In this document: positions 1 through 64,000 of the stretch, piece after piece
Numbering within the stretch: the stretch's first letter is position 1
Layout of the letters: each line of letters begins with the position of its first letter
DNA from: a phage
Assembly: GCA_033648345.1 (NCBI GenBank)
Contig: GCA_033648345.1_4121.1
DNA: 64,000 nt
Strand: one strand, 5' to 3'
Position numbers and translations under genes: made by a program
The notes under the pieces: generated by a model
Databases searched by the model: none
Told to the model about the DNA's origin: nothing
The model's input: only the letters and a program-made list of their open reading frames with translations

Positions 1-240
1 CAAAACAGGCAACATTCGGTGGCTTGTGTAAATATGAGGACTAAACATATGTTGATTTACCAATGTGATAACATTCGTGTTATGCAGCATCCCTACTTAC
101 AAATCTTTGATGTGCAGCAGTATATGGAAGGTGATGACCCAAGAACCTATGGTCGTAAGTATGATTACTTCACTGTAAAGCAGTGTCATAACATCAAAGA
201 AGTACGACAATTAGTTCAAGAACTTCAAAATAAAGGTTGA
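1..240 (+). CDS. hypothetical protein (5' end outside window)
   Basis: Frame open from position 1; stop 238-240 lies inside hairpin terminator 235-252. Confidence 0.5.
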   Translation, partial: QNRQHSVACVNMRTKHMLIYQCDNIRVMQHPYLQIFDVQQYMEGDDPRTYGRKYDYFTVKQCHNIKEVRQLVQELQNKG

Positions 241-266
241 CTTCGGTCAACCTTTTTTGTTATAAT
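235..266 (+). promoter_or_regulatory. UUCG-tetraloop terminator hairpin with embedded -35 and downstream -10
   Basis: GGTTGAC-TTCG-GTCAACC + T6; TTGACT inside stem; TATAAT 261-266. Confidence 0.7.
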
Positions 267-295
267 TATTTCATCAACTACTGGGGATTTTAATT

Positions 296-736
296 ATGTA
301 CGTATATCGTTTTGAACTTAAATTCAGTTATATTGAACCTAACTTAGATCCAGCAAAAACAGTAGGGCCGTTCGCACGGTACTCTTCACGATACAGTACT
401 AAAAATGGATTTGACCGTTTGTGCATGACCACGCCTTCGCAATTCCAACCAGAACCAACTGAAGATGGAATCTATTCAATCAAACGTGGCTGGGCATTTG
501 GCTGTCAGAGTTTGAATGATTTGTTTAAGTTCTTTACTATGGACTTGGGTAAATTACATCGTGCAGGGTTTGCTGTATCAGTATATGAAGTTCCTGATAA
601 TCATGTTGACATTGGTCGTAGTCAGGTTCAGTACTATTGTGGTAGTGCCAATCTGGTTCGTATTATGTCAGTGAGAGAAGCAAAGGATGAGTACCGCCAA
701 AGTAAAAGAGTAATACATGAGGCTGTATATGGATAA
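296..736 (+). CDS. hypothetical protein
   Basis: 146-aa ORF, GGGGA 8 nt upstream of ATG, downstream of promoter module. Confidence 0.7.
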   Translation: MYVYRFELKFSYIEPNLDPAKTVGPFARYSSRYSTKNGFDRLCMTTPSQFQPEPTEDGIYSIKRGWAFGCQSLNDLFKFFTMDLGKLHRAGFAVSVYEVPDNHVDIGRSQVQYYCGSANLVRIMSVREAKDEYRQSKRVIHEAVYG

Positions 737-1073
737 GACTCAAATAGAATTAAAAAAATTTGTATCGTTTTATCTACCCAATGACCCACGTTGTACACAA
801 TATGATGTTGCATATTACAATGCATTGACTACACAGTTAATGAAGAAATTCAAACAGTGTTTGACTGTATTCAATGATGATGGTAGACGTAGATATAGAA
901 TCATTCCAATGAATGATGAAAACGATAACTACTTTGACTTTGATGTTGTTTTTCGAGCATACAATGATGATAGAATAAAATTAAATTATGAGCAAATAAT
1001 GCTTGACCTGAGTGTTATCTGTGTTATAATTACTCACATAGCCGAACTTGATGGTTTAAAAGAATGGTATTGA
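729..1073 (+). CDS. hypothetical protein
   Basis: ATG 729 overlaps upstream stop; track start 717 is a non-ATG extension. Confidence 0.6.
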   Translation: MDKTQIELKKFVSFYLPNDPRCTQYDVAYYNALTTQLMKKFKQCLTVFNDDGRRRYRIIPMNDENDNYFDFDVVFRAYNDDRIKLNYEQIMLDLSVICVIITHIAELDGLKEWY

Positions 1074-1087
1074 CTTAGAGGATAATC

Positions 1088-1354
1088 ATGAAGCTTAAAT
1101 TACAATACAATGGTTTTACTTTGCGTAACGACACTGAGTTTGTCAATCGTTCACCAGGTGCTGAGTTGTTTTTGCGAGAGATGAACATTCCTTTCGTCAT
1201 CACTACTGTTGGTGACCGTGAAGTTCTACAATACGCAGAGCATCCAGTTATTGATGTTCCGTGGTATTCTGAGCATATGTATATGGATATGGCCCGTCGC
1301 TACGACTGTAAGTTCGTAGTTGAAGGTGATAAAATTACAGTCCAATTCAAATAA
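1088..1354 (+). CDS. hypothetical protein
   Basis: 88-aa ORF, AGAGGA RBS upstream. Confidence 0.7.
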   Translation: MKLKLQYNGFTLRNDTEFVNRSPGAELFLREMNIPFVITTVGDREVLQYAEHPVIDVPWYSEHMYMDMARRYDCKFVVEGDKITVQFK

Positions 1355-1365
1355 GGTAACTTAAA

Positions 1366-1659
1366 ATGATCAGTACTTCAGTAAATGCAAGCATCGTGGC
1401 AGACGTAGAAATGGTTAAAGAATGTACAGACGAAACCCTTCGCAACATGTACATCAACGATTTGATTTCAGAGTACGGAAGTCGTGGTGTTCATGAGTTT
1501 GTTCGCCTGAGCGGTGAATTGATGAAGAATCGCATTCGTATGAAGCTTAATGTGCATCCAAAAGCATGGGCGTTTACAATGAAGTACGCTGAAGATATTG
1601 TTGAGTTGCGTCGCAATGATGTGTATAATCGTTTACACAATGGTACATTAAAGGACTAA
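1366..1659 (+). CDS. hypothetical protein
   Basis: 97-aa ORF, AAGG RBS, followed by hairpin terminator. Confidence 0.7.
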   Translation: MISTSVNASIVADVEMVKECTDETLRNMYINDLISEYGSRGVHEFVRLSGELMKNRIRMKLNVHPKAWAFTMKYAEDIVELRRNDVYNRLHNGTLKD

Positions 1660-1664
1660 ATTAT

Positions 1665-1696
1665 AGGAATCCGTAAAAGGATTCCTGTTCTTGTTT
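1665..1696 (+). terminator. intrinsic terminator
   Basis: AGGAATCC-loop-GGATTCCT followed by T-rich run. Confidence 0.6.
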
Positions 1697-1709
1697 ATAA
1701 GGTAATAAA

Positions 1710-1934
1710 ATGAAATATCTAGTACTAGTACTGCTATTCTTGAGTACTGTTGTATGTGCTAAACCAAAGTATCATGTAGTGTGTGTCAACGAGATGGAAG
1801 GATATACTGAAACATATAAGAACCATATTGTTGAAGTTGTAGCCCAAGGTTCCTATGGGACCATCATCTTCCTTAAGAACAATGTGATTGTTCAGTACAA
1901 AAAAGATTCAAATTGTAAAGTGACTAAAAAATGA
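1710..1934 (+). CDS. small secreted protein (signal peptide)
   Basis: N-term MKYLVLVLLFLSTVVCA hydrophobic leader; AAGG RBS. Confidence 0.7.
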   Translation: MKYLVLVLLFLSTVVCAKPKYHVVCVNEMEGYTETYKNHIVEVVAQGSYGTIIFLKNNVIVQYKKDSNCKVTKK

Positions 1935-2004
1935 TCTAGATCAATTTTTCAGATATTCTCTGTAAATAATAGCAGTACAGAACATTATTTTACGGAGGTG
2001 TAAT

Positions 2005-2241
2005 ATGGAAACTATAATCATCATATGTGCGTTGTTTGCATTTTTGGTAATGTGGTCACCAACATTCATTGCATATAAAATGAAAAATAAAAATGCAGAA
2101 GCAATTATGTACGTAAACTTATGTTGCATACTAACTTATGGAATACTTTTATTCTTTACTGAATTTACATTAATCCCAGTAGTAGTTTGTTCATCAATGT
2201 TTATTTGGTTGTTTCTGCTTTATGAATCTATTAAAAAATAA
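2005..2241 (+). CDS. small membrane protein
   Basis: 78 aa, two to three hydrophobic helices; GGAGG RBS. Confidence 0.7.
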   Translation: METIIIICALFAFLVMWSPTFIAYKMKNKNAEAIMYVNLCCILTYGILLFFTEFTLIPVVVCSSMFIWLFLLYESIKK

Positions 2242-2249
2242 AAGATATA

Positions 2250-2274
2250 GGGTTGGTATTATACCAACCCTTTT
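2250..2274 (+). terminator. intrinsic terminator
   Basis: GGGTTGGTA..TACCAACCC + TTTT. Confidence 0.65.
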
Positions 2275-2295
2275 ACTTTATGTGGGGTTTAATTA

Positions 2296-2868
2296 ATGAA
2301 TAGAAAAGGTAAGTTTAAAGTATCAAAGAAGAACAAAAGTTCTAGATTTAGACCTATAACTTTAACTTTTAAGGCTAAAGAAGAATTAACTGCACTTAGT
2401 AAAAAGATAATTTCATCTAAGATTAAAGTATCATACGTAAATTCGGTAAAATTTCAAAAGGTTAAACCACAAGACAAACTCATTTCACTTATATTTAAAC
2501 GTAATGATTTTGAGATATTAGTAGATGATTATAGAGCCTATAATGCTGGATTCATTCATGTCACTTGTAATACCGAACTAACTGAGTTGGAACATTTGAC
2601 ATGTATCATAAGTGTAGATAACGGTGTGGTGAAGTACAATTTTTTACATTTTACCAATATCAATAATGGAATGGGTGTACAATCCAGACCTATAGTACCT
2701 ACATGTGATGTGACTAATTTAGCAAAGCTCAATGAAGAAGAATATTTTCAAGAAAGCATTGTAACTGAGCATTTAGATGCTATAATAGCAACTTACAAAG
2801 AATGCATATGGGTTTTGAATGCGATAAAGCCCAAATTGTGTTTAATGAATGTCGTTCGTGATTTATAA
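2296..2868 (+). CDS. hypothetical protein, basic N-terminus (weakly related to 17071 and 36579 products)
   Basis: 190-aa ORF; Lys-rich N-term; C-terminal L-x-x-L-x-E-E-E-Y/F segment resembles the two 216-219 aa proteins. Confidence 0.65.
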   Translation: MNRKGKFKVSKKNKSSRFRPITLTFKAKEELTALSKKIISSKIKVSYVNSVKFQKVKPQDKLISLIFKRNDFEILVDDYRAYNAGFIHVTCNTELTELEHLTCIISVDNGVVKYNFLHFTNINNGMGVQSRPIVPTCDVTNLAKLNEEEYFQESIVTEHLDAIIATYKECIWVLNAIKPKLCLMNVVRDL

Positions 2869-2881
2869 CTGGAGATGTAGT

Positions 2882-3325
2882 ATGGGTTGGATTAACGTTA
2901 ATAGCATTGAACTAAATGAGCAAGACATATTTGCCTTTGTTAATTTGGTAGAGAACATTGCTATTAAAGGTCGTCTGTTTAGTTCATCGGACGGTAAAAA
3001 ATGGATCTCTCTTATGAACGACAATGGCGAGATTTATGACGTTATGCAACTACCTCATTGGGCTTATAAGAATACATCTGATGATGTGATGGCTGCTGTT
3101 ATGCGTGAGTTTGAAAAGCTACCTGGTGGTGATATTAAGAACATCGTATTCAATGCAGAACGCATGAACTACACACCGGAGCAGCTTCAACAGTTGGCAA
3201 TTGCTGCCTATCAAGCTGCCATTAAGAAACCTGAATGTGTGATATTAAAGTACACACCGGACTTGAAGTTAACACTAGAAGATATGGATTCCTTTATCTT
3301 CAGTTCAGAACTTAAACAGTACTGA
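2882..3325 (+). CDS. hypothetical protein
   Basis: ATG 2882 preceded by GGAG; track start 2849 is an upstream extension. Confidence 0.65.
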   Translation: MGWINVNSIELNEQDIFAFVNLVENIAIKGRLFSSSDGKKWISLMNDNGEIYDVMQLPHWAYKNTSDDVMAAVMREFEKLPGGDIKNIVFNAERMNYTPEQLQQLAIAAYQAAIKKPECVILKYTPDLKLTLEDMDSFIFSSELKQY

Positions 3326-3436
3326 TTTGACTTTGGGACAACCATTTCATACGTGATATAATCTTAAGTGTCTGTAGAAATAAACAGCACATGAAGTATA
3401 AATATTAAAGTAATTTATCTCTTTAAGGAGTATGAA

Positions 3437-3820
3437 ATGGTTGATAAATGGAATAAGAAAGAACCATCGCATGATGTGGATATTTCTGGAATTGATAATG
3501 CACATAAGCATAAGTATCTTGATTCACTAGGTCTACTAAAGCCTGACCAAAGTCTTGCACATGAACGCCCATCCCGCGAAAAAGCTTTCAGTCTAGAATC
3601 TCTAGGTCATGAATTGAATCGTGTGTTTGAAGATCATCCAATTTATGTACGTGATATCATTGAGAAACTTAAAGTAACTCCTAAAGAGCACTTCAAGGCA
3701 ACAGTTCACGCAGCATTCCGTGCACTACATGAAGCACTAAAGAAAACTCATAACCTTCGTAAGATTCATGATGATATCGTGAACTCCATTGAAGGCGAAA
3801 AACATAAGTTTAAAAAATAA
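3437..3820 (+). CDS. hypothetical protein, related to N-part of 5060-6553 product
   Basis: AAGGAG RBS; shares KYLDSLGLLKP / VNSLGLLNA and IEKLKVTPKE / VKALQAVPKE segments with the next large ORF. Confidence 0.7.
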   Translation: MVDKWNKKEPSHDVDISGIDNAHKHKYLDSLGLLKPDQSLAHERPSREKAFSLESLGHELNRVFEDHPIYVRDIIEKLKVTPKEHFKATVHAAFRALHEALKKTHNLRKIHDDIVNSIEGEKHKFKK

Positions 3821-3826
3821 TTAAAA

Positions 3827-3860
3827 GGGGTTGACTTCGGTCAGCCCTTTGTCGTATAAT
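3827..3860 (+). promoter_or_regulatory. UUCG hairpin terminator with embedded -35 and downstream -10
   Basis: GGGGTTGAC-TTCG-GTCAGCCC; TATAAT 3855-3860. Confidence 0.7.
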
Positions 3861-3906
3861 ATTTTCATTGCTAGAACATAAACCAACTGAGGTAATCATA
3901 TCAAAC

Positions 3907-4164
3907 ATGGCAGAAACATTATCACTATATGCATTAGTACTGTTATTTGTCGGATTTCTTCCCGCACTTATTACAGCCATTCGTGTTGTTAAACATGAAG
4001 CTGCGTTGATTGTATGTAGTATTGGGGCGAACATTCTATTGTATTTCTTTTTAACAAATACTATTGTACTGTTTGCTTTCTTTATCATGATTCTGTGGGT
4101 ACTTGTAATTCTCGGATTCTTCATTTGGTCATTGGTTGATCCTAAGAAAAAACAGGAGAAGTGA
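3907..4164 (+). CDS. small membrane protein
   Basis: ATG 3907 after GAGG; three hydrophobic helices. Confidence 0.65.
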   Translation: MAETLSLYALVLLFVGFLPALITAIRVVKHEAALIVCSIGANILLYFFLTNTIVLFAFFIMILWVLVILGFFIWSLVDPKKKQEK

Positions 4165-4165
4165 A

Positions 4166-4462
4166 ATGAAATTAATTATTGTAATGATGATGTGTTTGGT
4201 TTTCCCAGTACTGGCTACTCCTAATCTGGACTGCACACTGATGCGTTCAGATGGTGACACACTTGAAATCAACACATATGAACTCTTTGGTCCAAGTGTA
4301 GTGGAGAATGAAACCACCTACAATTTCAAAGCTATTGACTTTGAAGGTAATGTTCCAGTACTAACTACAATGACTATTGACAAAACTACTTTACTCGGAC
4401 GAATCACCACACAACGCGGAGAAAGTAAAACATTCACAGCGAAAGCTGACTGTAACTACTAA
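4166..4462 (+). CDS. small secreted protein (signal peptide, Cys near both ends)
   Basis: MKLIIVMMMCLVFPVLA leader; AGGAGA RBS; track start 4136 is an extension. Confidence 0.7.
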   Translation: MKLIIVMMMCLVFPVLATPNLDCTLMRSDGDTLEINTYELFGPSVVENETTYNFKAIDFEGNVPVLTTMTIDKTTLLGRITTQRGESKTFTAKADCNY

Positions 4463-4483
4463 TGGTATAGTACAGTGAAAATA

Positions 4484-4514
4484 GGGTTGACTTCGGTCAA
4501 CCTTTATATATAAT
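4484..4514 (+). promoter_or_regulatory. UUCG hairpin terminator with embedded -35 and downstream -10
   Basis: GGGTTGAC-TTCG-GTCAACC; TATAAT 4509-4514. Confidence 0.65.
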
Positions 4515-4527
4515 GGAAGAAATAAAC

Positions 4528-5055
4528 ATGGAACGTTGGAAATTAATTCCTGATTATGACTATTCAATTTCTGATCATGGAAGAGTAAGAAACGAACAAA
4601 CTGGATATATAAGTTGTGGATTTAAAAATAAAGATGGGTATGTGAAGGTCGATTTGTATCGCAATTCTGTGAAAAATAGAAAGGCGATTCATCGACTAGT
4701 AGCTGAAGCATTTTTACCACCACCCACACAGAAACAGTTACAGTGGGCGAGTAGAACAAAGAAAAAAGTTGTTCACATAAACCATAAAGATTGTAATAGA
4801 AGTAACAATCACTATTTGAATTTGGAATGGAGCACAGCATCTGAAAACGTACTATATTCTTATTCACATGGTAACGCAACAACTAATCGTGGTGCTGCTG
4901 TGTTGACATGGGAAATTGTAAGAGAAATAAGAAAAGATTATAATGATAATTATAATGATGTGATAGAATATGCACGAGAAAATTGTAATAAATACCGTGT
5001 ATGTAAAAAAACAATACGTCGTATTTTATACAATCAAACATGGATAGAGGATTAA
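4528..5055 (+). CDS. HNH homing endonuclease with NUMOD4-like N-terminus
   Basis: MERWKLIPDYDYSISDHGRVRN (NUMOD4-like); HRLVAEAF...HINHKDCNRSNNHYLNLEW..ASEN (HNH core). Start 4528 preferred over 4513, which overlaps the -10. Confidence 0.85.
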   Translation: MERWKLIPDYDYSISDHGRVRNEQTGYISCGFKNKDGYVKVDLYRNSVKNRKAIHRLVAEAFLPPPTQKQLQWASRTKKKVVHINHKDCNRSNNHYLNLEWSTASENVLYSYSHGNATTNRGAAVLTWEIVREIRKDYNDNYNDVIEYARENCNKYRVCKKTIRRILYNQTWIED

Positions 5056-5059
5056 AAAT

Positions 5060-6553
5060 ATGCCACAAGATAATGGGGATATGAAACATCGTAATGGTGG
5101 ACTAGTACAACACTCGGATAAATGGGCCGACCGAAATCGTCGCAAAAATAGTTATCAAGCAGGACAAGGTTCACGTGGTTCCAGAAACCAAGGAACGGGA
5201 CTTGCTGGTAAGGCAAACGCAGAAGCAGGTGAAGTTAAGAGTACTGAGAACATGACTGAGCTAGAAAAGCTACGTTATGTTAACTCATTAGGTCTTCTTA
5301 ACGCAACACAGAAACAACGCCTTGCTGATATGGAACGTGCTGAGAAAGAACAAGCAGTTCCTAAAGAAGAACCAAAACCAGAAGCTCCTAAAGCAGCTAA
5401 CCCTGTTAAAGAGTTATCTGATAACTTAGGTAAGATCTTTGCTAACAAACCACAGTTGATTCAGGGTATTGTCAAAGCACTACAGGCAGTTCCTAAAGAA
5501 GAACTCAAAGGTAAAGCACAAGCTGTACTTGATGCAATGAAAGGTAATAAGAGCACTGAACCCACTGAAGTATTCAGTACTATCATGCGTGCACTTGAAG
5601 GTACACACAAAGAAGATTCCAAAGAACCTGAACAGGGTGAAGCAAGTCTTGATGGTATTCTTAAAACTTTTGATAGTATTGGTAAAGCAGACCGTGCTAA
5701 TGCCCAGCAAGTCAAGAATGTACTGGCTAAACTTGAAAACCGTTTAGAAGGTAAAGATGATAAGGTTAAGCTCGTATCAGATGCAGTTAACAGTGCACTT
5801 AAATCTTATGTACAAGGTGAGAAAAGTCGCTTCGTAACAGCTATGGATGCTGCATTCAACACTATGAAAAAGTATGAAGCAGAACATGGTGAGAAAGTGA
5901 CACCTGATGGATATCTACTACGTAAAGATGAAGAAGGTGCAGTTGAACAGAAAGATGTTGAGCCTGAGCAAGAAGATCTACCTGATACCGTTGATATGGA
6001 TGGATACATTCATCGTCCTGAGATGGAAGAGTTTGGGTCAGATAAAGAAGGTTTTGAACATGCAATGGCAGTATATAAAGCATTAGTTAAAAATCCAGAT
6101 TATGCTAACCGTTTTGTTGACGAGTTTGATAGTGCATGGAATAACTACAAAGAGAAAGGTTATGATTTCCCTGCTGAAGCTGCATTCTTTGAACTTGGTA
6201 AACTATTAGCTAAACATGGAATTGACGTTGGTTCATCTGATTCCGAAGGTATGGAAGAAGAACATCTTGAAATGACCGATAAATCAATTCATGAACTTCA
6301 AAAGCTAATGATGTGGATATCCGAGATTGGTAAAAAAGCAGGTGCTGATAGTAAAAGTATCAACAAAAACATTAGTTGGATTAAAGATAATGTTGGTAAC
6401 AATGCTCGTAAACTACAAAAGGCGTGGGCTGATTTAGTAAATGGTGCAGATGATGTTGACATTGAATCACCAGAAGCATATGAGTATGCACTAACTACGC
6501 TCGATAACTCATTCAAAGAGTACGACCGTGGTGTTGGAAAAGATAAAAAATAA
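5060..6553 (+). CDS. large acidic Lys/Glu-rich protein, unknown function
   Basis: 497-aa ORF, GAGGA RBS; all overlapping antisense ORFs in the track look spurious. Confidence 0.8.
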   Translation: MPQDNGDMKHRNGGLVQHSDKWADRNRRKNSYQAGQGSRGSRNQGTGLAGKANAEAGEVKSTENMTELEKLRYVNSLGLLNATQKQRLADMERAEKEQAVPKEEPKPEAPKAANPVKELSDNLGKIFANKPQLIQGIVKALQAVPKEELKGKAQAVLDAMKGNKSTEPTEVFSTIMRALEGTHKEDSKEPEQGEASLDGILKTFDSIGKADRANAQQVKNVLAKLENRLEGKDDKVKLVSDAVNSALKSYVQGEKSRFVTAMDAAFNTMKKYEAEHGEKVTPDGYLLRKDEEGAVEQKDVEPEQEDLPDTVDMDGYIHRPEMEEFGSDKEGFEHAMAVYKALVKNPDYANRFVDEFDSAWNNYKEKGYDFPAEAAFFELGKLLAKHGIDVGSSDSEGMEEEHLEMTDKSIHELQKLMMWISEIGKKAGADSKSINKNISWIKDNVGNNARKLQKAWADLVNGADDVDIESPEAYEYALTTLDNSFKEYDRGVGKDKK

Positions 6554-6563
6554 ACATTTAAAA

Positions 6564-6595
6564 GGTTGACTTCGGTCAACCTTTTTTTGTAAATA
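6564..6595 (+). promoter_or_regulatory. UUCG hairpin terminator with embedded -35
   Basis: GGTTGAC-TTCG-GTCAACC + T7; weak -10 TAAATA. Confidence 0.6.
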
Positions 6596-6624
6596 TTGTA
6601 GAGGGTTTTATAAGAGGTAATGCA

Positions 6625-6876
6625 ATGTTTAAATATGTTTTATTTTCACTTGTATTGTTTACTGATATAGTTTATAGTACTGAATACCAGTGCTCCATTG
6701 CTAGACAGGAGTTTAGAAACGGTGAGTTCTATACCAAGTCTTACACTAGAGGATTGGTACATGACAATAATAAAACTATAGGGTTCAATGCATTTGATAA
6801 CAAAGATCGATATACGTCTGGAATACTATCTGAACGTAAGTCGGATATACTAGGTATCGAGCGTGAATTCCGGTGA
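6625..6876 (+). CDS. small secreted protein, or N-terminal part of a split gene
   Basis: Signal-peptide-like MFKYVLFSLVLFTDIVYS; ends where the next ORF opens in the +1 frame. Confidence 0.55.
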   Translation: MFKYVLFSLVLFTDIVYSTEYQCSIARQEFRNGEFYTKSYTRGLVHDNNKTIGFNAFDNKDRYTSGILSERKSDILGIEREFR

Positions 6877-7237
6877 CACGGTTGCAATGTGTAATGATAT
6901 TGAGAGTACTAAGAAAGTATATACTAATGGTGAAAATACTTTTAGATTCCACAATCTTACTACCAATGAAAGTTTATACTTCTACAACTGTAAAGAGTTC
7001 ATTAAACCTGTGGATAACTCATGTGATATGCCGGAGCCAAAAGCTGCTGTATGTGAGGAACCACAATCCAAAGCTGACAAAGATTCAAAAGATAAGAAAG
7101 ACAAAGCTGACAAATCGGATAAAAAAGAAAACAAAAAGAAAGCTAAAGATGATAAAGATAAAAAGTCCCCTAAGCCAAATCCATTTGAAAAGCCAAAGAA
7201 TGAAAAGCCAAAACCAGACATGACATGTAAAATATAA
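6863..7237 (+). CDS. Lys/Asp-rich tail protein, or C-terminal part of a split gene
   Basis: GTG 6863 or ATG 6887; no clear RBS; KDKKDK low-complexity tail. Confidence 0.45.
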   Translation: MNSGDTVAMCNDIESTKKVYTNGENTFRFHNLTTNESLYFYNCKEFIKPVDNSCDMPEPKAAVCEEPQSKADKDSKDKKDKADKSDKKENKKKAKDDKDKKSPKPNPFEKPKNEKPKPDMTCKI

Positions 7238-7244
7238 AAGAAAA

Positions 7245-7277
7245 GGGTTGACTTCGGTCGGCCCTTTTTGCTATAAT
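7245..7277 (+). promoter_or_regulatory. UUCG hairpin terminator with embedded -35 and downstream -10
   Basis: GGGTTGAC-TTCG-GTCGGCCC; TATAAT 7272-7277; leader CATTTCATCAACTACTGGAGG. Confidence 0.7.
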
Positions 7278-7303
7278 CATTTCATCAACTACTGGAGGTA
7301 AAC

Positions 7304-7717
7304 ATGTTAAAAGTTATTTTCCGTTCTATCAGTTCATTACTTCTTATGATTAGTTCAGTTTGTTATGCAAATGAAGTATCTGATTTATTTGAGAAGAATT
7401 ACCCAACCGCACAAGAGATGGGTGTTTTAAAATGCAAGCTAACTTCGTACAACATCATCGGCAGTAAACTTGTACTGGAACATGAACGTAGTACACCAAT
7501 CCCTCTAGTAGAAGAAGGCAGTACCTTTAGCTTCAAGTACGGGGTGAATGTAACATCTGGTGTAATGAACAATGTTGATGCAGAGACTGGTTCAACATGG
7601 AGTACTAGCGGTAAAGATGTGTTTCATCGTATGCGTGAAAATGGTAAACTGAAGTACGTATATGAAAGTTCATTCATGAAACGTGTATTCATTATAAAAA
7701 ATTGTGTACCAGCATAA
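7304..7717 (+). CDS. secreted protein (signal peptide)
   Basis: MLKVIFRSISSLLLMISSVCYA leader; GGAGG RBS. Confidence 0.75.
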   Translation: MLKVIFRSISSLLLMISSVCYANEVSDLFEKNYPTAQEMGVLKCKLTSYNIIGSKLVLEHERSTPIPLVEEGSTFSFKYGVNVTSGVMNNVDAETGSTWSTSGKDVFHRMRENGKLKYVYESSFMKRVFIIKNCVPA

Positions 7718-7728
7718 GGAACAACATC

Positions 7729-8004
7729 ATGCGTTCATTTGAAAACTTAATCGGTAAACTTCGCTTACAAGAAATTGAAGATGATGTGAAGGAATTATCT
7801 GAAACTAAGAGTTACATTCATTTAGATGAACTGTTTATTAAGTACGGTGAGATTGGTTTTAAGTCATTATTTGTTTTTGTCATGAAGGTGCATAGTTTAA
7901 AGTACTTTGATTTGAGTTCAAAAGACGGACAACCAAATCTGTATTACATGTATTATCTTAAGAACATAGACGAAGCTAATACATTATTCTTAGAATATAT
8001 GTAG
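7729..8004 (+). CDS. hypothetical protein
   Basis: ATG 7729 after AAGGA; track start 7702 is an extension. Confidence 0.6.
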   Translation: MRSFENLIGKLRLQEIEDDVKELSETKSYIHLDELFIKYGEIGFKSLFVFVMKVHSLKYFDLSSKDGQPNLYYMYYLKNIDEANTLFLEYM

Positions 8005-8014
8005 GGGTAAAAAA

Positions 8015-8353
8015 ATGGAACAACATTTTGAATTAATTAATAAGGTATCATTTTATGTAGTATCGTTAATTTGGGTGTATTACATGTTTTGTTACATTAT
8101 TGCATTCTTCCGATACACAACCTTGTATCAACGCATATACTACGATGCACCCATTTCATTTATGATGTTCTGTGCATGTACGTGGGGGATAATTGAAGCA
8201 CTGGTATGTGGATATAGTACTGACGAATTAAATCTCGTATCGGTGTTGACATTACTAACAATTGCTACTATGATAGCTACTGTTCCGATATTTTTGCTCT
8301 TTAAACTGCTTCATCGCATCGATGAGTGGCGTAATAAAATCCCTGAAAAGTAA
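8015..8353 (+). CDS. small multi-pass membrane protein, paralogue family member 1
   Basis: 3-4 TM helices; FFRYTTLYQRIY motif; C-term WRNKIPEK. Confidence 0.75.
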   Translation: MEQHFELINKVSFYVVSLIWVYYMFCYIIAFFRYTTLYQRIYYDAPISFMMFCACTWGIIEALVCGYSTDELNLVSVLTLLTIATMIATVPIFLLFKLLHRIDEWRNKIPEK

Positions 8354-8362
8354 GGATTGATA

Positions 8363-8704
8363 ATGATTTTTTACACTAATGCGTTTGCTTATGCCGTTGC
8401 ATCAATCTACATTGTGTACTTCTTATTTGGTGGAGTACTGTACTTCTTTAAGTACAAAACATTGTTTAACCGAATGTATCCAAATCATCCAATTGTAGTA
8501 GTACTTTTGATTATTTCTGTTGCTCACATCATTGTAGAAACAATAATGGGTATCAGTGCAGTACATTACAGTCTAGGTACTATTGTAATTATTACTATGA
8601 TCATCGCATACATTTTAGTAATGGGTTTTGGTTTATTTGGAAATGTAGCAATGAAATTGTATAATCGAATCAAAACATTACGTGATAATCTACCGGAGCG
8701 TTGA
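8363..8704 (+). CDS. small multi-pass membrane protein, family member 2
   Basis: ATG 8363 after AAGGA; YFFKYKTLFNRMYP; C-term LRDNLPER. Confidence 0.75.
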   Translation: MIFYTNAFAYAVASIYIVYFLFGGVLYFFKYKTLFNRMYPNHPIVVVLLIISVAHIIVETIMGISAVHYSLGTIVIITMIIAYILVMGFGLFGNVAMKLYNRIKTLRDNLPER

Positions 8705-8705
8705 G

Positions 8706-17753: not shown

Positions 17754-18890
17754 TTAAACTGGTGGAGAATTATATGGCTCAAATTTATAAGTTGTCGTAG
17801 CAGTACCAGCAATGGCGTTGTTAGCTAGTATGTACATAGTCCTGTAGTCGATTACCACTACAGTAATACTACCACCAAAAGCATAGTCTGTTATGTTATT
17901 AGTGTTGAATGGTAAATTAGATGAACTGGTCCATGTATTAGCTGTTGTGCTATTTGTACCATTGGAATAACCTACACTAGATGCACCAGTTGTCCATAAG
18001 TTTCCATCATTGAACAAGGAGACATGGTTAGTTGTATATGATTTATTAGGTATAGAACTATCAATTGGTGTATTCCAAACTTTAGTAACCCATGTTGTAA
18101 CTGCTGTATTATTAGTAACGCCATTACCTAATGAACCATTTATTGGTATACCTCTTATATAAGAAGTGTTAGTACTAGGGTCAACATATCCAAATGTATA
18201 TGTATCAAATGCAAATTGAAAACAATCAGAACTCGGTAATGTGTACAGTAATGTATATGAAGACGTGTTTATTGATGAATTTGTACCGTTCACGCCTTGG
18301 TATAAAATACCACTAGCCAATATTTGATTATTATTTTTTGTTATAGTGTTCATTGATGGATATGTTTTCACATCACGCACATCATTAGTCACATATGTTT
18401 GTGTTGATAATGCAACGTTACTACCATTACCTATAACCCCTGTATTTGCACCACTCCCATAAAGTGAACCATCATTCAAAAGAACCATTGTAACATTACC
18501 ATTTCCCGTAATTGTTTTAATATTACTAACATCCACCGCAGCAAATACAGTTGATGTTAAATCAGTGAAACGTGTATAATGTGATGTTGTGCCATTGATT
18601 GGTGTCGCAAAACCAGAATACAATATTCTATTTTCTTTGGTAATAAGGAATGTTCCAGTAACACCATTTGAATGGATATCAACAATATTATCTCCCATTA
18701 ATACCCAATCACTTACGAATGTTGTTGTACCAGTACCTAACCCATGTGTAGTGTTGTAACCACGTCCATACACTCTACCATCACTGAGTAATGTTACCAC
18801 ACATTGACCACCACCACCAAGGATAACTTTTTGGATAGTACTCTTTACTTTTATATTCCCGTACTTAACCATTCTTGCAAAAGGTAACAT
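17754..18890 (-). CDS. RCC1-like beta-propeller repeat protein, MLPF family 2
   Basis: Starts MLPFARMVKYGN; HGLGTGTT, GVIGNGSN, GSLGNGVT repeats. Confidence 0.8.
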   Translation of the reverse strand: MLPFARMVKYGNIKVKSTIQKVILGGGGQCVVTLLSDGRVYGRGYNTTHGLGTGTTTFVSDWVLMGDNIVDIHSNGVTGTFLITKENRILYSGFATPINGTTSHYTRFTDLTSTVFAAVDVSNIKTITGNGNVTMVLLNDGSLYGSGANTGVIGNGSNVALSTQTYVTNDVRDVKTYPSMNTITKNNNQILASGILYQGVNGTNSSINTSSYTLLYTLPSSDCFQFAFDTYTFGYVDPSTNTSYIRGIPINGSLGNGVTNNTAVTTWVTKVWNTPIDSSIPNKSYTTNHVSLFNDGNLWTTGASSVGYSNGTNSTTANTWTSSSNLPFNTNNITDYAFGGSITVVVIDYRTMYILANNAIAGTATTTYKFEPYNSPPV

Positions 18891-18935
18891 AATTCCCTCC
18901 TTTATTCATTATACTATATTTAACCAAAAAGAAAA
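18891..18935 (-). promoter_or_regulatory. conserved -10-only promoter / SD cassette of the MLPF genes
   Basis: Minus strand reads TTAAATATAGTATAATGAATAAAGGAGGGAATTATG. Confidence 0.6.
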
Positions 18936-18954
18936 GCCAGTACTCTGTACTGGC
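18936..18954 (-). terminator. hairpin terminator
   Basis: GCCAGTAC-NNN-GTACTGGC then T-rich tract on minus strand. Confidence 0.65.
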
Positions 18955-18960
18955 ACTATA

Positions 18961-20310
18961 TTACAACAAATGTATTTCTGTGAGTGTTTGATATGTTACA
19001 CCGTTGTACACACCTCTCCAATATACCTTACCTTCAGTACTAACCACTAATAATCCATATGTTGTAAACCCAAGAGTACCACCAACATACATAGCATCTT
19101 TGATTTTAATACCAATGTCTTCATATGTAAATGAAGCGACTGCTCCCGCTTGCCATGAAGGACTAGCATAGTAATCACTATAAACACCATGTGCTTTATA
19201 TATTGATGTTGTTCCGGGTTCAAAAATTACAGTTCCACAGTAGTTCATTCGTATTTTGGTACTGGATGAAGTTGGTACATTTATACCTACATCATCTTTA
19301 ATCCCTGTAGTTAGGACGTTAAAACCACCCGCTACACGGTTGACGTCATTCGCACCGATTAGAAACATACCAACGTTGTAGCCCATATAATACACACTAC
19401 TTGTACCATTCCAGAAAGAAAAACCACCACCATTACCACAGCGATATAGTTGTGAATTTGAGCAGTACATCATGCCTTCGTTTGATGCATCAAAATCATC
19501 TGCTGTTCCGATTACAGCCACGGTAGTCCACGTTTTAATCACTTGGTTTGTACTAGCTGGTTTTTGTATACCATATCGTATATTATATCCCTTACCTACG
19601 ATTGTACCATCTTCTAATTTGGCATAAAGTACAGGTCTATTACCAACAAAATACACATTATTATGTGACATGTCTATTGTGCATCTTAATGAAACTGCTT
19701 TTTGTGTCAATTGATTATCTTTAGTAAAAGAAGTAAAGTAGTAATCTGATGTGGAGTTGTTTATTAAACCTTGAATCGACAAACCCATATACCAGATTTC
19801 ACCATTAGTGTTCAATGCTGCCAAAATACAACTATATTTTGAAGTGTATGCTGGGGTTAATGATGTTGCTGGACCTTTATCATATCCACCACAGAATACC
19901 ATTTCCACAACTTCACCTACGTTAGAAAAATAAGAAGATACATTTATAAAACCATTTGTTATAAAAGGTGCTGTAGTTATACTTGAATGTGTGAATATTC
20001 CATTTGCATATACACCACAAAAATGATATGAACCATCATTATCTTTAACTATTATTCCATTTGATAGTAGCCAAAAATTGTTTACATTTTTTCGTACTAA
20101 TTCAATTCCTGTACCATTGGTTGGTGTTATACCAAAAGAAACATATTTTGTTTGACCAATACCATATAAATTTCCATTTGATGCTAATATTGCACCAAAC
20201 CAATTACCACCACCATTCCTATCATGACCCATACCAATGGAGTCGAATTTCTTTACAGTTGGAACCTCTACTGTATTCCCATAATCAAATAATCTAACAA
20301 AAGGTAACAT
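18961..20310 (-). CDS. RCC1-like repeat protein, MLPF family 3 (longest, 449 aa)
   Basis: Starts MLPFVRLFDYGN; GGAGG RBS directly after upstream stop, no terminator between. Confidence 0.75.
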   Translation of the reverse strand: MLPFVRLFDYGNTVEVPTVKKFDSIGMGHDRNGGGNWFGAILASNGNLYGIGQTKYVSFGITPTNGTGIELVRKNVNNFWLLSNGIIVKDNDGSYHFCGVYANGIFTHSSITTAPFITNGFINVSSYFSNVGEVVEMVFCGGYDKGPATSLTPAYTSKYSCILAALNTNGEIWYMGLSIQGLINNSTSDYYFTSFTKDNQLTQKAVSLRCTIDMSHNNVYFVGNRPVLYAKLEDGTIVGKGYNIRYGIQKPASTNQVIKTWTTVAVIGTADDFDASNEGMMYCSNSQLYRCGNGGGFSFWNGTSSVYYMGYNVGMFLIGANDVNRVAGGFNVLTTGIKDDVGINVPTSSSTKIRMNYCGTVIFEPGTTSIYKAHGVYSDYYASPSWQAGAVASFTYEDIGIKIKDAMYVGGTLGFTTYGLLVVSTEGKVYWRGVYNGVTYQTLTEIHLL

Positions 20311-20320
20311 ATATTCCTCC

Positions 20321-21500
20321 TTAAACTTGTGGTAGTGGGTATTCTGTTAACGTCCATGTACCAACAACTGTTCCAATTGGTGACCTACCCGTGTAATATA
20401 ATTTATTATCCGCATACACAAATAATGCACCATCATTGGCAGCAACCAATGAGGTATCTGGATCAAATACCAAAGAGCTTGGAAATTGTGTTTGAACGAA
20501 AATCGAAGCATTGTTAGTTGAGTTGATGCCGAGTTGCCCCTGGTTATTATACCCAGTACCAAAAATACGTTTCCCATTTCTATACAATATACCCCTTGAA
20601 CTTTGTGAATGTAGTGGTATAAATTCAAAATCGGAAACATCAGTTAATTGTAAATAAGTACTTTGTGGAGTTAATGATGTCTTATTAGTATTGGTTGTAA
20701 TTCCATTACCTAATTGTCCGCACTACTTGTGCTCCTACGCCATATAGCGGATAAGTACCATCTGAATAAAGAACTATACCCAACATATTAGTATGTGAAA
20801 AAATATCAATGGGATATTTCCCAGGACCAAAATCATACTTTGTCCAACTCGTTAATGTAGCCGAAGCAGCACCAGTTAACAACGTACCAGAAGTAGTTTT
20901 ACCACATCGCCACGCAGTATTATCATTCTTAATTATCCAAGTTGGACTATTAAAAAATGAACTAACCTTTTTGACATTAATATTAACCTGAGTTAATGAT
21001 GTAAGCATTTCTGAAGTAGTACCCAACTCATATGTAGAATTGTCACCTATAGCATAAAGAACCCCACTATTTGTTAGTACAAACATATTACGAGCATTAG
21101 GATATATCTCTTTAATATTATCTATATCAATACTAGAAAAATAAGAAGTACATTCAACAAATGTAGTACTTTGTACTGAATTTGATGTACCTGTCCAAAT
21201 ATCCCAACCTGCATAATAAAATTTATTATCATTTGTCTGTACTAAACTAAATGAAGCATTCCTGGTGCACCAGAAATTTTTCACATTTTTCATTAAGAGA
21301 ACCCAGTTGTTCTGTGTGGTAGTATTTCCAAGTCCGAAAATACCAGCGTTGTTTCCTCCTATACCCCACAAATCACCATTCTTATACAGAAGCATTAATG
21401 TATTGTTGATAAACGCCGATGGTGCTTGCATCTTAATTACATTAGATTCATAAACAGGTTTAACATTCCCGTACTTAACCATTCTTGCAAAAGGTAACAT
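20321..21500 (-). pseudogene. RCC1-like MLPF family 4, interrupted by a frameshift near 20715-20725
   Basis: MLPFARMVKYGN frame stops at 20706; an offset frame continues CGQLGNGITTN... without stops to 20321, restoring the family length of about 390 aa. Confidence 0.6.
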
Positions 21501-21545
21501 ATTTCCTCCTTTTATTTGTTATACTATATTTAATAAAAAAGAAAA
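21501..21545 (-). promoter_or_regulatory. conserved -10-only promoter / SD cassette
   Basis: TTAAATATAGTATAACAAATAAAAGGAGGAAATATG on minus strand. Confidence 0.55.
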
Positions 21546-21579
21546 GCCAGTACAGAGTACATGCATTGTATTTCACATT

Positions 21580-22755
21580 TTATTCTGGTAAAATCATTTT
21601 CTTCATTTTAACTTGTTGTGTACCTGGACTCTGTTCCTGAAACATAGACCCGTTACCACACCAGTACACCTCATTAGTCCCCACTAACGCGTATAACACA
21701 CCAGAACCACCTTGAACTGAAAATGCATTAACATCTGGTGCAACATCCATATCCTCATATTGTACCTGGTGGTAATAAGATCTTTCTGATGCAGTAGTAA
21801 CAGGCCAACCAAGAGGAACACCACTACCACATGTATAAAGTTTACCATTCTGTGTCATTGCCATTATAAAATAATTCAAACTGTGATTGTTCATCGACCC
21901 AGCATCTGGTATAATACCACTAATTGCGGGAGTGGCACTAAATGGACTCATGATAATAGTAGTGTCGCCATACCCTATTCCTAAACAATAATCAGTGTTT
22001 TTTCCAGCCGTATATACATTAATATTATTTCTATTAGATGTAAGTACTGAAGTCGTTAATGTAGTACATGAAATACCAATAACTGTTCCCGATATATCAG
22101 TACTTACCGTAAATGTCGAAAGGTTAGAAGAACCTGATCCTAAGTTGTAACTTGCGTTATTCCCACATCTGTAGTATTGATTATTTTTAACATAATGGAA
22201 AGCATCCCCAGCCGTTGTTCCCGCAATTATAGTAACCCCAGTAGCAATCTGAATTGGCGTTGTTTTTCTACCAGTAACACCCAATGCACCTCCTGTATTA
22301 CGCCCAATCCCATATAAGTCCCCATTACTTAACAAAATCAATAACGCACCATTTGATGCAGTAGTTTCAGTAGCAGCTATATCTACTACTGTAGTAAGTG
22401 CTGGTATTGTAGACAATAAAGATGTGATATTAGTCCATCCAGGAACTGGTGATGCAGATACACCGACATAACCCATTTGACCAGCTAAGTAAAATTCTCC
22501 GTCAGTCGTAAGTATAATTGTTGCTGCAAAGAAGCACCAAACATTAGAAACTTTATATGGACACTGTACCCACCCATTTTGCACATACGCAGTGCTATTA
22601 TTTCCTAGCATATAGTGTGCACCATTTCCACGTAGATATAAGTTACCACTATCAAATAACATACCCATATGTGATGGAGATGTACTTATCTTCATAACAC
22701 CTGAAGGTGCTGGAACTCTGTTTCCGTACTTAACCATTCTTGCAAAAGGTAACAT
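21580..22755 (-). CDS. RCC1-like beta-propeller repeat protein, MLPF family 5
   Basis: True start MLPFARMVKYGN at 22755; the track's upstream extension translates the promoter/SD cassette (..MNKGGN). Confidence 0.8.
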   Translation of the reverse strand: MLPFARMVKYGNRVPAPSGVMKISTSPSHMGMLFDSGNLYLRGNGAHYMLGNNSTAYVQNGWVQCPYKVSNVWCFFAATIILTTDGEFYLAGQMGYVGVSASPVPGWTNITSLLSTIPALTTVVDIAATETTASNGALLILLSNGDLYGIGRNTGGALGVTGRKTTPIQIATGVTIIAGTTAGDAFHYVKNNQYYRCGNNASYNLGSGSSNLSTFTVSTDISGTVIGISCTTLTTSVLTSNRNNINVYTAGKNTDYCLGIGYGDTTIIMSPFSATPAISGIIPDAGSMNNHSLNYFIMAMTQNGKLYTCGSGVPLGWPVTTASERSYYHQVQYEDMDVAPDVNAFSVQGGSGVLYALVGTNEVYWCGNGSMFQEQSPGTQQVKMKKMILPE

Positions 22756-22800
22756 ATTTCCTCCTTTATTCATTATACTATATTTAATACAAAAAGAAAT
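22756..22800 (-). promoter_or_regulatory. conserved -10-only promoter / SD cassette
   Basis: TTAAATATAGTATAATGAATAAAGGAGGAAATATG. Confidence 0.6.
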
Positions 22801-22821
22801 GCCAGTATCAAGTACTGGCAT
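22801..22821 (-). terminator. hairpin terminator (slightly degenerate)
   Basis: TGCCAGTA-tcaa-TACTGGCA. Confidence 0.5.
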
Positions 22822-22826
22822 TGTGT

Positions 22827-24006
22827 TTATCTAAAAGGAACGCACTTTTTGAATTTATATATATATCCAGTCTCACCTTGTTCAGTAAAATACCCAGGGT
22901 TTCCAGTCCAGTATAAATCCTCACCTATACTAACTACCGATACTGAACCATTACCAATCGTACCAAACCACTCAACATGTGATAAGTCAACACTATCATC
23001 AAAGAATTCTATTGGTAATATTGAACCATAATTCCCAGAGACTGCGTTGCGGCCTAAACCAGCACCATTAGAATTATATCCCTTACCATTCGTATTAATA
23101 ATGTTAGTACTGGATTTTATTGCATTAACATAGGATACTGGTGAAAGTTTATCGAATGAATTTGCTGTTATATCGGTATAGGGATTGGTAGTAAATGATG
23201 ACCTTATTATACCAGTATTTTCAGAACCACCTATAGTCAACTGTGTGTTCCAACCAGCCGCCATTAAAGACAAAGCAGATGTACTACTTTGAACAATCAA
23301 ACGTGTTACCCATCGTGTAGCTTGTACTGCAATTACATGAGAACTACCAAGATTCAATGCAGTAAAACTAGTAATAGGCTTATTATCACCGGTTCCTAAT
23401 TGATAAAAAGTATTCTCACCACAACGATAATATATACCATCTTTTATATAGTGAAAGTTTCTGCTCATTTCACTAGATGCAATTGCAGATACACTAGTGT
23501 CAATTAAGAGTGGAGATGTAATTGGTGCAGTTGCTGTACCCAATTCACTTGCACCATTCATGCCTATACCATATAACTGCCCGTCACTTGTTAGTATTAA
23601 CATGGAATTGTTAGTTCCGGTTGATGATGTTATTTTTATATCTTTTATTGAACTCGGAGAAATAAATCCAAAATATGATTCACAACGAGTCCATGTTGAA
23701 ACCGAAGATGATATACCAAAAACTGAGTTAGTCCCACTATAGTACAATTCCCCTTGTTTTGTTCTAATTATAGTACAATATAGAGAACTCCAGAAATCAT
23801 CAACACTATAAGGACATAAAACCCATCTATCCAAAAAAGATGAACCAGTAACTCCCATTTTTGCTGATTGGTTTCCGTCCACGCATATATAATGACCCAT
23901 CACTGTATAATACGCTTATTGAATTTTCATCACTATTAATTTTAACAACAGTATCTTTGACAGGGGCAATATTCCCATAATCAAATAATCTAACAAAAGG
24001 TAACAT
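22827..24006 (-). pseudogene. RCC1-like MLPF family 6, interrupted by a +1 frameshift near 23877-23883
   Basis: MLPFVRLFDYGNIAPVKD...SLYMRG frame from 24006 runs into a stop at 23827-23829; main ORF frame (..DGNQSAKMGVTGSS..) is offset by one nt. Confidence 0.6.
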
Positions 24007-24051
24007 ATATTCCTCCTTTATTCATTATACTATATTTAATAAAAAAGAAAA
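24007..24051 (-). promoter_or_regulatory. conserved -10-only promoter / SD cassette
   Basis: TTAAATATAGTATAATGAATAAAGGAGGAATATATG. Confidence 0.6.
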
Positions 24052-24070
24052 GCCAGTACTGAGTACTGGC
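24052..24070 (-). terminator. hairpin terminator
   Basis: GCCAGTACT-c-AGTACTGGC + TTTTCTTTTTT on minus strand. Confidence 0.7.
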
Positions 24071-24076
24071 ATTATG

Positions 24077-25186
24077 TTATTTTGGTAAATCAATTTTAGT
24101 AAAGACTGCAACATCTGCACTTGCACCTGGAATGGCGTAATACGATCCAGTACTATATACATTCCCGTCTTTGGTTAATAATGATGTTAATCCGTCACTA
24201 AAAGCAACATCACTAATCTCACTAACTTCTACAGGTAATTGTAAATTAGCAGCACTATAGATAGCACCCGTTTGAGAATTGTTTAATCCCAAACCACGGT
24301 TTCCCCCAATACCTTTCTGATATGCACTAGTTAATATAATTTGCGTAGCCGTGCTTGTTGCCTCTGAATTTGTCATAAACAAAGGTGAATTATTAGGTAA
24401 AGTACTTACAGGAACTGCTTTGAATGTAGTTGAATCTGAACTAAGAAAGTTTGGAGTTGTACCACATGTGAAATATGATGTACCATTATAGTAATTGAGT
24501 GTATGTCCACCAATAGCTGCATCTATTACACCAGAACTACGCAGTCCCCAAATGTTAACTTGTGTTCTGTTCCCTGTGCCATGTAATCCACGGTCATTCC
24601 ACCCTGAACTATATAACTTATTATCTATGCTAATATACATACTATCATTAGGAGTAGACATAACTTTACGCACATTAGAAGCACATAGTGTTAATGTATA
24701 TATTGATGAAGAACCAATCCCCAATACACCACGGTATCCATTAGCTCCAGCACCATAGAGTACTGAACTTGAACTGAGTACAAATATTACACCACCATTG
24801 CATACAATATTAGCAATTTGATTCACAGGAATTGTATTTGTAAACCACTCCGTTCTATCAACTAATGTAGTACTGTAAGAAGTTGTTGTTGATGATGTGA
24901 ACCAATATGTTTCACCTGATGTCCATATCGTATTGTCATTTTTAATAATAACAAGTGTTCGTCCTCCAGTGAAAAAATTAGAAACATCTGCACTTACTAA
25001 TGTCCAAGAAGATACCGTGTTTTTATTACCATTTCCAGATTCACCACCTTGATTTCTGCCTATGTAATACAATTCATGTGAATCAGTCAATACGAATTGA
25101 CCTTGAGTAGAAGCACCAACTTTAATTATATTTTTAGGACCAGAGGTAATATTCCCATAATCAAATAGTCTTACAAAAGGTAACAT
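24077..25186 (-). CDS. RCC1-like beta-propeller repeat protein, MLPF family 7
   Basis: True start MLPFVRLFDYGN at 25186; AGGAGG RBS lies inside the end of the upstream gene. Confidence 0.8.
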   Translation of the reverse strand: MLPFVRLFDYGNITSGPKNIIKVGASTQGQFVLTDSHELYYIGRNQGGESGNGNKNTVSSWTLVSADVSNFFTGGRTLVIIKNDNTIWTSGETYWFTSSTTTSYSTTLVDRTEWFTNTIPVNQIANIVCNGGVIFVLSSSSVLYGAGANGYRGVLGIGSSSIYTLTLCASNVRKVMSTPNDSMYISIDNKLYSSGWNDRGLHGTGNRTQVNIWGLRSSGVIDAAIGGHTLNYYNGTSYFTCGTTPNFLSSDSTTFKAVPVSTLPNNSPLFMTNSEATSTATQIILTSAYQKGIGGNRGLGLNNSQTGAIYSAANLQLPVEVSEISDVAFSDGLTSLLTKDGNVYSTGSYYAIPGASADVAVFTKIDLPK

Positions 25187-25194
25187 AATTCCTC

Positions 25195-26397
25195 CTATTG
25201 TTGCCATAACTGCGTTGGCATTAATGTTAGTGTAGTAATACTATAAGTGCCATCAGGCAATCTACCACCATTACCATTCCAGCCACCACATGCATATAAT
25301 TTATAATCTTTAGTAATTATTATGGTTCTGCTCCAATCTTTAGATGCCATAAGAACATTGTCATAACCACCACTTATTGCATTAAGATTAAAAATATTCC
25401 AAGTCCTAACTAATGTATTAGTTCCATTACCTTCTTGACCGTATCCGTTAGCACCACTACTTCTAACATATGGTGCGTATTGTGCCATAGGTGCACCAAT
25501 TGATGCATTTCCCATATTACTTGGACAAATAAAAGTACTGTACTTACTTACATCAACCGTGACCGATGTGTTCCTAATTGGTGTTAGCTGATTTACCGAT
25601 GTAGTCGTACCATTACCAGCTTGTCCAGTACTGTTAGCCCCGCTATAATATACAGGCCCACCAGTAGTAAACCACCAAGTAACATCGTATGTAGTACTAA
25701 TATGTTCGACATCACTCATCACATATTTGTTCAAATATATCATAGAACTAGCACCACAACCACTTTCACCGAAGTTATCCTTACCACAAAACCATGCCTT
25801 TTTATTTGATTTAATATAGTGCGTTCCTTGTAATGAACATGCCATATGTGTAACTTCACCCATATTAGTCATAACTGTTAGTGTAGGTATGGAATTTTGA
25901 TTACCAGACCCACATTCACCATTGGTATTTCTTCCACACGCAATTACTCTACCATCGGTTAATAATATTCTAGTACTTTCACCTATATATACACTCTTGA
26001 TCATATTAGCCATAACACCAATTTTATTAAATGAAGCAGTAACATCAGTCCATGTTCTCAAATAACCATTAACAGGTGTTGCATCTCCATAATCAGAAAA
26101 TGCACCAACCGACCCAGTGTAGTATATTTTATTATCCAAATCAATCATCAATGAACCTTGAACACCAAGCCAAAAGGCTGCACATCGCGTTGCAAGTACT
26201 GTAAATGACGCAACTGCTGCTGAATTCCCAAGACCAAATTGATAAAAGTTATTACTACCATAACCATATAAAGTATTAGTTGGGCTATGTAGATACATAC
26301 AGTTTGTATAATGTTGTTGTAAAACATTTGAGAACTCTATTGGTTCTGGCCCTGGTGCAATATTCCCGAACTTAACCATCCTCGCAAAAGGTAACAT
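25195..26397 (-). CDS. RCC1-like beta-propeller repeat protein, MLPF family 8 (close paralogue of 28805-29998)
   Basis: Starts MLPFARMVKFGN; long identical runs with family 11; ends LMPTQLWQQ. Confidence 0.8.
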   Translation of the reverse strand: MLPFARMVKFGNIAPGPEPIEFSNVLQQHYTNCMYLHSPTNTLYGYGSNNFYQFGLGNSAAVASFTVLATRCAAFWLGVQGSLMIDLDNKIYYTGSVGAFSDYGDATPVNGYLRTWTDVTASFNKIGVMANMIKSVYIGESTRILLTDGRVIACGRNTNGECGSGNQNSIPTLTVMTNMGEVTHMACSLQGTHYIKSNKKAWFCGKDNFGESGCGASSMIYLNKYVMSDVEHISTTYDVTWWFTTGGPVYYSGANSTGQAGNGTTTSVNQLTPIRNTSVTVDVSKYSTFICPSNMGNASIGAPMAQYAPYVRSSGANGYGQEGNGTNTLVRTWNIFNLNAISGGYDNVLMASKDWSRTIIITKDYKLYACGGWNGNGGRLPDGTYSITTLTLMPTQLWQQ

Positions 26398-26407
26398 ATT
26401 TCTCTCC

Positions 26408-27538
26408 TTAATTTAATAATGCCCCTGGCAAATCCACTTTGACGAATTGTGCATATGCTGAGGAATTTTGATCAAAGTTTGGTCCCAATCCATAAAATGA
26501 GCTAATGCCGTCTTCATTTGTGTATATGATATAAACGTTCTTTACATCATTTCCGCATATAAATCGAATGTCTTTCGTTTGTGTTCCCGCTGGAACATTA
26601 CGAAGGCTCACAACGCCATTACTTGCATTGTTATCAGCCGACGCAATTGGTAATTGATTTTGACCATATTGACCACGCATATTTTTTGCATCTAAACCAA
26701 ACACAGTATTTGATACCGCACCAACTTTCAAAAATGAACCAAAACTATCATTGAATGACTTTGGAAATGTACCACTATAAACACTTCTCCCATCTGATAA
26801 TACCGCTGAACTGAATTTCCCGCTATTCGATATGGCAAATTCATTGTAAGGAAGTGTACCCATTTTGGTATATACAGAATATGAATTAGTGGAAGTATTA
26901 TCAATAATCTTATTACCATTATATCCAATACCATACTGGTATCCGTCTGCATCTTGAACTATACACAAAGGACCACTTGGGGTTTGTGTCAACGAAACAA
27001 CACGTTCAACTTGTATATCACCAAATGTATTTCTTCGCCATGTTCTATCTATTATAGTACTAGTATTACCCAAAGATAATGCCACACTATATAATAGATT
27101 GTTTTCAGTAAAAATGGCAACATAATATGCGTGGTTAATAACTTGCTTCATCCCAGCATCAATAACTTCCTGTGGAATATGATCAGTAACATCCAACCAA
27201 TCAAGGTTAGATGATGCAATATCTGGAGTACTGAATTTGTCAAATCTAGTTGAGCCACAAACTAGCACTCTATCATCATTTGTCAAAGCCACTGTGCTAG
27301 TCTGCATATTAGAACTGAATGATTTAACATTACTAATGTTAGACTTGTACCAACCCTTATCAGCAGCACCCACCGTGAATCCGGTTCCCATTGATCCACT
27401 TGTACTTGTACCATAAGCCCACATCTCACCACTATATGTTAGTGCCATACAGTGGCTTCCATTTGCTTGGAAATCCTTTATACCAGTGGGAGCAACCACT
27501 GTATTCCCATAATCAAACATTCTAACAAAAGGTAACAT
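26408..27538 (-). CDS. RCC1-like repeat protein, MLPF family 9
   Basis: True start MLPFVRMFDYGN at 27538. Confidence 0.75.
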   Translation of the reverse strand: MLPFVRMFDYGNTVVAPTGIKDFQANGSHCMALTYSGEMWAYGTSTSGSMGTGFTVGAADKGWYKSNISNVKSFSSNMQTSTVALTNDDRVLVCGSTRFDKFSTPDIASSNLDWLDVTDHIPQEVIDAGMKQVINHAYYVAIFTENNLLYSVALSLGNTSTIIDRTWRRNTFGDIQVERVVSLTQTPSGPLCIVQDADGYQYGIGYNGNKIIDNTSTNSYSVYTKMGTLPYNEFAISNSGKFSSAVLSDGRSVYSGTFPKSFNDSFGSFLKVGAVSNTVFGLDAKNMRGQYGQNQLPIASADNNASNGVVSLRNVPAGTQTKDIRFICGNDVKNVYIIYTNEDGISSFYGLGPNFDQNSSAYAQFVKVDLPGALLN

Positions 27539-27583
27539 AACTAAAATCTCCATATAATAATTATAATGTATTTACAAAAAAAA

Positions 27584-27609
27584 TACCAGTACGTATTTCA
27601 GTACTGGTA
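27584..27609 (-). terminator. hairpin terminator
   Basis: TACCAGTAC-8 nt-GTACTGGTA + T8 on minus strand. Confidence 0.65.
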
Positions 27610-27613
27610 TCAT

Positions 27614-28795
27614 TTATGGTAAAATGATAGATTGTAACGAACTCATACCCAATGCTGGAACACTAGCCTGTGGTGCTGGAGAATTCAATTTTGGTGATGA
27701 AACCGCATATGACATTCCTGAACCCAAATCTGGATCAAAAACTACAGCACAATAATTCCCACTATATATAAGTCCATTCTTGTATCCTTGTGCACTTTGA
27801 ATGCATTTCGTGAACGTACCAATATCTGTAGTGGCATTTATTAAGTTCCTCCCACGATAACCGCAGGTGTATATGAAATTATCATCGCCTATGTACATAC
27901 TAGAATCCCCAGAAGAACTACATAGATACGACATATAAGCACGCATGTTTTTAGGAGCAACTGACAATGTACCTGCATAGAATTTATTATTCGAACCCGT
28001 AATATCACCATCACCCAATGCACCAAAACTTCCCCAGCCAGTACCGTAATATCTCTTATCACTCAAAAATATAATACAGTTGTTATTACACATCTTGATT
28101 TGATATATCAATGAAGGATCAACCCCAGGGAATGATTCAGTGAATGTTAGAACAGCCGGATTAGTACTAGCATTACATTGATGATATGTATTAGTACCAG
28201 AGGACAAGATTGTTCCATTAGCTAACAGAATTCTCGCAGTACCAGTACCAGCAGTACAAGCAACTGCACTTCCTGCACTTCCGGTGTATATTTGTCTGAA
28301 AGTAAAGAAACCAACAGTCTTACTCCCTTGTCCACTCCAACCAGTATTATCAACACCACACGCCCATACTGAACCATCTTCCATGATCATCATTACACCA
28401 AAGCGTTCTATTGAAATATAAACAATCTTTTTAGTATCAACTGCACGAAATCTAGAAGTTATATCCGTCCAAACCTTTACACTTACCGAAGTCGCACTGG
28501 AAGTAGGATCTTCACCTGCTATCATTATCCTACCATTGTTAGTCAGATACATTGTCTGACTATAACCAGTACTACAAAACTTAACACTATCAGTCTCTGG
28601 AACTTTTAACCACTCGTTGTAACGTGTTACGTTAGTGTTATTACCTAACTGATAATAGTTATTCATCCCAGATACATATAACACACCATCCTTTATTAAA
28701 CTATAAGTCGCACTATAGTCACTACAGGTATAACGTGTACCCACAGGTCGCTCAACGACGTTCCCATAATCAAACATTCTAACAAAAGGTAACAT
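27614..28795 (-). CDS. RCC1-like beta-propeller repeat protein, MLPF family 10
   Basis: Starts MLPFVRMFDYGN; YYQLGNNTN, FGALGDGD repeats. Confidence 0.8.
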   Translation of the reverse strand: MLPFVRMFDYGNVVERPVGTRYTCSDYSATYSLIKDGVLYVSGMNNYYQLGNNTNVTRYNEWLKVPETDSVKFCSTGYSQTMYLTNNGRIMIAGEDPTSSATSVSVKVWTDITSRFRAVDTKKIVYISIERFGVMMIMEDGSVWACGVDNTGWSGQGSKTVGFFTFRQIYTGSAGSAVACTAGTGTARILLANGTILSSGTNTYHQCNASTNPAVLTFTESFPGVDPSLIYQIKMCNNNCIIFLSDKRYYGTGWGSFGALGDGDITGSNNKFYAGTLSVAPKNMRAYMSYLCSSSGDSSMYIGDDNFIYTCGYRGRNLINATTDIGTFTKCIQSAQGYKNGLIYSGNYCAVVFDPDLGSGMSYAVSSPKLNSPAPQASVPALGMSSLQSIILP

Positions 28796-28804
28796 GATTT
28801 TCTC

Positions 28805-29998
28805 CTATGATTGCCATAACTGCGTTGGCATTAATGTTAATGTTTTAATTAAGTAAGTACCATCCGGTAATTTACTACCTGAACCGTTAAAGCCCCCACA
28901 TGCATATAATTTATAATCTTTAGTTATAATTATTGTTCTGGACCAGTCTTTGGATGCCATAAGAACATTGTCATATCCACCCTGTATCGCACTTAAAGAA
29001 AACGCCCCCCACGAAGTAATTATTGTTGTATTTCCCGTCCCTTCTTGACCATATGTATTGATGCCTGCACTCCTGACATATGATGGGTATTGAGCCATAG
29101 GTGCACCAATTGTTGAGTTACCCATATTACTAGGACACAGGAAACCATCACTAATATTCACTATAACCTGTGAATTCTGAACTGTAGTTAATTGGTTTGT
29201 AGTTGAAGTAGTACCATTCCCAGCTTGTCCAGAATTGTTTCTACCACTCCAGTACACCCTACCGGCAGTAAACCACCAGGTAACATCATAAGTAGTACTT
29301 ATATAATCGACGTTGGTTCGTATTAATTTATTAGTAAAAACGTATGAGCTAGTCCCACCACCACTTTCACCAAAGTTATCCTTACCACAAAACCATGCTT
29401 CTTTATTTGTTTTGAGATAGTGCGTACCCTGTAATGAACACGCCAATTGAGAAACTTCACCCATACCAGTAACAACTGTTAGTACTGGAATGGGATTTTG
29501 GTTACCTGTTCCACATTCGGCATTTGCATTTTTACCACAAACAACGACTCTTCCATCGTGTAGTAATATTCTAGTACTTTCACCTATATGTACACTCTTG
29601 ATTAAATTAGCGTGTACATTTATTTTGTTAAATGCGGCAGTAACATCAGTCCATGTTCTAAAATAACCATTAACTGGAGTTGCATCTCCATAATCGGGGA
29701 ATGCTACTGTATTCCCTGTGAAATATATTCTATTATCCAAGTCAATCATCAATGATCCATGAACGCCTAACCAAAAGGCTGCACAGTGCGTTGCCAGTAC
29801 TGTAAAAGTTGAAACTGCCGATCGATTCCCTAGACCTAATTGGCTCAAGTTATTACCACCATAACCGTATAGTGTATTCGTGGGCTTATGTAGATACATA
29901 GCATTAGTATAATGTTGCTGTAAAACATCAGTGAACTCAACTGGATCAGGAATAGGCAGTTTATTCCCGTACTTAACCATTCTAGCAAAAGGTAACAT
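28805..29998 (-). CDS. RCC1-like beta-propeller repeat protein, MLPF family 11 (close paralogue of 25195-26397)
   Basis: Starts MLPFARMVKYGN; ends LMPTQLWQS. Confidence 0.8.
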   Translation of the reverse strand: MLPFARMVKYGNKLPIPDPVEFTDVLQQHYTNAMYLHKPTNTLYGYGGNNLSQLGLGNRSAVSTFTVLATHCAAFWLGVHGSLMIDLDNRIYFTGNTVAFPDYGDATPVNGYFRTWTDVTAAFNKINVHANLIKSVHIGESTRILLHDGRVVVCGKNANAECGTGNQNPIPVLTVVTGMGEVSQLACSLQGTHYLKTNKEAWFCGKDNFGESGGGTSSYVFTNKLIRTNVDYISTTYDVTWWFTAGRVYWSGRNNSGQAGNGTTSTTNQLTTVQNSQVIVNISDGFLCPSNMGNSTIGAPMAQYPSYVRSAGINTYGQEGTGNTTIITSWGAFSLSAIQGGYDNVLMASKDWSRTIIITKDYKLYACGGFNGSGSKLPDGTYLIKTLTLMPTQLWQS

Positions 29999-30045
29999 AA
30001 TTCCCTCCTTTATTCATTATACTATATTTAATCAAAAAGAAAAGC
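29999..30045 (-). promoter_or_regulatory. conserved -10-only promoter / SD cassette
   Basis: TTAAATATAGTATAATGAATAAAGGAGGGAATTATG. Confidence 0.6.
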
Positions 30046-30061
30046 CAGTACTCATTTAATT

Positions 30062-31207
30062 TTAACGAGGTATAACTATTTTTTTGAATAATCCAGTATT
30101 TCCTGCATTTTCTTCTTCATATGGAATTGTACCCATACCAGCAGTTCTGCCACCATTCCCTGAACCATACAGTTCTCCATTCTTAATCATGAATGTTATC
30201 ATATAACCATGTGTCATTTTATCATATGGAACTGGTTCAGTTATATTATTACATGCTCGCCATGTACTAATAACACTAGAGTTCGTTATACCATCACCTG
30301 ATGCGTTTCCTCGACCAGCGAAATACCATATCCCACCTGCTCTAACGTGTGCTTCATAATTAGAACCACCTATGTAATCAATCGCAGTACTAGGAATACT
30401 AGAAGCTGGTATCTTTGTGATTGTTCTAAGACTGTTAATAGTGCCATTAGTGCCATCACCCAACTGTCCATATATTTGTGAACCGAATACATATAGCCCA
30501 TCACTCTTTAATACGTAATTAGCACTATATGCATTTTCTGAATTTATCTGTAATACTCCAGTAGTAACAGTAGTCAATGTGGTAGTTGTACCAGTCGAAC
30601 CAATACTAGATTTTTTCCCACTGTACTTTAATGTTCCATCATTGTATAATACAAATGAAGCATTATCAGCGGTTACACCAATATCTTTAACATCAACTTC
30701 TGGTGTCAATGTCAGTACTGATACTCTTTGGTCAACAGCCCCAGTAAAAACTTCACCGTTGTTATTGTAACCCATCTTATATAATTTATTATCTATTGTT
30801 AATAATAATGTAACGCCGTTTCCTATAACTATTTTACTATATGTGTCATTCACATCATCAAAAATACCAAGTATTTCTGTCCATACACGATAAGTAGTAT
30901 TAACACCACGATAGATTTGAGCACCAGTACTCCACCATGTGCCATCATTTTTACGTACTAATATTCCGTGTGTATCACCAGTAGTCCAAAATTCCTTTAC
31001 ATCAGTTAAACATAAAACCCACTCTTCAACTATAGTAGGAGAACTACTACCAGTACCTAATTGATAGTAAAAATTATGCCCTCTGCCATATAATCTTCCG
31101 TCTTCTAATAAAATAAACACATTATTCTGTAAAACTTTTACCATCTTTATACCAACTGGCACAGGTGCTTCATTCCCACAATCGAACATTCTAACAAAAG
31201 GTAACAT
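30062..31207 (-). CDS. RCC1-like beta-propeller repeat protein, MLPF family 12
   Basis: True start MLPFVRMFDCGN at 31207; YGQLGDGTNG, YYQLGTGSS repeats. Confidence 0.8.
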   Translation of the reverse strand: MLPFVRMFDCGNEAPVPVGIKMVKVLQNNVFILLEDGRLYGRGHNFYYQLGTGSSSPTIVEEWVLCLTDVKEFWTTGDTHGILVRKNDGTWWSTGAQIYRGVNTTYRVWTEILGIFDDVNDTYSKIVIGNGVTLLLTIDNKLYKMGYNNNGEVFTGAVDQRVSVLTLTPEVDVKDIGVTADNASFVLYNDGTLKYSGKKSSIGSTGTTTTLTTVTTGVLQINSENAYSANYVLKSDGLYVFGSQIYGQLGDGTNGTINSLRTITKIPASSIPSTAIDYIGGSNYEAHVRAGGIWYFAGRGNASGDGITNSSVISTWRACNNITEPVPYDKMTHGYMITFMIKNGELYGSGNGGRTAGMGTIPYEEENAGNTGLFKKIVIPR

Positions 31208-31251
31208 ATTCCCTCCTTTATTCATTATACTATATTTAATCAAAAATAAAA
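31208..31251 (-). promoter_or_regulatory. conserved -10-only promoter / SD cassette
   Basis: TTAAATATAGTATAATGAATAAAGGAGGGAATATG. Confidence 0.6.
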
Positions 31252-31270
31252 GCCAGTACAGAGTACTGGC
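31252..31270 (-). terminator. hairpin terminator
   Basis: GCCAGTAC-tct-GTACTGGC + T-rich tract (minus strand). Confidence 0.7.
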
Positions 31271-31277
31271 ATAGTAT

Positions 31278-32405
31278 TCAAAAAGGTAAATCAATTTGCT
31301 TAGTAATAATAGTATCTAACGGTATTGAACACAATGAGAAATTCTTTCCACCCGTATTTTTAGGATTATATCCATTCATCCATACATTATTACCTTCGTA
31401 AAATGTATTCCAGTATAAAGACCCACTATATCGTGTATTCGAATTGAACGATGTAAAATTGAATTCTTGAAATGCTGTAAAATATGGAAGGGAACTTGAA
31501 CTACTTCCCGTAAATGGGGTATGCCCAGTTGCTATTAGTTTGTTTGTATCTGCATTAATTAAAAATACAACACTAGTCGAATAGTCCAACGAATCAGGAT
31601 GATATATATTACTCATATCACCTATAGTAAAACCAACATCAAAAACTTTAATATGTGCACCACTACCAGCAAAAGTAGTTCCAGTTGCATATATTTTATT
31701 ATCAGATGTTATCATTACAAAACCAACACCAGAAACAAAACAGCATTTTATATCATAAGATATATCATCAAACAACGGAACAAATGTGGTTGCATCACCC
31801 GATGTTGCTTTAACTTGAAAGCTGTTATTTGAACCTGAACCATATACAGTTCCATCGTTTTTAATCTTAAACACTGTATCACCAAGGTAACCGCCAAATA
31901 TATTATCCACATTAGTGTCAAGTACAGTCCACGCTGAAACATAATTTTTATGTCCTAAACCTAATGCACCACTTCGATTCCATCCTCTTCCATAAAGTGT
32001 TCCGTCTTTCATTAATATAAATGCTGTATAACCACATAACATTTTTTTAATTTGGGTAACATCTATACCAGTGAAATACACAGCCCAGTCAGTATATCCT
32101 TGTTGGAAAGTATTAGAATTCGTGAATGCATATGTTGAACCTGAACCATATATTTTATCACCTTTAATAACAACGGAAAACGATCCTAACCATAAGTCAT
32201 CAACTTCAGTTGTGATTTGTTGAACTGCTCCTAACGATACAAACTGTGTACTTAAACCCGCATTATAGTTTGAATCTTCACCGTGTGCATATACAGTGCC
32301 ATCTTGCATTAGAAACATTTCAAGAGTGTAACTAACAACACTTTTCTTTATATTATTAACTTCGATTATATTCCCATAATCAAACATTCTAACAAAAGGT
32401 AACAT
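31278..32405 (-). CDS. RCC1-like repeat protein, MLPF family 13
   Basis: Starts MLPFVRMFDYGN; SGALGLGHKN repeat. Confidence 0.75.
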   Translation of the reverse strand: MLPFVRMFDYGNIIEVNNIKKSVVSYTLEMFLMQDGTVYAHGEDSNYNAGLSTQFVSLGAVQQITTEVDDLWLGSFSVVIKGDKIYGSGSTYAFTNSNTFQQGYTDWAVYFTGIDVTQIKKMLCGYTAFILMKDGTLYGRGWNRSGALGLGHKNYVSAWTVLDTNVDNIFGGYLGDTVFKIKNDGTVYGSGSNNSFQVKATSGDATTFVPLFDDISYDIKCCFVSGVGFVMITSDNKIYATGTTFAGSGAHIKVFDVGFTIGDMSNIYHPDSLDYSTSVVFLINADTNKLIATGHTPFTGSSSSSLPYFTAFQEFNFTSFNSNTRYSGSLYWNTFYEGNNVWMNGYNPKNTGGKNFSLCSIPLDTIITKQIDLPF

Positions 32406-32449
32406 AATTCCCTCCTTTATTCATTATACTTTATTTAATACAAATAAGA
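32406..32449 (-). promoter_or_regulatory. conserved -10-only promoter / SD cassette
   Basis: TTAAATAAAGTATAATGAATAAAGGAGGGAATTATG. Confidence 0.6.
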
Positions 32450-32477
32450 ATTCCTGTATCGAGTACTGGCATTCAAT

Positions 32478-33626
32478 TTATTGTAAAAAGGACATATCTA
32501 CTTCTGTATAACTAAGAATGTTTTGACCAGCAATTCCACCCATTACTACTATTGCATACCCACAATAATATAATTTCCCAGTGTCCGTAAGTATAAGTGA
32601 ACCAGAAGGTGTTCTTACCAAATTACACGAACTATTAAAAGAAGTATACGAAGGAGTATAGGAGTACTGATTAATATTATTACCAACACCTAATTGACCA
32701 CCCCTATTCGAACCAGATGCATAAAGTACTTCATCTGCTTTGACAATATGTGATGCCATGTTAGCAACACATGCATATACACCATATACCCCTGTACTCA
32801 ATAATGTAGGAGTCTTGTATTGAATATCAGTACTAGTAGATGTTCCACCTGTGCCAAATTCATTACCATATTGTGCTCCGTACTGCTTCCCACATGCGTA
32901 CAAATTATTATCCGATTTGATAAAAAATGTACTCTGATAACTTACATCAAAATCTATAACATCCGAAGAAATCATCGTTACCCCAGTAATCGAAGTTTGA
33001 TTACCAGTACCCAACTGGTAGTAATAGTTAAAACCACAACCCCATAAAGTATTATCTTCTCGCAAATAAATGTTACCAACAGCCTTTTTAACAGATGTTA
33101 TAGTACTGACCTTCTTGAATGTATTAAATGAATCAATGTTAGTACCATCTCCAAAGGAGGATATGTTCGATGCGTTATTAGCACCACAACAATATAATGT
33201 CCCATCCTTCAGTACTAAATTTACCTTCATATCATTAAAACTGCTCATGTACTCAATATCAGATACACTAATACCACCTGATGTTATCCACGTAGTACAG
33301 TCCGTCCATAACGTCTTCCTATCAGTTACCCCAGTAAATGCCTTCGTGTTACCAGTGATAAACACTTTACCAGTACCCTTTTCTTCATACAATTGACAAT
33401 CACTACTGTTATCTTCCAATAAAACCCTCTGTACATTCTCTGCACAAAGAATAAATTTACTCGATGCTACACCTGTTCCAGTACCCCAATTCGTCGCAGA
33501 AGATGCATACAACTTATGTGTTAGTGTATCATGCAAATACATAGAACCACTAGAATATATTTTAAAACGCCCTTCTTTCTCAGGTATAATATTCCCATAA
33601 TCAAACATTCTAACAAAAGGTAACAT
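32478..33626 (-). CDS. RCC1-like beta-propeller repeat protein, MLPF family 14
   Basis: True start MLPFVRMFDYGN at 33626 (the track's MNKGGN prefix is the SD); YYQLGTGNQ, GGQLGVGNN repeats. Confidence 0.8.
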   Translation of the reverse strand: MLPFVRMFDYGNIIPEKEGRFKIYSSGSMYLHDTLTHKLYASSATNWGTGTGVASSKFILCAENVQRVLLEDNSSDCQLYEEKGTGKVFITGNTKAFTGVTDRKTLWTDCTTWITSGGISVSDIEYMSSFNDMKVNLVLKDGTLYCCGANNASNISSFGDGTNIDSFNTFKKVSTITSVKKAVGNIYLREDNTLWGCGFNYYYQLGTGNQTSITGVTMISSDVIDFDVSYQSTFFIKSDNNLYACGKQYGAQYGNEFGTGGTSTSTDIQYKTPTLLSTGVYGVYACVANMASHIVKADEVLYASGSNRGGQLGVGNNINQYSYTPSYTSFNSSCNLVRTPSGSLILTDTGKLYYCGYAIVVMGGIAGQNILSYTEVDMSFLQ

Positions 33627-33671
33627 ATTCCCTCCCTTATTCATTATACTATATTTAATACAAATAAGAAA
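33627..33671 (-). promoter_or_regulatory. conserved -10-only promoter / SD cassette
   Basis: TTAAATATAGTATAATGAATAAGGGAGGGAATATG. Confidence 0.6.
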
Positions 33672-33690
33672 GCCAGTACAGAGTACTGGC
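33672..33690 (-). terminator. hairpin terminator
   Basis: GCCAGTAC-tct-GTACTGGC (minus strand). Confidence 0.7.
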
Positions 33691-33697
33691 CTATCAA

Positions 33698-34864
33698 TTA
33701 CGAAAAACGTGGATCATCAAGAACAAACACTGTACTACTTGGACCACCTTGTGTGGTGACAGCACTAGTACTGTAAAGAAAGTTACCATCCGTCATATAA
33801 GTTCTACGATTCGTACAAATAACTCTTACTTTATTCATATCGATATCAGGATTAGGTAATGGACATGAAGTATACACTGATACATCAGTACTTGTTCCTA
33901 TCCCCAGCGTACCTTCATTTGTGGTTGAACCGCTATTCAACCCACTAGCATATATACCACTGCTTGTAATAACAAAAGTGGCGTAGAATGGAGAACCTTC
34001 ACCTATATTTAATTTAGTTCCAGGTGGTTGTCTTGCCGCAGCAACCGCACCATATGCTTTCCCACCAGATGTGGCAAGATTACCAAGAGCACCATACTGT
34101 TGTTGTCCACCATTATACACTGTGTTAGTGCCATCACTGTTAGTGTGGATACCAATAGAATTATAGTTACTGTTGCTATATACTAACGCGGTATTCGAAG
34201 TAACTGTATTTCGTGTATATACTTTATATTGTTGGGTAAAATTACCACTAGTGGACGTACCCTGTACAGTTCCAGTGTAGTATATATATCCGTCTGTACC
34301 AATGAATGAGTGCATAACACTACCTGCAAAAATTTTTTCGGGAGTAACACCTGACGGTATTGTTGATTGTACAAATCTACCCACTACATTTGTTGTTGTA
34401 TTATTTCCCAATTGACCGGAGTCACCATAACCACTTGACCATATGGTATTGTTCTCAAGAAGAACACTAATTGATAATCTTGATAAAGCTATTTCTTTAA
34501 CATCACTTTCTAATGTATCAAAAAATGAAGTACAATTTGTCCAAGTGTTCACTACGCTAGAACTAACACCAATTTGTTTATTATCACCAGAACTATAATA
34601 ATTCCCATCATATGTTTGTATAAGTATAACAGAACTACCAACCCATACTTTATCAACTGAACCAAACGTTCTTGTCCATGTGGTAACTATATCCCCGCTA
34701 TTATTACCCAATCCAAAGCAACCACTACTATCTACACCTCGTACATATAAATCTCCTGAAGTCATCAGAACTGCACAGAATGATTGTGCACCTTTAACAT
34801 CTTTAATTGGCTCTGGTTCAGGTGCAACATTCCCATAATCAAACATTCTAACAAAAGGTAACAT
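33698..34864 (-). CDS. RCC1-like beta-propeller repeat protein, MLPF family 15
   Basis: True start MLPFVRMFDYGN at 34864; SGQLGNNTTTN, YGALGNLATSG repeats. Confidence 0.8.
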   Translation of the reverse strand: MLPFVRMFDYGNVAPEPEPIKDVKGAQSFCAVLMTSGDLYVRGVDSSGCFGLGNNSGDIVTTWTRTFGSVDKVWVGSSVILIQTYDGNYYSSGDNKQIGVSSSVVNTWTNCTSFFDTLESDVKEIALSRLSISVLLENNTIWSSGYGDSGQLGNNTTTNVVGRFVQSTIPSGVTPEKIFAGSVMHSFIGTDGYIYYTGTVQGTSTSGNFTQQYKVYTRNTVTSNTALVYSNSNYNSIGIHTNSDGTNTVYNGGQQQYGALGNLATSGGKAYGAVAAARQPPGTKLNIGEGSPFYATFVITSSGIYASGLNSGSTTNEGTLGIGTSTDVSVYTSCPLPNPDIDMNKVRVICTNRRTYMTDGNFLYSTSAVTTQGGPSSTVFVLDDPRFS

Positions 34865-34966
34865 ATTTCCTCCTTTATTCATTATATCATATTTACCCCA
34901 TAAACAAAACCCTTGACAACCTTCCAGTACTGATGTACTATAGAAGGAATATAAGGAGAACTACAC
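34865..34966. promoter_or_regulatory. divergent control region between the RCC1 array and the small-protein array
   Basis: Minus: TATAATGAATAAAGGAGG cassette; plus: TTGACA(34913)-N17-TACTAT(34936), AAGGAG RBS. Confidence 0.6.
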
Positions 34967-35194
34967 ATGACAAATACTCTTAAGTACTACCTCAATACTC
35001 TAAATGAACTAGAGTACGCGAAGTTTCTCGCGGATAGTTCGTGGCTAATTGAGCTAAAAACACATAACAGTACTGGATGTAACCTTATGCTGAACAATGC
35101 ACTTGATACCCTTGTAGTGAGTATTTTACACAGCACCATCTGCGGGGATAGCAATAAACAATTATCAAAAATCTTAGTACTGGTAGCTCTATGA
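34967..35194 (+). CDS. small Tyr-rich protein, tandem family (divergent member)
   Basis: 75 aa; first gene of array, AAGGAG RBS. Confidence 0.6.
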   Translation: MTNTLKYYLNTLNELEYAKFLADSSWLIELKTHNSTGCNLMLNNALDTLVVSILHSTICGDSNKQLSKILVLVAL

Positions 35195-35403
35195 ACACTA
35201 TGAACATTGAACAGTACTACATTGATGCACTACCAACAAAAGGTCTACGAGAAAGCCTACTGTATACACAAAATAATTATATAAACCTCAAACATTGTCC
35301 TAAACTCTTGAACTCGTACAGGAATAATAAAATAAGAAATGCTGTACAAGGGGTAGAAAGTATGCAATACTATTACATCCTAACCCTTTTAATCGAGCAC
35401 TAA
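35191..35403 (+). CDS. small Tyr-rich protein, tandem family
   Basis: MNTMNIEQYYIDALP...YYYILTLLIEH; near-duplicate architecture of 35602. Confidence 0.65.
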   Translation: MNTMNIEQYYIDALPTKGLRESLLYTQNNYINLKHCPKLLNSYRNNKIRNAVQGVESMQYYYILTLLIEH

Positions 35404-35404
35404 T

Positions 35405-35590
35405 ATGTATAAAGAATTCTACTGTAGTAAGCTGCACAAACAATACAGAGATTCATTTCCCAATGAACCTATGGATATGAATAGTCCCTTTTATAAATTT
35501 GACTTCAGACTGGAGACACGTTATGCAATAGAACATCAATTTCCTGAAACTAAGTACTTATCTATCATGAACCTCATCTTTAAGTTCTAA
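35405..35590 (+). CDS. small Tyr-rich protein, tandem family
   Basis: MYKEFY...LIFKF; 61 aa. Confidence 0.65.
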   Translation: MYKEFYCSKLHKQYRDSFPNEPMDMNSPFYKFDFRLETRYAIEHQFPETKYLSIMNLIFKF

Positions 35591-35601
35591 AAGAGTACTA
35601 T

Positions 35602-35814
35602 ATGAAAACTATGAACATACACCAGTACTACTTAGATATTCTCCCTAAAGATGTACAGTTCATCCTTAAACAAGAATACAGTACTTTAAAAAACCTTAAA
35701 AGAACCGCACCGAATGTATTAATCCTGCACCAAGAAAATGTAGTTGATAATATTCTACAAGGTGTACCAGGGACCGAGTACTTTAACATAATAAGGCTAA
35801 TTACATTACCATGA
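35602..35814 (+). CDS. small Tyr-rich protein, tandem family
   Basis: MKTMNIHQYYLDILP...; 70 aa. Confidence 0.65.
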   Translation: MKTMNIHQYYLDILPKDVQFILKQEYSTLKNLKRTAPNVLILHQENVVDNILQGVPGTEYFNIIRLITLP

Positions 35815-35996
35815 ATCATATATTATACTATTACCAAAATCTATCCGACAGGGACAAGTACACCCACAACTCCAATGTATGGTACTACAAACGCGGTAGT
35901 ATAAGAGACAAACAACATTACTTCTGTATTGCTATAAAAGAAGCACTAACAACTAAGTACACGTACAGAGCAGTACTGAAACTTATTGATATGTAA
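35811..35996 (+). CDS. small Tyr-rich protein, tandem family
   Basis: MNHILYYYQNLSDRDKY...VLKLIDM; ATGA overlap. Confidence 0.6.
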   Translation: MNHILYYYQNLSDRDKYTHNSNVWYYKRGSIRDKQHYFCIAIKEALTTKYTYRAVLKLIDM

Positions 35997-36006
35997 AGAG
36001 AATACT

Positions 36007-36192
36007 ATGAATACATTTGAGTACTATACAAATAAACTATCTATGCCAGAAAGATCTCATCTCTATGTGTGGAGAAATGCGTATAAAAGCGGCAATAAAC
36101 TTATACAAAGAAATTCCCTTACAGTGTGTACAAATTTAATTAAAGCAGAGTACCGCACATATATTGAAGTACTCAAACTGATAGCAATATAA
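36007..36192 (+). CDS. small Tyr-rich protein, tandem family
   Basis: MNTFEYYTNKL...VLKLIAI; track start 35986 is an extension. Confidence 0.6.
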   Translation: MNTFEYYTNKLSMPERSHLYVWRNAYKSGNKLIQRNSLTVCTNLIKAEYRTYIEVLKLIAI

Positions 36193-36200
36193 GGTACTCT

Positions 36201-36380
36201 ATGCAAGAATTCTATATCTATAACCTCCAGCACAAAGATAGATACAACTATAATAAATTCCAAAGGTACTACACAGTCGGAAACAAAAGAGATAAAAAAC
36301 GATACTTTCTATCATGTACAGTAGAAGCACAAAACGAAAAGTACAGGTACAGAGAAGTACTTAAACTAATCTCTATGTAA
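36201..36380 (+). CDS. small Tyr-rich protein, tandem family (59 aa, not in ORF track)
   Basis: MQEFYIYNLQHKDRY...EVLKLISM; fits the family; the track lists only antisense ORFs here. Confidence 0.55.
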   Translation: MQEFYIYNLQHKDRYNYNKFQRYYTVGNKRDKKRYFLSCTVEAQNEKYRYREVLKLISM

Positions 36381-36388
36381 GGAATAAT

Positions 36389-36568
36389 ATGCAAGAATAC
36401 TATATAGAACACATAAACATTAAAGACCGTTTCATGTACGACACCTTCGTGAAGTACTACAACCTGGCAACTAACAGTACTAAAAATATTAATCTCAATA
36501 GCTGCATTCATCACGCACTAACAAAAGATAATCCCTTCAGGGAAATCCTCGCACTCGCATCTGTATAA
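36389..36568 (+). CDS. small Tyr-rich protein, tandem family (59 aa, not in ORF track)
   Basis: MQEYYIEHINIKDRF...EILALASV. Confidence 0.55.
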   Translation: MQEYYIEHINIKDRFMYDTFVKYYNLATNSTKNINLNSCIHHALTKDNPFREILALASV

Positions 36569-36578
36569 AGGAAACCAA

Positions 36579-37238
36579 ATGAAACTTAATGCACACAGCA
36601 AACAATACCTTAAGCACTTTAAGTACCTCAACAGTATTCAAGCAGAATCTTTTACACCAGCATATACGTATCACCCAAATGTACTAAAGAAACGAAATAA
36701 AAAGAAAAAATCCAGAAATGTTCTCGTATCTAAGAACCTCAAATCGTACTTGAAGAAAAATAATATAGCTCTTGCTTTTATTAATATCTATCATACTGAT
36801 TTAAAAGTATTGAGTACTAATACCAGCACAAAAGCACTAAAGAATGCATCTATCTATATACACATGGATAATATCCCGTGCACTATAATTCTATCTTTCG
36901 GGAATGTATACTTCTTCGGGAATTGTAATAGCACCCATGATATCAGTACTGCACAATTCCAAATCGGAGATATGTACTGCATGGGTTCAGAAAAAATACA
37001 CGATAACATGCACTTCTTCCAAAAGCAACGTACTAACGAAACTGATACAGTACTGCAATTCCTCAAAGAACTACAAAACAAAGAATTAACACCAGAAGAA
37101 GAATTCATGTACAGTACTGTAATCGATAATCCAGAACTCTATAAAAACGCGTACAAACTAACAAAACATGTACAGGAACTTATCAGTACTGATAAGAAAT
37201 TTCATAACCTCATTACGTATATTACAAACTATGTATAA
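36579..37238 (+). CDS. hypothetical protein, paralogue of 17071-17721 product
   Basis: 219 aa, basic N-term, shared C-terminal segment; embedded in the small-protein array. Confidence 0.7.
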   Translation: MKLNAHSKQYLKHFKYLNSIQAESFTPAYTYHPNVLKKRNKKKKSRNVLVSKNLKSYLKKNNIALAFINIYHTDLKVLSTNTSTKALKNASIYIHMDNIPCTIILSFGNVYFFGNCNSTHDISTAQFQIGDMYCMGSEKIHDNMHFFQKQRTNETDTVLQFLKELQNKELTPEEEFMYSTVIDNPELYKNAYKLTKHVQELISTDKKFHNLITYITNYV

Positions 37239-37413
37239 AGAATACTACAAAGATAAAATCCCAATGCATCTACAACACCATATACCAAACGTTGCATTGG
37301 GTATCAAAGATCACGCAAAGATAATGTTCCAACAATGTACTAAGTACACGCTCATATACGATGATAATCCATATATGCTGTACTACGTAGTAATGCTAAC
37401 ATTCAGGTACTAA
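37231..37413 (+). CDS. small Tyr-rich protein, KEYY family
   Basis: MYKEYYKDKIP...VVMLTFRY; ATG overlaps upstream stop. Confidence 0.65.
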   Translation: MYKEYYKDKIPMHLQHHIPNVALGIKDHAKIMFQQCTKYTLIYDDNPYMLYYVVMLTFRY

Positions 37414-37415
37414 TA

Positions 37416-37613
37416 ATGAATATAAAAGAATACTACGTAAGTAAACTTGCAATTAATTACCAAATGCTTATTCCCCGCAATCCTGTAGATTTCAAAGATA
37501 AGAGCAAAACAATATACTACCGCCAGCATATAATGCATACAATAGAAGAAGATGATTATGATGATGATATGTATAACCTGTACAAAGTACTAACACTTAT
37601 ATTCAGGTACTAA
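37416..37613 (+). CDS. small Tyr-rich protein, KEYY family
   Basis: MNIKEYYVSKL...LTLIFRY. Confidence 0.7.
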   Translation: MNIKEYYVSKLAINYQMLIPRNPVDFKDKSKTIYYRQHIMHTIEEDDYDDDMYNLYKVLTLIFRY

Positions 37614-37614
37614 T

Positions 37615-37800
37615 ATGTATAAAGAATACTACATAGAGAAACTCCCAATGTATCTCCAACACCTTGTACCAACAGAACCATTGGGTATAGAAAAAGACTA
37701 CGAAAAAGACTACTTCGTTAAGTGCACTAAATCCTCAATAGATATTGAGGACTATAATCGAGTACTGTATCACATCCTTTTACTAATATATAAGTACTAA
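37615..37800 (+). CDS. small Tyr-rich protein, KEYY family
   Basis: MYKEYYIEKLP...LLLIYKY; junction GGTACTAATATG. Confidence 0.7.
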   Translation: MYKEYYIEKLPMYLQHLVPTEPLGIEKDYEKDYFVKCTKSSIDIEDYNRVLYHILLLIYKY

Positions 37801-37801
37801 T

Positions 37802-37990
37802 ATGAATAACCACAAAGAATACTACACACAATTTCTCCCCAGCATTTTTGAACACTACGCCAGATATAAAGTCCCCCTGGATAACGATTTGGCAGTACTG
37901 GGATTCAATAACTGCATAGAACGAAGTATAGAAAATAGTAGTACTTATGACCAATTATATAACATCATACTACTCATATACAGGTACTAA
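37802..37990 (+). CDS. small Tyr-rich protein, KEYY family
   Basis: MNNHKEYYTQFLP...IILLIYRY. Confidence 0.7.
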   Translation: MNNHKEYYTQFLPSIFEHYARYKVPLDNDLAVLGFNNCIERSIENSSTYDQLYNIILLIYRY

Positions 37991-37991
37991 T

Positions 37992-38180
37992 ATGCATAAA
38001 GAATACTACACAAAATATTTCCCAATGTACCTCAGTACTAATCTATTAGATAAACCTCGCGGTATCAATGCTCAAAACGATAAAGTGTACTTTACTATGT
38101 GCACTAAAGCATGTATACTAGATTTTGATAGCTATCATCGAGTACTGTATCATACCCTGTACCTAGCTTTCGTGTACTAA
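37992..38180 (+). CDS. small Tyr-rich protein, KEYY family
   Basis: MHKEYYTKYFP...; track start 37947 is an extension. Confidence 0.65.
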   Translation: MHKEYYTKYFPMYLSTNLLDKPRGINAQNDKVYFTMCTKACILDFDSYHRVLYHTLYLAFVY

Positions 38181-38190
38181 AGAGGCCAAT

Positions 38191-38397
38191 ATGAACGAAC
38201 AGAAAGAATTCTACACCAAATACCTCAGTGCATCAGAACAAATGTTTCTAAGGAGTGTATCACCTTTACGTTTAGATACACCACACGCCAGAGATTGTTT
38301 TAATAATTGTATACGTATTACTCTAGAAGCTTTAGAAAACAATAACAAAAATATTCAGTACTCAGGCGTAATGGGACTAATATTCTTCTATGAATAA
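38191..38397 (+). CDS. small Tyr-rich protein, KEYY family (subtype ending FYE)
   Basis: MNEQKEFYTKYLSASEQMFLR...NNCIRITLEAL...LIFFYE. Confidence 0.7.
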   Translation: MNEQKEFYTKYLSASEQMFLRSVSPLRLDTPHARDCFNNCIRITLEALENNNKNIQYSGVMGLIFFYE

Positions 38398-38578
38398 CAA
38401 AGAATTCTACATAAACCATCTGGAACTAAACTCCCAAATGCTTATACCACTAAACCCAATAGATATCAAGGATAAGAAAAATACCAAACAATTCCACTAC
38501 CACACACTATGTGCTATCAACCCTGATTATAATACATATAAACTGTACTACATTCTCGCCCTAATATATAGGTACTGA
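38390..38578 (+). CDS. small Tyr-rich protein, KEYY family
   Basis: MNNKEFYINHL...LALIYRY. Confidence 0.7.
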   Translation: MNNKEFYINHLELNSQMLIPLNPIDIKDKKNTKQFHYHTLCAINPDYNTYKLYYILALIYRY

Positions 38579-38579
38579 T

Positions 38580-38765
38580 ATGCATAGAGAATACTATATA
38601 CAATTTGTTAAAGGGAACTACAAACACGCCGTCCCCGTAAACCCCTTAAATTCTAATGACCCAAGTACTATATTCTTGTTCCATGACGCAATACGTACAG
38701 TACTCAATACTAAAGATGAACAGGTGCAGTACGTATTCTTACTATTACTTATATACAGACACTAA
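38580..38765 (+). CDS. small Tyr-rich protein, KEYY family
   Basis: MHREYYIQFV...LLLLIYRH. Confidence 0.7.
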   Translation: MHREYYIQFVKGNYKHAVPVNPLNSNDPSTIFLFHDAIRTVLNTKDEQVQYVFLLLLIYRH

Positions 38766-38782
38766 AGCACTAAGGTACTAAC

Positions 38783-38986
38783 ATGTATAAAGACTTCTAC
38801 ATAAATCATCTTAGTCCCGCAAAACAATCATTCTATAAAGCAAAACCAATGAAAATGAAATTACAAAATAATTTCACAAAAATATGCTATAATAACTGTA
38901 TACGTAGTACTATACAAGCACTGCAAGAAAATGACAACAATAAACTATACTCCAACATAATGGCACTCCTATATATCTATGAATAA
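38783..38986 (+). CDS. small Tyr-rich protein, KEYY family (subtype ending YE)
   Basis: MYKDFYINHLSP...NNCIRSTIQAL...LLYIYE. Confidence 0.7.
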   Translation: MYKDFYINHLSPAKQSFYKAKPMKMKLQNNFTKICYNNCIRSTIQALQENDNNKLYSNIMALLYIYE

Positions 38987-39188
38987 TGAACATAAAGAAT
39001 TCTACTCCAAACACCTCAGCCCCTCAGAACAAATGTTTCTAAGGACTACAGCACCTTTAAATACTGATACATATTTCGGCAGATTATGCTACAATAATTG
39101 TATTCAAATGACTTTAAACGCAAACGACAATAATAACAGTACTAACATGTACTCAGGCATCATAGGTATACTATTCCTATATGAATAA
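38979..39188 (+). CDS. small Tyr-rich protein, KEYY family (subtype ending YE)
   Basis: MNNEHKEFYSKHLSPSEQMFLR...NNCIQMTL...LFLYE. Confidence 0.7.
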   Translation: MNNEHKEFYSKHLSPSEQMFLRTTAPLNTDTYFGRLCYNNCIQMTLNANDNNNSTNMYSGIIGILFLYE

Positions 39189-39369
39189 TTACAAAGACTT
39201 CTATTTGAATACACTACCTACTGTACTTTCTCTAAGTGCTCAATGTAAAATCCCGCTGGATAATCCTTACGCCAGATATAACTATTCCATAACTGTTAAT
39301 CGATGTATAGAGAATCATTGCAGTACTAACCAGTACTATAACATAATCCTACTTATATTCAGGTACTAA
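39181..39369 (+). CDS. small Tyr-rich protein, KEYY family
   Basis: MNNYKDFYLNTLP...IILLIFRY. Confidence 0.7.
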   Translation: MNNYKDFYLNTLPTVLSLSAQCKIPLDNPYARYNYSITVNRCIENHCSTNQYYNIILLIFRY

Positions 39370-39370
39370 T

Positions 39371-39550
39371 ATGAACGAACACAAAGACTTCTATATAAGA
39401 AAACTAACATTCGTCCCCGTAAAAATATATAAAGAATGCGACCCAAGATTATACCTATGGCACTTCAATGAGTGCATAAAAGATTCTATATACCCTAAGA
39501 ACTATAAAGAACAATTGTGCTCAGTACTAACACTAGTACTATCATATTAA
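39371..39550 (+). CDS. small Tyr-rich protein, KEYY family (59 aa, not in ORF track)
   Basis: MNEHKDFYIRKL...NECIKDSI...LTLVLSY. Confidence 0.55.
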   Translation: MNEHKDFYIRKLTFVPVKIYKECDPRLYLWHFNECIKDSIYPKNYKEQLCSVLTLVLSY

Positions 39551-39563
39551 TAGAGATAATACT

Positions 39564-39755
39564 ATGCATAAAGACTATAAAGAGTACTATATAAGTAAAC
39601 TCAAAGAGAATGAACAAGCATGGGTTAACAATTTAATCCCCCTGGCAATGACTCAATACGAATTTAATATGTGTACAAAGATTGTTTTAACTAGTAATGA
39701 TATCTCTAATACGTACTACTTCCTATTAAGAGTACTATATGGTACTTTGAAATAA
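39564..39755 (+). CDS. small Tyr-rich protein, KEYY family
   Basis: MHKDYKEYYISKLKENEQAW... Confidence 0.65.
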   Translation: MHKDYKEYYISKLKENEQAWVNNLIPLAMTQYEFNMCTKIVLTSNDISNTYYFLLRVLYGTLK

Positions 39756-39766
39756 TAAGGTATACT

Positions 39767-39973
39767 ATGCAGAACATAAAAAACTATAAAGAGTACTATA
39801 TAAGTAAACTACCACCGACTGACCAAGCATGGATTAGATCTATAATAGTACTGGCATTTAATAGATATGCATTTAACAGATGTACCGAGATTGCTATAGA
39901 CCCTTATAATATTAAAGAGAATGTACAGCATAATCAGTACTACTATATGTTAATGCTTATATATAGGAAGTAA
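39767..39973 (+). CDS. small Tyr-rich protein, KEYY family
   Basis: MQNIKNYKEYYISKLPPTDQAW...MLMLIYRK; last member. Confidence 0.65.
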   Translation: MQNIKNYKEYYISKLPPTDQAWIRSIIVLAFNRYAFNRCTEIAIDPYNIKENVQHNQYYYMLMLIYRK

Positions 39974-40036
39974 TTCAACATATAGACAGGGGAAGCTCCG
40001 CAGGGAAAGCATTGGACAGGCTTTAACATATGTTAT

Positions 40037-40096
40037 ATATGTTAAAATTCAGCCTGCTCGACGTCTGAATTGTTAAAATTCAGCCTGGACAAATGC
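40037..40096 (+). repeat. direct repeat GTTAAAATTCAGCCTG x2 with small palindromes
   Basis: atgttaaaattcagcctgctcgacgtctgaattgttaaaattcagcctggac. Confidence 0.8.
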
Positions 40097-40127
40097 GATC
40101 ACTAGGATTCTCCCCAGGCTAAACCCC

Positions 40128-40198
40128 GTAATCATATGTAGTCATAAGTAATCATATATAAACATTTATGTAATCATTTATAATCATTGTAGTGATTA
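40128..40198 (+). repeat. iteron-like GTAATCA repeats (4 direct + 1 inverted)
   Basis: GTAATCA at 40128, 40148, 40170; TAATCA 40181; inverted TGATTA 40193. Confidence 0.75.
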
Positions 40199-40210
40199 GT
40201 ATTGAGTACT

Positions 40211-40236
40211 AGAGTGTAATAGAGTGTAATAGAGTA
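40211..40236 (+). repeat. tandem 10-mer AGAGTGTAAT x2.5
   Basis: agagtgtaatagagtgtaatagagta. Confidence 0.8.
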
Positions 40237-40387
40237 CAGGAATGTGCACGTTTAATCAAGAACGTAGCAGTACTGCCCCAAAAGTATTCAGTACTGAAGG
40301 TGTCGATATCCCACTAAGTAGGCAGAGGAAGTCTGCCGTACTTTTTAGTTTCCAAGCTCCTTTTCCATTTTGCAAATTACATCAAAT

Positions 40388-40415
40388 GTAATCAAAAGTA
40401 ATCACGCAATGATTA
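40388..40415 (+). repeat. second GTAATCA iteron cluster
   Basis: GTAATCA at 40388 and 40398; inverted TGATTA at 40410. Confidence 0.7.
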
Positions 40416-40681
40416 GTACTGAATTATTACTTTCACCTTAATTTCAATTACCCCTTTACCCTTCGGGGTAAAATTCCATTACCCCTTGAGGCTCCAGCAA
40501 AAAGTTGGTTAGTACTCCATCCTAAATCTCGATCCTAAAAATTTTGGAGTACCTATGAAATAAAAGTTGGATCTTCGAAAGTTGAAATTTACGTTGGGAC
40601 GTTTGTGATTTGTGGGATATAATGATGTTTGTAGTCGGGTAGTTCTCAAGAATATCAGTACTGAATGGTGAAAGAAAGTTA

Positions 40682-40709
40682 TTGACATTATGATTCAGTA
40701 CTGTATAAT
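40682..40709 (+). promoter_or_regulatory. orphan sigma70-like promoter (no ORF of 60 aa or more downstream before 42082)
   Basis: TTGACA-N16-TATAAT with CAGTACTG abutting the -10, then GTTTTACATAGAGAG as in gene cassettes. Confidence 0.55.
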
Positions 40710-40892
40710 GTTTTACATAGAGAGATGAGTTGCCGCAAACAATTCATTCACTCTACTTCCTGTCGTGAGACAGTACAGAAAGATAGTTCCTCCTATGGGT
40801 GGTACATCTTTTAGAACCTCTTTTTTCGTAATATGAACAGTACTGATATTAACAGAATGGTGTCAATACTGATTTTAATCTAAAGCATTATG

Positions 40893-40912
40893 CCACCAGC
40901 TTGTGCTGGTGG
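40893..40912. other. inverted pair of Chi octamers forming a hairpin
   Basis: CCACCAGC-ttgt-GCTGGTGG. Confidence 0.85.
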
Positions 40913-41125
40913 ATTCCCTCTAACAGTATTCAGTACTACATGATAGTCTTCATCCTCCTAGGGTAACATAGTGAGGGCTATGATGGCAGTACTGAATACT
41001 CCTTTCACAAGATAGATCTATGGTATAGTACTGACGTATTTTGGGCGTAGTTACCCTGGATGGATTTTGGACGTAGATATGTCTAGCCCTCCAGAAGTCT
41101 GGAAGTAAATATGGCTATCCATCTA

Positions 41126-41208
41126 GACGGCTAAACGGCTAGATTTCTGGATGGCTGGGTGGCTGGGTGGCTGGGTGGCTAGACGTTTGGACGGCTAAAC
41201 GGCTAGAT
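41126..41208 (+). repeat. tandem GGCTGGGT x3.5 (41153-41180) flanked by 19-bp direct repeats
   Basis: GACGGCTAAACGGCTAGAT at 41126-41144 and 41190-41208. Confidence 0.85.
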
Positions 41209-41412
41209 GGTTACACGTCTGGAAGTATAGACGGCTAAATCAAAATTTTATTTTGTTTTTTCCAATAGTTCCCCTACCGCGTGGGGATAGTTTCCCCGCA
41301 GTATCTGGAGTTAGATTTTTCTGAATCTGGAATCATTATCTTATAAACTGGGGGCAATGTCAACAGCCTGGACGGATATTTTTAAAAATTTTTTCAGTAC
41401 TGAATTTTGGGC

Positions 41413-41433
41413 GTAACTATGCACCCGGTGGGC
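41413..41433 (-). repeat. conserved core element copy I (candidate small RNA)
   Basis: Minus strand: TATAAT(41466-41461)..ATCAAGTCGAGAAAGACTCAA-GCCCACCGGGTGCATAGTTAC. Confidence 0.7.
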
Positions 41434-41580
41434 TTGAGTCTTTCTCGACTTGATGGAACTATTATACAGTACTGGAAAAATAAAGCAATACCCTGGAAGC
41501 AAAAAAGTTTTAATTAATTTGCTTGCTATCCTGGGCCGGACTATGGTACTATATTTCAGTACTGAGAAAGTGCGTTTACC

Positions 41581-41603
41581 TGCTAGGGTGCGGGAGTGTA
41601 TCC
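41581..41603 (+). repeat. conserved core element copy J+ (partial)
   Basis: TGCTAGGGTGCGGGAGTGTATCC + T7; preceded by ACT-GAGAA-AGT mini hairpin. Confidence 0.6.
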
Positions 41604-41628
41604 TTTTTTTATATCTTGAATTTTGGGC

Positions 41629-41649
41629 GTAATTCCGCACCCTCTGGGG
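41629..41649 (-). repeat. conserved core element copy J-
   Basis: Minus: TTGACT(41704-41699)-N16-TATAAT..ATAGACGCGAGAAAGCGGAAA-CCCCAGAGGGTGCGGAATTAC. Confidence 0.65.
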
Positions 41650-41859
41650 TTTCCGCTTTCTCGCGTCTATGTAGTAATTATACGCTTTTTCAGGATCAAG
41701 TCAATACCTAAAAACAAAATAATTGAAAATAATTTAACGCGTTTAAACGGCCAGTAAAGCCCTGGAATGATTGGAATGGTGCAAATGTATAGCTTAGGTG
41801 TATTAATGCGTTAGAATGCGTCTGAGGCCGTTTTATGGGGTATAGGGATGATTTGGTGG

Positions 41860-41990
41860 ATTGATTCAGTACTGAATAATAGTACTACTATATAGAAAGA
41901 TAGTTCCCCTGGATGGTTGCAGTACTGAATGATAGTACTGAATAATAGTTCCCCTATATAGAAAGAAAACTATTTTAAAAAGTATTTGTA
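41860..41990 (+). repeat. direct repeats of about 45 bp built from CAGTACTGAATAATAGT and CTATATAGAAAGA
   Basis: cagtactgaataatagtactactatatagaaagatagttcccct / tagtactgaataatagttcccctatatagaaagaaaac. Confidence 0.75.
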
Positions 41991-42081
41991 GAAAGTACTT
42001 GCAAACTAAGTTTAACGGCGTATAATGTTTTACATCGAGAGCGGGAACACTTCCCGCTACATATTACGAGAGATTAAAACG
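41985..42081 (+). promoter_or_regulatory. promoter + 5' stem-loop cassette (PeSL-like, class AGTACTTGCA)
   Basis: AGTACTTGCAA..TATAATGTTTTACATC; hairpin GCGGGAA-cac-TTCCCGC. Confidence 0.7.
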
Positions 42082-42444
42082 ATGGCGACTCAAATCACTA
42101 AAATTATTGCTAACCTGGTTAACTTCCGCGACGAGATGAAAGGTCTTCCGGCTGAAACGGTAAAAATTCACATCGCAGCTTATCGGGAACTTATTGCAAT
42201 GTTGCCGCTTAAGCGTGAACAATACGCCGCGACCGTGATGCTTGATGCGATGATCCATAAGATGATCGCCAGTGATTTGACGATGGCGTATCAGTATATG
42301 GGTGAATTGTTCGCGGTGTATAGTAAACCAGTACCAGGAATGGAAAGTACAGAAGTATTACACGGTTTAAATTTAAAACAAGATGCATGGGATAATATGC
42401 CTCGTTTCCTGGTATGGGCTGACAGTGGCAAGATTTACGAATAA
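42082..42444 (+). CDS. hypothetical protein
   Basis: ATG 42082 (MATQITK); track start 42025 begins in the TATAATG of the -10. Confidence 0.7.
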   Translation: MATQITKIIANLVNFRDEMKGLPAETVKIHIAAYRELIAMLPLKREQYAATVMLDAMIHKMIASDLTMAYQYMGELFAVYSKPVPGMESTEVLHGLNLKQDAWDNMPRFLVWADSGKIYE

Positions 42445-42536
42445 GTTTTAGAAAGTACTTGCAAACTAAGTTTAAAAGCGTATAATGTTTTACATCAGGT
42501 GGGGAATAGTTCCCCACTATATAAGAGGATTAAAAA
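42445..42536 (+). promoter_or_regulatory. promoter + 5' stem-loop cassette
   Basis: AGTACTTGCAA..TATAAT; hairpin GTGGGGAA-tag-TTCCCCAC; GAGGA RBS. Confidence 0.7.
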
Positions 42537-42776
42537 ATGGCTAAATCAAAAATGTTCTTAGGTCACAAAAACAAAACTCATTGGAATGTAAGCCTTTGGA
42601 TTAATAACGATGAGTCATTGTACCGGTTGGCCCTGGACTTTATTGCCGCCAATACTAATCGCAATGATGCGGCCCGTCATATGATGTTATTTTTAGAACA
42701 GACTGGACAAGATAAAACACCGGACGGATTCAAATATAGCACTACTGCGATCCGTGCGGCGATGGTTGGAATGTAA
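42537..42776 (+). CDS. hypothetical protein, paralogue of 44576
   Basis: GHKNKTHWNVSLWINN.ESLYRLA...TPDGFKYSTTAIRAAMVGM shared. Confidence 0.75.
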   Translation: MAKSKMFLGHKNKTHWNVSLWINNDESLYRLALDFIAANTNRNDAARHMMLFLEQTGQDKTPDGFKYSTTAIRAAMVGM

Positions 42777-42861
42777 TAGAATTTATTTAAAGTACTATCG
42801 CAAAAAATGATAGTACTTTATAATAGTGTTTTATTCATACACCAACGATAAGGGCAACAGC
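42777..42861 (+). promoter_or_regulatory. promoter (AGTACT-flanked, TTATAAT type), no 5' hairpin
   Basis: AAGTACTATCGCAAAAAATGATAGTACTTTATAAT; same type at 55790. Confidence 0.5.
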
Positions 42862-43128
42862 ATGAATATTAAGTATTTTGCGACGCGTGAACAAGCTCGG
42901 ATCGCCGCACGCCAGGACGGGGCAACGTTTAAAGATATGGGCGTACAATCGGAACGTGGTAAACGTTGGGCCATTATAAAGCGTAGTACCGCCAGATCAT
43001 TACAGTACTGGTTAGCGGCGTTAAAAAGTCCCGATAGTGTATCGCGTCGAGTGGTAGAAATAAAGCTCGACCGAAAGGGCAACCGCGTGACCGTGTACCG
43101 TACTAAAAAGATTGCAGTACTTGAATAA
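42862..43128 (+). CDS. hypothetical protein, paralogue of 55885
   Basis: KYFATREQARIAARQDGATFKDMG...RKGNRVTVYR shared. Confidence 0.7.
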   Translation: MNIKYFATREQARIAARQDGATFKDMGVQSERGKRWAIIKRSTARSLQYWLAALKSPDSVSRRVVEIKLDRKGNRVTVYRTKKIAVLE

Positions 43129-43215
43129 AAAGTACTTGCAAACTATGTTTAATGGCGTATAATGTTTTACATCGAGAGCGGGAACACTTCCCGCCTATAA
43201 CCTGGAGTAATAAAA
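43129..43215 (+). promoter_or_regulatory. promoter + 5' stem-loop cassette
   Basis: Near-identical to the 41985 cassette; hairpin GCGGGAA-cac-TTCCCGC. Confidence 0.7.
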
Positions 43216-43446
43216 ATGACTAATATGTATATGACTGAAGTTAAAACCGTAAAAGATACTACCACGAATAAAACTACTTACTTACAGCGGATCTGCGGTG
43301 TATGGCAACGTATCAGCAAATCAAAGTACTTTAAATTAACATCATATGCAAACCGTTCGGATTCATTCAGTACTGAAATAAAAGGTAATAAAGTACACCA
43401 ATACGGCACTTATTATTATTATAGCCTGGACGCGATTGCAGTATAA
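43216..43446 (+). CDS. hypothetical protein
   Basis: 76-aa ORF, GGAG RBS. Confidence 0.7.
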   Translation: MTNMYMTEVKTVKDTTTNKTTYLQRICGVWQRISKSKYFKLTSYANRSDSFSTEIKGNKVHQYGTYYYYSLDAIAV

Positions 43447-43527
43447 GCAGTTTACAAATCTTTACAATTGCCGGTATTGACTTATTTTGTCAGTACTGGC
43501 ATAATGTATTCATTGGCAGATAAGCCG

Positions 43528-43553
43528 TAGCCCATAGGGTGCGGGAGTGTATC
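43528..43553 (+). repeat. conserved core element copy F (candidate small RNA)
   Basis: TTGACT(43477)-N17-CATAAT(43500); GGC-agataa-GCC hairpin; TAGCCCATAGGGTGCGGGAGTGTATC. Confidence 0.75.
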
Positions 43554-43576
43554 TATAGAAAAAGTAGTTTATTACA

Positions 43577-43602
43577 GTTACAATTGTGCACCCGGTGGGT
43601 TA
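43577..43602 (-). repeat. conserved core element copy G, convergent with F
   Basis: Minus: TTGACA(43649-43644)-N17-CATAAT(43626-43621)..TAACCCACCGGGTGCACAATTGTAAC. Confidence 0.75.
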
Positions 43603-43693
43603 GCTGTTGTCATGGGGTATATTATGCCAGTACTTGATAATGCTGTCAATACTTTTTTTTACTATTCAGTACTGAAAACTATTTTTAAAAAGT

Positions 43694-43728
43694 ACTTGCA
43701 AACTATGTTTAAAGGCGTATAATGTTTT
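43694..43728 (+). promoter_or_regulatory. class AGTACTTGCA promoter driving the 75-nt structured element
   Basis: AGTACTTGCAA..GGCGTATAAT(43718-43723)GTTTTAC. Confidence 0.65.
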
Positions 43729-43806
43729 ACATCAGGACGGGGAACGAAATAAGTAACTCCCCGTTAAGTAGCCCAGGAGTAAGGCACACGAAAAACTCCC
43801 CTGATA
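43729..43806 (+). ncRNA. candidate structured leader / small RNA, copy 1
   Basis: ATCAGG..CCTGAT closing stem; ACGGGGA..TCCCCGT hairpin; GGAG-TAAGGCACACGAAAAA-CTCC hairpin. Confidence 0.45.
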
Positions 43807-43873
43807 AAATAGTTTGACAAATGTTTTTAAAAGCGTATAATACTTACATCAACTACTGAATGAGGGTTACAAA
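43807..43873 (+). promoter_or_regulatory. second (proximal) promoter, leader CATCAACTACTGA
   Basis: TTGACA(43814)-N16-TATAAT(43836); GAGGG RBS. Confidence 0.6.
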
Positions 43874-44485
43874 ATGAAAACTATCACTACTACTACTTTC
43901 GTTATGGATTTTTCTGAATTGAACGCAGAACAAAAAACGTCAGCTATCGAACTGGTTCGGGAACGTGAAAAAAACTCAAACGACAATTATTTTTCTGAAA
44001 GTGAAATTGAATACTATAAAGAAACAGTACTACCGGAATATGGCATTAATGACGCTGAAATACAATTCAGTGGTTTTTGGTCCCAGGGTGACGGTGCATC
44101 AATCAGTACTGACCACGTTGACGGTGTGAAGTTTTTACGCAAGGTAAGAGCATTAACTAAGTATCGCTCAATCCGTCACTTGCTGAATGAAGATGATTTG
44201 GCGATGAGTGTAAAGCGTTCTCATTCTTTGTACTTGCATGAGAATACTGTAAGCGGGTACATTGAATCGGCTTACACTGATTTAACCGCAAAACAAGAAA
44301 CGTTAGTTAATGAGCTTGAGGAACTACTCACTGAAACTATTCGTGAATTATCCCGCAAGTTGTACCGTGATTTAGAGAATGCATATGAGGATCAATTCAC
44401 TACTGAAAACATCGTATCACTGATTGAGGGTAACGAATATCAATTCAATGTTATTGATGGCGTAGTAGAATCAATCGAATATTAA
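43874..44485 (+). CDS. hypothetical protein
   Basis: 203-aa ORF; FSGFWSQGDGA motif, function not recognised. Confidence 0.8.
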   Translation: MKTITTTTFVMDFSELNAEQKTSAIELVREREKNSNDNYFSESEIEYYKETVLPEYGINDAEIQFSGFWSQGDGASISTDHVDGVKFLRKVRALTKYRSIRHLLNEDDLAMSVKRSHSLYLHENTVSGYIESAYTDLTAKQETLVNELEELLTETIRELSRKLYRDLENAYEDQFTTENIVSLIEGNEYQFNVIDGVVESIEY

Positions 44486-44575
44486 TTCAAAAAGTACTTG
44501 CAAACTAAGTTTAAAAGCGTATAATACTTTATATCGAGGCGGGGAGTGGTTCCCCGCTCAAACGAGGATTTAAAA
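44486..44575 (+). promoter_or_regulatory. promoter + 5' stem-loop cassette
   Basis: AGTACTTGCAA..TATAAT; hairpin GCGGGGA-gtggt-TCCCCGC. Confidence 0.7.
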
Positions 44576-44815
44576 ATGGCTAGTACTAAAACTTATAACG
44601 GACACAAAAACAAAACTCAATGGAATGTAAGCCTTTGGATTAATAACGGTGAGTCATTGTATCGGCTTGCACAAAGTTGTATCGCACAAAGTAGAACTAA
44701 AGATATTGCAGCGGAATGCATGTACCGCAGATTAAAAGCCAACGGTACTACTACAACGCCGGACGGCTTTAAGTATAGCACTACTGCGATCCGTGCTGCA
44801 ATGGTTGGAATGTAA
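44576..44815 (+). CDS. hypothetical protein, paralogue of 42537
   Basis: ATG 44576 (MASTKTYNGHKNKTQWNVSLWINN). Confidence 0.75.
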   Translation: MASTKTYNGHKNKTQWNVSLWINNGESLYRLAQSCIAQSRTKDIAAECMYRRLKANGTTTTPDGFKYSTTAIRAAMVGM

Positions 44816-44873
44816 TATTCAGTACTGTAACAATGGCGGGGAATGGTTCCCGCCTTTATTGAGGGTTTATCTA
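44816..44873 (+). promoter_or_regulatory. stem-loop (terminator or 5' hairpin) upstream of 44874
   Basis: CAGTACTGTAACAAT then GGCGGGGAA-tgg-TTCCCGCC + TTTATT. Confidence 0.5.
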
Positions 44874-45134
44874 ATGAGTAAAGTAATTAACTATACAGTA
44901 CTAAGCAAGTCATTGTCTATCAGTGAATGCACCGATGGTTTTTGGCTTTATGATGAAACGCGTGGAATGAATTTAGCTATGCGTGTAAAAACTGCTGAGG
45001 CGGCGTATCTTGAGGCACTGGAATACTACCAGGAACGTTTAACGGAAGTAGAAGAAGATTATAAAAGCCTCAAAGCGAAAGTAGATCATTTCGTCGGTCA
45101 ATTCATCGAGGAAGACGACGATAAACAATACTGA
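44874..45134 (+). CDS. hypothetical protein
   Basis: ATG 44874 (MSKVINY) after GAGGG; track start 44793 overlaps the upstream gene. Confidence 0.65.
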   Translation: MSKVINYTVLSKSLSISECTDGFWLYDETRGMNLAMRVKTAEAAYLEALEYYQERLTEVEEDYKSLKAKVDHFVGQFIEEDDDKQY

Positions 45135-45222
45135 AAAAAAGTACTTGCAATTAGTTTTCAGTACTGTATAATAGTTTACATCAAGTGGAGAAATGGTTCT
45201 CCCTGGTAATGAGGAAAATAAA
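45135..45222 (+). promoter_or_regulatory. promoter + 5' stem-loop cassette
   Basis: AGTACTTGCAA..CAGTACTGTATAAT; hairpin GGAGAA-atgg-TTCTCC. Confidence 0.7.
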
Positions 45223-45444
45223 ATGGCTAATATCACTACTCTTTCCCAACTGGAAGCACTGGTTAAATCTATGCGGGAACATGCCGACAAAATCGGCGTA
45301 CAAGATCCAGCCGTTTGCTTCTGCGACGAATTGAATGATGATACCCTTGTAATAGCAGAAGTCCAGGACGTTTCTAACTATTCCTCGCGTTACACTGGCG
45401 GCGTAGCAAATAAAGGCGACTTCTGTTTATACCTTACAAAATAA
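45223..45444 (+). CDS. hypothetical protein
   Basis: ATG 45223 (MANITTL) after GAGGA. Confidence 0.7.
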   Translation: MANITTLSQLEALVKSMREHADKIGVQDPAVCFCDELNDDTLVIAEVQDVSNYSSRYTGGVANKGDFCLYLTK

Positions 45445-45449
45445 CAACG

Positions 45450-45479
45450 CGGGGAGATAATAACTCCCCGTTACTTTTT
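45450..45479. terminator. hairpin terminator
   Basis: CGGGGAG-ataataa-CTCCCCG + TTACTTTTT. Confidence 0.65.
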
Positions 45480-45502
45480 CAGTACTGAATCATTTAATAG
45501 AC

Positions 45503-45525
45503 GGATCTATGCACCCGGTGGGTTA
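45503..45525 (-). repeat. conserved core element copy H (candidate small RNA)
   Basis: Minus: TTGACA(45579-45574)-N17-CATAAT(45556-45551)..GAC-gaaaca-GTC..TAACCCACCGGGTGCATAGATCC. Confidence 0.75.
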
Positions 45526-45599
45526 GTGACTGTTTCGTCTTGATGTAGTAATTATGCCAGTACTGGATGCAGTTGTCAACAACTATTTTTCAAATACTT

Positions 45600-45687
45600 T
45601 TTATTAAAATACTTGCAATTAGTTTTTAAACGCGTATAATGTTTTGCATAGGGGGAGCGGTTCCCCTGGTAACTAAGGAATAATAAA
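45600..45687 (+). promoter_or_regulatory. promoter + 5' stem-loop cassette
   Basis: ATACTTGCAA..TATAAT; hairpin AGGGG-gagcggtt-CCCCT. Confidence 0.65.
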
Positions 45688-45924
45688 ATGCTTGAACAAA
45701 TCAAATCAACGTCTGCGAATGTAACGGGAACGGTAGCACACTTTACTAGTGATGAATCGCGGGGCGTTCCCTATTGTGCTGTACATGTAAACACTGATGG
45801 CAACTACTGGTTTACGGTTTACGGATCATATTCATTTGGACGGCCTGGGCATCAAAAAATTCTGGATAAAGTACAACCAACGGGTAAAAATATCACTGCC
45901 GAAATGTTTTATAAAAAATCATAA
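45688..45924 (+). CDS. hypothetical protein
   Basis: 78-aa ORF, AAGGA RBS. Confidence 0.7.
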   Translation: MLEQIKSTSANVTGTVAHFTSDESRGVPYCAVHVNTDGNYWFTVYGSYSFGRPGHQKILDKVQPTGKNITAEMFYKKS

Positions 45925-46008
45925 AGTACTTGATAATAGTTTTTAGTACTGTATAATATTTTACATCGCAAGGGGGAGCGGTTCCCCCTAGTAACTAAGG
46001 ATAATCAA
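45925..46008 (+). promoter_or_regulatory. promoter + 5' stem-loop cassette
   Basis: AGTACTTGATAA..AGTACTGTATAAT; hairpin GGGGGA-gcggt-TCCCCC. Confidence 0.65.
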
Positions 46009-46308
46009 ATGAAAATTGCAATCATCGCCCTGGCTTTATCTGTTTCCTCTTTCGCTGTTAATGCGTCATTAGATGTAAGTAGTGAAAAATTCATTCAGTG
46101 CACTGTTGCAATGACCGATGAAAGAACTGGCGAGATTGTATTAAAGGATTTAGAGATCCAGCCGGAAGCATTTAAAAACGGCCCGTTCCATGAAGAAGAC
46201 GAAAACGGTAGCACAACAATTTATTATGATGCCAGTACTAAACGCGGTTCGGTCACTGTAATGGATACTGAGAAAGTAACTCATACTGGCGTTATTAATT
46301 GCCGTTGA
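46009..46308 (+). CDS. small secreted protein (signal peptide)
   Basis: MKIAIIALALSVSSFAVNA leader; Cys near both ends. Confidence 0.75.
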   Translation: MKIAIIALALSVSSFAVNASLDVSSEKFIQCTVAMTDERTGEIVLKDLEIQPEAFKNGPFHEEDENGSTTIYYDASTKRGSVTVMDTEKVTHTGVINCR

Positions 46309-46329
46309 TAGATACTACGGGGTAACATC

Positions 46330-46560
46330 ATGACTAAGCGAATTGTTTTACTTAACGAAAGCAGTACTACACAACTACTTAACGCCGTGCATTATGATAT
46401 TGAAACGAGCGTTAATCTTATCAGTACTGTAGTACTGTTGGACACTGGAAAGGTCGCCAATGATAAAGCGATTGCAGGTATATTAACGGATCTTGAGCCT
46501 GGTAGCAGTGCACCAATAACGTTAAATGGTAAAGTGTTTAATATTTTACTCACTGATTAA
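46330..46560 (+). CDS. hypothetical protein
   Basis: 76-aa ORF followed by strong terminator. Confidence 0.65.
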   Translation: MTKRIVLLNESSTTQLLNAVHYDIETSVNLISTVVLLDTGKVANDKAIAGILTDLEPGSSAPITLNGKVFNILLTD

Positions 46561-46566
46561 GTACAT

Positions 46567-46590
46567 AGCCCACCTGGTGGGCTTTTTTGT
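46567..46590 (+). terminator. intrinsic terminator
   Basis: AGCCCAC-ctg-GTGGGCT + T6. Confidence 0.8.
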
Positions 46591-46642
46591 TTTTGTAGTA
46601 TCGTAGTACTGAGATACTTTGAAAATAGTTTTAAAAAAGTAG

Positions 46643-46670
46643 TTGACATTACCGCAGAAAAGCGTAGAAT
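46643..46670 (+). promoter_or_regulatory. sigma70-like promoter
   Basis: TTGACA-N16-TAGAAT. Confidence 0.6.
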
Positions 46671-46675
46671 GTATT

Positions 46676-46750
46676 ACATCAAGACGGGGAGCACTAAGTA
46701 GACCGCCAGTAAGTCGAACGAAAAACTGGACACGTCGAGAAAACTTTGAT
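46676..46750 (+). ncRNA. candidate structured leader, copy 3 (diverged, covarying)
   Basis: ATCAA..TTGAT closing stem; GACG..CGTC; CCAG-TAAGTCGAACGAAAAA-CTGG. Confidence 0.45.
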
Positions 46751-46793
46751 ACACTAATAAACGTAAACTAAACTTTAATTGAGGATTTATAAA

Positions 46794-47276
46794 ATGGCTA
46801 ATGTAAAATCATTCATCAAAGCACTGGTAGCAAATGAAACTAACGTCGCGGCAGAGATCCTGGCTGAACTGGATAACGATACCATGAAAGCGGTACGCAA
46901 TAATTTTAACATCGCGTACAGTACTGCGAAAGAACTACAAGCAAATAAAGCAGCAGAGATCGAGGCAGCAAAGGCGGCCCGTGAAGCAGAACTACAAGCA
47001 ACAATTGAAAGTATTCAGGCGGCAGTAGTTGGATTGGATCTGGAAGTAGTTACAGAGATGGCACAAAAAGCCCTGGCGAAAAAGTACGGGGAAGACAAGC
47101 CAGAAGTAAAAGCCAAAAAATGGATTCAAGAACGTGTAGCGGTAGTACTTGATAATGGGGAAGAATATCTGATTCCGGTGCGTGGTAACTGCATTGCTGT
47201 AGTACTGGATGCGATTAACTCCAGCGGTATGACTCGCGAGGAATGGATCGAAGCTCATCGCAAAGTGGAAGCATAA
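46794..47276 (+). CDS. hypothetical coiled-coil-like protein
   Basis: ATG 46794 (MANVKSF) after GAGGA; Ala/Glu/Lys-rich centre. Confidence 0.75.
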   Translation: MANVKSFIKALVANETNVAAEILAELDNDTMKAVRNNFNIAYSTAKELQANKAAEIEAAKAAREAELQATIESIQAAVVGLDLEVVTEMAQKALAKKYGEDKPEVKAKKWIQERVAVVLDNGEEYLIPVRGNCIAVVLDAINSSGMTREEWIEAHRKVEA

Positions 47277-47297
47277 CAATTAAAGTACTGAATCACT

Positions 47298-47324
47298 AGC
47301 CCACTGTATAAGTGGGCTTTTTTG
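47298..47324 (+). terminator. intrinsic terminator
   Basis: AGCCCAC-tgtataa-GTGGGCT + T6. Confidence 0.8.
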
Positions 47325-47342
47325 TGTTTATCGTTTACCAGG

Positions 47343-47412
47343 CCACCAGCACCGCCTAGAATCGATTCTAACGCATTAAACTGATTATCTGATGCATCGC
47401 CCTAGCTGGTGG
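47343..47412. other. inverted Chi pair bracketing a 54-nt segment with a 14-bp perfect palindrome
   Basis: CCACCAGC (47343-47350) ... TAGAATCGATTCTA (47357-47370) ... GCTGGTGG (47405-47412). Confidence 0.85.
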
Positions 47413-47460
47413 AGTTAAGGCCGTTAGAATGCGATTTAGAGCGTTTAAAGTATTTTGCAA

Positions 47461-47550
47461 AAAGTAATAAAAAGTACTTGCACGATTCAGAGATTAGCGT
47501 ATAATGTTTTACATCAAGGCGAAACACCTTAACTAACTGAGGATATAAAG
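47461..47550 (+). promoter_or_regulatory. class AGTACTTGCA promoter
   Basis: AGTACTTGCAC..GCGTATAATGTTTTACATC; GAGGA RBS. Confidence 0.65.
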
Positions 47551-47703
47551 ATGAATACTTATGAACTGGATTGTTTCACTATGCAAGTAATGTTAGTATG
47601 CAGTAAAAAAGAATGGTCATCAAAGGAATTTAAAGCAGTTATTGCGTGTGCAAAACACGGCAAGACTATCAATGAAACGGCATCAATCATTGATAAACTT
47701 TAA
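47551..47703 (+). CDS. hypothetical small protein (50 aa, not in track), paralogue of 51734
   Basis: C-term CAKHGKTINETASIIDKL vs CQQNGKSVKDTVKIIRKM. Confidence 0.6.
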   Translation: MNTYELDCFTMQVMLVCSKKEWSSKEFKAVIACAKHGKTINETASIIDKL

Positions 47704-47773
47704 AAAATAGTTTGACAATAGTTTTAAGTACTGACATAATACATACATCAACTACTGAATAGGAATCAAAACA
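47704..47773 (+). promoter_or_regulatory. promoter with CATCAACTACTGA leader
   Basis: TAGTTTGACAA..AGTACTGACATAAT..ACATCAACTACTGAATAGGAA. Confidence 0.6.
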
Positions 47774-48001
47774 ATGGCTATCGTAATCACTCGCGTATCT
47801 GGTACTACTGGCAATTCTTCTACTGTTGCTGTAATTACTAATAAGAAAGGTGCGGAATTACATTTTGCAATGAATACCTGGGCGGTGAATGAGTTCGGTC
47901 AGTGGGCTAGTGTAGAATACATTGAAACCTATCAAGTGCCAACCATTAGCTTAACGGATCTCGGCGTAGATCGTATCTTATGCCTGGATGAATTAAATTA
48001 A
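47774..48001 (+). CDS. hypothetical protein
   Basis: 75-aa ORF. Confidence 0.7.
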   Translation: MAIVITRVSGTTGNSSTVAVITNKKGAELHFAMNTWAVNEFGQWASVEYIETYQVPTISLTDLGVDRILCLDELN

Positions 48002-48086
48002 AAAAGTACTTGCAAAGTAAATCAAATAAAGTATAATACATTACATCAAGGGGAGAAATGGTTCTCCCCACTACAAGGAAACTAAA
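48002..48086 (+). promoter_or_regulatory. promoter + 5' stem-loop cassette
   Basis: AGTACTTGCAA..TATAAT; hairpin GGGGAGAA-atgg-TTCTCCCC. Confidence 0.7.
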
Positions 48087-48230
48087 ATGAAAACTTGTCA
48101 ATGTGGTCAGAAATCTATTACGGGTTTAAAGCGGGGCGTTGCTCTTTGCCAGTACCATTATAATTTACAAGTATGGGGTAAAGAATGGGCCGACCAGGTG
48201 GAAGCAGCAAAGAAAGCAAAAAGTAAGTAA
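48087..48230 (+). CDS. small Cys-rich protein (47 aa, not in track)
   Basis: MKTCQCGQKS...CQYHYN; AAGGAA RBS. Confidence 0.6.
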   Translation: MKTCQCGQKSITGLKRGVALCQYHYNLQVWGKEWADQVEAAKKAKSK

Positions 48231-48311
48231 AAATATTATCACAGTACTATTGACATAGTTTGATAGTACTGGCATAATAGATTTTATCAAGACAACTAAG
48301 AGGAAACAATA
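48231..48311 (+). promoter_or_regulatory. promoter class AGTACTATTGACA..AGTACTGGCATAAT (copy 1 of exact repeat)
   Basis: By eye identical over about 85 bp to 48525-48605. Confidence 0.7.
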
Positions 48312-48524
48312 ATGGCTATCATCACAAAAATCAAAGTAAACAAATCACTGGTTAAGCTGGAAGAAGTGAAAGAAGGTTATAAAGTATCGTGGTGCGGCAT
48401 GTATCGGATTTTTACAGATGTTGACGATGCAATCAATTACTACACTGACACGGTAAAAAACTTTGTTCGTGCTGATGTGGTTATGGCAGTGGCAACACAC
48501 AAAGCATCGAAAGAAAGTAAGTAA
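48312..48524 (+). CDS. hypothetical protein
   Basis: 70-aa ORF, GAGGAA RBS. Confidence 0.7.
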   Translation: MAIITKIKVNKSLVKLEEVKEGYKVSWCGMYRIFTDVDDAINYYTDTVKNFVRADVVMAVATHKASKESK

Positions 48525-48605
48525 AAATATTATCACAGTACTATTGACATAGTTTGATAGTACTGGCATAATAGATTTTATCAAGACAACTAAGAGGAAA
48601 TTAAA
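48525..48605 (+). promoter_or_regulatory. promoter class AGTACTATTGACA..AGTACTGGCATAAT (copy 2 of exact repeat)
   Basis: The repeat includes the last codons AGTAAGTAA of the upstream gene. Confidence 0.7.
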
Positions 48606-48950
48606 ATGGCTAACATCAACACTATCGCAGCACAAAATATCAACCTGTCTTCTGTTGAAGTTGTACATATTGCCGCTCGGCGTTGGTTCCAGGCTTCATA
48701 TGGTAACACTTATTTCTCTTTAAGTGTAGACGTAGAAATTGATGGTAATTTTATTGAAGTAGTAAACGTGCCGTTCCAATATGGATACGGGGATCATTTT
48801 GACACTGTAGCAATGGAAGAATTTAGCAAGGTTATTAATATGGAAGGTAAAGAGTTTTTACGCGGTTCTTATCTTTCACGTTTTTGCCGTGATAATAATA
48901 TCACTGTTTACAGTTCGGTAACTGATGTTAAACGCAAAAAAGATCTTTAA
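48606..48950 (+). CDS. hypothetical protein, paralogue of 55466
   Basis: RW..S.GNTY.S..V...YGYG...DVKRKKD(L/M) shared. Confidence 0.75.
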   Translation: MANINTIAAQNINLSSVEVVHIAARRWFQASYGNTYFSLSVDVEIDGNFIEVVNVPFQYGYGDHFDTVAMEEFSKVINMEGKEFLRGSYLSRFCRDNNITVYSSVTDVKRKKDL

Positions 48951-49030
48951 TTAGCTTTACTTTATGCAGATACTTTGATATAGTGTCTGCATAGGGGAAA
49001 GAAATTAAATTAACTTAAGAGGATAGTATA

Positions 49031-49300
49031 ATGAAAAATATCAGTACTTTAATTGATGCAGGTACACATGTTCGGCGGTCTATGGTTGCAACCAGTACTA
49101 CAAAACAAGTAGCAAGCGGTTATCTTGTATTTGTGCACGATGGAAAACTCCTGGAACGTTCAATCAATTTTGATGTTAAAAACAATTGCCGTTTTATTAT
49201 TTTTAAGCGTGAACAATATAAAATTGATTTACCAGCGAAGCCCATTAGCGGGGCGTATAACGTCTATTCATTGTTTGAGCGTCAACCATACACCTATTAA
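49031..49300 (+). CDS. hypothetical protein
   Basis: 89-aa ORF, GAGGA RBS. Confidence 0.7.
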   Translation: MKNISTLIDAGTHVRRSMVATSTTKQVASGYLVFVHDGKLLERSINFDVKNNCRFIIFKREQYKIDLPAKPISGAYNVYSLFERQPYTY

Positions 49301-49351
49301 TCAAAACATCGTTAGCGGTCGATTTAGGCCGCTTATATTGGGGATTATACC

Positions 49352-49624
49352 ATGAACGTTAATCAAGTACTGAATGAGATCGAAAGCATCATTAAACCAA
49401 TGAAACGCATTGATGCTATGTTAACACCGGAAGAATGCCGCCTTTATGAGCGTTACAGCGTCGAACAAGTCCAGGCAATGGCTATGGCTACCCCAGCCGT
49501 TAAACAGCCTGAGAACGCGTTACAGGACGTTACAGGGGATTATATCATCAATCCAGTACTAGGGAAGATGGCGGCAATCACCGAAGATCAACAAGACTAC
49601 TTAAGCCAGTACTTAAAAGGTTAA
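49352..49624 (+). CDS. hypothetical protein
   Basis: 90-aa ORF, GGGGA RBS. Confidence 0.7.
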   Translation: MNVNQVLNEIESIIKPMKRIDAMLTPEECRLYERYSVEQVQAMAMATPAVKQPENALQDVTGDYIINPVLGKMAAITEDQQDYLSQYLKG

Positions 49625-49629
49625 TTAAT

Positions 49630-49839
49630 ATGCTTACTGTACAGGATAAGATCGACATCTTAAAGGTTAATATGTATGTGATTGATGCCGTACCTGGTAA
49701 AGTATTTGCATACGATGACACTACTGTAAGCGATTTCTACTATAGCCAGGCCGTGGGGGATCTTTCTGTACAGTCGGTTATTGAAAACGTAGTTAATGCA
49801 GCGTATGAGCATTTACTTTCAAATAGTACTTGCAATTAG
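49630..49839 (+). CDS. hypothetical protein
   Basis: 69-aa ORF; its last codons contain the -35 of the next cassette. Confidence 0.65.
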   Translation: MLTVQDKIDILKVNMYVIDAVPGKVFAYDDTTVSDFYYSQAVGDLSVQSVIENVVNAAYEHLLSNSTCN

Positions 49840-49908
49840 TTTTTAAACGCGTATAATGTTTTACATGAAGGGGAGAAATGATTCTCCCCACTAATTAAGG
49901 AATATGAA
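49825..49908 (+). promoter_or_regulatory. promoter + 5' stem-loop cassette
   Basis: AGTACTTGCAATTAG..TATAAT; hairpin GGGGAGAA-atga-TTCTCCCC. Confidence 0.7.
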
Positions 49909-50055
49909 ATGAAAGCATCAAAAAAGAGTAATACTAAGAAAGCACGTTCACCTTTCGCTGGGGTATTCCCTTTACGTTTCGTTGATGAAGTGGTTTCCTA
50001 CCCGCCGGGCCTTACTCCTGAGATGGTAGAAAGTTTGCGTAAATCTAAAAAATAG
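49909..50055 (+). CDS. hypothetical small basic protein (48 aa, not in track)
   Basis: MKASKKSNTKKARS...; AAGGAA RBS. Confidence 0.55.
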   Translation: MKASKKSNTKKARSPFAGVFPLRFVDEVVSYPPGLTPEMVESLRKSKK

Positions 50056-50136
50056 TACTTGCAATTAGTTTTTAAACGCGTATAATGTTTTACATAGAGG
50101 GGAGAAATGGTTCTCCCCAATAACAGGAGAATCAAA
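50056..50136 (+). promoter_or_regulatory. promoter + 5' stem-loop cassette
   Basis: Near-duplicate of the 49825 cassette; hairpin GGGGAGAA-atgg-TTCTCCCC. Confidence 0.7.
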
Positions 50137-50289
50137 ATGAAACAATACAATGCTCGGTTTGATGTTACTATCGGCAACGGCAAAGGTCAATTTTCTTTCA
50201 GTACTCGCCGCAGTTATACAGAAAACTTCCTGCGTAATTGTGCACTGACCGCCGCACAAATTAAACATTACTTCCAGGCTAAAAAATGA
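50137..50289 (+). CDS. hypothetical small protein (50 aa)
   Basis: ATG 50137 (MKQYNARF) after AGGAGA. Confidence 0.6.
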   Translation: MKQYNARFDVTIGNGKGQFSFSTRRSYTENFLRNCALTAAQIKHYFQAKK

Positions 50290-50375
50290 AATCATTAGCT
50301 TATTACAGTTCAGCGGTGATCGGTGCATTGATCGCGGCATTGTTAGTAACCTATCTATTCTTTATGGTGATTTAA
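50286..50375 (+). CDS. possible 29-aa single-TM peptide
   Basis: MKSLAYYSSAVIGALIAALLVTYLFFMVI; ATGA overlap with upstream stop. Confidence 0.4.
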   Translation: MKSLAYYSSAVIGALIAALLVTYLFFMVI

Positions 50376-50510
50376 ATGAATCCTAACGGTTTAATTTACA
50401 GTACTCCTAAAACGAAAGCAGATAAAGCGAAAGCACGTAAAGCGAAAGTAAAGGAGTACATTAAGCAAGGCATGACGCGAAAGGCGGCAGTACTGAAAGC
50501 TAAAAAATAA
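50376..50510 (+). CDS. possible 44-aa Lys-rich peptide
   Basis: MNPNGLIYSTPKTKADKAKARKAKVKEY...; TAAATG junction. Confidence 0.4.
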   Translation: MNPNGLIYSTPKTKADKAKARKAKVKEYIKQGMTRKAAVLKAKK

Positions 50511-50520
50511 ATGAAAAAAG

Positions 50521-50552
50521 TGGTTGACTTCGGTCAGCCATTTTGCTATTAT
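50521..50552 (+). promoter_or_regulatory. UUCG hairpin terminator with embedded -35 and downstream -10
   Basis: TGGTTGAC-TTCG-GTCAGCCA; TATTAT 50547-50552. Confidence 0.7.
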
Positions 50553-50575
50553 ATATTCATTGAGAGATAGCTCAC

Positions 50576-50601
50576 TAGCCCACCGGGTGCATAAGTGTAT
50601 C
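50576..50601 (+). repeat. conserved core element copy A (candidate small RNA)
   Basis: GAG-agatag-CTC hairpin then TAGCCCACCGGGTGCATAAGTGTATC. Confidence 0.75.
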
Positions 50602-50629
50602 TATTATATAAGTATTGAGTACTGAAAAC

Positions 50630-50724
50630 TATTTTTAAAAAGTACTTGCAAACTATCTCAATAAGCGTATAATGTTTTACATCGAAAGGGGAAACGGTTT
50701 CCCCTGGTAATAAGGAAACAAATC
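50630..50724 (+). promoter_or_regulatory. promoter + 5' stem-loop cassette
   Basis: AGTACTTGCAA..TATAAT; hairpin AGGGGAAAC-gg-TTTCCCCT. Confidence 0.7.
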
Positions 50725-51066
50725 ATGACTATTGCAATTGCTCAATCTAACTTTGAAAATGAAATCATCGCCCAGGCACTGCGTTTAAATGATGGTCGGG
50801 CCGAAATTAATTACGGTTTCAATTCAGGCGGTTGTGAAAAATATCAGTACTTTGTAACTGCTGATGGCGGTGTCCTGGGCATCAATACCGTTATTGTAAA
50901 CATTCAGAAAATTAATTTCAATGATCCAGACGATAGCCAGTTTTACATTGTAGGCGTAGACGTGAACTATGAGGATGACTCACTAACTGATGATCACACT
51001 GGCGAGCGGTTAGAAAGTGCATACGGTGAAGATGATTATCAGTCCGGTCCAGAAGATTTCGAATAA
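50725..51066 (+). CDS. hypothetical acidic protein
   Basis: 113-aa ORF, AAGGAA RBS. Confidence 0.75.
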   Translation: MTIAIAQSNFENEIIAQALRLNDGRAEINYGFNSGGCEKYQYFVTADGGVLGINTVIVNIQKINFNDPDDSQFYIVGVDVNYEDDSLTDDHTGERLESAYGEDDYQSGPEDFE

Positions 51067-51157
51067 TATAAAAAATAGTTTGACAATAGATTATAGTACT
51101 GTATAATTAATTACATCAAGGGGAGAATAGTTCTCCCCAACTAAGAGGAAAAAGAAA
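51067..51157 (+). promoter_or_regulatory. promoter + 5' stem-loop cassette (TTGACA class)
   Basis: TAGTTTGACAATAGATTATAGTACTGTATAAT; hairpin GGGGAGAA-tag-TTCTCCCC. Confidence 0.7.
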
Positions 51158-51340
51158 ATGGCTGAATTAATCGCTCGGAATACAATTGCAGGCGTTGAAG
51201 ATGTAACATTATCATATGATTCAGATAAACAAGTTTACGTCGTTCGTTATGGTCTGATTGGTGTTAACGTTGATTATATTGATGAAGCCTTTGAAAAATA
51301 CTTTGAATTTATTAATATGGCTTATAATGATTATCGTTAA
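51158..51340 (+). CDS. hypothetical protein
   Basis: 60-aa ORF. Confidence 0.65.
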   Translation: MAELIARNTIAGVEDVTLSYDSDKQVYVVRYGLIGVNVDYIDEAFEKYFEFINMAYNDYR

Positions 51341-51430
51341 AAAATAGTTTGACAATAGATTATAGTACTGTATAATAGTTTACATCAAGGGGAGAAAAAC
51401 TTCTCCCCACTAACAGAGAGAGAAAACAAA
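51341..51430 (+). promoter_or_regulatory. promoter + 5' stem-loop cassette (TTGACA class)
   Basis: Same promoter as 51067; hairpin GGGGAGAA-aaac-TTCTCCCC. Confidence 0.7.
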
Positions 51431-51643
51431 ATGGCTAATATCTGCACTGTACTGAAAAATGCAAAACAAGTTTTATTTTCTGATCACGATCATTTAAACA
51501 AGGATATTACGGGCGTTCGGAATATCAAAGATGTAAAAAGTGTTATGGGTATCTATTGCAATATGAAACGTGTCGGCACGTTCGGCGATAAAGTACTATA
51601 CCAGGCAGGGGATTATAACTTCACATTAACCATCATCAATTAA
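51431..51643 (+). CDS. hypothetical protein
   Basis: 70-aa ORF. Confidence 0.7.
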   Translation: MANICTVLKNAKQVLFSDHDHLNKDITGVRNIKDVKSVMGIYCNMKRVGTFGDKVLYQAGDYNFTLTIIN

Positions 51644-51733
51644 AATATATTACCAGTACTATTGACAACGTTTGATAGTACTGTATAATAAGTTTTATAA
51701 ACAGTAGTTAACTTAACCTAAGAGAGAAACAAA
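51644..51733 (+). promoter_or_regulatory. promoter class AGTACTATTGACA..AGTACTGTATAAT
   Basis: CCAGTACTATTGACAACGTTTGATAGTACTGTATAAT. Confidence 0.65.
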
Positions 51734-51877
51734 ATGATCGCACTGGATTCATTCATCGACGCAGTACTGGCAAAAACTGGCGAGGATCTGACCGCAGAAC
51801 AATACGCGATGATCGAGCAATGTCAGCAAAACGGTAAATCGGTGAAAGATACTGTTAAGATTATCCGCAAGATGTAA
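51734..51877 (+). CDS. hypothetical small protein (47 aa, not in track), paralogue of 47551
   Basis: MIALDSFIDAVLAKTGEDL...; GAGAGA RBS. Confidence 0.6.
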   Translation: MIALDSFIDAVLAKTGEDLTAEQYAMIEQCQQNGKSVKDTVKIIRKM

Positions 51878-51883
51878 TATTAT

Positions 51884-51912
51884 AGCCCACTGGTTAACGC
51901 TGGTGGGCTTTA
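51884..51912 (+). terminator. hairpin terminator containing a Chi octamer
   Basis: AGCCCAC-tggttaacgctg-GTGGGCT; GCTGGTGG at 51899-51906. Confidence 0.6.
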
Positions 51913-51982
51913 ATCATTTACCCTATACAATGCCAGTACTCAACCGTTTATCTCGTTAGAATGCGTTACAGGACGTTTGACA

Positions 51983-52180
51983 ATGATTAGCATGAAATCA
52001 GTACAAAAACAAATAGAAACATTATCAAAAATTAAACGTAAACAATACTCCTTAGAATATACAATCAATGGTAACTATCATCTAATGAAAGAAAATAATT
52101 TTATAGTCATTGATGAATCATTGCAAATTATTAGTATAGTACTGAAAGCATTAATCAATGACAGAAAAAAATTAAAATAA
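51983..52180 (+). CDS. hypothetical protein (start uncertain)
   Basis: AT-rich ORF; ATG 51983 or 51992; no clear RBS. Confidence 0.4.
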   Translation: MISMKSVQKQIETLSKIKRKQYSLEYTINGNYHLMKENNFIVIDESLQIISIVLKALINDRKKLK

Positions 52181-52183
52181 TTG

Positions 52184-52212
52184 TTGACATACAATGCCAG
52201 TACTGGCATAAT
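52184..52212 (+). promoter_or_regulatory. promoter of core element copy E
   Basis: TTGACA-N17-CATAAT with CCAGTACTGG in the spacer. Confidence 0.65.
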
Positions 52213-52237
52213 ACTTACATCAAGACGAGAACGTCAC

Positions 52238-52263
52238 TAACCCATAGGGTGCACAAATGTAAC
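52238..52263 (+). repeat. conserved core element copy E (candidate small RNA)
   Basis: GAC-gagaac-GTC hairpin then TAACCCATAGGGTGCACAAATGTAAC. Confidence 0.75.
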
Positions 52264-52274
52264 TATATAATATC

Positions 52275-52347
52275 GATCAATAAATGATCAAAAAAGTACT
52301 GGATCAATTTAGCATAAGGAGTATAATTCTGATCAATTCTTGATCAA
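52275..52347 (+). repeat. cluster of five GATCAA motifs
   Basis: GATCAA at 52275, 52286, 52302, 52331, 52342. Confidence 0.8.
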
Positions 52348-52407
52348 AGGCAATATACGCAGTTGAATTTATATAGACAGTACAAAGGCGTTACTATCCG
52401 TGGTAAT

Positions 52408-52415
52408 GCTGGTGG
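52408..52415 (+). other. Chi octamer
   Basis: GCTGGTGG. Confidence 0.9.
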
Positions 52416-52508
52416 ATATGTAGTATCATATGGTTTGAATAAGATTAGCACTAGTAGTATTATTGTAGCATTACAGTACTATAGTATTTTTATAATGAGG
52501 TTAAAATA

Positions 52509-52766
52509 ATGGCTGTTGGATTCGCGAAGGACGGGGCCGAGCAAGACGAGATTAACGCAGTGATTCAGGCCGCTGTAAACCACGCTAGAAAGCAAATTAA
52601 CGCACAAAGAGAATCACTGGTACATTGCCTCGACTGCGGCGATAAAATCCCTGAGAATCGACGCCAGGCCGTTATAGGGTGCATGTATTGTATTACTTGC
52701 CAGGAGGATCATGATAGTACTTTTAAAAGAGATCCGCGTAATTGTTGGCATAGATCTATGAGATAA
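52509..52766 (+). CDS. TraR/DksA-family C4 zinc-finger protein
   Basis: CLDCGDKIPENRRQAVIGCMYCITCQ matches the TraR/DksA C-x2-C-x17-C-x2-C pattern. Confidence 0.8.
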   Translation: MAVGFAKDGAEQDEINAVIQAAVNHARKQINAQRESLVHCLDCGDKIPENRRQAVIGCMYCITCQEDHDSTFKRDPRNCWHRSMR

Positions 52767-52830
52767 AAAGTAATTGACAGTACTGAAAGATAGTGTATAA
52801 TGTTTTATATCTTAACTGAGGATTGAAATC
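52767..52830 (+). promoter_or_regulatory. sigma70-like promoter
   Basis: TTGACAGTACTGAAAGATAGTGTATAAT; GAGGA RBS. Confidence 0.65.
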
Positions 52831-53187
52831 ATGGGTATTCAACACATCACGCGTACTACTGACAATGGCGAGATCACTGGTTATCAGGTACAGGGCAAAG
52901 TAGCACAATTGCAGTACTGGTTTGTTAAACGTGGAATCATTGCACCGGATCTTGATTATGACCGTGTAGCGTTTATTGATTCTCTTTATGTTGATCCTGA
53001 TAGTCGGGGCAATGGTGAAGGTAACGAATTAATGAATGCCTTTATTGATGCCGCCGATGATTCAGATTGTATCATCTTAGAATGCGATACGGGAGAAGAT
53101 AACGCCTTTAATCTTAAAGAATGGTACGAAGGCTTCGGATTCGAGGTATTGATAGATAGTGAATATCCTATCATGATTTTATCATAG
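52831..53187 (+). CDS. GNAT-family N-acetyltransferase (small)
   Basis: LYVDPDSRGNGEGNELMNAF (acetyl-CoA motif A-like R-G-x-G-x-G) and C-terminal YEGFGFE. Confidence 0.7.
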   Translation: MGIQHITRTTDNGEITGYQVQGKVAQLQYWFVKRGIIAPDLDYDRVAFIDSLYVDPDSRGNGEGNELMNAFIDAADDSDCIILECDTGEDNAFNLKEWYEGFGFEVLIDSEYPIMILS

Positions 53188-53266
53188 TACTTGCATTTAG
53201 TTTTCAGTACTGTTATAGTACTTGCATCAAGGGGAAACATCTTCCCCTACTAAGAGGAAATAAAAA
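53188..53266 (+). promoter_or_regulatory. promoter + 5' stem-loop cassette
   Basis: AGTACTTGCATTTAG..; hairpin AGGGGAA-acatc-TTCCCCT. Confidence 0.6.
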
Positions 53267-53455
53267 ATGGAAAACTTATCAAGTATTTTAGTACAAGATG
53301 ATTTCGGTAATCCTGGAAGTGCTATCATTGTTCGGGGCAATAAAGCAACGTTTGTTATTGCTGGTGGACCCGTACAGCGTAGCATTAAAAATAATGCTGT
53401 TACCATTAATAATGTACGCTATCGCTTAGATAAAGAATTAATTCATAAACTGTAA
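53267..53455 (+). CDS. hypothetical protein
   Basis: 62-aa ORF; contains Chi at 53360. Confidence 0.7.
   Translation: MENLSSILVQDDFGNPGSAIIVRGNKATFVIAGGPVQRSIKNNAVTINNVRYRLDKELIHKL
53360..53367 (+). other. Chi octamer (in coding sequence)
   Basis: GCTGGTGG. Confidence 0.9.
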
Positions 53456-53482
53456 TATTAATTTAATAGAGGATAACAATAA

Positions 53483-53806
53483 ATGTACATTCATACTACT
53501 ATCACAAAGGAAGTCCGTTGCCAGTTCGAAAGTATTCCGGGCGTATGTTTCATCACTGGTACGTTTTCCCCTGGTGATCGTGATAATCCAGTACTGTTAC
53601 AATTACGCCATCCATCATGGGATAAAGCATTTGATCTACCGTTGAATGAATTCGCAACTACTGCTGAAAAGTACATTAAAAATATTCGCGAGAATGATCG
53701 ACTATTCATTAATGCTTTTAGTGATTCCGCGTTAAGCGAGATCCACGGCGTATTGGTTGCAATCATGGAATCAATGCAGAAAACTAAATTCAAACAAGGT
53801 GAATAA
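53483..53806 (+). CDS. hypothetical protein
   Basis: 107-aa ORF, GAGGA RBS; the antisense 136-aa ORF in the track looks spurious. Confidence 0.7.
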   Translation: MYIHTTITKEVRCQFESIPGVCFITGTFSPGDRDNPVLLQLRHPSWDKAFDLPLNEFATTAEKYIKNIRENDRLFINAFSDSALSEIHGVLVAIMESMQKTKFKQGE

Positions 53807-53889
53807 AAACTATTGACAATGCAATCCAGTACTGTATAATAGTTTACATGAAGGGGAGAAATGATTCTCCCCACTAAGAGGAAAGAAAA
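53807..53889 (+). promoter_or_regulatory. promoter + 5' stem-loop cassette (TTGACA class)
   Basis: TTGACAATGCAATCCAGTACTGTATAAT; hairpin GGGGAGAA-atga-TTCTCCCC. Confidence 0.7.
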
Positions 53890-54102
53890 ATGCAAGGTCA
53901 ACTAATCGTTCGTAAATGGTCTGATACTAACGAAAAACCGTGGGATGTACAATACATCGCCCCAAATGGTGAATCCAGATATCAACCAGGTGTAACGCAT
54001 AGTACTGAGCAATTCGCCGCCGCTCATCGCGAACGTCTGTTACAATCAATGCAGCAAGGTTCCGGTGAAAAATTCATTCAGGATCATTGGCTGAAAGATT
54101 AA
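53890..54102 (+). CDS. hypothetical protein
   Basis: 70-aa ORF. Confidence 0.7.
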   Translation: MQGQLIVRKWSDTNEKPWDVQYIAPNGESRYQPGVTHSTEQFAAAHRERLLQSMQQGSGEKFIQDHWLKD

Positions 54103-54188
54103 AAAGTACTTGCACTGTACTGAATAAAGTGTATAATGTTTTATATCGGAAGGGGAATAGTTCCCCTCCGAACAAAGAGGAAAGTATA
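54103..54188 (+). promoter_or_regulatory. promoter + 5' stem-loop cassette
   Basis: AGTACTTGCAC..TATAAT; hairpin GGAAGGGGAA-tag-TTCCCCTCC. Confidence 0.7.
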
Positions 54189-54362
54189 ATGGTCCAGGTA
54201 GAATTAACAGTACTGAAAGATCTGTTTTATCGGATTGGTACTACTGGCGAATATCCGAAGGGTGATAATGCAAAACTTTACGTATCACTCGACTTATGGC
54301 AACGCGAACAATTAGCAACGGCCTGGCGTAAAGGCAAAGCAGATCGAGAGGTGAAAGCATGA
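54189..54362 (+). CDS. hypothetical small protein (57 aa)
   Basis: ATG 54189 (MVQVELTVL) after GAGGAA. Confidence 0.6.
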   Translation: MVQVELTVLKDLFYRIGTTGEYPKGDNAKLYVSLDLWQREQLATAWRKGKADREVKA

Positions 54363-54508
54363 AAGAATTCTTATTTGAAGTAGTGTTTCAAGGTGTCGGC
54401 AATAACCAACTGATTCGATCAAGTGGTTATAATGTTAACCAGGCATGGAATAACATTAAACAAATGTACCCGAACGCTATCACATATCGCAACCCGAAAG
54501 AAGTTTAA
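54359..54508 (+). CDS. hypothetical small protein (49 aa, not in track)
   Basis: ATGA overlap; MKEFLFEVVFQGVGNNQ... Confidence 0.5.
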   Translation: MKEFLFEVVFQGVGNNQLIRSSGYNVNQAWNNIKQMYPNAITYRNPKEV

Positions 54509-54522
54509 AAATAATTGAAAAA

Positions 54523-54555
54523 GGGATTGACTCCGGTCAGTCCCTTTGCTATTAT
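54523..54555 (+). promoter_or_regulatory. UCCG hairpin terminator with embedded -35 and downstream -10
   Basis: GGGATTGAC-TCCG-GTCAGTCCC; TATTAT 54550-54555. Confidence 0.7.
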
Positions 54556-54573
54556 ATACGCATAGAAACAAAT

Positions 54574-54599
54574 TAGCCCACCGGGTGCATAAATGTATC
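54574..54599 (+). repeat. conserved core element copy B
   Basis: TAGCCCACCGGGTGCATAAATGTATC followed by Chi GCTGGTGG at 54608. Confidence 0.75.
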
Positions 54600-54607
54600 T
54601 ATTGTTT

Positions 54608-54615
54608 GCTGGTGG
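54608..54615 (+). other. Chi octamer (intergenic)
   Basis: GCTGGTGG 9 nt after core element B. Confidence 0.9.
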
Positions 54616-54688
54616 CTAGTACTATCAAGTACTGAAAACTATTTTTAAAAAGTACTTGCAAAGTATCACGATAAGCGTATAATGTTTT

Positions 54689-54763
54689 ACATCAGGACGG
54701 GGAACGAAACAAGTAACCCCGTTAAGTAGTCCAGGAGTAAGACATACGAAAAACTCCCCTGAT
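54689..54763 (+). ncRNA. candidate structured leader / small RNA, copy 2
   Basis: Near-identical to copy 1 with a few substitutions and a 1-nt deletion that keeps ACGGGG..CCCCGT paired. Confidence 0.45.
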
Positions 54764-54832
54764 AAAATAGTTTGACAATAGAAAGTAAACGAGTATAATA
54801 CTTACATCAACCACTGATAAGGAAACATTAAA
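54764..54832 (+). promoter_or_regulatory. proximal promoter, leader CATCAACCACTGA
   Basis: TAGTTTGACAATAG..GAGTATAATACTTACATCAACCACTGATAAGGAAA. Confidence 0.6.
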
Positions 54833-55108
54833 ATGCGGATTCTACTGACAGCTAACGAAATCGAACAAGTACTGACTACTAACCTGGAAGACTGGAAACG
54901 TGAAGCAGATATCCAGGCGGTTCAATGGCTTAACGATAAGTTAACGCCGGATGACTTAAGCAAGATTGTAGATCCTCAATTCTACGAAGATATTCACGAC
55001 ACCGCGTTAAGCGTCGAGGATGTACTTGATAAGCACTACATTGATACTGATTTACATGTTTACGGTCGTAAAAACTTTATCACTATTCACGACATTTACA
55101 ATACTTAA
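54833..55108 (+). CDS. hypothetical protein
   Basis: 91-aa ORF. Confidence 0.75.
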   Translation: MRILLTANEIEQVLTTNLEDWKREADIQAVQWLNDKLTPDDLSKIVDPQFYEDIHDTALSVEDVLDKHYIDTDLHVYGRKNFITIHDIYNT

Positions 55109-55196
55109 GTATTGACAAAGTATCTTAGTACTGTATAATAGTTTACATCAAGTGAGGGGAAACGGTTCCCCTCCTAACAAAGAGAGAGAAATAAAA
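55109..55196 (+). promoter_or_regulatory. promoter + 5' stem-loop cassette (copy 1 of near-exact repeat)
   Basis: TTGACAAAGTATCTTAGTACTGTATAAT; hairpin GAGGGGAA-acgg-TTCCCCTC. Confidence 0.75.
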
Positions 55197-55379
55197 ATGG
55201 CTAAGTGCACTATCTGCAAGAAAGAAATAGTATTAGTTCCAAGTGCCCGTGAACGTGCCGCTCGGTTTGGTGGCAAAGCGTCAGACTATACAAAAATGTT
55301 TACTGCCCATACAGCTTGCCAGGTAGCAAAACGTTCACAAGAAAGCGTAGAATTAATGCGTAAACTTTCCAAAAAATAA
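55197..55379 (+). CDS. small zinc-ribbon-like protein
   Basis: MAKCTICKKE...HTACQ; ATG 55197. Confidence 0.65.
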   Translation: MAKCTICKKEIVLVPSARERAARFGGKASDYTKMFTAHTACQVAKRSQESVELMRKLSKK

Positions 55380-55465
55380 GTATTGACAAAGTATCTTAGT
55401 ACTGTATAATAGTTTACATCAAGTGAGGGGAAACGGTTCCCCTCCTAACAGAGAGAGAAATAAAA
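55380..55465 (+). promoter_or_regulatory. promoter + 5' stem-loop cassette (copy 2 of near-exact repeat)
   Basis: Differs from 55109-55196 by about one base by eye. Confidence 0.75.
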
Positions 55466-55789
55466 ATGGCTATGATCCTTACCCAGAAAGTGGAATTGAA
55501 AATTGTAACCTCCTTTGACATTAAAGTTAATCGGTGGACTGATTCACACGGCAATACTTACCACTCTTGCTACGTGTCTGCGTTAATTGGCGACCGCTGG
55601 GAAGACCTGGGACACGAAACCTTTACATACGGTTACGGTACGCAAGGCGAATACACTGGTTTGGAGATCATTAAAGAAACCGTTATAGGTTTCAACCCGA
55701 AAGAAAAAGTTATTCACCGCATCGAAAAAGAGATTAACAAAGAAATAACAGTTCGCTACTACGATGTAAAACGTAAGAAAGACATGTAA
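55466..55789 (+). CDS. hypothetical protein, paralogue of 48606
   Basis: NRWTDSHGNTYHSCYV..YGYG..YYDVKRKKDM. Confidence 0.75.
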   Translation: MAMILTQKVELKIVTSFDIKVNRWTDSHGNTYHSCYVSALIGDRWEDLGHETFTYGYGTQGEYTGLEIIKETVIGFNPKEKVIHRIEKEINKEITVRYYDVKRKKDM

Positions 55790-55884
55790 TAGAATCCATT
55801 TAAAGTACTATTTGACATTGCCCAGATAGTACTTTATAATAGACTCTAACTTGTAGTACTAACTCAACTAATAGGATGTATACC
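55790..55884 (+). promoter_or_regulatory. promoter (AGTACT-flanked, TTATAAT type)
   Basis: AAGTACTATTTGACATTGCCCAGATAGTACTTTATAAT. Confidence 0.55.
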
Positions 55885-56280
55885 ATGATTACTAAATTCT
55901 ACGCTACCCGTGAAGCTGCCCGTATTGTTGCACGCGAGGAAGGAGCAGCATTTAAAGACATGGGAACGACAGCACCGAAAGGTCAACGCTGGGCCGTACA
56001 GTTCAAAGAAATCTCTGATATTGTGAATTCACCTGAGCCAGTACTGACAGCAGCAGAACTAAAACGAGCGGATATGCTGGCGGCAATACTTGACGCACAA
56101 GATGAGTTTATCGCTGATTCTGATATCAAAGTACAGGTAAACCACACCGCATGGACTCACGCGGATCACCTGGCAAACCTTAAGCGTCCAAGTGAACTGA
56201 TTCGCAACCAGAAAGAGATCCGACATGATCGTAAGGGTAATCGTGTAACAGTATACAGTAAACGCCGCCAGGTTATCTAA
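55885..56280 (+). CDS. hypothetical protein, paralogue of 42862
   Basis: ATG 55885 (MITKFYATREAARIVAREEGAAFKDMG). Confidence 0.7.
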   Translation: MITKFYATREAARIVAREEGAAFKDMGTTAPKGQRWAVQFKEISDIVNSPEPVLTAAELKRADMLAAILDAQDEFIADSDIKVQVNHTAWTHADHLANLKRPSELIRNQKEIRHDRKGNRVTVYSKRRQVI

Positions 56281-56302
56281 TAACTTGCAGTACTAACAAC
56301 AC

Positions 56303-56327
56303 GGCGGGATCAGTTCCCGCCTTTTTT
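56303..56327 (+). terminator. intrinsic terminator
   Basis: GGCGGGA-tcagt-TCCCGCC + T6. Confidence 0.8.
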
Positions 56328-56341
56328 ATAGGACAAACAAA

Positions 56342-56596
56342 ATGATTAAGGTTCAACTATATAAAGATAACATCTTACGGGTACACTATAAAGCACCGAA
56401 GAGAATCATCACAAAGGCCGTACAGCTTGCTAATGAGTTTATTAATGGTAACCTATTACCGAGGAAGTTAAGCAACGGGAAACTGCGTGTAATCGACGTG
56501 GACACTAACAACAGGATAGTAATCGAGAACACAGGAAAGATAAACCTTTATGAGCATCAACAATACAATAAGAAAATAAAACTAATATCACGTTGA
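56342..56596 (+). CDS. hypothetical protein
   Basis: 84-aa ORF. Confidence 0.65.
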   Translation: MIKVQLYKDNILRVHYKAPKRIITKAVQLANEFINGNLLPRKLSNGKLRVIDVDTNNRIVIENTGKINLYEHQQYNKKIKLISR

Positions 56597-56649
56597 CAGT
56601 ACTCAATTGTTTTAGTATTATGTACACATACCAACACGGGAGAAACAAA
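56590..56649 (+). promoter_or_regulatory. promoter TTGACAGTACTCAA..TATTAT (duplicated at 56869)
   Basis: TTGACAGTACTCAATTGTTTTAGTATTATGTACACATACCAACACGGGAGAAACAAAATG. Confidence 0.6.
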
Positions 56650-56868
56650 ATGAAATTATCTAAAATCGAAAAGAAAACTATTGATGAAGCAGTTAAGCAC
56701 GGTTATACCTTTCGTAATGATTCACATTTTACCAATTATCAACAAGGGTATCGTACTATTAAAAAACTTATTGACAAAGGTTTATTAGTTGAAGTCAATA
56801 ACGGCAATGGCATTGAGTATCAACCAACACAGGACGCATTTTATTTTAAGAAATATAATATTATCTAA
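56650..56868 (+). CDS. hypothetical protein
   Basis: ATG 56650 (MKLSKIEKK) after GGGAGA. Confidence 0.65.
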   Translation: MKLSKIEKKTIDEAVKHGYTFRNDSHFTNYQQGYRTIKKLIDKGLLVEVNNGNGIEYQPTQDAFYFKKYNII

Positions 56869-56926
56869 TTGACAGTACTCAAATGTTTTAGTACTATATG
56901 TACATACCAACACGGGGGAAAACAAA
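56869..56926 (+). promoter_or_regulatory. promoter TTGACAGTACTCAA..TACTAT (duplicate of 56590)
   Basis: TTGACAGTACTCAAATGTTTTAGTACTATATGTACATACCAACACGGGGGAAAACAAAATG. Confidence 0.6.
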
Positions 56927-57169
56927 ATGATTACTTTAGAAAAACGTATCAAAGAAACTACATCGCTGGTGGAATTGTTAACAGTACTCAAATGTAAAAC
57001 AACACCATTCAGCACGCCGGACTTTATTAATATGGTTGATGTTAACGGTCGTTATCGCATTGCAGTAGAACATGGAACAGCGAAAGTATTCAGTACTAAA
57101 AACACTAAGGAAGTGATTCACGCGGTTAGTGTGAAAAAAGTGGTTGCCATTGATAGTAAAGTACTGTAA
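56927..57169 (+). CDS. hypothetical protein
   Basis: 80-aa ORF. Confidence 0.65.
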   Translation: MITLEKRIKETTSLVELLTVLKCKTTPFSTPDFINMVDVNGRYRIAVEHGTAKVFSTKNTKEVIHAVSVKKVVAIDSKVL

Positions 57170-57200
57170 TATAGTTTCATTAACTCAAGGAGTAAATGCA

Positions 57201-57785
57201 ATGCGTAATTATACTAAATTCATCCGTACACTGTCAGAAATGGAAACCAACAAAGAGATCCTTTCAGCTTGTCGGTTAGCTGGCCTGGAGATCATCGGTG
57301 CTGGTTCTTCCCGTATAGTATTCGCTTTAAATGATCGGTTAGTGATTAAGGTCGCGAATTGTGATGCGGGTGTAGAACAAAATGAAACTGAATGTAAGGT
57401 ATGGAATTTTTTAGACTATGACCGCCCTCAGTTGAAACAGTACTTTGCAAAGGTGCATATGCATTTATGCGATCCTGATAATATGTTTATCGTTATGGAT
57501 CGGTTGAGTACTGCAAGCAAAGGCAGTGTGAAGCACGTTAACGCGTGCAATGAATTAAAGTACAATATTAAACGTAATGCAATCGAACGCCAGCACCGCT
57601 TTGCTGATGCACTACAACACGTTGATGATACATTATCAACACTAACGATAAGAGATATCAGAAAACAGAATATCGGCCAGGATCGTAATGGCCTTATTAA
57701 AGTACTTGATTACGGTTTAACCAGCAATATCTGGAATCAGTACTATAAAAAGCGTGATGTGGCAGCAAGTAAAGTAACACGATAA
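57201..57785 (+). CDS. minimal protein-kinase-like protein
   Basis: IGAGSSRIVF (Gly loop), VIKVA (beta3 Lys), RDIRKQNIG (catalytic loop), KVLDYG (DFG-like); AAGGAG RBS; 194 aa. Confidence 0.6.
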   Translation: MRNYTKFIRTLSEMETNKEILSACRLAGLEIIGAGSSRIVFALNDRLVIKVANCDAGVEQNETECKVWNFLDYDRPQLKQYFAKVHMHLCDPDNMFIVMDRLSTASKGSVKHVNACNELKYNIKRNAIERQHRFADALQHVDDTLSTLTIRDIRKQNIGQDRNGLIKVLDYGLTSNIWNQYYKKRDVAASKVTR

Positions 57786-57800
57786 AAAAAGATTAAAAAA

Positions 57801-57833
57801 GGGATTGACTCCGGTCAGTCCCTTTGCTATTAT
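57801..57833 (+). promoter_or_regulatory. UCCG hairpin terminator with embedded -35 and downstream -10
   Basis: GGGATTGAC-TCCG-GTCAGTCCC; TATTAT 57828-57833. Confidence 0.7.
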
Positions 57834-57856
57834 ATATTCATTGAGAGATAACTCAC

Positions 57857-57882
57857 TGACCCATAGGGTGCGGAAGTGTATC
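57857..57882 (+). repeat. conserved core element copy C
   Basis: GAG-agataa-CTC hairpin then TGACCCATAGGGTGCGGAAGTGTATC. Confidence 0.75.
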
Positions 57883-57914
57883 TATTATATAAGCATTCAG
57901 TACTGAAAACTATT

Positions 57915-58008
57915 TTAAAAAAGTACTTGCATTGTACTTAGAATCAAGTATAATGTTTTATATCGAGAGGGGGAAATGGTTCTCCCTGGTACATTAAGGA
58001 ATAAAATC
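57915..58008 (+). promoter_or_regulatory. promoter + 5' stem-loop cassette
   Basis: AGTACTTGCATTG..TATAAT; hairpin AGGGGGAA-atgg-TTCTCCCT. Confidence 0.7.
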
Positions 58009-58416
58009 ATGACTACTACTAATCAAGCTCGGTCCATCGCCAACGATAAAAATCATGCTGCAATGGTCGCTGGTTACATTGAAGCTATGCAATTCAGTAC
58101 TGTACACAATGAGAACGGCGAATACCTGGAAGATTATGAATTATCAGAGCAAGCCCATCAAGCGGCAGTGATTGCATGTTCACGTTTCCTTGCTGTACAT
58201 GGTGAAGATATGGAAACAGTACAAAAACACCATAATCCTGATTATACTTATAGTCATGCAGGTCATGATCTCTTTCTTACTCGCGAAGGTCACGGCACTG
58301 GTTTTTGGGATCGTGATATCGGTCACTATGATGATATATTCACTAAGTACTGCGAAGAAATCAACGTTTGCGATCCCTATGTAGGCGATGATAATCTAAT
58401 CTATATGGGCGAATAA
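58009..58416 (+). CDS. hypothetical protein
   Basis: ATG 58009 (MTTTNQ); AGHDLFLTREGHGTGFWDRD motif, function not recognised. Confidence 0.75.
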   Translation: MTTTNQARSIANDKNHAAMVAGYIEAMQFSTVHNENGEYLEDYELSEQAHQAAVIACSRFLAVHGEDMETVQKHHNPDYTYSHAGHDLFLTREGHGTGFWDRDIGHYDDIFTKYCEEINVCDPYVGDDNLIYMGE

Positions 58417-58504
58417 AAGTATTTGACAAAGTATATCAGTACTGTATAATAGTTTACATCAAGGGGAGAATAGTTCTCCCCCACCAATAAAAGGAAACAA
58501 AATT
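58417..58504 (+). promoter_or_regulatory. promoter + 5' stem-loop cassette (TTGACA class)
   Basis: TTTGACAAAGTATATCAGTACTGTATAAT; hairpin GGGGAGAA-tag-TTCTCCCC. Confidence 0.7.
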
Positions 58505-58777
58505 ATGTCCAGCTACTCCGCTACTATGATCATTAAAGATATGAACGGTAATCCTACTTCTGCTGGTGGATCATTTGGAAACATTAATTTAGATGGTCGG
58601 TTATCCATGCAATCAGCCATCGATGCAGCGAAAGAAGTTTTTAAGAATGAATGTACTGTAAGTAAGCTGGATTATATGGGATTCGCTATCGAAAAAACTA
58701 ATCGTTTTGTGAACTACAAAAATCCACTGATGATCGATACTAACCTGAAAGCAAACGAAGTGGGGTACTTATTATGA
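58505..58777 (+). CDS. hypothetical protein
   Basis: 90-aa ORF; Chi at 58562. Confidence 0.7.
   Translation: MSSYSATMIIKDMNGNPTSAGGSFGNINLDGRLSMQSAIDAAKEVFKNECTVSKLDYMGFAIEKTNRFVNYKNPLMIDTNLKANEVGYLL
58562..58569 (+). other. Chi octamer (in coding sequence)
   Basis: GCTGGTGG. Confidence 0.9.
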
Positions 58778-58965
58778 CAGTTGAAGAAGTTAAAAAAGTA
58801 CTGGCAGTACTACGCTATCATAATCATTGCAAGGTGAAGAATGATCCTGATTATCTCGATTCATCCCTGGAAGAGGATACACTACAAGCAATAAGCCATA
58901 TGCAAAAAATGCTTAAGCGTATGACCGAAAAGAATAGGCCGGACTATATCGGAAATAAAATTTAA
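58774..58965 (+). CDS. hypothetical protein
   Basis: 63-aa ORF, ATGA overlap. Confidence 0.65.
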   Translation: MTVEEVKKVLAVLRYHNHCKVKNDPDYLDSSLEEDTLQAISHMQKMLKRMTEKNRPDYIGNKI

Positions 58966-59052
58966 AAAGTACTTGCATTGTAGTTAGATTAACGTATAAT
59001 GTTTTATATCGAGAGGGGGAAATGGTTTCCCCTCAAGTCCAGGAGATACACC
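58966..59052 (+). promoter_or_regulatory. promoter + 5' stem-loop cassette
   Basis: AGTACTTGCATTG..TATAAT; hairpin GAGGGGGAAA-tgg-TTTCCCCTC. Confidence 0.7.
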
Positions 59053-59316
59053 ATGAACACTATCGAAATCACTATCAATGCACACGTATACGACAACGTA
59101 GTACTGCAAACTACTATGACCGCTAATGATACCAGTACTTTGCGGAATACTGTTATTAGTGCCGTATGTGCTGCAATCGGTGATGTATCCCTGGAAAATG
59201 CAGAACATATCAACAACGGTTTCACTATGTGCAAGCGTGATAACGCAAAACATATCATCGTGGAAGGTTACGGCGGTGTAGAATTTAATGTTTATATGAA
59301 AAAAGTACTTGCATAA
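59053..59316 (+). CDS. hypothetical protein
   Basis: ATG 59053 (MNTIEITINA) after AGGAGA. Confidence 0.7.
   Translation: MNTIEITINAHVYDNVVLQTTMTANDTSTLRNTVISAVCAAIGDVSLENAEHINNGFTMCKRDNAKHIIVEGYGGVEFNVYMKKVLA

Positions 59317-64000: not shown

What the first reader, a model, noticed from the sequence alone, without database searches (positions are those of the whole stretch)
43729..43806. 75-nt structured leader / small RNA present in three copies with compensatory changes
The copies lie at 43729-43806, 54689-54763 and 46676-46750, and each starts at the ACATC of a strong promoter. Copies 1 and 2 fold as a closing stem ATCAGG/CCTGAT around two hairpins, ACGGGGA..TCCCCGT and GGAG-TAAGGCACACGAAAAA-CTCC. 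Copy 3 keeps the loop sequence (TAAGTCGAACGAAAAA) and the TAAGTAG spacer but changes the stems in a compensatory way: closing stem ATCAA/TTGAT, GACG/CGTC, and CCAG/CTGG in place of GGAG/CTCC. AAGTA words recur two to three times per copy. In copies 1 and 2 a second promoter lies between the element and the downstream gene. In copy 3 the element is the direct leader of 46794-47276. It could be a cis-regulatory leader, a processed stable RNA, or a protein-binding decoy.
Basis: seen in the sequence. Interest (0 to 1): 0.6.

Follow-up and report, generated by a model that had tools for sequence, protein, structure and literature searches.

The report
Conserved pseudoknotted early-leader RNA, shared with T7
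The three repeats are real copies of a folded RNA made at the very start of early transcripts by the host's RNA polymerase; the same RNA sits between promoters A1 and A2 of phage T7 and in hundreds of other phages, matches no catalogued RNA family, and has no known function.

Summary
Confirmed and much extended. The window is the early region of an Asteriusvirus-type jumbo coliphage. It holds exactly three copies of the motif (43731-43805, 46678-46750, 54691-54763). Each starts at the inferred +1 of a sigma-70 promoter.

The invariant core is UAAGUAG, 3-4 nt, then a 5-bp hairpin (P3) with a conserved loop, (A)UAAG-N-C-NN-ACGAA(A/C)A. The same core lies at T7 nt 549-589, between promoters A1 and A2. 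It also occurs in about 580 T7-like phage records, in other jumbo phages and in 140-kb myoviruses.

Covariation is strong:
- P3: 5 of 5 pairs show changes on both sides.
- T7-like phages: an upstream hairpin (P2), plus a pseudoknot between the P2 loop and the sequence 3' of P3. Across P2, P3 and the pseudoknot, 94% of cells are paired, against 16-36% in slid controls.
- Jumbo phages: a closing stem that starts at +1 replaces the pseudoknot.
- G-U pairs show that the sense RNA is what folds.

I found no Rfam family, no match to the put-bearing phage HK022, no E. coli copy and no paper describing it. Function is unproven. My best guess (about 0.35) is a nascent RNA that docks onto the host transcription elongation complex, as HK022 put RNA does. 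The main rival is a stable trans-acting RNA that binds a core host factor.

The parts
43696..43723 (+). Copy 1, first promoter (TTGCAA-16-TATAAT); inferred +1 = A43731
   Evidence: The +1 is inferred from the same -10/+1 geometry as T7 A1, whose start is annotated at nt 498, ATCGAG.
43731..43805 (+). Copy 1, whole element. P1 43731-43736 pairs with 43800-43805. P2 43737-43743 pairs with 43758-43764. Linker UAAGUAG 43765-43771. P3 43776-43780 pairs with 43795-43799. Conserved loop 43781-43794.
   Evidence: MFE -22.3, z -3.0; R1 50.5 bits.
43814..43841 (+). Copy 1, second promoter (TTGACA-16-TATAAT, 12/12), between the element and gene 43874-44485
   Evidence: The gene belongs to phrog_5162, function unknown.
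46643..46670 (+). Copy 3, promoter (TTGACA-16-TAGAAT); inferred +1 = A46678. Preceded by a terminator at 46567-46583.
46678..46750 (+). Copy 3, minimal form without P2. Outer closing stem AUCAA 46678-46682 pairs with UUGAU 46746-46750. Inner closing stem GACG 46683-46686 pairs with CGUC 46733-46736. UAAGUAG 46695-46701. P3 CCAGU 46706-46710 pairs with ACUGG 46725-46729. Direct leader of gene 46794-47276, which is followed by a terminator at 47298-47318.
   Evidence: 51.1 bits. Closing-stem covariation in the homologues JNE01, 121Q, EJP2 and Hallingskeid.
54656..54683 (+). Copy 2, first promoter (TTGCAA-16-TATAAT); inferred +1 = A54691. Preceded by a terminator at 54520-54547.
54691..54763 (+). 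Copy 2, whole element. P1 54691-54696 pairs with 54758-54763. P2 54697-54702 pairs with 54717-54722. UAAGUAG 54723-54729. P3 54734-54738 pairs with 54753-54757.
   Evidence: MFE -20.5, z -2.8; 54.9 bits.
54772..54799 (+). Copy 2, second promoter (TTGACA-16-TATAAT, 12/12), before gene 54833-55108
   Evidence: The gene belongs to phrog_14947, function unknown. The same element + promoter + gene module occurs in Justusliebigvirus muut.

Best explanation
Shown: the element is a conserved, folded RNA, read from the + strand. Host sigma-70 RNA polymerase makes it at the 5' end of early phage transcripts.

The constant part is a single-stranded UAAGUAG, then 3-4 nt, then a 5-bp hairpin (P3). The P3 loop of 14-17 nt is almost invariant: (A)UAAG-N-C-NN-ACGAA(A/C)A. 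This core is locked in place in one of two ways. In jumbo phages and the 140-kb myoviruses, a closing stem begins at +1; copies 1 and 2 also have a hairpin P2. In T7-like phages, hairpin P2 has a loop that pairs with the bases just 3' of P3, forming an H-type pseudoknot. In T7 and most relatives those 3' bases are also the -35 of promoter A2.

Inferred (my commitment): the roughly 25 invariant unpaired bases form a docking surface for a core host component that these otherwise unrelated phages all use. I think that component is most likely the transcribing host RNA polymerase or elongation complex itself. On this view the RNA folds as it leaves the polymerase and stays bound to it, making that polymerase resistant to pausing, backtracking, Rho or terminators. 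HK022 put RNA works this way. Only polymerases that start at the first promoter of a tandem pair would be modified.

The RNA-structure layer is near certain (about 0.95). The mechanism layer is a guess (0.35).
For: Structure:
- T7-type alignment, 45 distinct sequences: 94.1% of cells paired against 16-36% when partners are slid, and 0 of 500 shuffles reach the observed value. P2 has 3 of 4 pairs, and the pseudoknot 5 of 6 pairs, with changes on both sides.
- All-type core alignment: all 5 P3 pairs show changes on both sides and 94.8% of cells are paired.
- There are 16 distinct P2 stems and about 8 distinct pseudoknot pairings, including GUCAA/UUGAC, GUCAUC/GAUGAC, GUCAC/GUGAC, GUCGG/CCGAC, GAUUAG/CUAAUC and GCUAA/UUAGC.
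- G-U pairs (10 of 45 at the outer P3 pair) are compatible only with the sense RNA.
- Independent MFE folds of Munch, L111, Hallingskeid, EJP2, JNE01, muut and A7_1 all give a closing stem plus P3.

For a host-machinery target:
- The core is shared at near identity by unrelated phages: Teseptimavirus, Kayfunavirus, Cronosvirus, Waewaevirus LIMEzero, Vibrio N4/ICP3, Asteriusvirus, Munch-type jumbo phages, Erwinia Hallingskeid, Justusliebigvirus and Vequintavirinae. What these have in common is early transcription by the polymerase of a gamma-proteobacterial host.
- The element always lies within about 110 nt of a sigma-70 start: +1 in the window, +39 to +98 in T7.
- The downstream genes are unrelated: ocr or SAM hydrolase in T7-likes, three different unknown PHROGs here.
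- No terminator or SD-sequestering platform follows it. Usually a second promoter does.

Parallels with put, from PMC9378689: put is about 70 nt with two stems, needs only host RNA polymerase, and lies either at +3 (putL) or 270 nt downstream (putR).
Against: - There is no sequence or structure similarity to put. R1 scores at most 7.4 bits on HK022.
- T7 early transcription is known (established knowledge) to stop at terminator TE, which a strong antiterminator from A1 would override.
- T7-like phages already carry an rrn-type boxA downstream.
- Transcripts from A2/A3, or from the second promoters here, lack the element, and those second promoters match the consensus better.
- No terminator lies between copies 1 or 2 and the next promoter.
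- No binding or transcription assay is possible with these tools. I cannot exclude that older subscription-journal T7 literature describes the element.
Confidence: 0.35

Rival explanations
1. It is a stable, trans-acting small RNA: a decoy or sponge. The first promoter exists to make the RNA. Its 5' and 3' ends are tucked into P1 or the pseudoknot, which protects it from RppH/RNase E and from 3' exonucleases. It is freed by cleavage in the AU-rich spacer, or in T7 by RNase III at R0.3. It then titrates a conserved host RNA-binding protein or RNase such as Rho, RNase E, Hfq or ProQ, or less likely a defence protein.
For: - The arrangement promoter, element, second promoter is nearly universal: T7 A1/A2, Vibrio N4/ICP3, LIMEzero 801-847/928-974, window copies 1 and 2, Munch, Hallingskeid.
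- In the jumbo form the closing stem pairs +1..+6 with the last 6 nt, giving a self-contained domain.
- The unpaired bases are invariant.
- All three copies lie in the direct terminal repeat, so each genome carries six.
- The first promoters are strong.
Against: - No terminator or recognisable processing site defines a 3' end.
- The early phase is short, so copy number is modest relative to abundant proteins such as Hfq or CsrA.
- Near-universal conservation across phages of Escherichia, Klebsiella, Yersinia, Erwinia, Pantoea and Vibrio argues against a strain-specific defence target.
- Copy 3 and EJP2 are direct leaders with no strong second promoter.
Confidence: 0.3
2. It is a cis-acting mRNA leader that stabilises or tunes translation of the downstream early gene. 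The mechanism would be a 5'-terminal structure that blocks 5'-end-dependent decay, possibly with a bound host protein.
For: - In the window the 5' end is base-paired from +1.
- The other early promoters of this phage (22 or more) all carry a simple 5' hairpin at +6 (D1/D2). This is the classical ompA-type stabiliser design (established knowledge).
- Copy 3 is the direct leader of 46794-47276.
Against: - A plain hairpin is enough for stabilisation, so this does not explain about 25 invariant unpaired bases.
- In T7-like phages a separate 5' hairpin precedes the element, and RNase III removes the leader from the mRNA (established knowledge).
- In copies 1 and 2 a consensus promoter makes mRNA without the element.
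- The downstream genes are unrelated.
Confidence: 0.15
3. It is a riboswitch-like aptamer, or a small ribozyme, that senses a metabolite or ion or cleaves itself.
For: The conservation pattern is aptamer-like: variable, covarying stems around invariant junction and loop bases. The pseudoknot and three-way-junction forms are interchangeable.
Against: - No expression platform: no terminator, and no pairing with the SD.
- No Rfam riboswitch or ribozyme family matches, even at E up to 5-10.
- No metabolic gene association.
Confidence: 0.07
4. It is a DNA-level element: an UP element or operator that serves the second promoter.
For: In T7 the ACGAAAAAC tract lies at about -50 to -42 of A2, and the 3' pseudoknot strand is the A2 -35.
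Against: - The distance from the core to the next -35 varies widely: 2 nt (T7), about 14 nt (window copies 1 and 2), about 20 nt (Kayfunavirus) and about 42 nt (Munch). Copy 3 has no strong promoter after it.
- Helices covary, including ones whose 3' strand is not a -35 (GAUGAC, CUAAUC, UUAGC).
- G-U pairs are strand-specific.
Confidence: 0.04

Closest known systems
HK022 put RNA (putL/putR), a cis-acting RNA that binds RNA polymerase and causes antitermination and anti-pausing
   Same: Both are about 70 nt with two stems and a compact fold. Both are made by host sigma-70 polymerase just after an early phage promoter: putL at +3 and putR 270 nt downstream, against +1 in the window and +39 in T7. 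Put needs no phage protein (PMC9378689). Both are portable and independent of the downstream gene.
   Different: There is no sequence or structure similarity: R1 scores at most 7.4 bits on the whole HK022 genome. The topology differs (pseudoknot or three-way junction with a large conserved loop). Antitermination has not been demonstrated. The resemblance concerns how it might work, not membership.
Lambda-type nut sites and the rrn leader (boxA plus the boxB hairpin)
   Same: Both are nascent-RNA signals in early leaders. T7-like phages have an rrn-type boxA (GCTCTTTAACAA) downstream of the element, only 15-30 nt away in L058 and LIMEzero. The 3' half of the P3 loop (GAAAAA) superficially recalls the boxB loop (from memory).
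   Different: The P3 loop is 14-17 nt, not a GNRA-like pentaloop. The phages concerned have no known N protein. The window has no boxA. The distance between boxA and the element ranges from about 15 to about 250 nt.
5'-terminal stabiliser hairpins of bacterial and phage mRNAs (ompA type), and the promoter-plus-hairpin cassettes of this same phage
   Same: The 5' end is paired from +1. P2 of copies 1 and 2 (ACGGGGA/UCCCCGU) resembles the generic +6 hairpin GGGGAG..CUCCCC of the other 22 or more promoters.
   Different: The generic hairpins lack UAAGUAG and P3. The element carries invariant unpaired sequence, and in T7 it sits behind a separate 5' hairpin.
Rfam families, including EAR, riboswitches, small ribozymes and phage ncRNAs
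   Same: It has the covariation-supported architecture expected of a curated family.
   Different: No family matches at gathering score in the window. None matches at E up to 5-10 in the T7-like loci or at copy 1.

Membership tests
HK022 put RNA | Sequence and structure homology to putL/putR | tested here: not met
   R1 run on the complete HK022 genome with filters off: best match 7.4 bits, E = 2.2. This tests only for the present core motif in the put-bearing genome. No put model was available.
HK022 put RNA | An RNA of about 70 nt with two stems, located just downstream of a sigma-70 early promoter | tested here: met
   The window copies start at the inferred +1 and span 73-75 nt, with P2 and P3 inside P1. 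The description of put is from PMC9378689.
HK022 put RNA | Binds the RNA polymerase beta' zinc-binding domain and suppresses terminators and pauses in cis | not testable with these tools
   Needs in vitro transcription and beta' ZBD mutants.
nut / rrn antitermination site | boxA (GCTCTTTAACAA-like) adjacent to the hairpin | tested here: not met
   The window has no boxA with up to 2 mismatches beyond chance, and none near the copies. T7-like loci have one, but at a variable distance.
nut / rrn antitermination site | boxB: a short stem with a GNRA-like pentaloop | tested here: not met
   The P3 loop is 14-17 nt with its own conserved sequence.
Riboswitch | Conserved aptamer with covarying stems | tested here: met
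Riboswitch | Expression platform: a terminator/antiterminator pair or SD sequestration coupled to the aptamer | tested here: not met
   No U-tract terminator follows any copy. A promoter follows copies 1 and 2. The longer folds do not pair the element with the SD.
Any Rfam 15 family | Score at or above the gathering threshold | tested here: not met
5'-terminal mRNA stabiliser hairpin | Base-paired 5' terminus (no more than a few unpaired nt at +1) | tested here: met
   P1 starts at +1 in all three window copies. In T7 a separate hairpin at 499-533 does this job.
Type III antitoxin (ToxI-like) pseudoknot RNA | Tandem array of about 36-nt repeats next to a toxN-like gene | tested here: not met
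   The copies are single and kilobases apart. Neighbouring genes give no toxin hit in Pfam or PHROGs. The sequence comparison with ToxI was from memory only.

The most novel reading that the evidence does not exclude
This is a previously unrecognised class of host-directed regulatory RNA, present in the A1 leader of T7 itself and passed horizontally among T7-like podophages, jumbo phages and rV5-like myoviruses. It could be a new RNA-only modifier of the bacterial transcription elongation complex, which would make it a third class after put and EAR. Alternatively it could be a trans-acting RNA that neutralises a core host factor in the first minutes of infection.
Probability: 0.45. Interest if true: 0.85.

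Novelty: new variant of a known kind. Interest (0 to 1): 0.72.

Why it matters
T7 is one of the best-studied genomes, and its A1 promoter region is a standard template for transcription biochemistry. The T7 RefSeq record annotates nothing between the A1 and A2 starts, Rfam has no matching family, and I found no paper on the element. Yet nt 536-595 encode a covarying pseudoknotted RNA with about 25 invariant unpaired bases.

The same core has been exchanged among phage groups that share little except early transcription by the polymerase of a gamma-proteobacterial host. That pattern points to a general, portable way of handling the host machinery in the first minutes of infection.

The hypothesis is directly testable in T7 with existing assays, so a clear answer is within reach. 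Possible outcomes include a new RNA class that binds RNA polymerase, or a new host-factor decoy. The finding also matters for the many in vitro and synthetic-biology constructs that carry T7 A1 downstream sequence.

Tried and rejected
1. rRNA mimicry. By eye, the P3 loop resembles 16S nt 59-76, and the linker plus P3 resembles 16S nt 869-885. R1 on an rrn operon gives only 11.1 bits. Local alignments of six element variants against the operon score no better than shuffled elements. Rejected as chance.

2. A host copy. blastn of copy 1 against 5,426 E. coli genomes found no match. A pattern scan of 185,579 species genomes found one MAG contig with a T7-like sequence.

3. UP element or operator of the second promoter. 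Rejected because the spacing varies and the helices covary (see the rival explanations).

4. Obligatory coupling to boxA. Rejected because the window has no boxA.

5. Homology to put: none.

6. Further diverged copies among the other early promoters of the window (22 or more): none.

7. A clue from the downstream proteins: three unrelated PHROGs of unknown function and no Pfam domain above threshold.

8. Short ORF. The 31-codon ORF at 43722-43817 starts upstream of the inferred +1. Not pursued.

9. Literature. Nine full-text searches were run (one cap search left unused), including the exact T7 sequence strings. They found only papers that use the sequence as a template. Three malformed queries failed.

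10. The first viral-contig scan, with fixed spacing, found nothing, because T7-type spacing differs by 1-2 nt. Looser patterns returned many chance hits that had to be filtered by structure.

11. Similarities to ToxI, the pistol ribozyme and the sarcin-ricin loop were considered from memory only. I did not judge them convincing.

Full report
The three stretches read as described. The degenerate core TAAGTAGNCCNNNAGTAAGNCNNACGAAAAACT occurs three times with no mismatch, against 0.00 expected from shuffles. A covariance model of the core (R1), run over the whole window with filters off, returns exactly three sites: 43763-43802, 46693-46732 and 54721-54760, at 50-55 bits. The next best match scores 7.8 bits. 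Copy 3 alone is not unusually stable (z = -0.4), but its MFE still contains GACG/CGUC and CCAGU/ACUGG. Copy 3 has no first hairpin. It looks like copy 1 with the 3' half of that hairpin deleted: both begin AUCA(G/A)GACGGGGA.

**2. What the window is.** The region matches Asteriusvirus jumbo coliphages of about 350 kb (PBECO4, 121Q, phAPEC6 and others) at 91-97% identity.
- From about 40.6 kb onward the window is an early region. It holds at least 22 near-identical sigma-70 promoter cassettes, each followed by a simple 5' hairpin.
- The three elements sit behind three of these promoters.
- By analogy with T7 A1, whose start is annotated at nt 498 (ATCGAG) with the same -10/+1 geometry, transcription should begin at A43731, A46678 and A54691. 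That is the first base of the closing stem in each copy.
- In records that include both terminal repeats, the copy-1/2 query hits four places and the copy-3 query hits two. All three copies therefore lie inside the direct terminal repeat.
- Copy 1 is nt 3726 of OQ718158, which starts at the repeat. Window position about 40,004 is thus the physical left end of the genome (inference).

**3. It is a widespread family that includes T7.** A blastn search with copy 3 unexpectedly hit Yersinia phage phiA1122 at nt 553-587.
- That stretch lies between early promoters A1 and A2. In T7 itself R1 scores 60.5 bits at nt 549-589. The RefSeq record annotates A1 at 498 and A2 at 626, with nothing between them.
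- The phiA1122 A1-A2 interval finds 583 phage records.
- Inspected examples cover Teseptimavirus (T7, 13a), Kayfunavirus (Peacock, ST45), Melnykvirinae (Kosakonia Kc318), 43-kb Klebsiella phages, Pantoea phage LIMEzero and the Vibrio cholerae phages N4 and ICP3.
- Outside the podophages it occurs in Asteriusvirus, in a second jumbo group (Salmonella Munch, 7t3, PHA46; Klebsiella fENko-Kae01), in Erwinia phage Hallingskeid, and in the 137-146-kb myoviruses muut, outra and A7_1.
- In muut the whole module (element, second promoter and the 91-codon gene of copy 2) is shared. That indicates horizontal transfer.
- Pattern scans found it in 26-58 viral contigs and 18 metagenome contigs, but in only one MAG contig among 185,579 species genomes. 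It was not found in E. coli genomes.

**4. The fold is supported by covariation.**
- Core alignment across all types (27 sequences): all five P3 pairs show changes on both sides. Stem variants include GCCUG/CAGGC, ACCUG/CAGGU, GCUUG/CAAGC, UCCUG/CAGGA, CCAG/CUGG, GGAG/CUCC and UCAAC/GUUGA. Cells paired are 94.8%, against 7-49% in slid controls, and 0 of 500 shuffles reach the observed value.
- T7-like phages have a hairpin P2 directly before UAAGUAG. Its loop is complementary to the 5-6 nt that follow P3.
- Model-based alignment of 63 T7-like sites (45 distinct): 94.1% of cells paired over P2, the pseudoknot and P3 together, against 16-36% in slid controls. Ten of 15 pairs show double changes, and 0 of 500 shuffles reach the observed value (the MAFFT alignment gives the same picture).
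- A separate tally finds 16 different P2 stems and about eight different pseudoknot pairings.
- Several pseudoknot 3' strands are not promoter hexamers (GAUGAC, CUAAUC, UUAGC, ACCGAC). The pairing is therefore not a by-product of the A2 -35, although in T7 the two coincide.
- G-U pairs are frequent (10 of 45 at the outer P3 pair) and would be A-C mismatches on the other strand. The sense RNA is what folds.

**5. One core, three ways of closing it.**
- *Pseudoknot form.* Found in T7-like phages. Preceded by a separate 5' hairpin at +2 to +36.
- *Three-way junction.* The closing stem starts at +1. Examples are window copies 1 and 2, muut, outra, A7_1 and 121Q (AUCAGG/CCUGAU), and Munch and its relatives (CGGC/GCCG; GCGGC/GUCGC).
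- *Minimal form without P2.* Examples are copy 3, 121Q, JNE01, EJP2 and Hallingskeid. Their closing stems differ but are maintained: GACG/CGUC plus AUCAA/UUGAU, CAGG.CG/CG.CCUG, AUCAA..CG/CG..UUGAU.
- *Bases that never change:* AAGUAG, a C two bases later, AAG-N-C and ACGAA in the loop. Invariant unpaired bases inside variable, covarying helices are the signature of an RNA whose surface is recognised by something.

**6. Regularities of context.**
- The element always lies within about 110 nt of a sigma-70 early start.
- In T7-like phages it follows the first promoter to enter the cell (established knowledge of T7 entry).
- A second promoter, with no terminator between, almost always follows it: T7 A2, N4/ICP3 (TTGACT-17-TAAGAT), LIMEzero 928-974, window 43814-43841 and 54772-54799, Munch and Hallingskeid.
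- Copy 3 and EJP2 retain only weak promoter-like remnants.
- The spacing from the core to the next -35 ranges from 2 nt to about 42 nt, which excludes a simple DNA-level upstream element.
- The downstream genes are unrelated.
- T7-like phages also carry an rrn-type boxA further down, 15-250 nt away. The window has none.

**7. Comparison with what is known.** No Rfam 15 family matches, at gathering score or at permissive E-values. Nine full-text searches, including the literal T7 sequence, found only papers that use the region as a template. The closest functional analogue is HK022 put RNA. It is about 70 nt with two stems, lies directly after PL or 270 nt after PR, acts on the polymerase that made it, and needs no phage protein (PMC9378689). 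The put-bearing genome holds nothing resembling the present core, so this is an analogy, not membership. Apparent similarities to 16S rRNA proved to be at chance level.

**8. Mechanism.**
- *Shown:* a conserved, folded sense RNA at the 5' end of host-transcribed early RNAs. It is portable among unrelated phages and independent of the downstream gene.
- *Inferred:* its invariant unpaired surface binds a core component common to enterobacterial and Vibrio hosts.
- *My commitment (0.35):* that component is the elongating RNA polymerase, in a put-like cis action. This fits the position, the lack of an expression platform and the portability. It also fits the fact that in T7 the leader is cut from the mRNA by RNase III (established knowledge), so it cannot act on the message in cis.
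- *Against it:* T7 transcripts stop at TE, T7 already has boxA, and the second promoters bypass the element.
- *Main rival (0.30):* a stable trans-acting RNA made from a dedicated first promoter. It is favoured by the tandem-promoter design and by the self-contained fold with both ends paired.
- *Lesser rivals:* a cis stabiliser (0.15), a riboswitch or ribozyme (0.07) and a DNA element (0.04).

**9. Verdict.** The element belongs to a large, apparently undescribed RNA family whose best-known carrier is T7. Its function is open but directly testable.

**Limits.**
- Transcription starts in the window are inferred, not measured.
- Covariation counts are not phylogenetically corrected. Many T7-like sequences are close relatives, although the slid-partner control keeps relatedness.
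- Alignment A5 was fitted to P2 and P3 (not to the pseudoknot), which biases those two helices upward.
- The literature library lacks most older subscription-journal papers on T7.

Noticed in passing
window 40664-60881 (e.g. 41992-42059, 45138-45205, 50052-50119, 58416-58483): At least 22 near-identical sigma-70 promoter cassettes (AAAGTACTTGCAA..TATAATGTTTTACATC). Each is followed at about +6 by a 5' hairpin GGGGAGAAAUGGUUCUCCCC, then an SD and an ATG. The initial transcribed sequence AUCGAGAGGG is the same as that of T7 A1, so whole promoter-leader cassettes seem to be shared between jumbo phages and T7.
   Followed up: partly
window 218-262, 3812-3856, 6547-6591, 7229-7273, 11592-11636, 12136-12180, 12476-12520, 50505-50549, 54508-54552, 57786-57830, 60237-60281: Terminator-promoter fusions of the form GGTTGACTTCGGTCAACC-TTTTT-G(T/C)TATAAT. 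The terminator stem itself carries the -35 TTGACT of the next promoter.
   Followed up: no
window about 17000-35000, minus strand: About 12 tandem paralogous units with a period of about 1.2 kb. They share gene starts (reverse complement of ..AAAAGGTAACAT) and upstream regions (repeat families D4, D6-D11).
   Followed up: no
window 48228-48295 and 48522-48589: An exact 68-nt direct repeat containing a TTGACA-17-CATAAT promoter, 294 nt apart.
   Followed up: no
window 43649-43621 (minus strand): A leftward promoter-like site (TTGACA-17-CATAAT with TG) immediately upstream of copy 1. It points into the end of ORF 43216-43446. The same sequence is conserved at the corresponding place in Salmonella phage Munch (L003, about 2215-2250). 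It may drive an antisense or divergent transcript.
   Followed up: no
L285 (T7) 813-824; L002 794-805; L058 4167-4178; 45 T7-like loci in all: An rrn-type boxA (GCTCTTTAACAA) lies downstream of the early promoters in T7-like phages. In L058 and LIMEzero it lies only 15-30 nt after the element. The jumbo-phage window has none.
   Followed up: partly
L285 (T7) about 645-715: The T7 A2-A3 interval looks like a decayed duplicate of the A1-A2 element: GUCAACCGG ... CAUAAGGUGAAACAAAACGG-UUGACA. The core model does not score it.
   Followed up: partly
L276 (Escherichia phage CMSTMSU) 433-465; L232 8608-8647: Two variant copies. CMSTMSU has a P3 shortened to 3 bp, with deletions on both strands; the record is marked UNVERIFIED. 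One metagenome copy has UGAGUAG instead of UAAGUAG.
   Followed up: no
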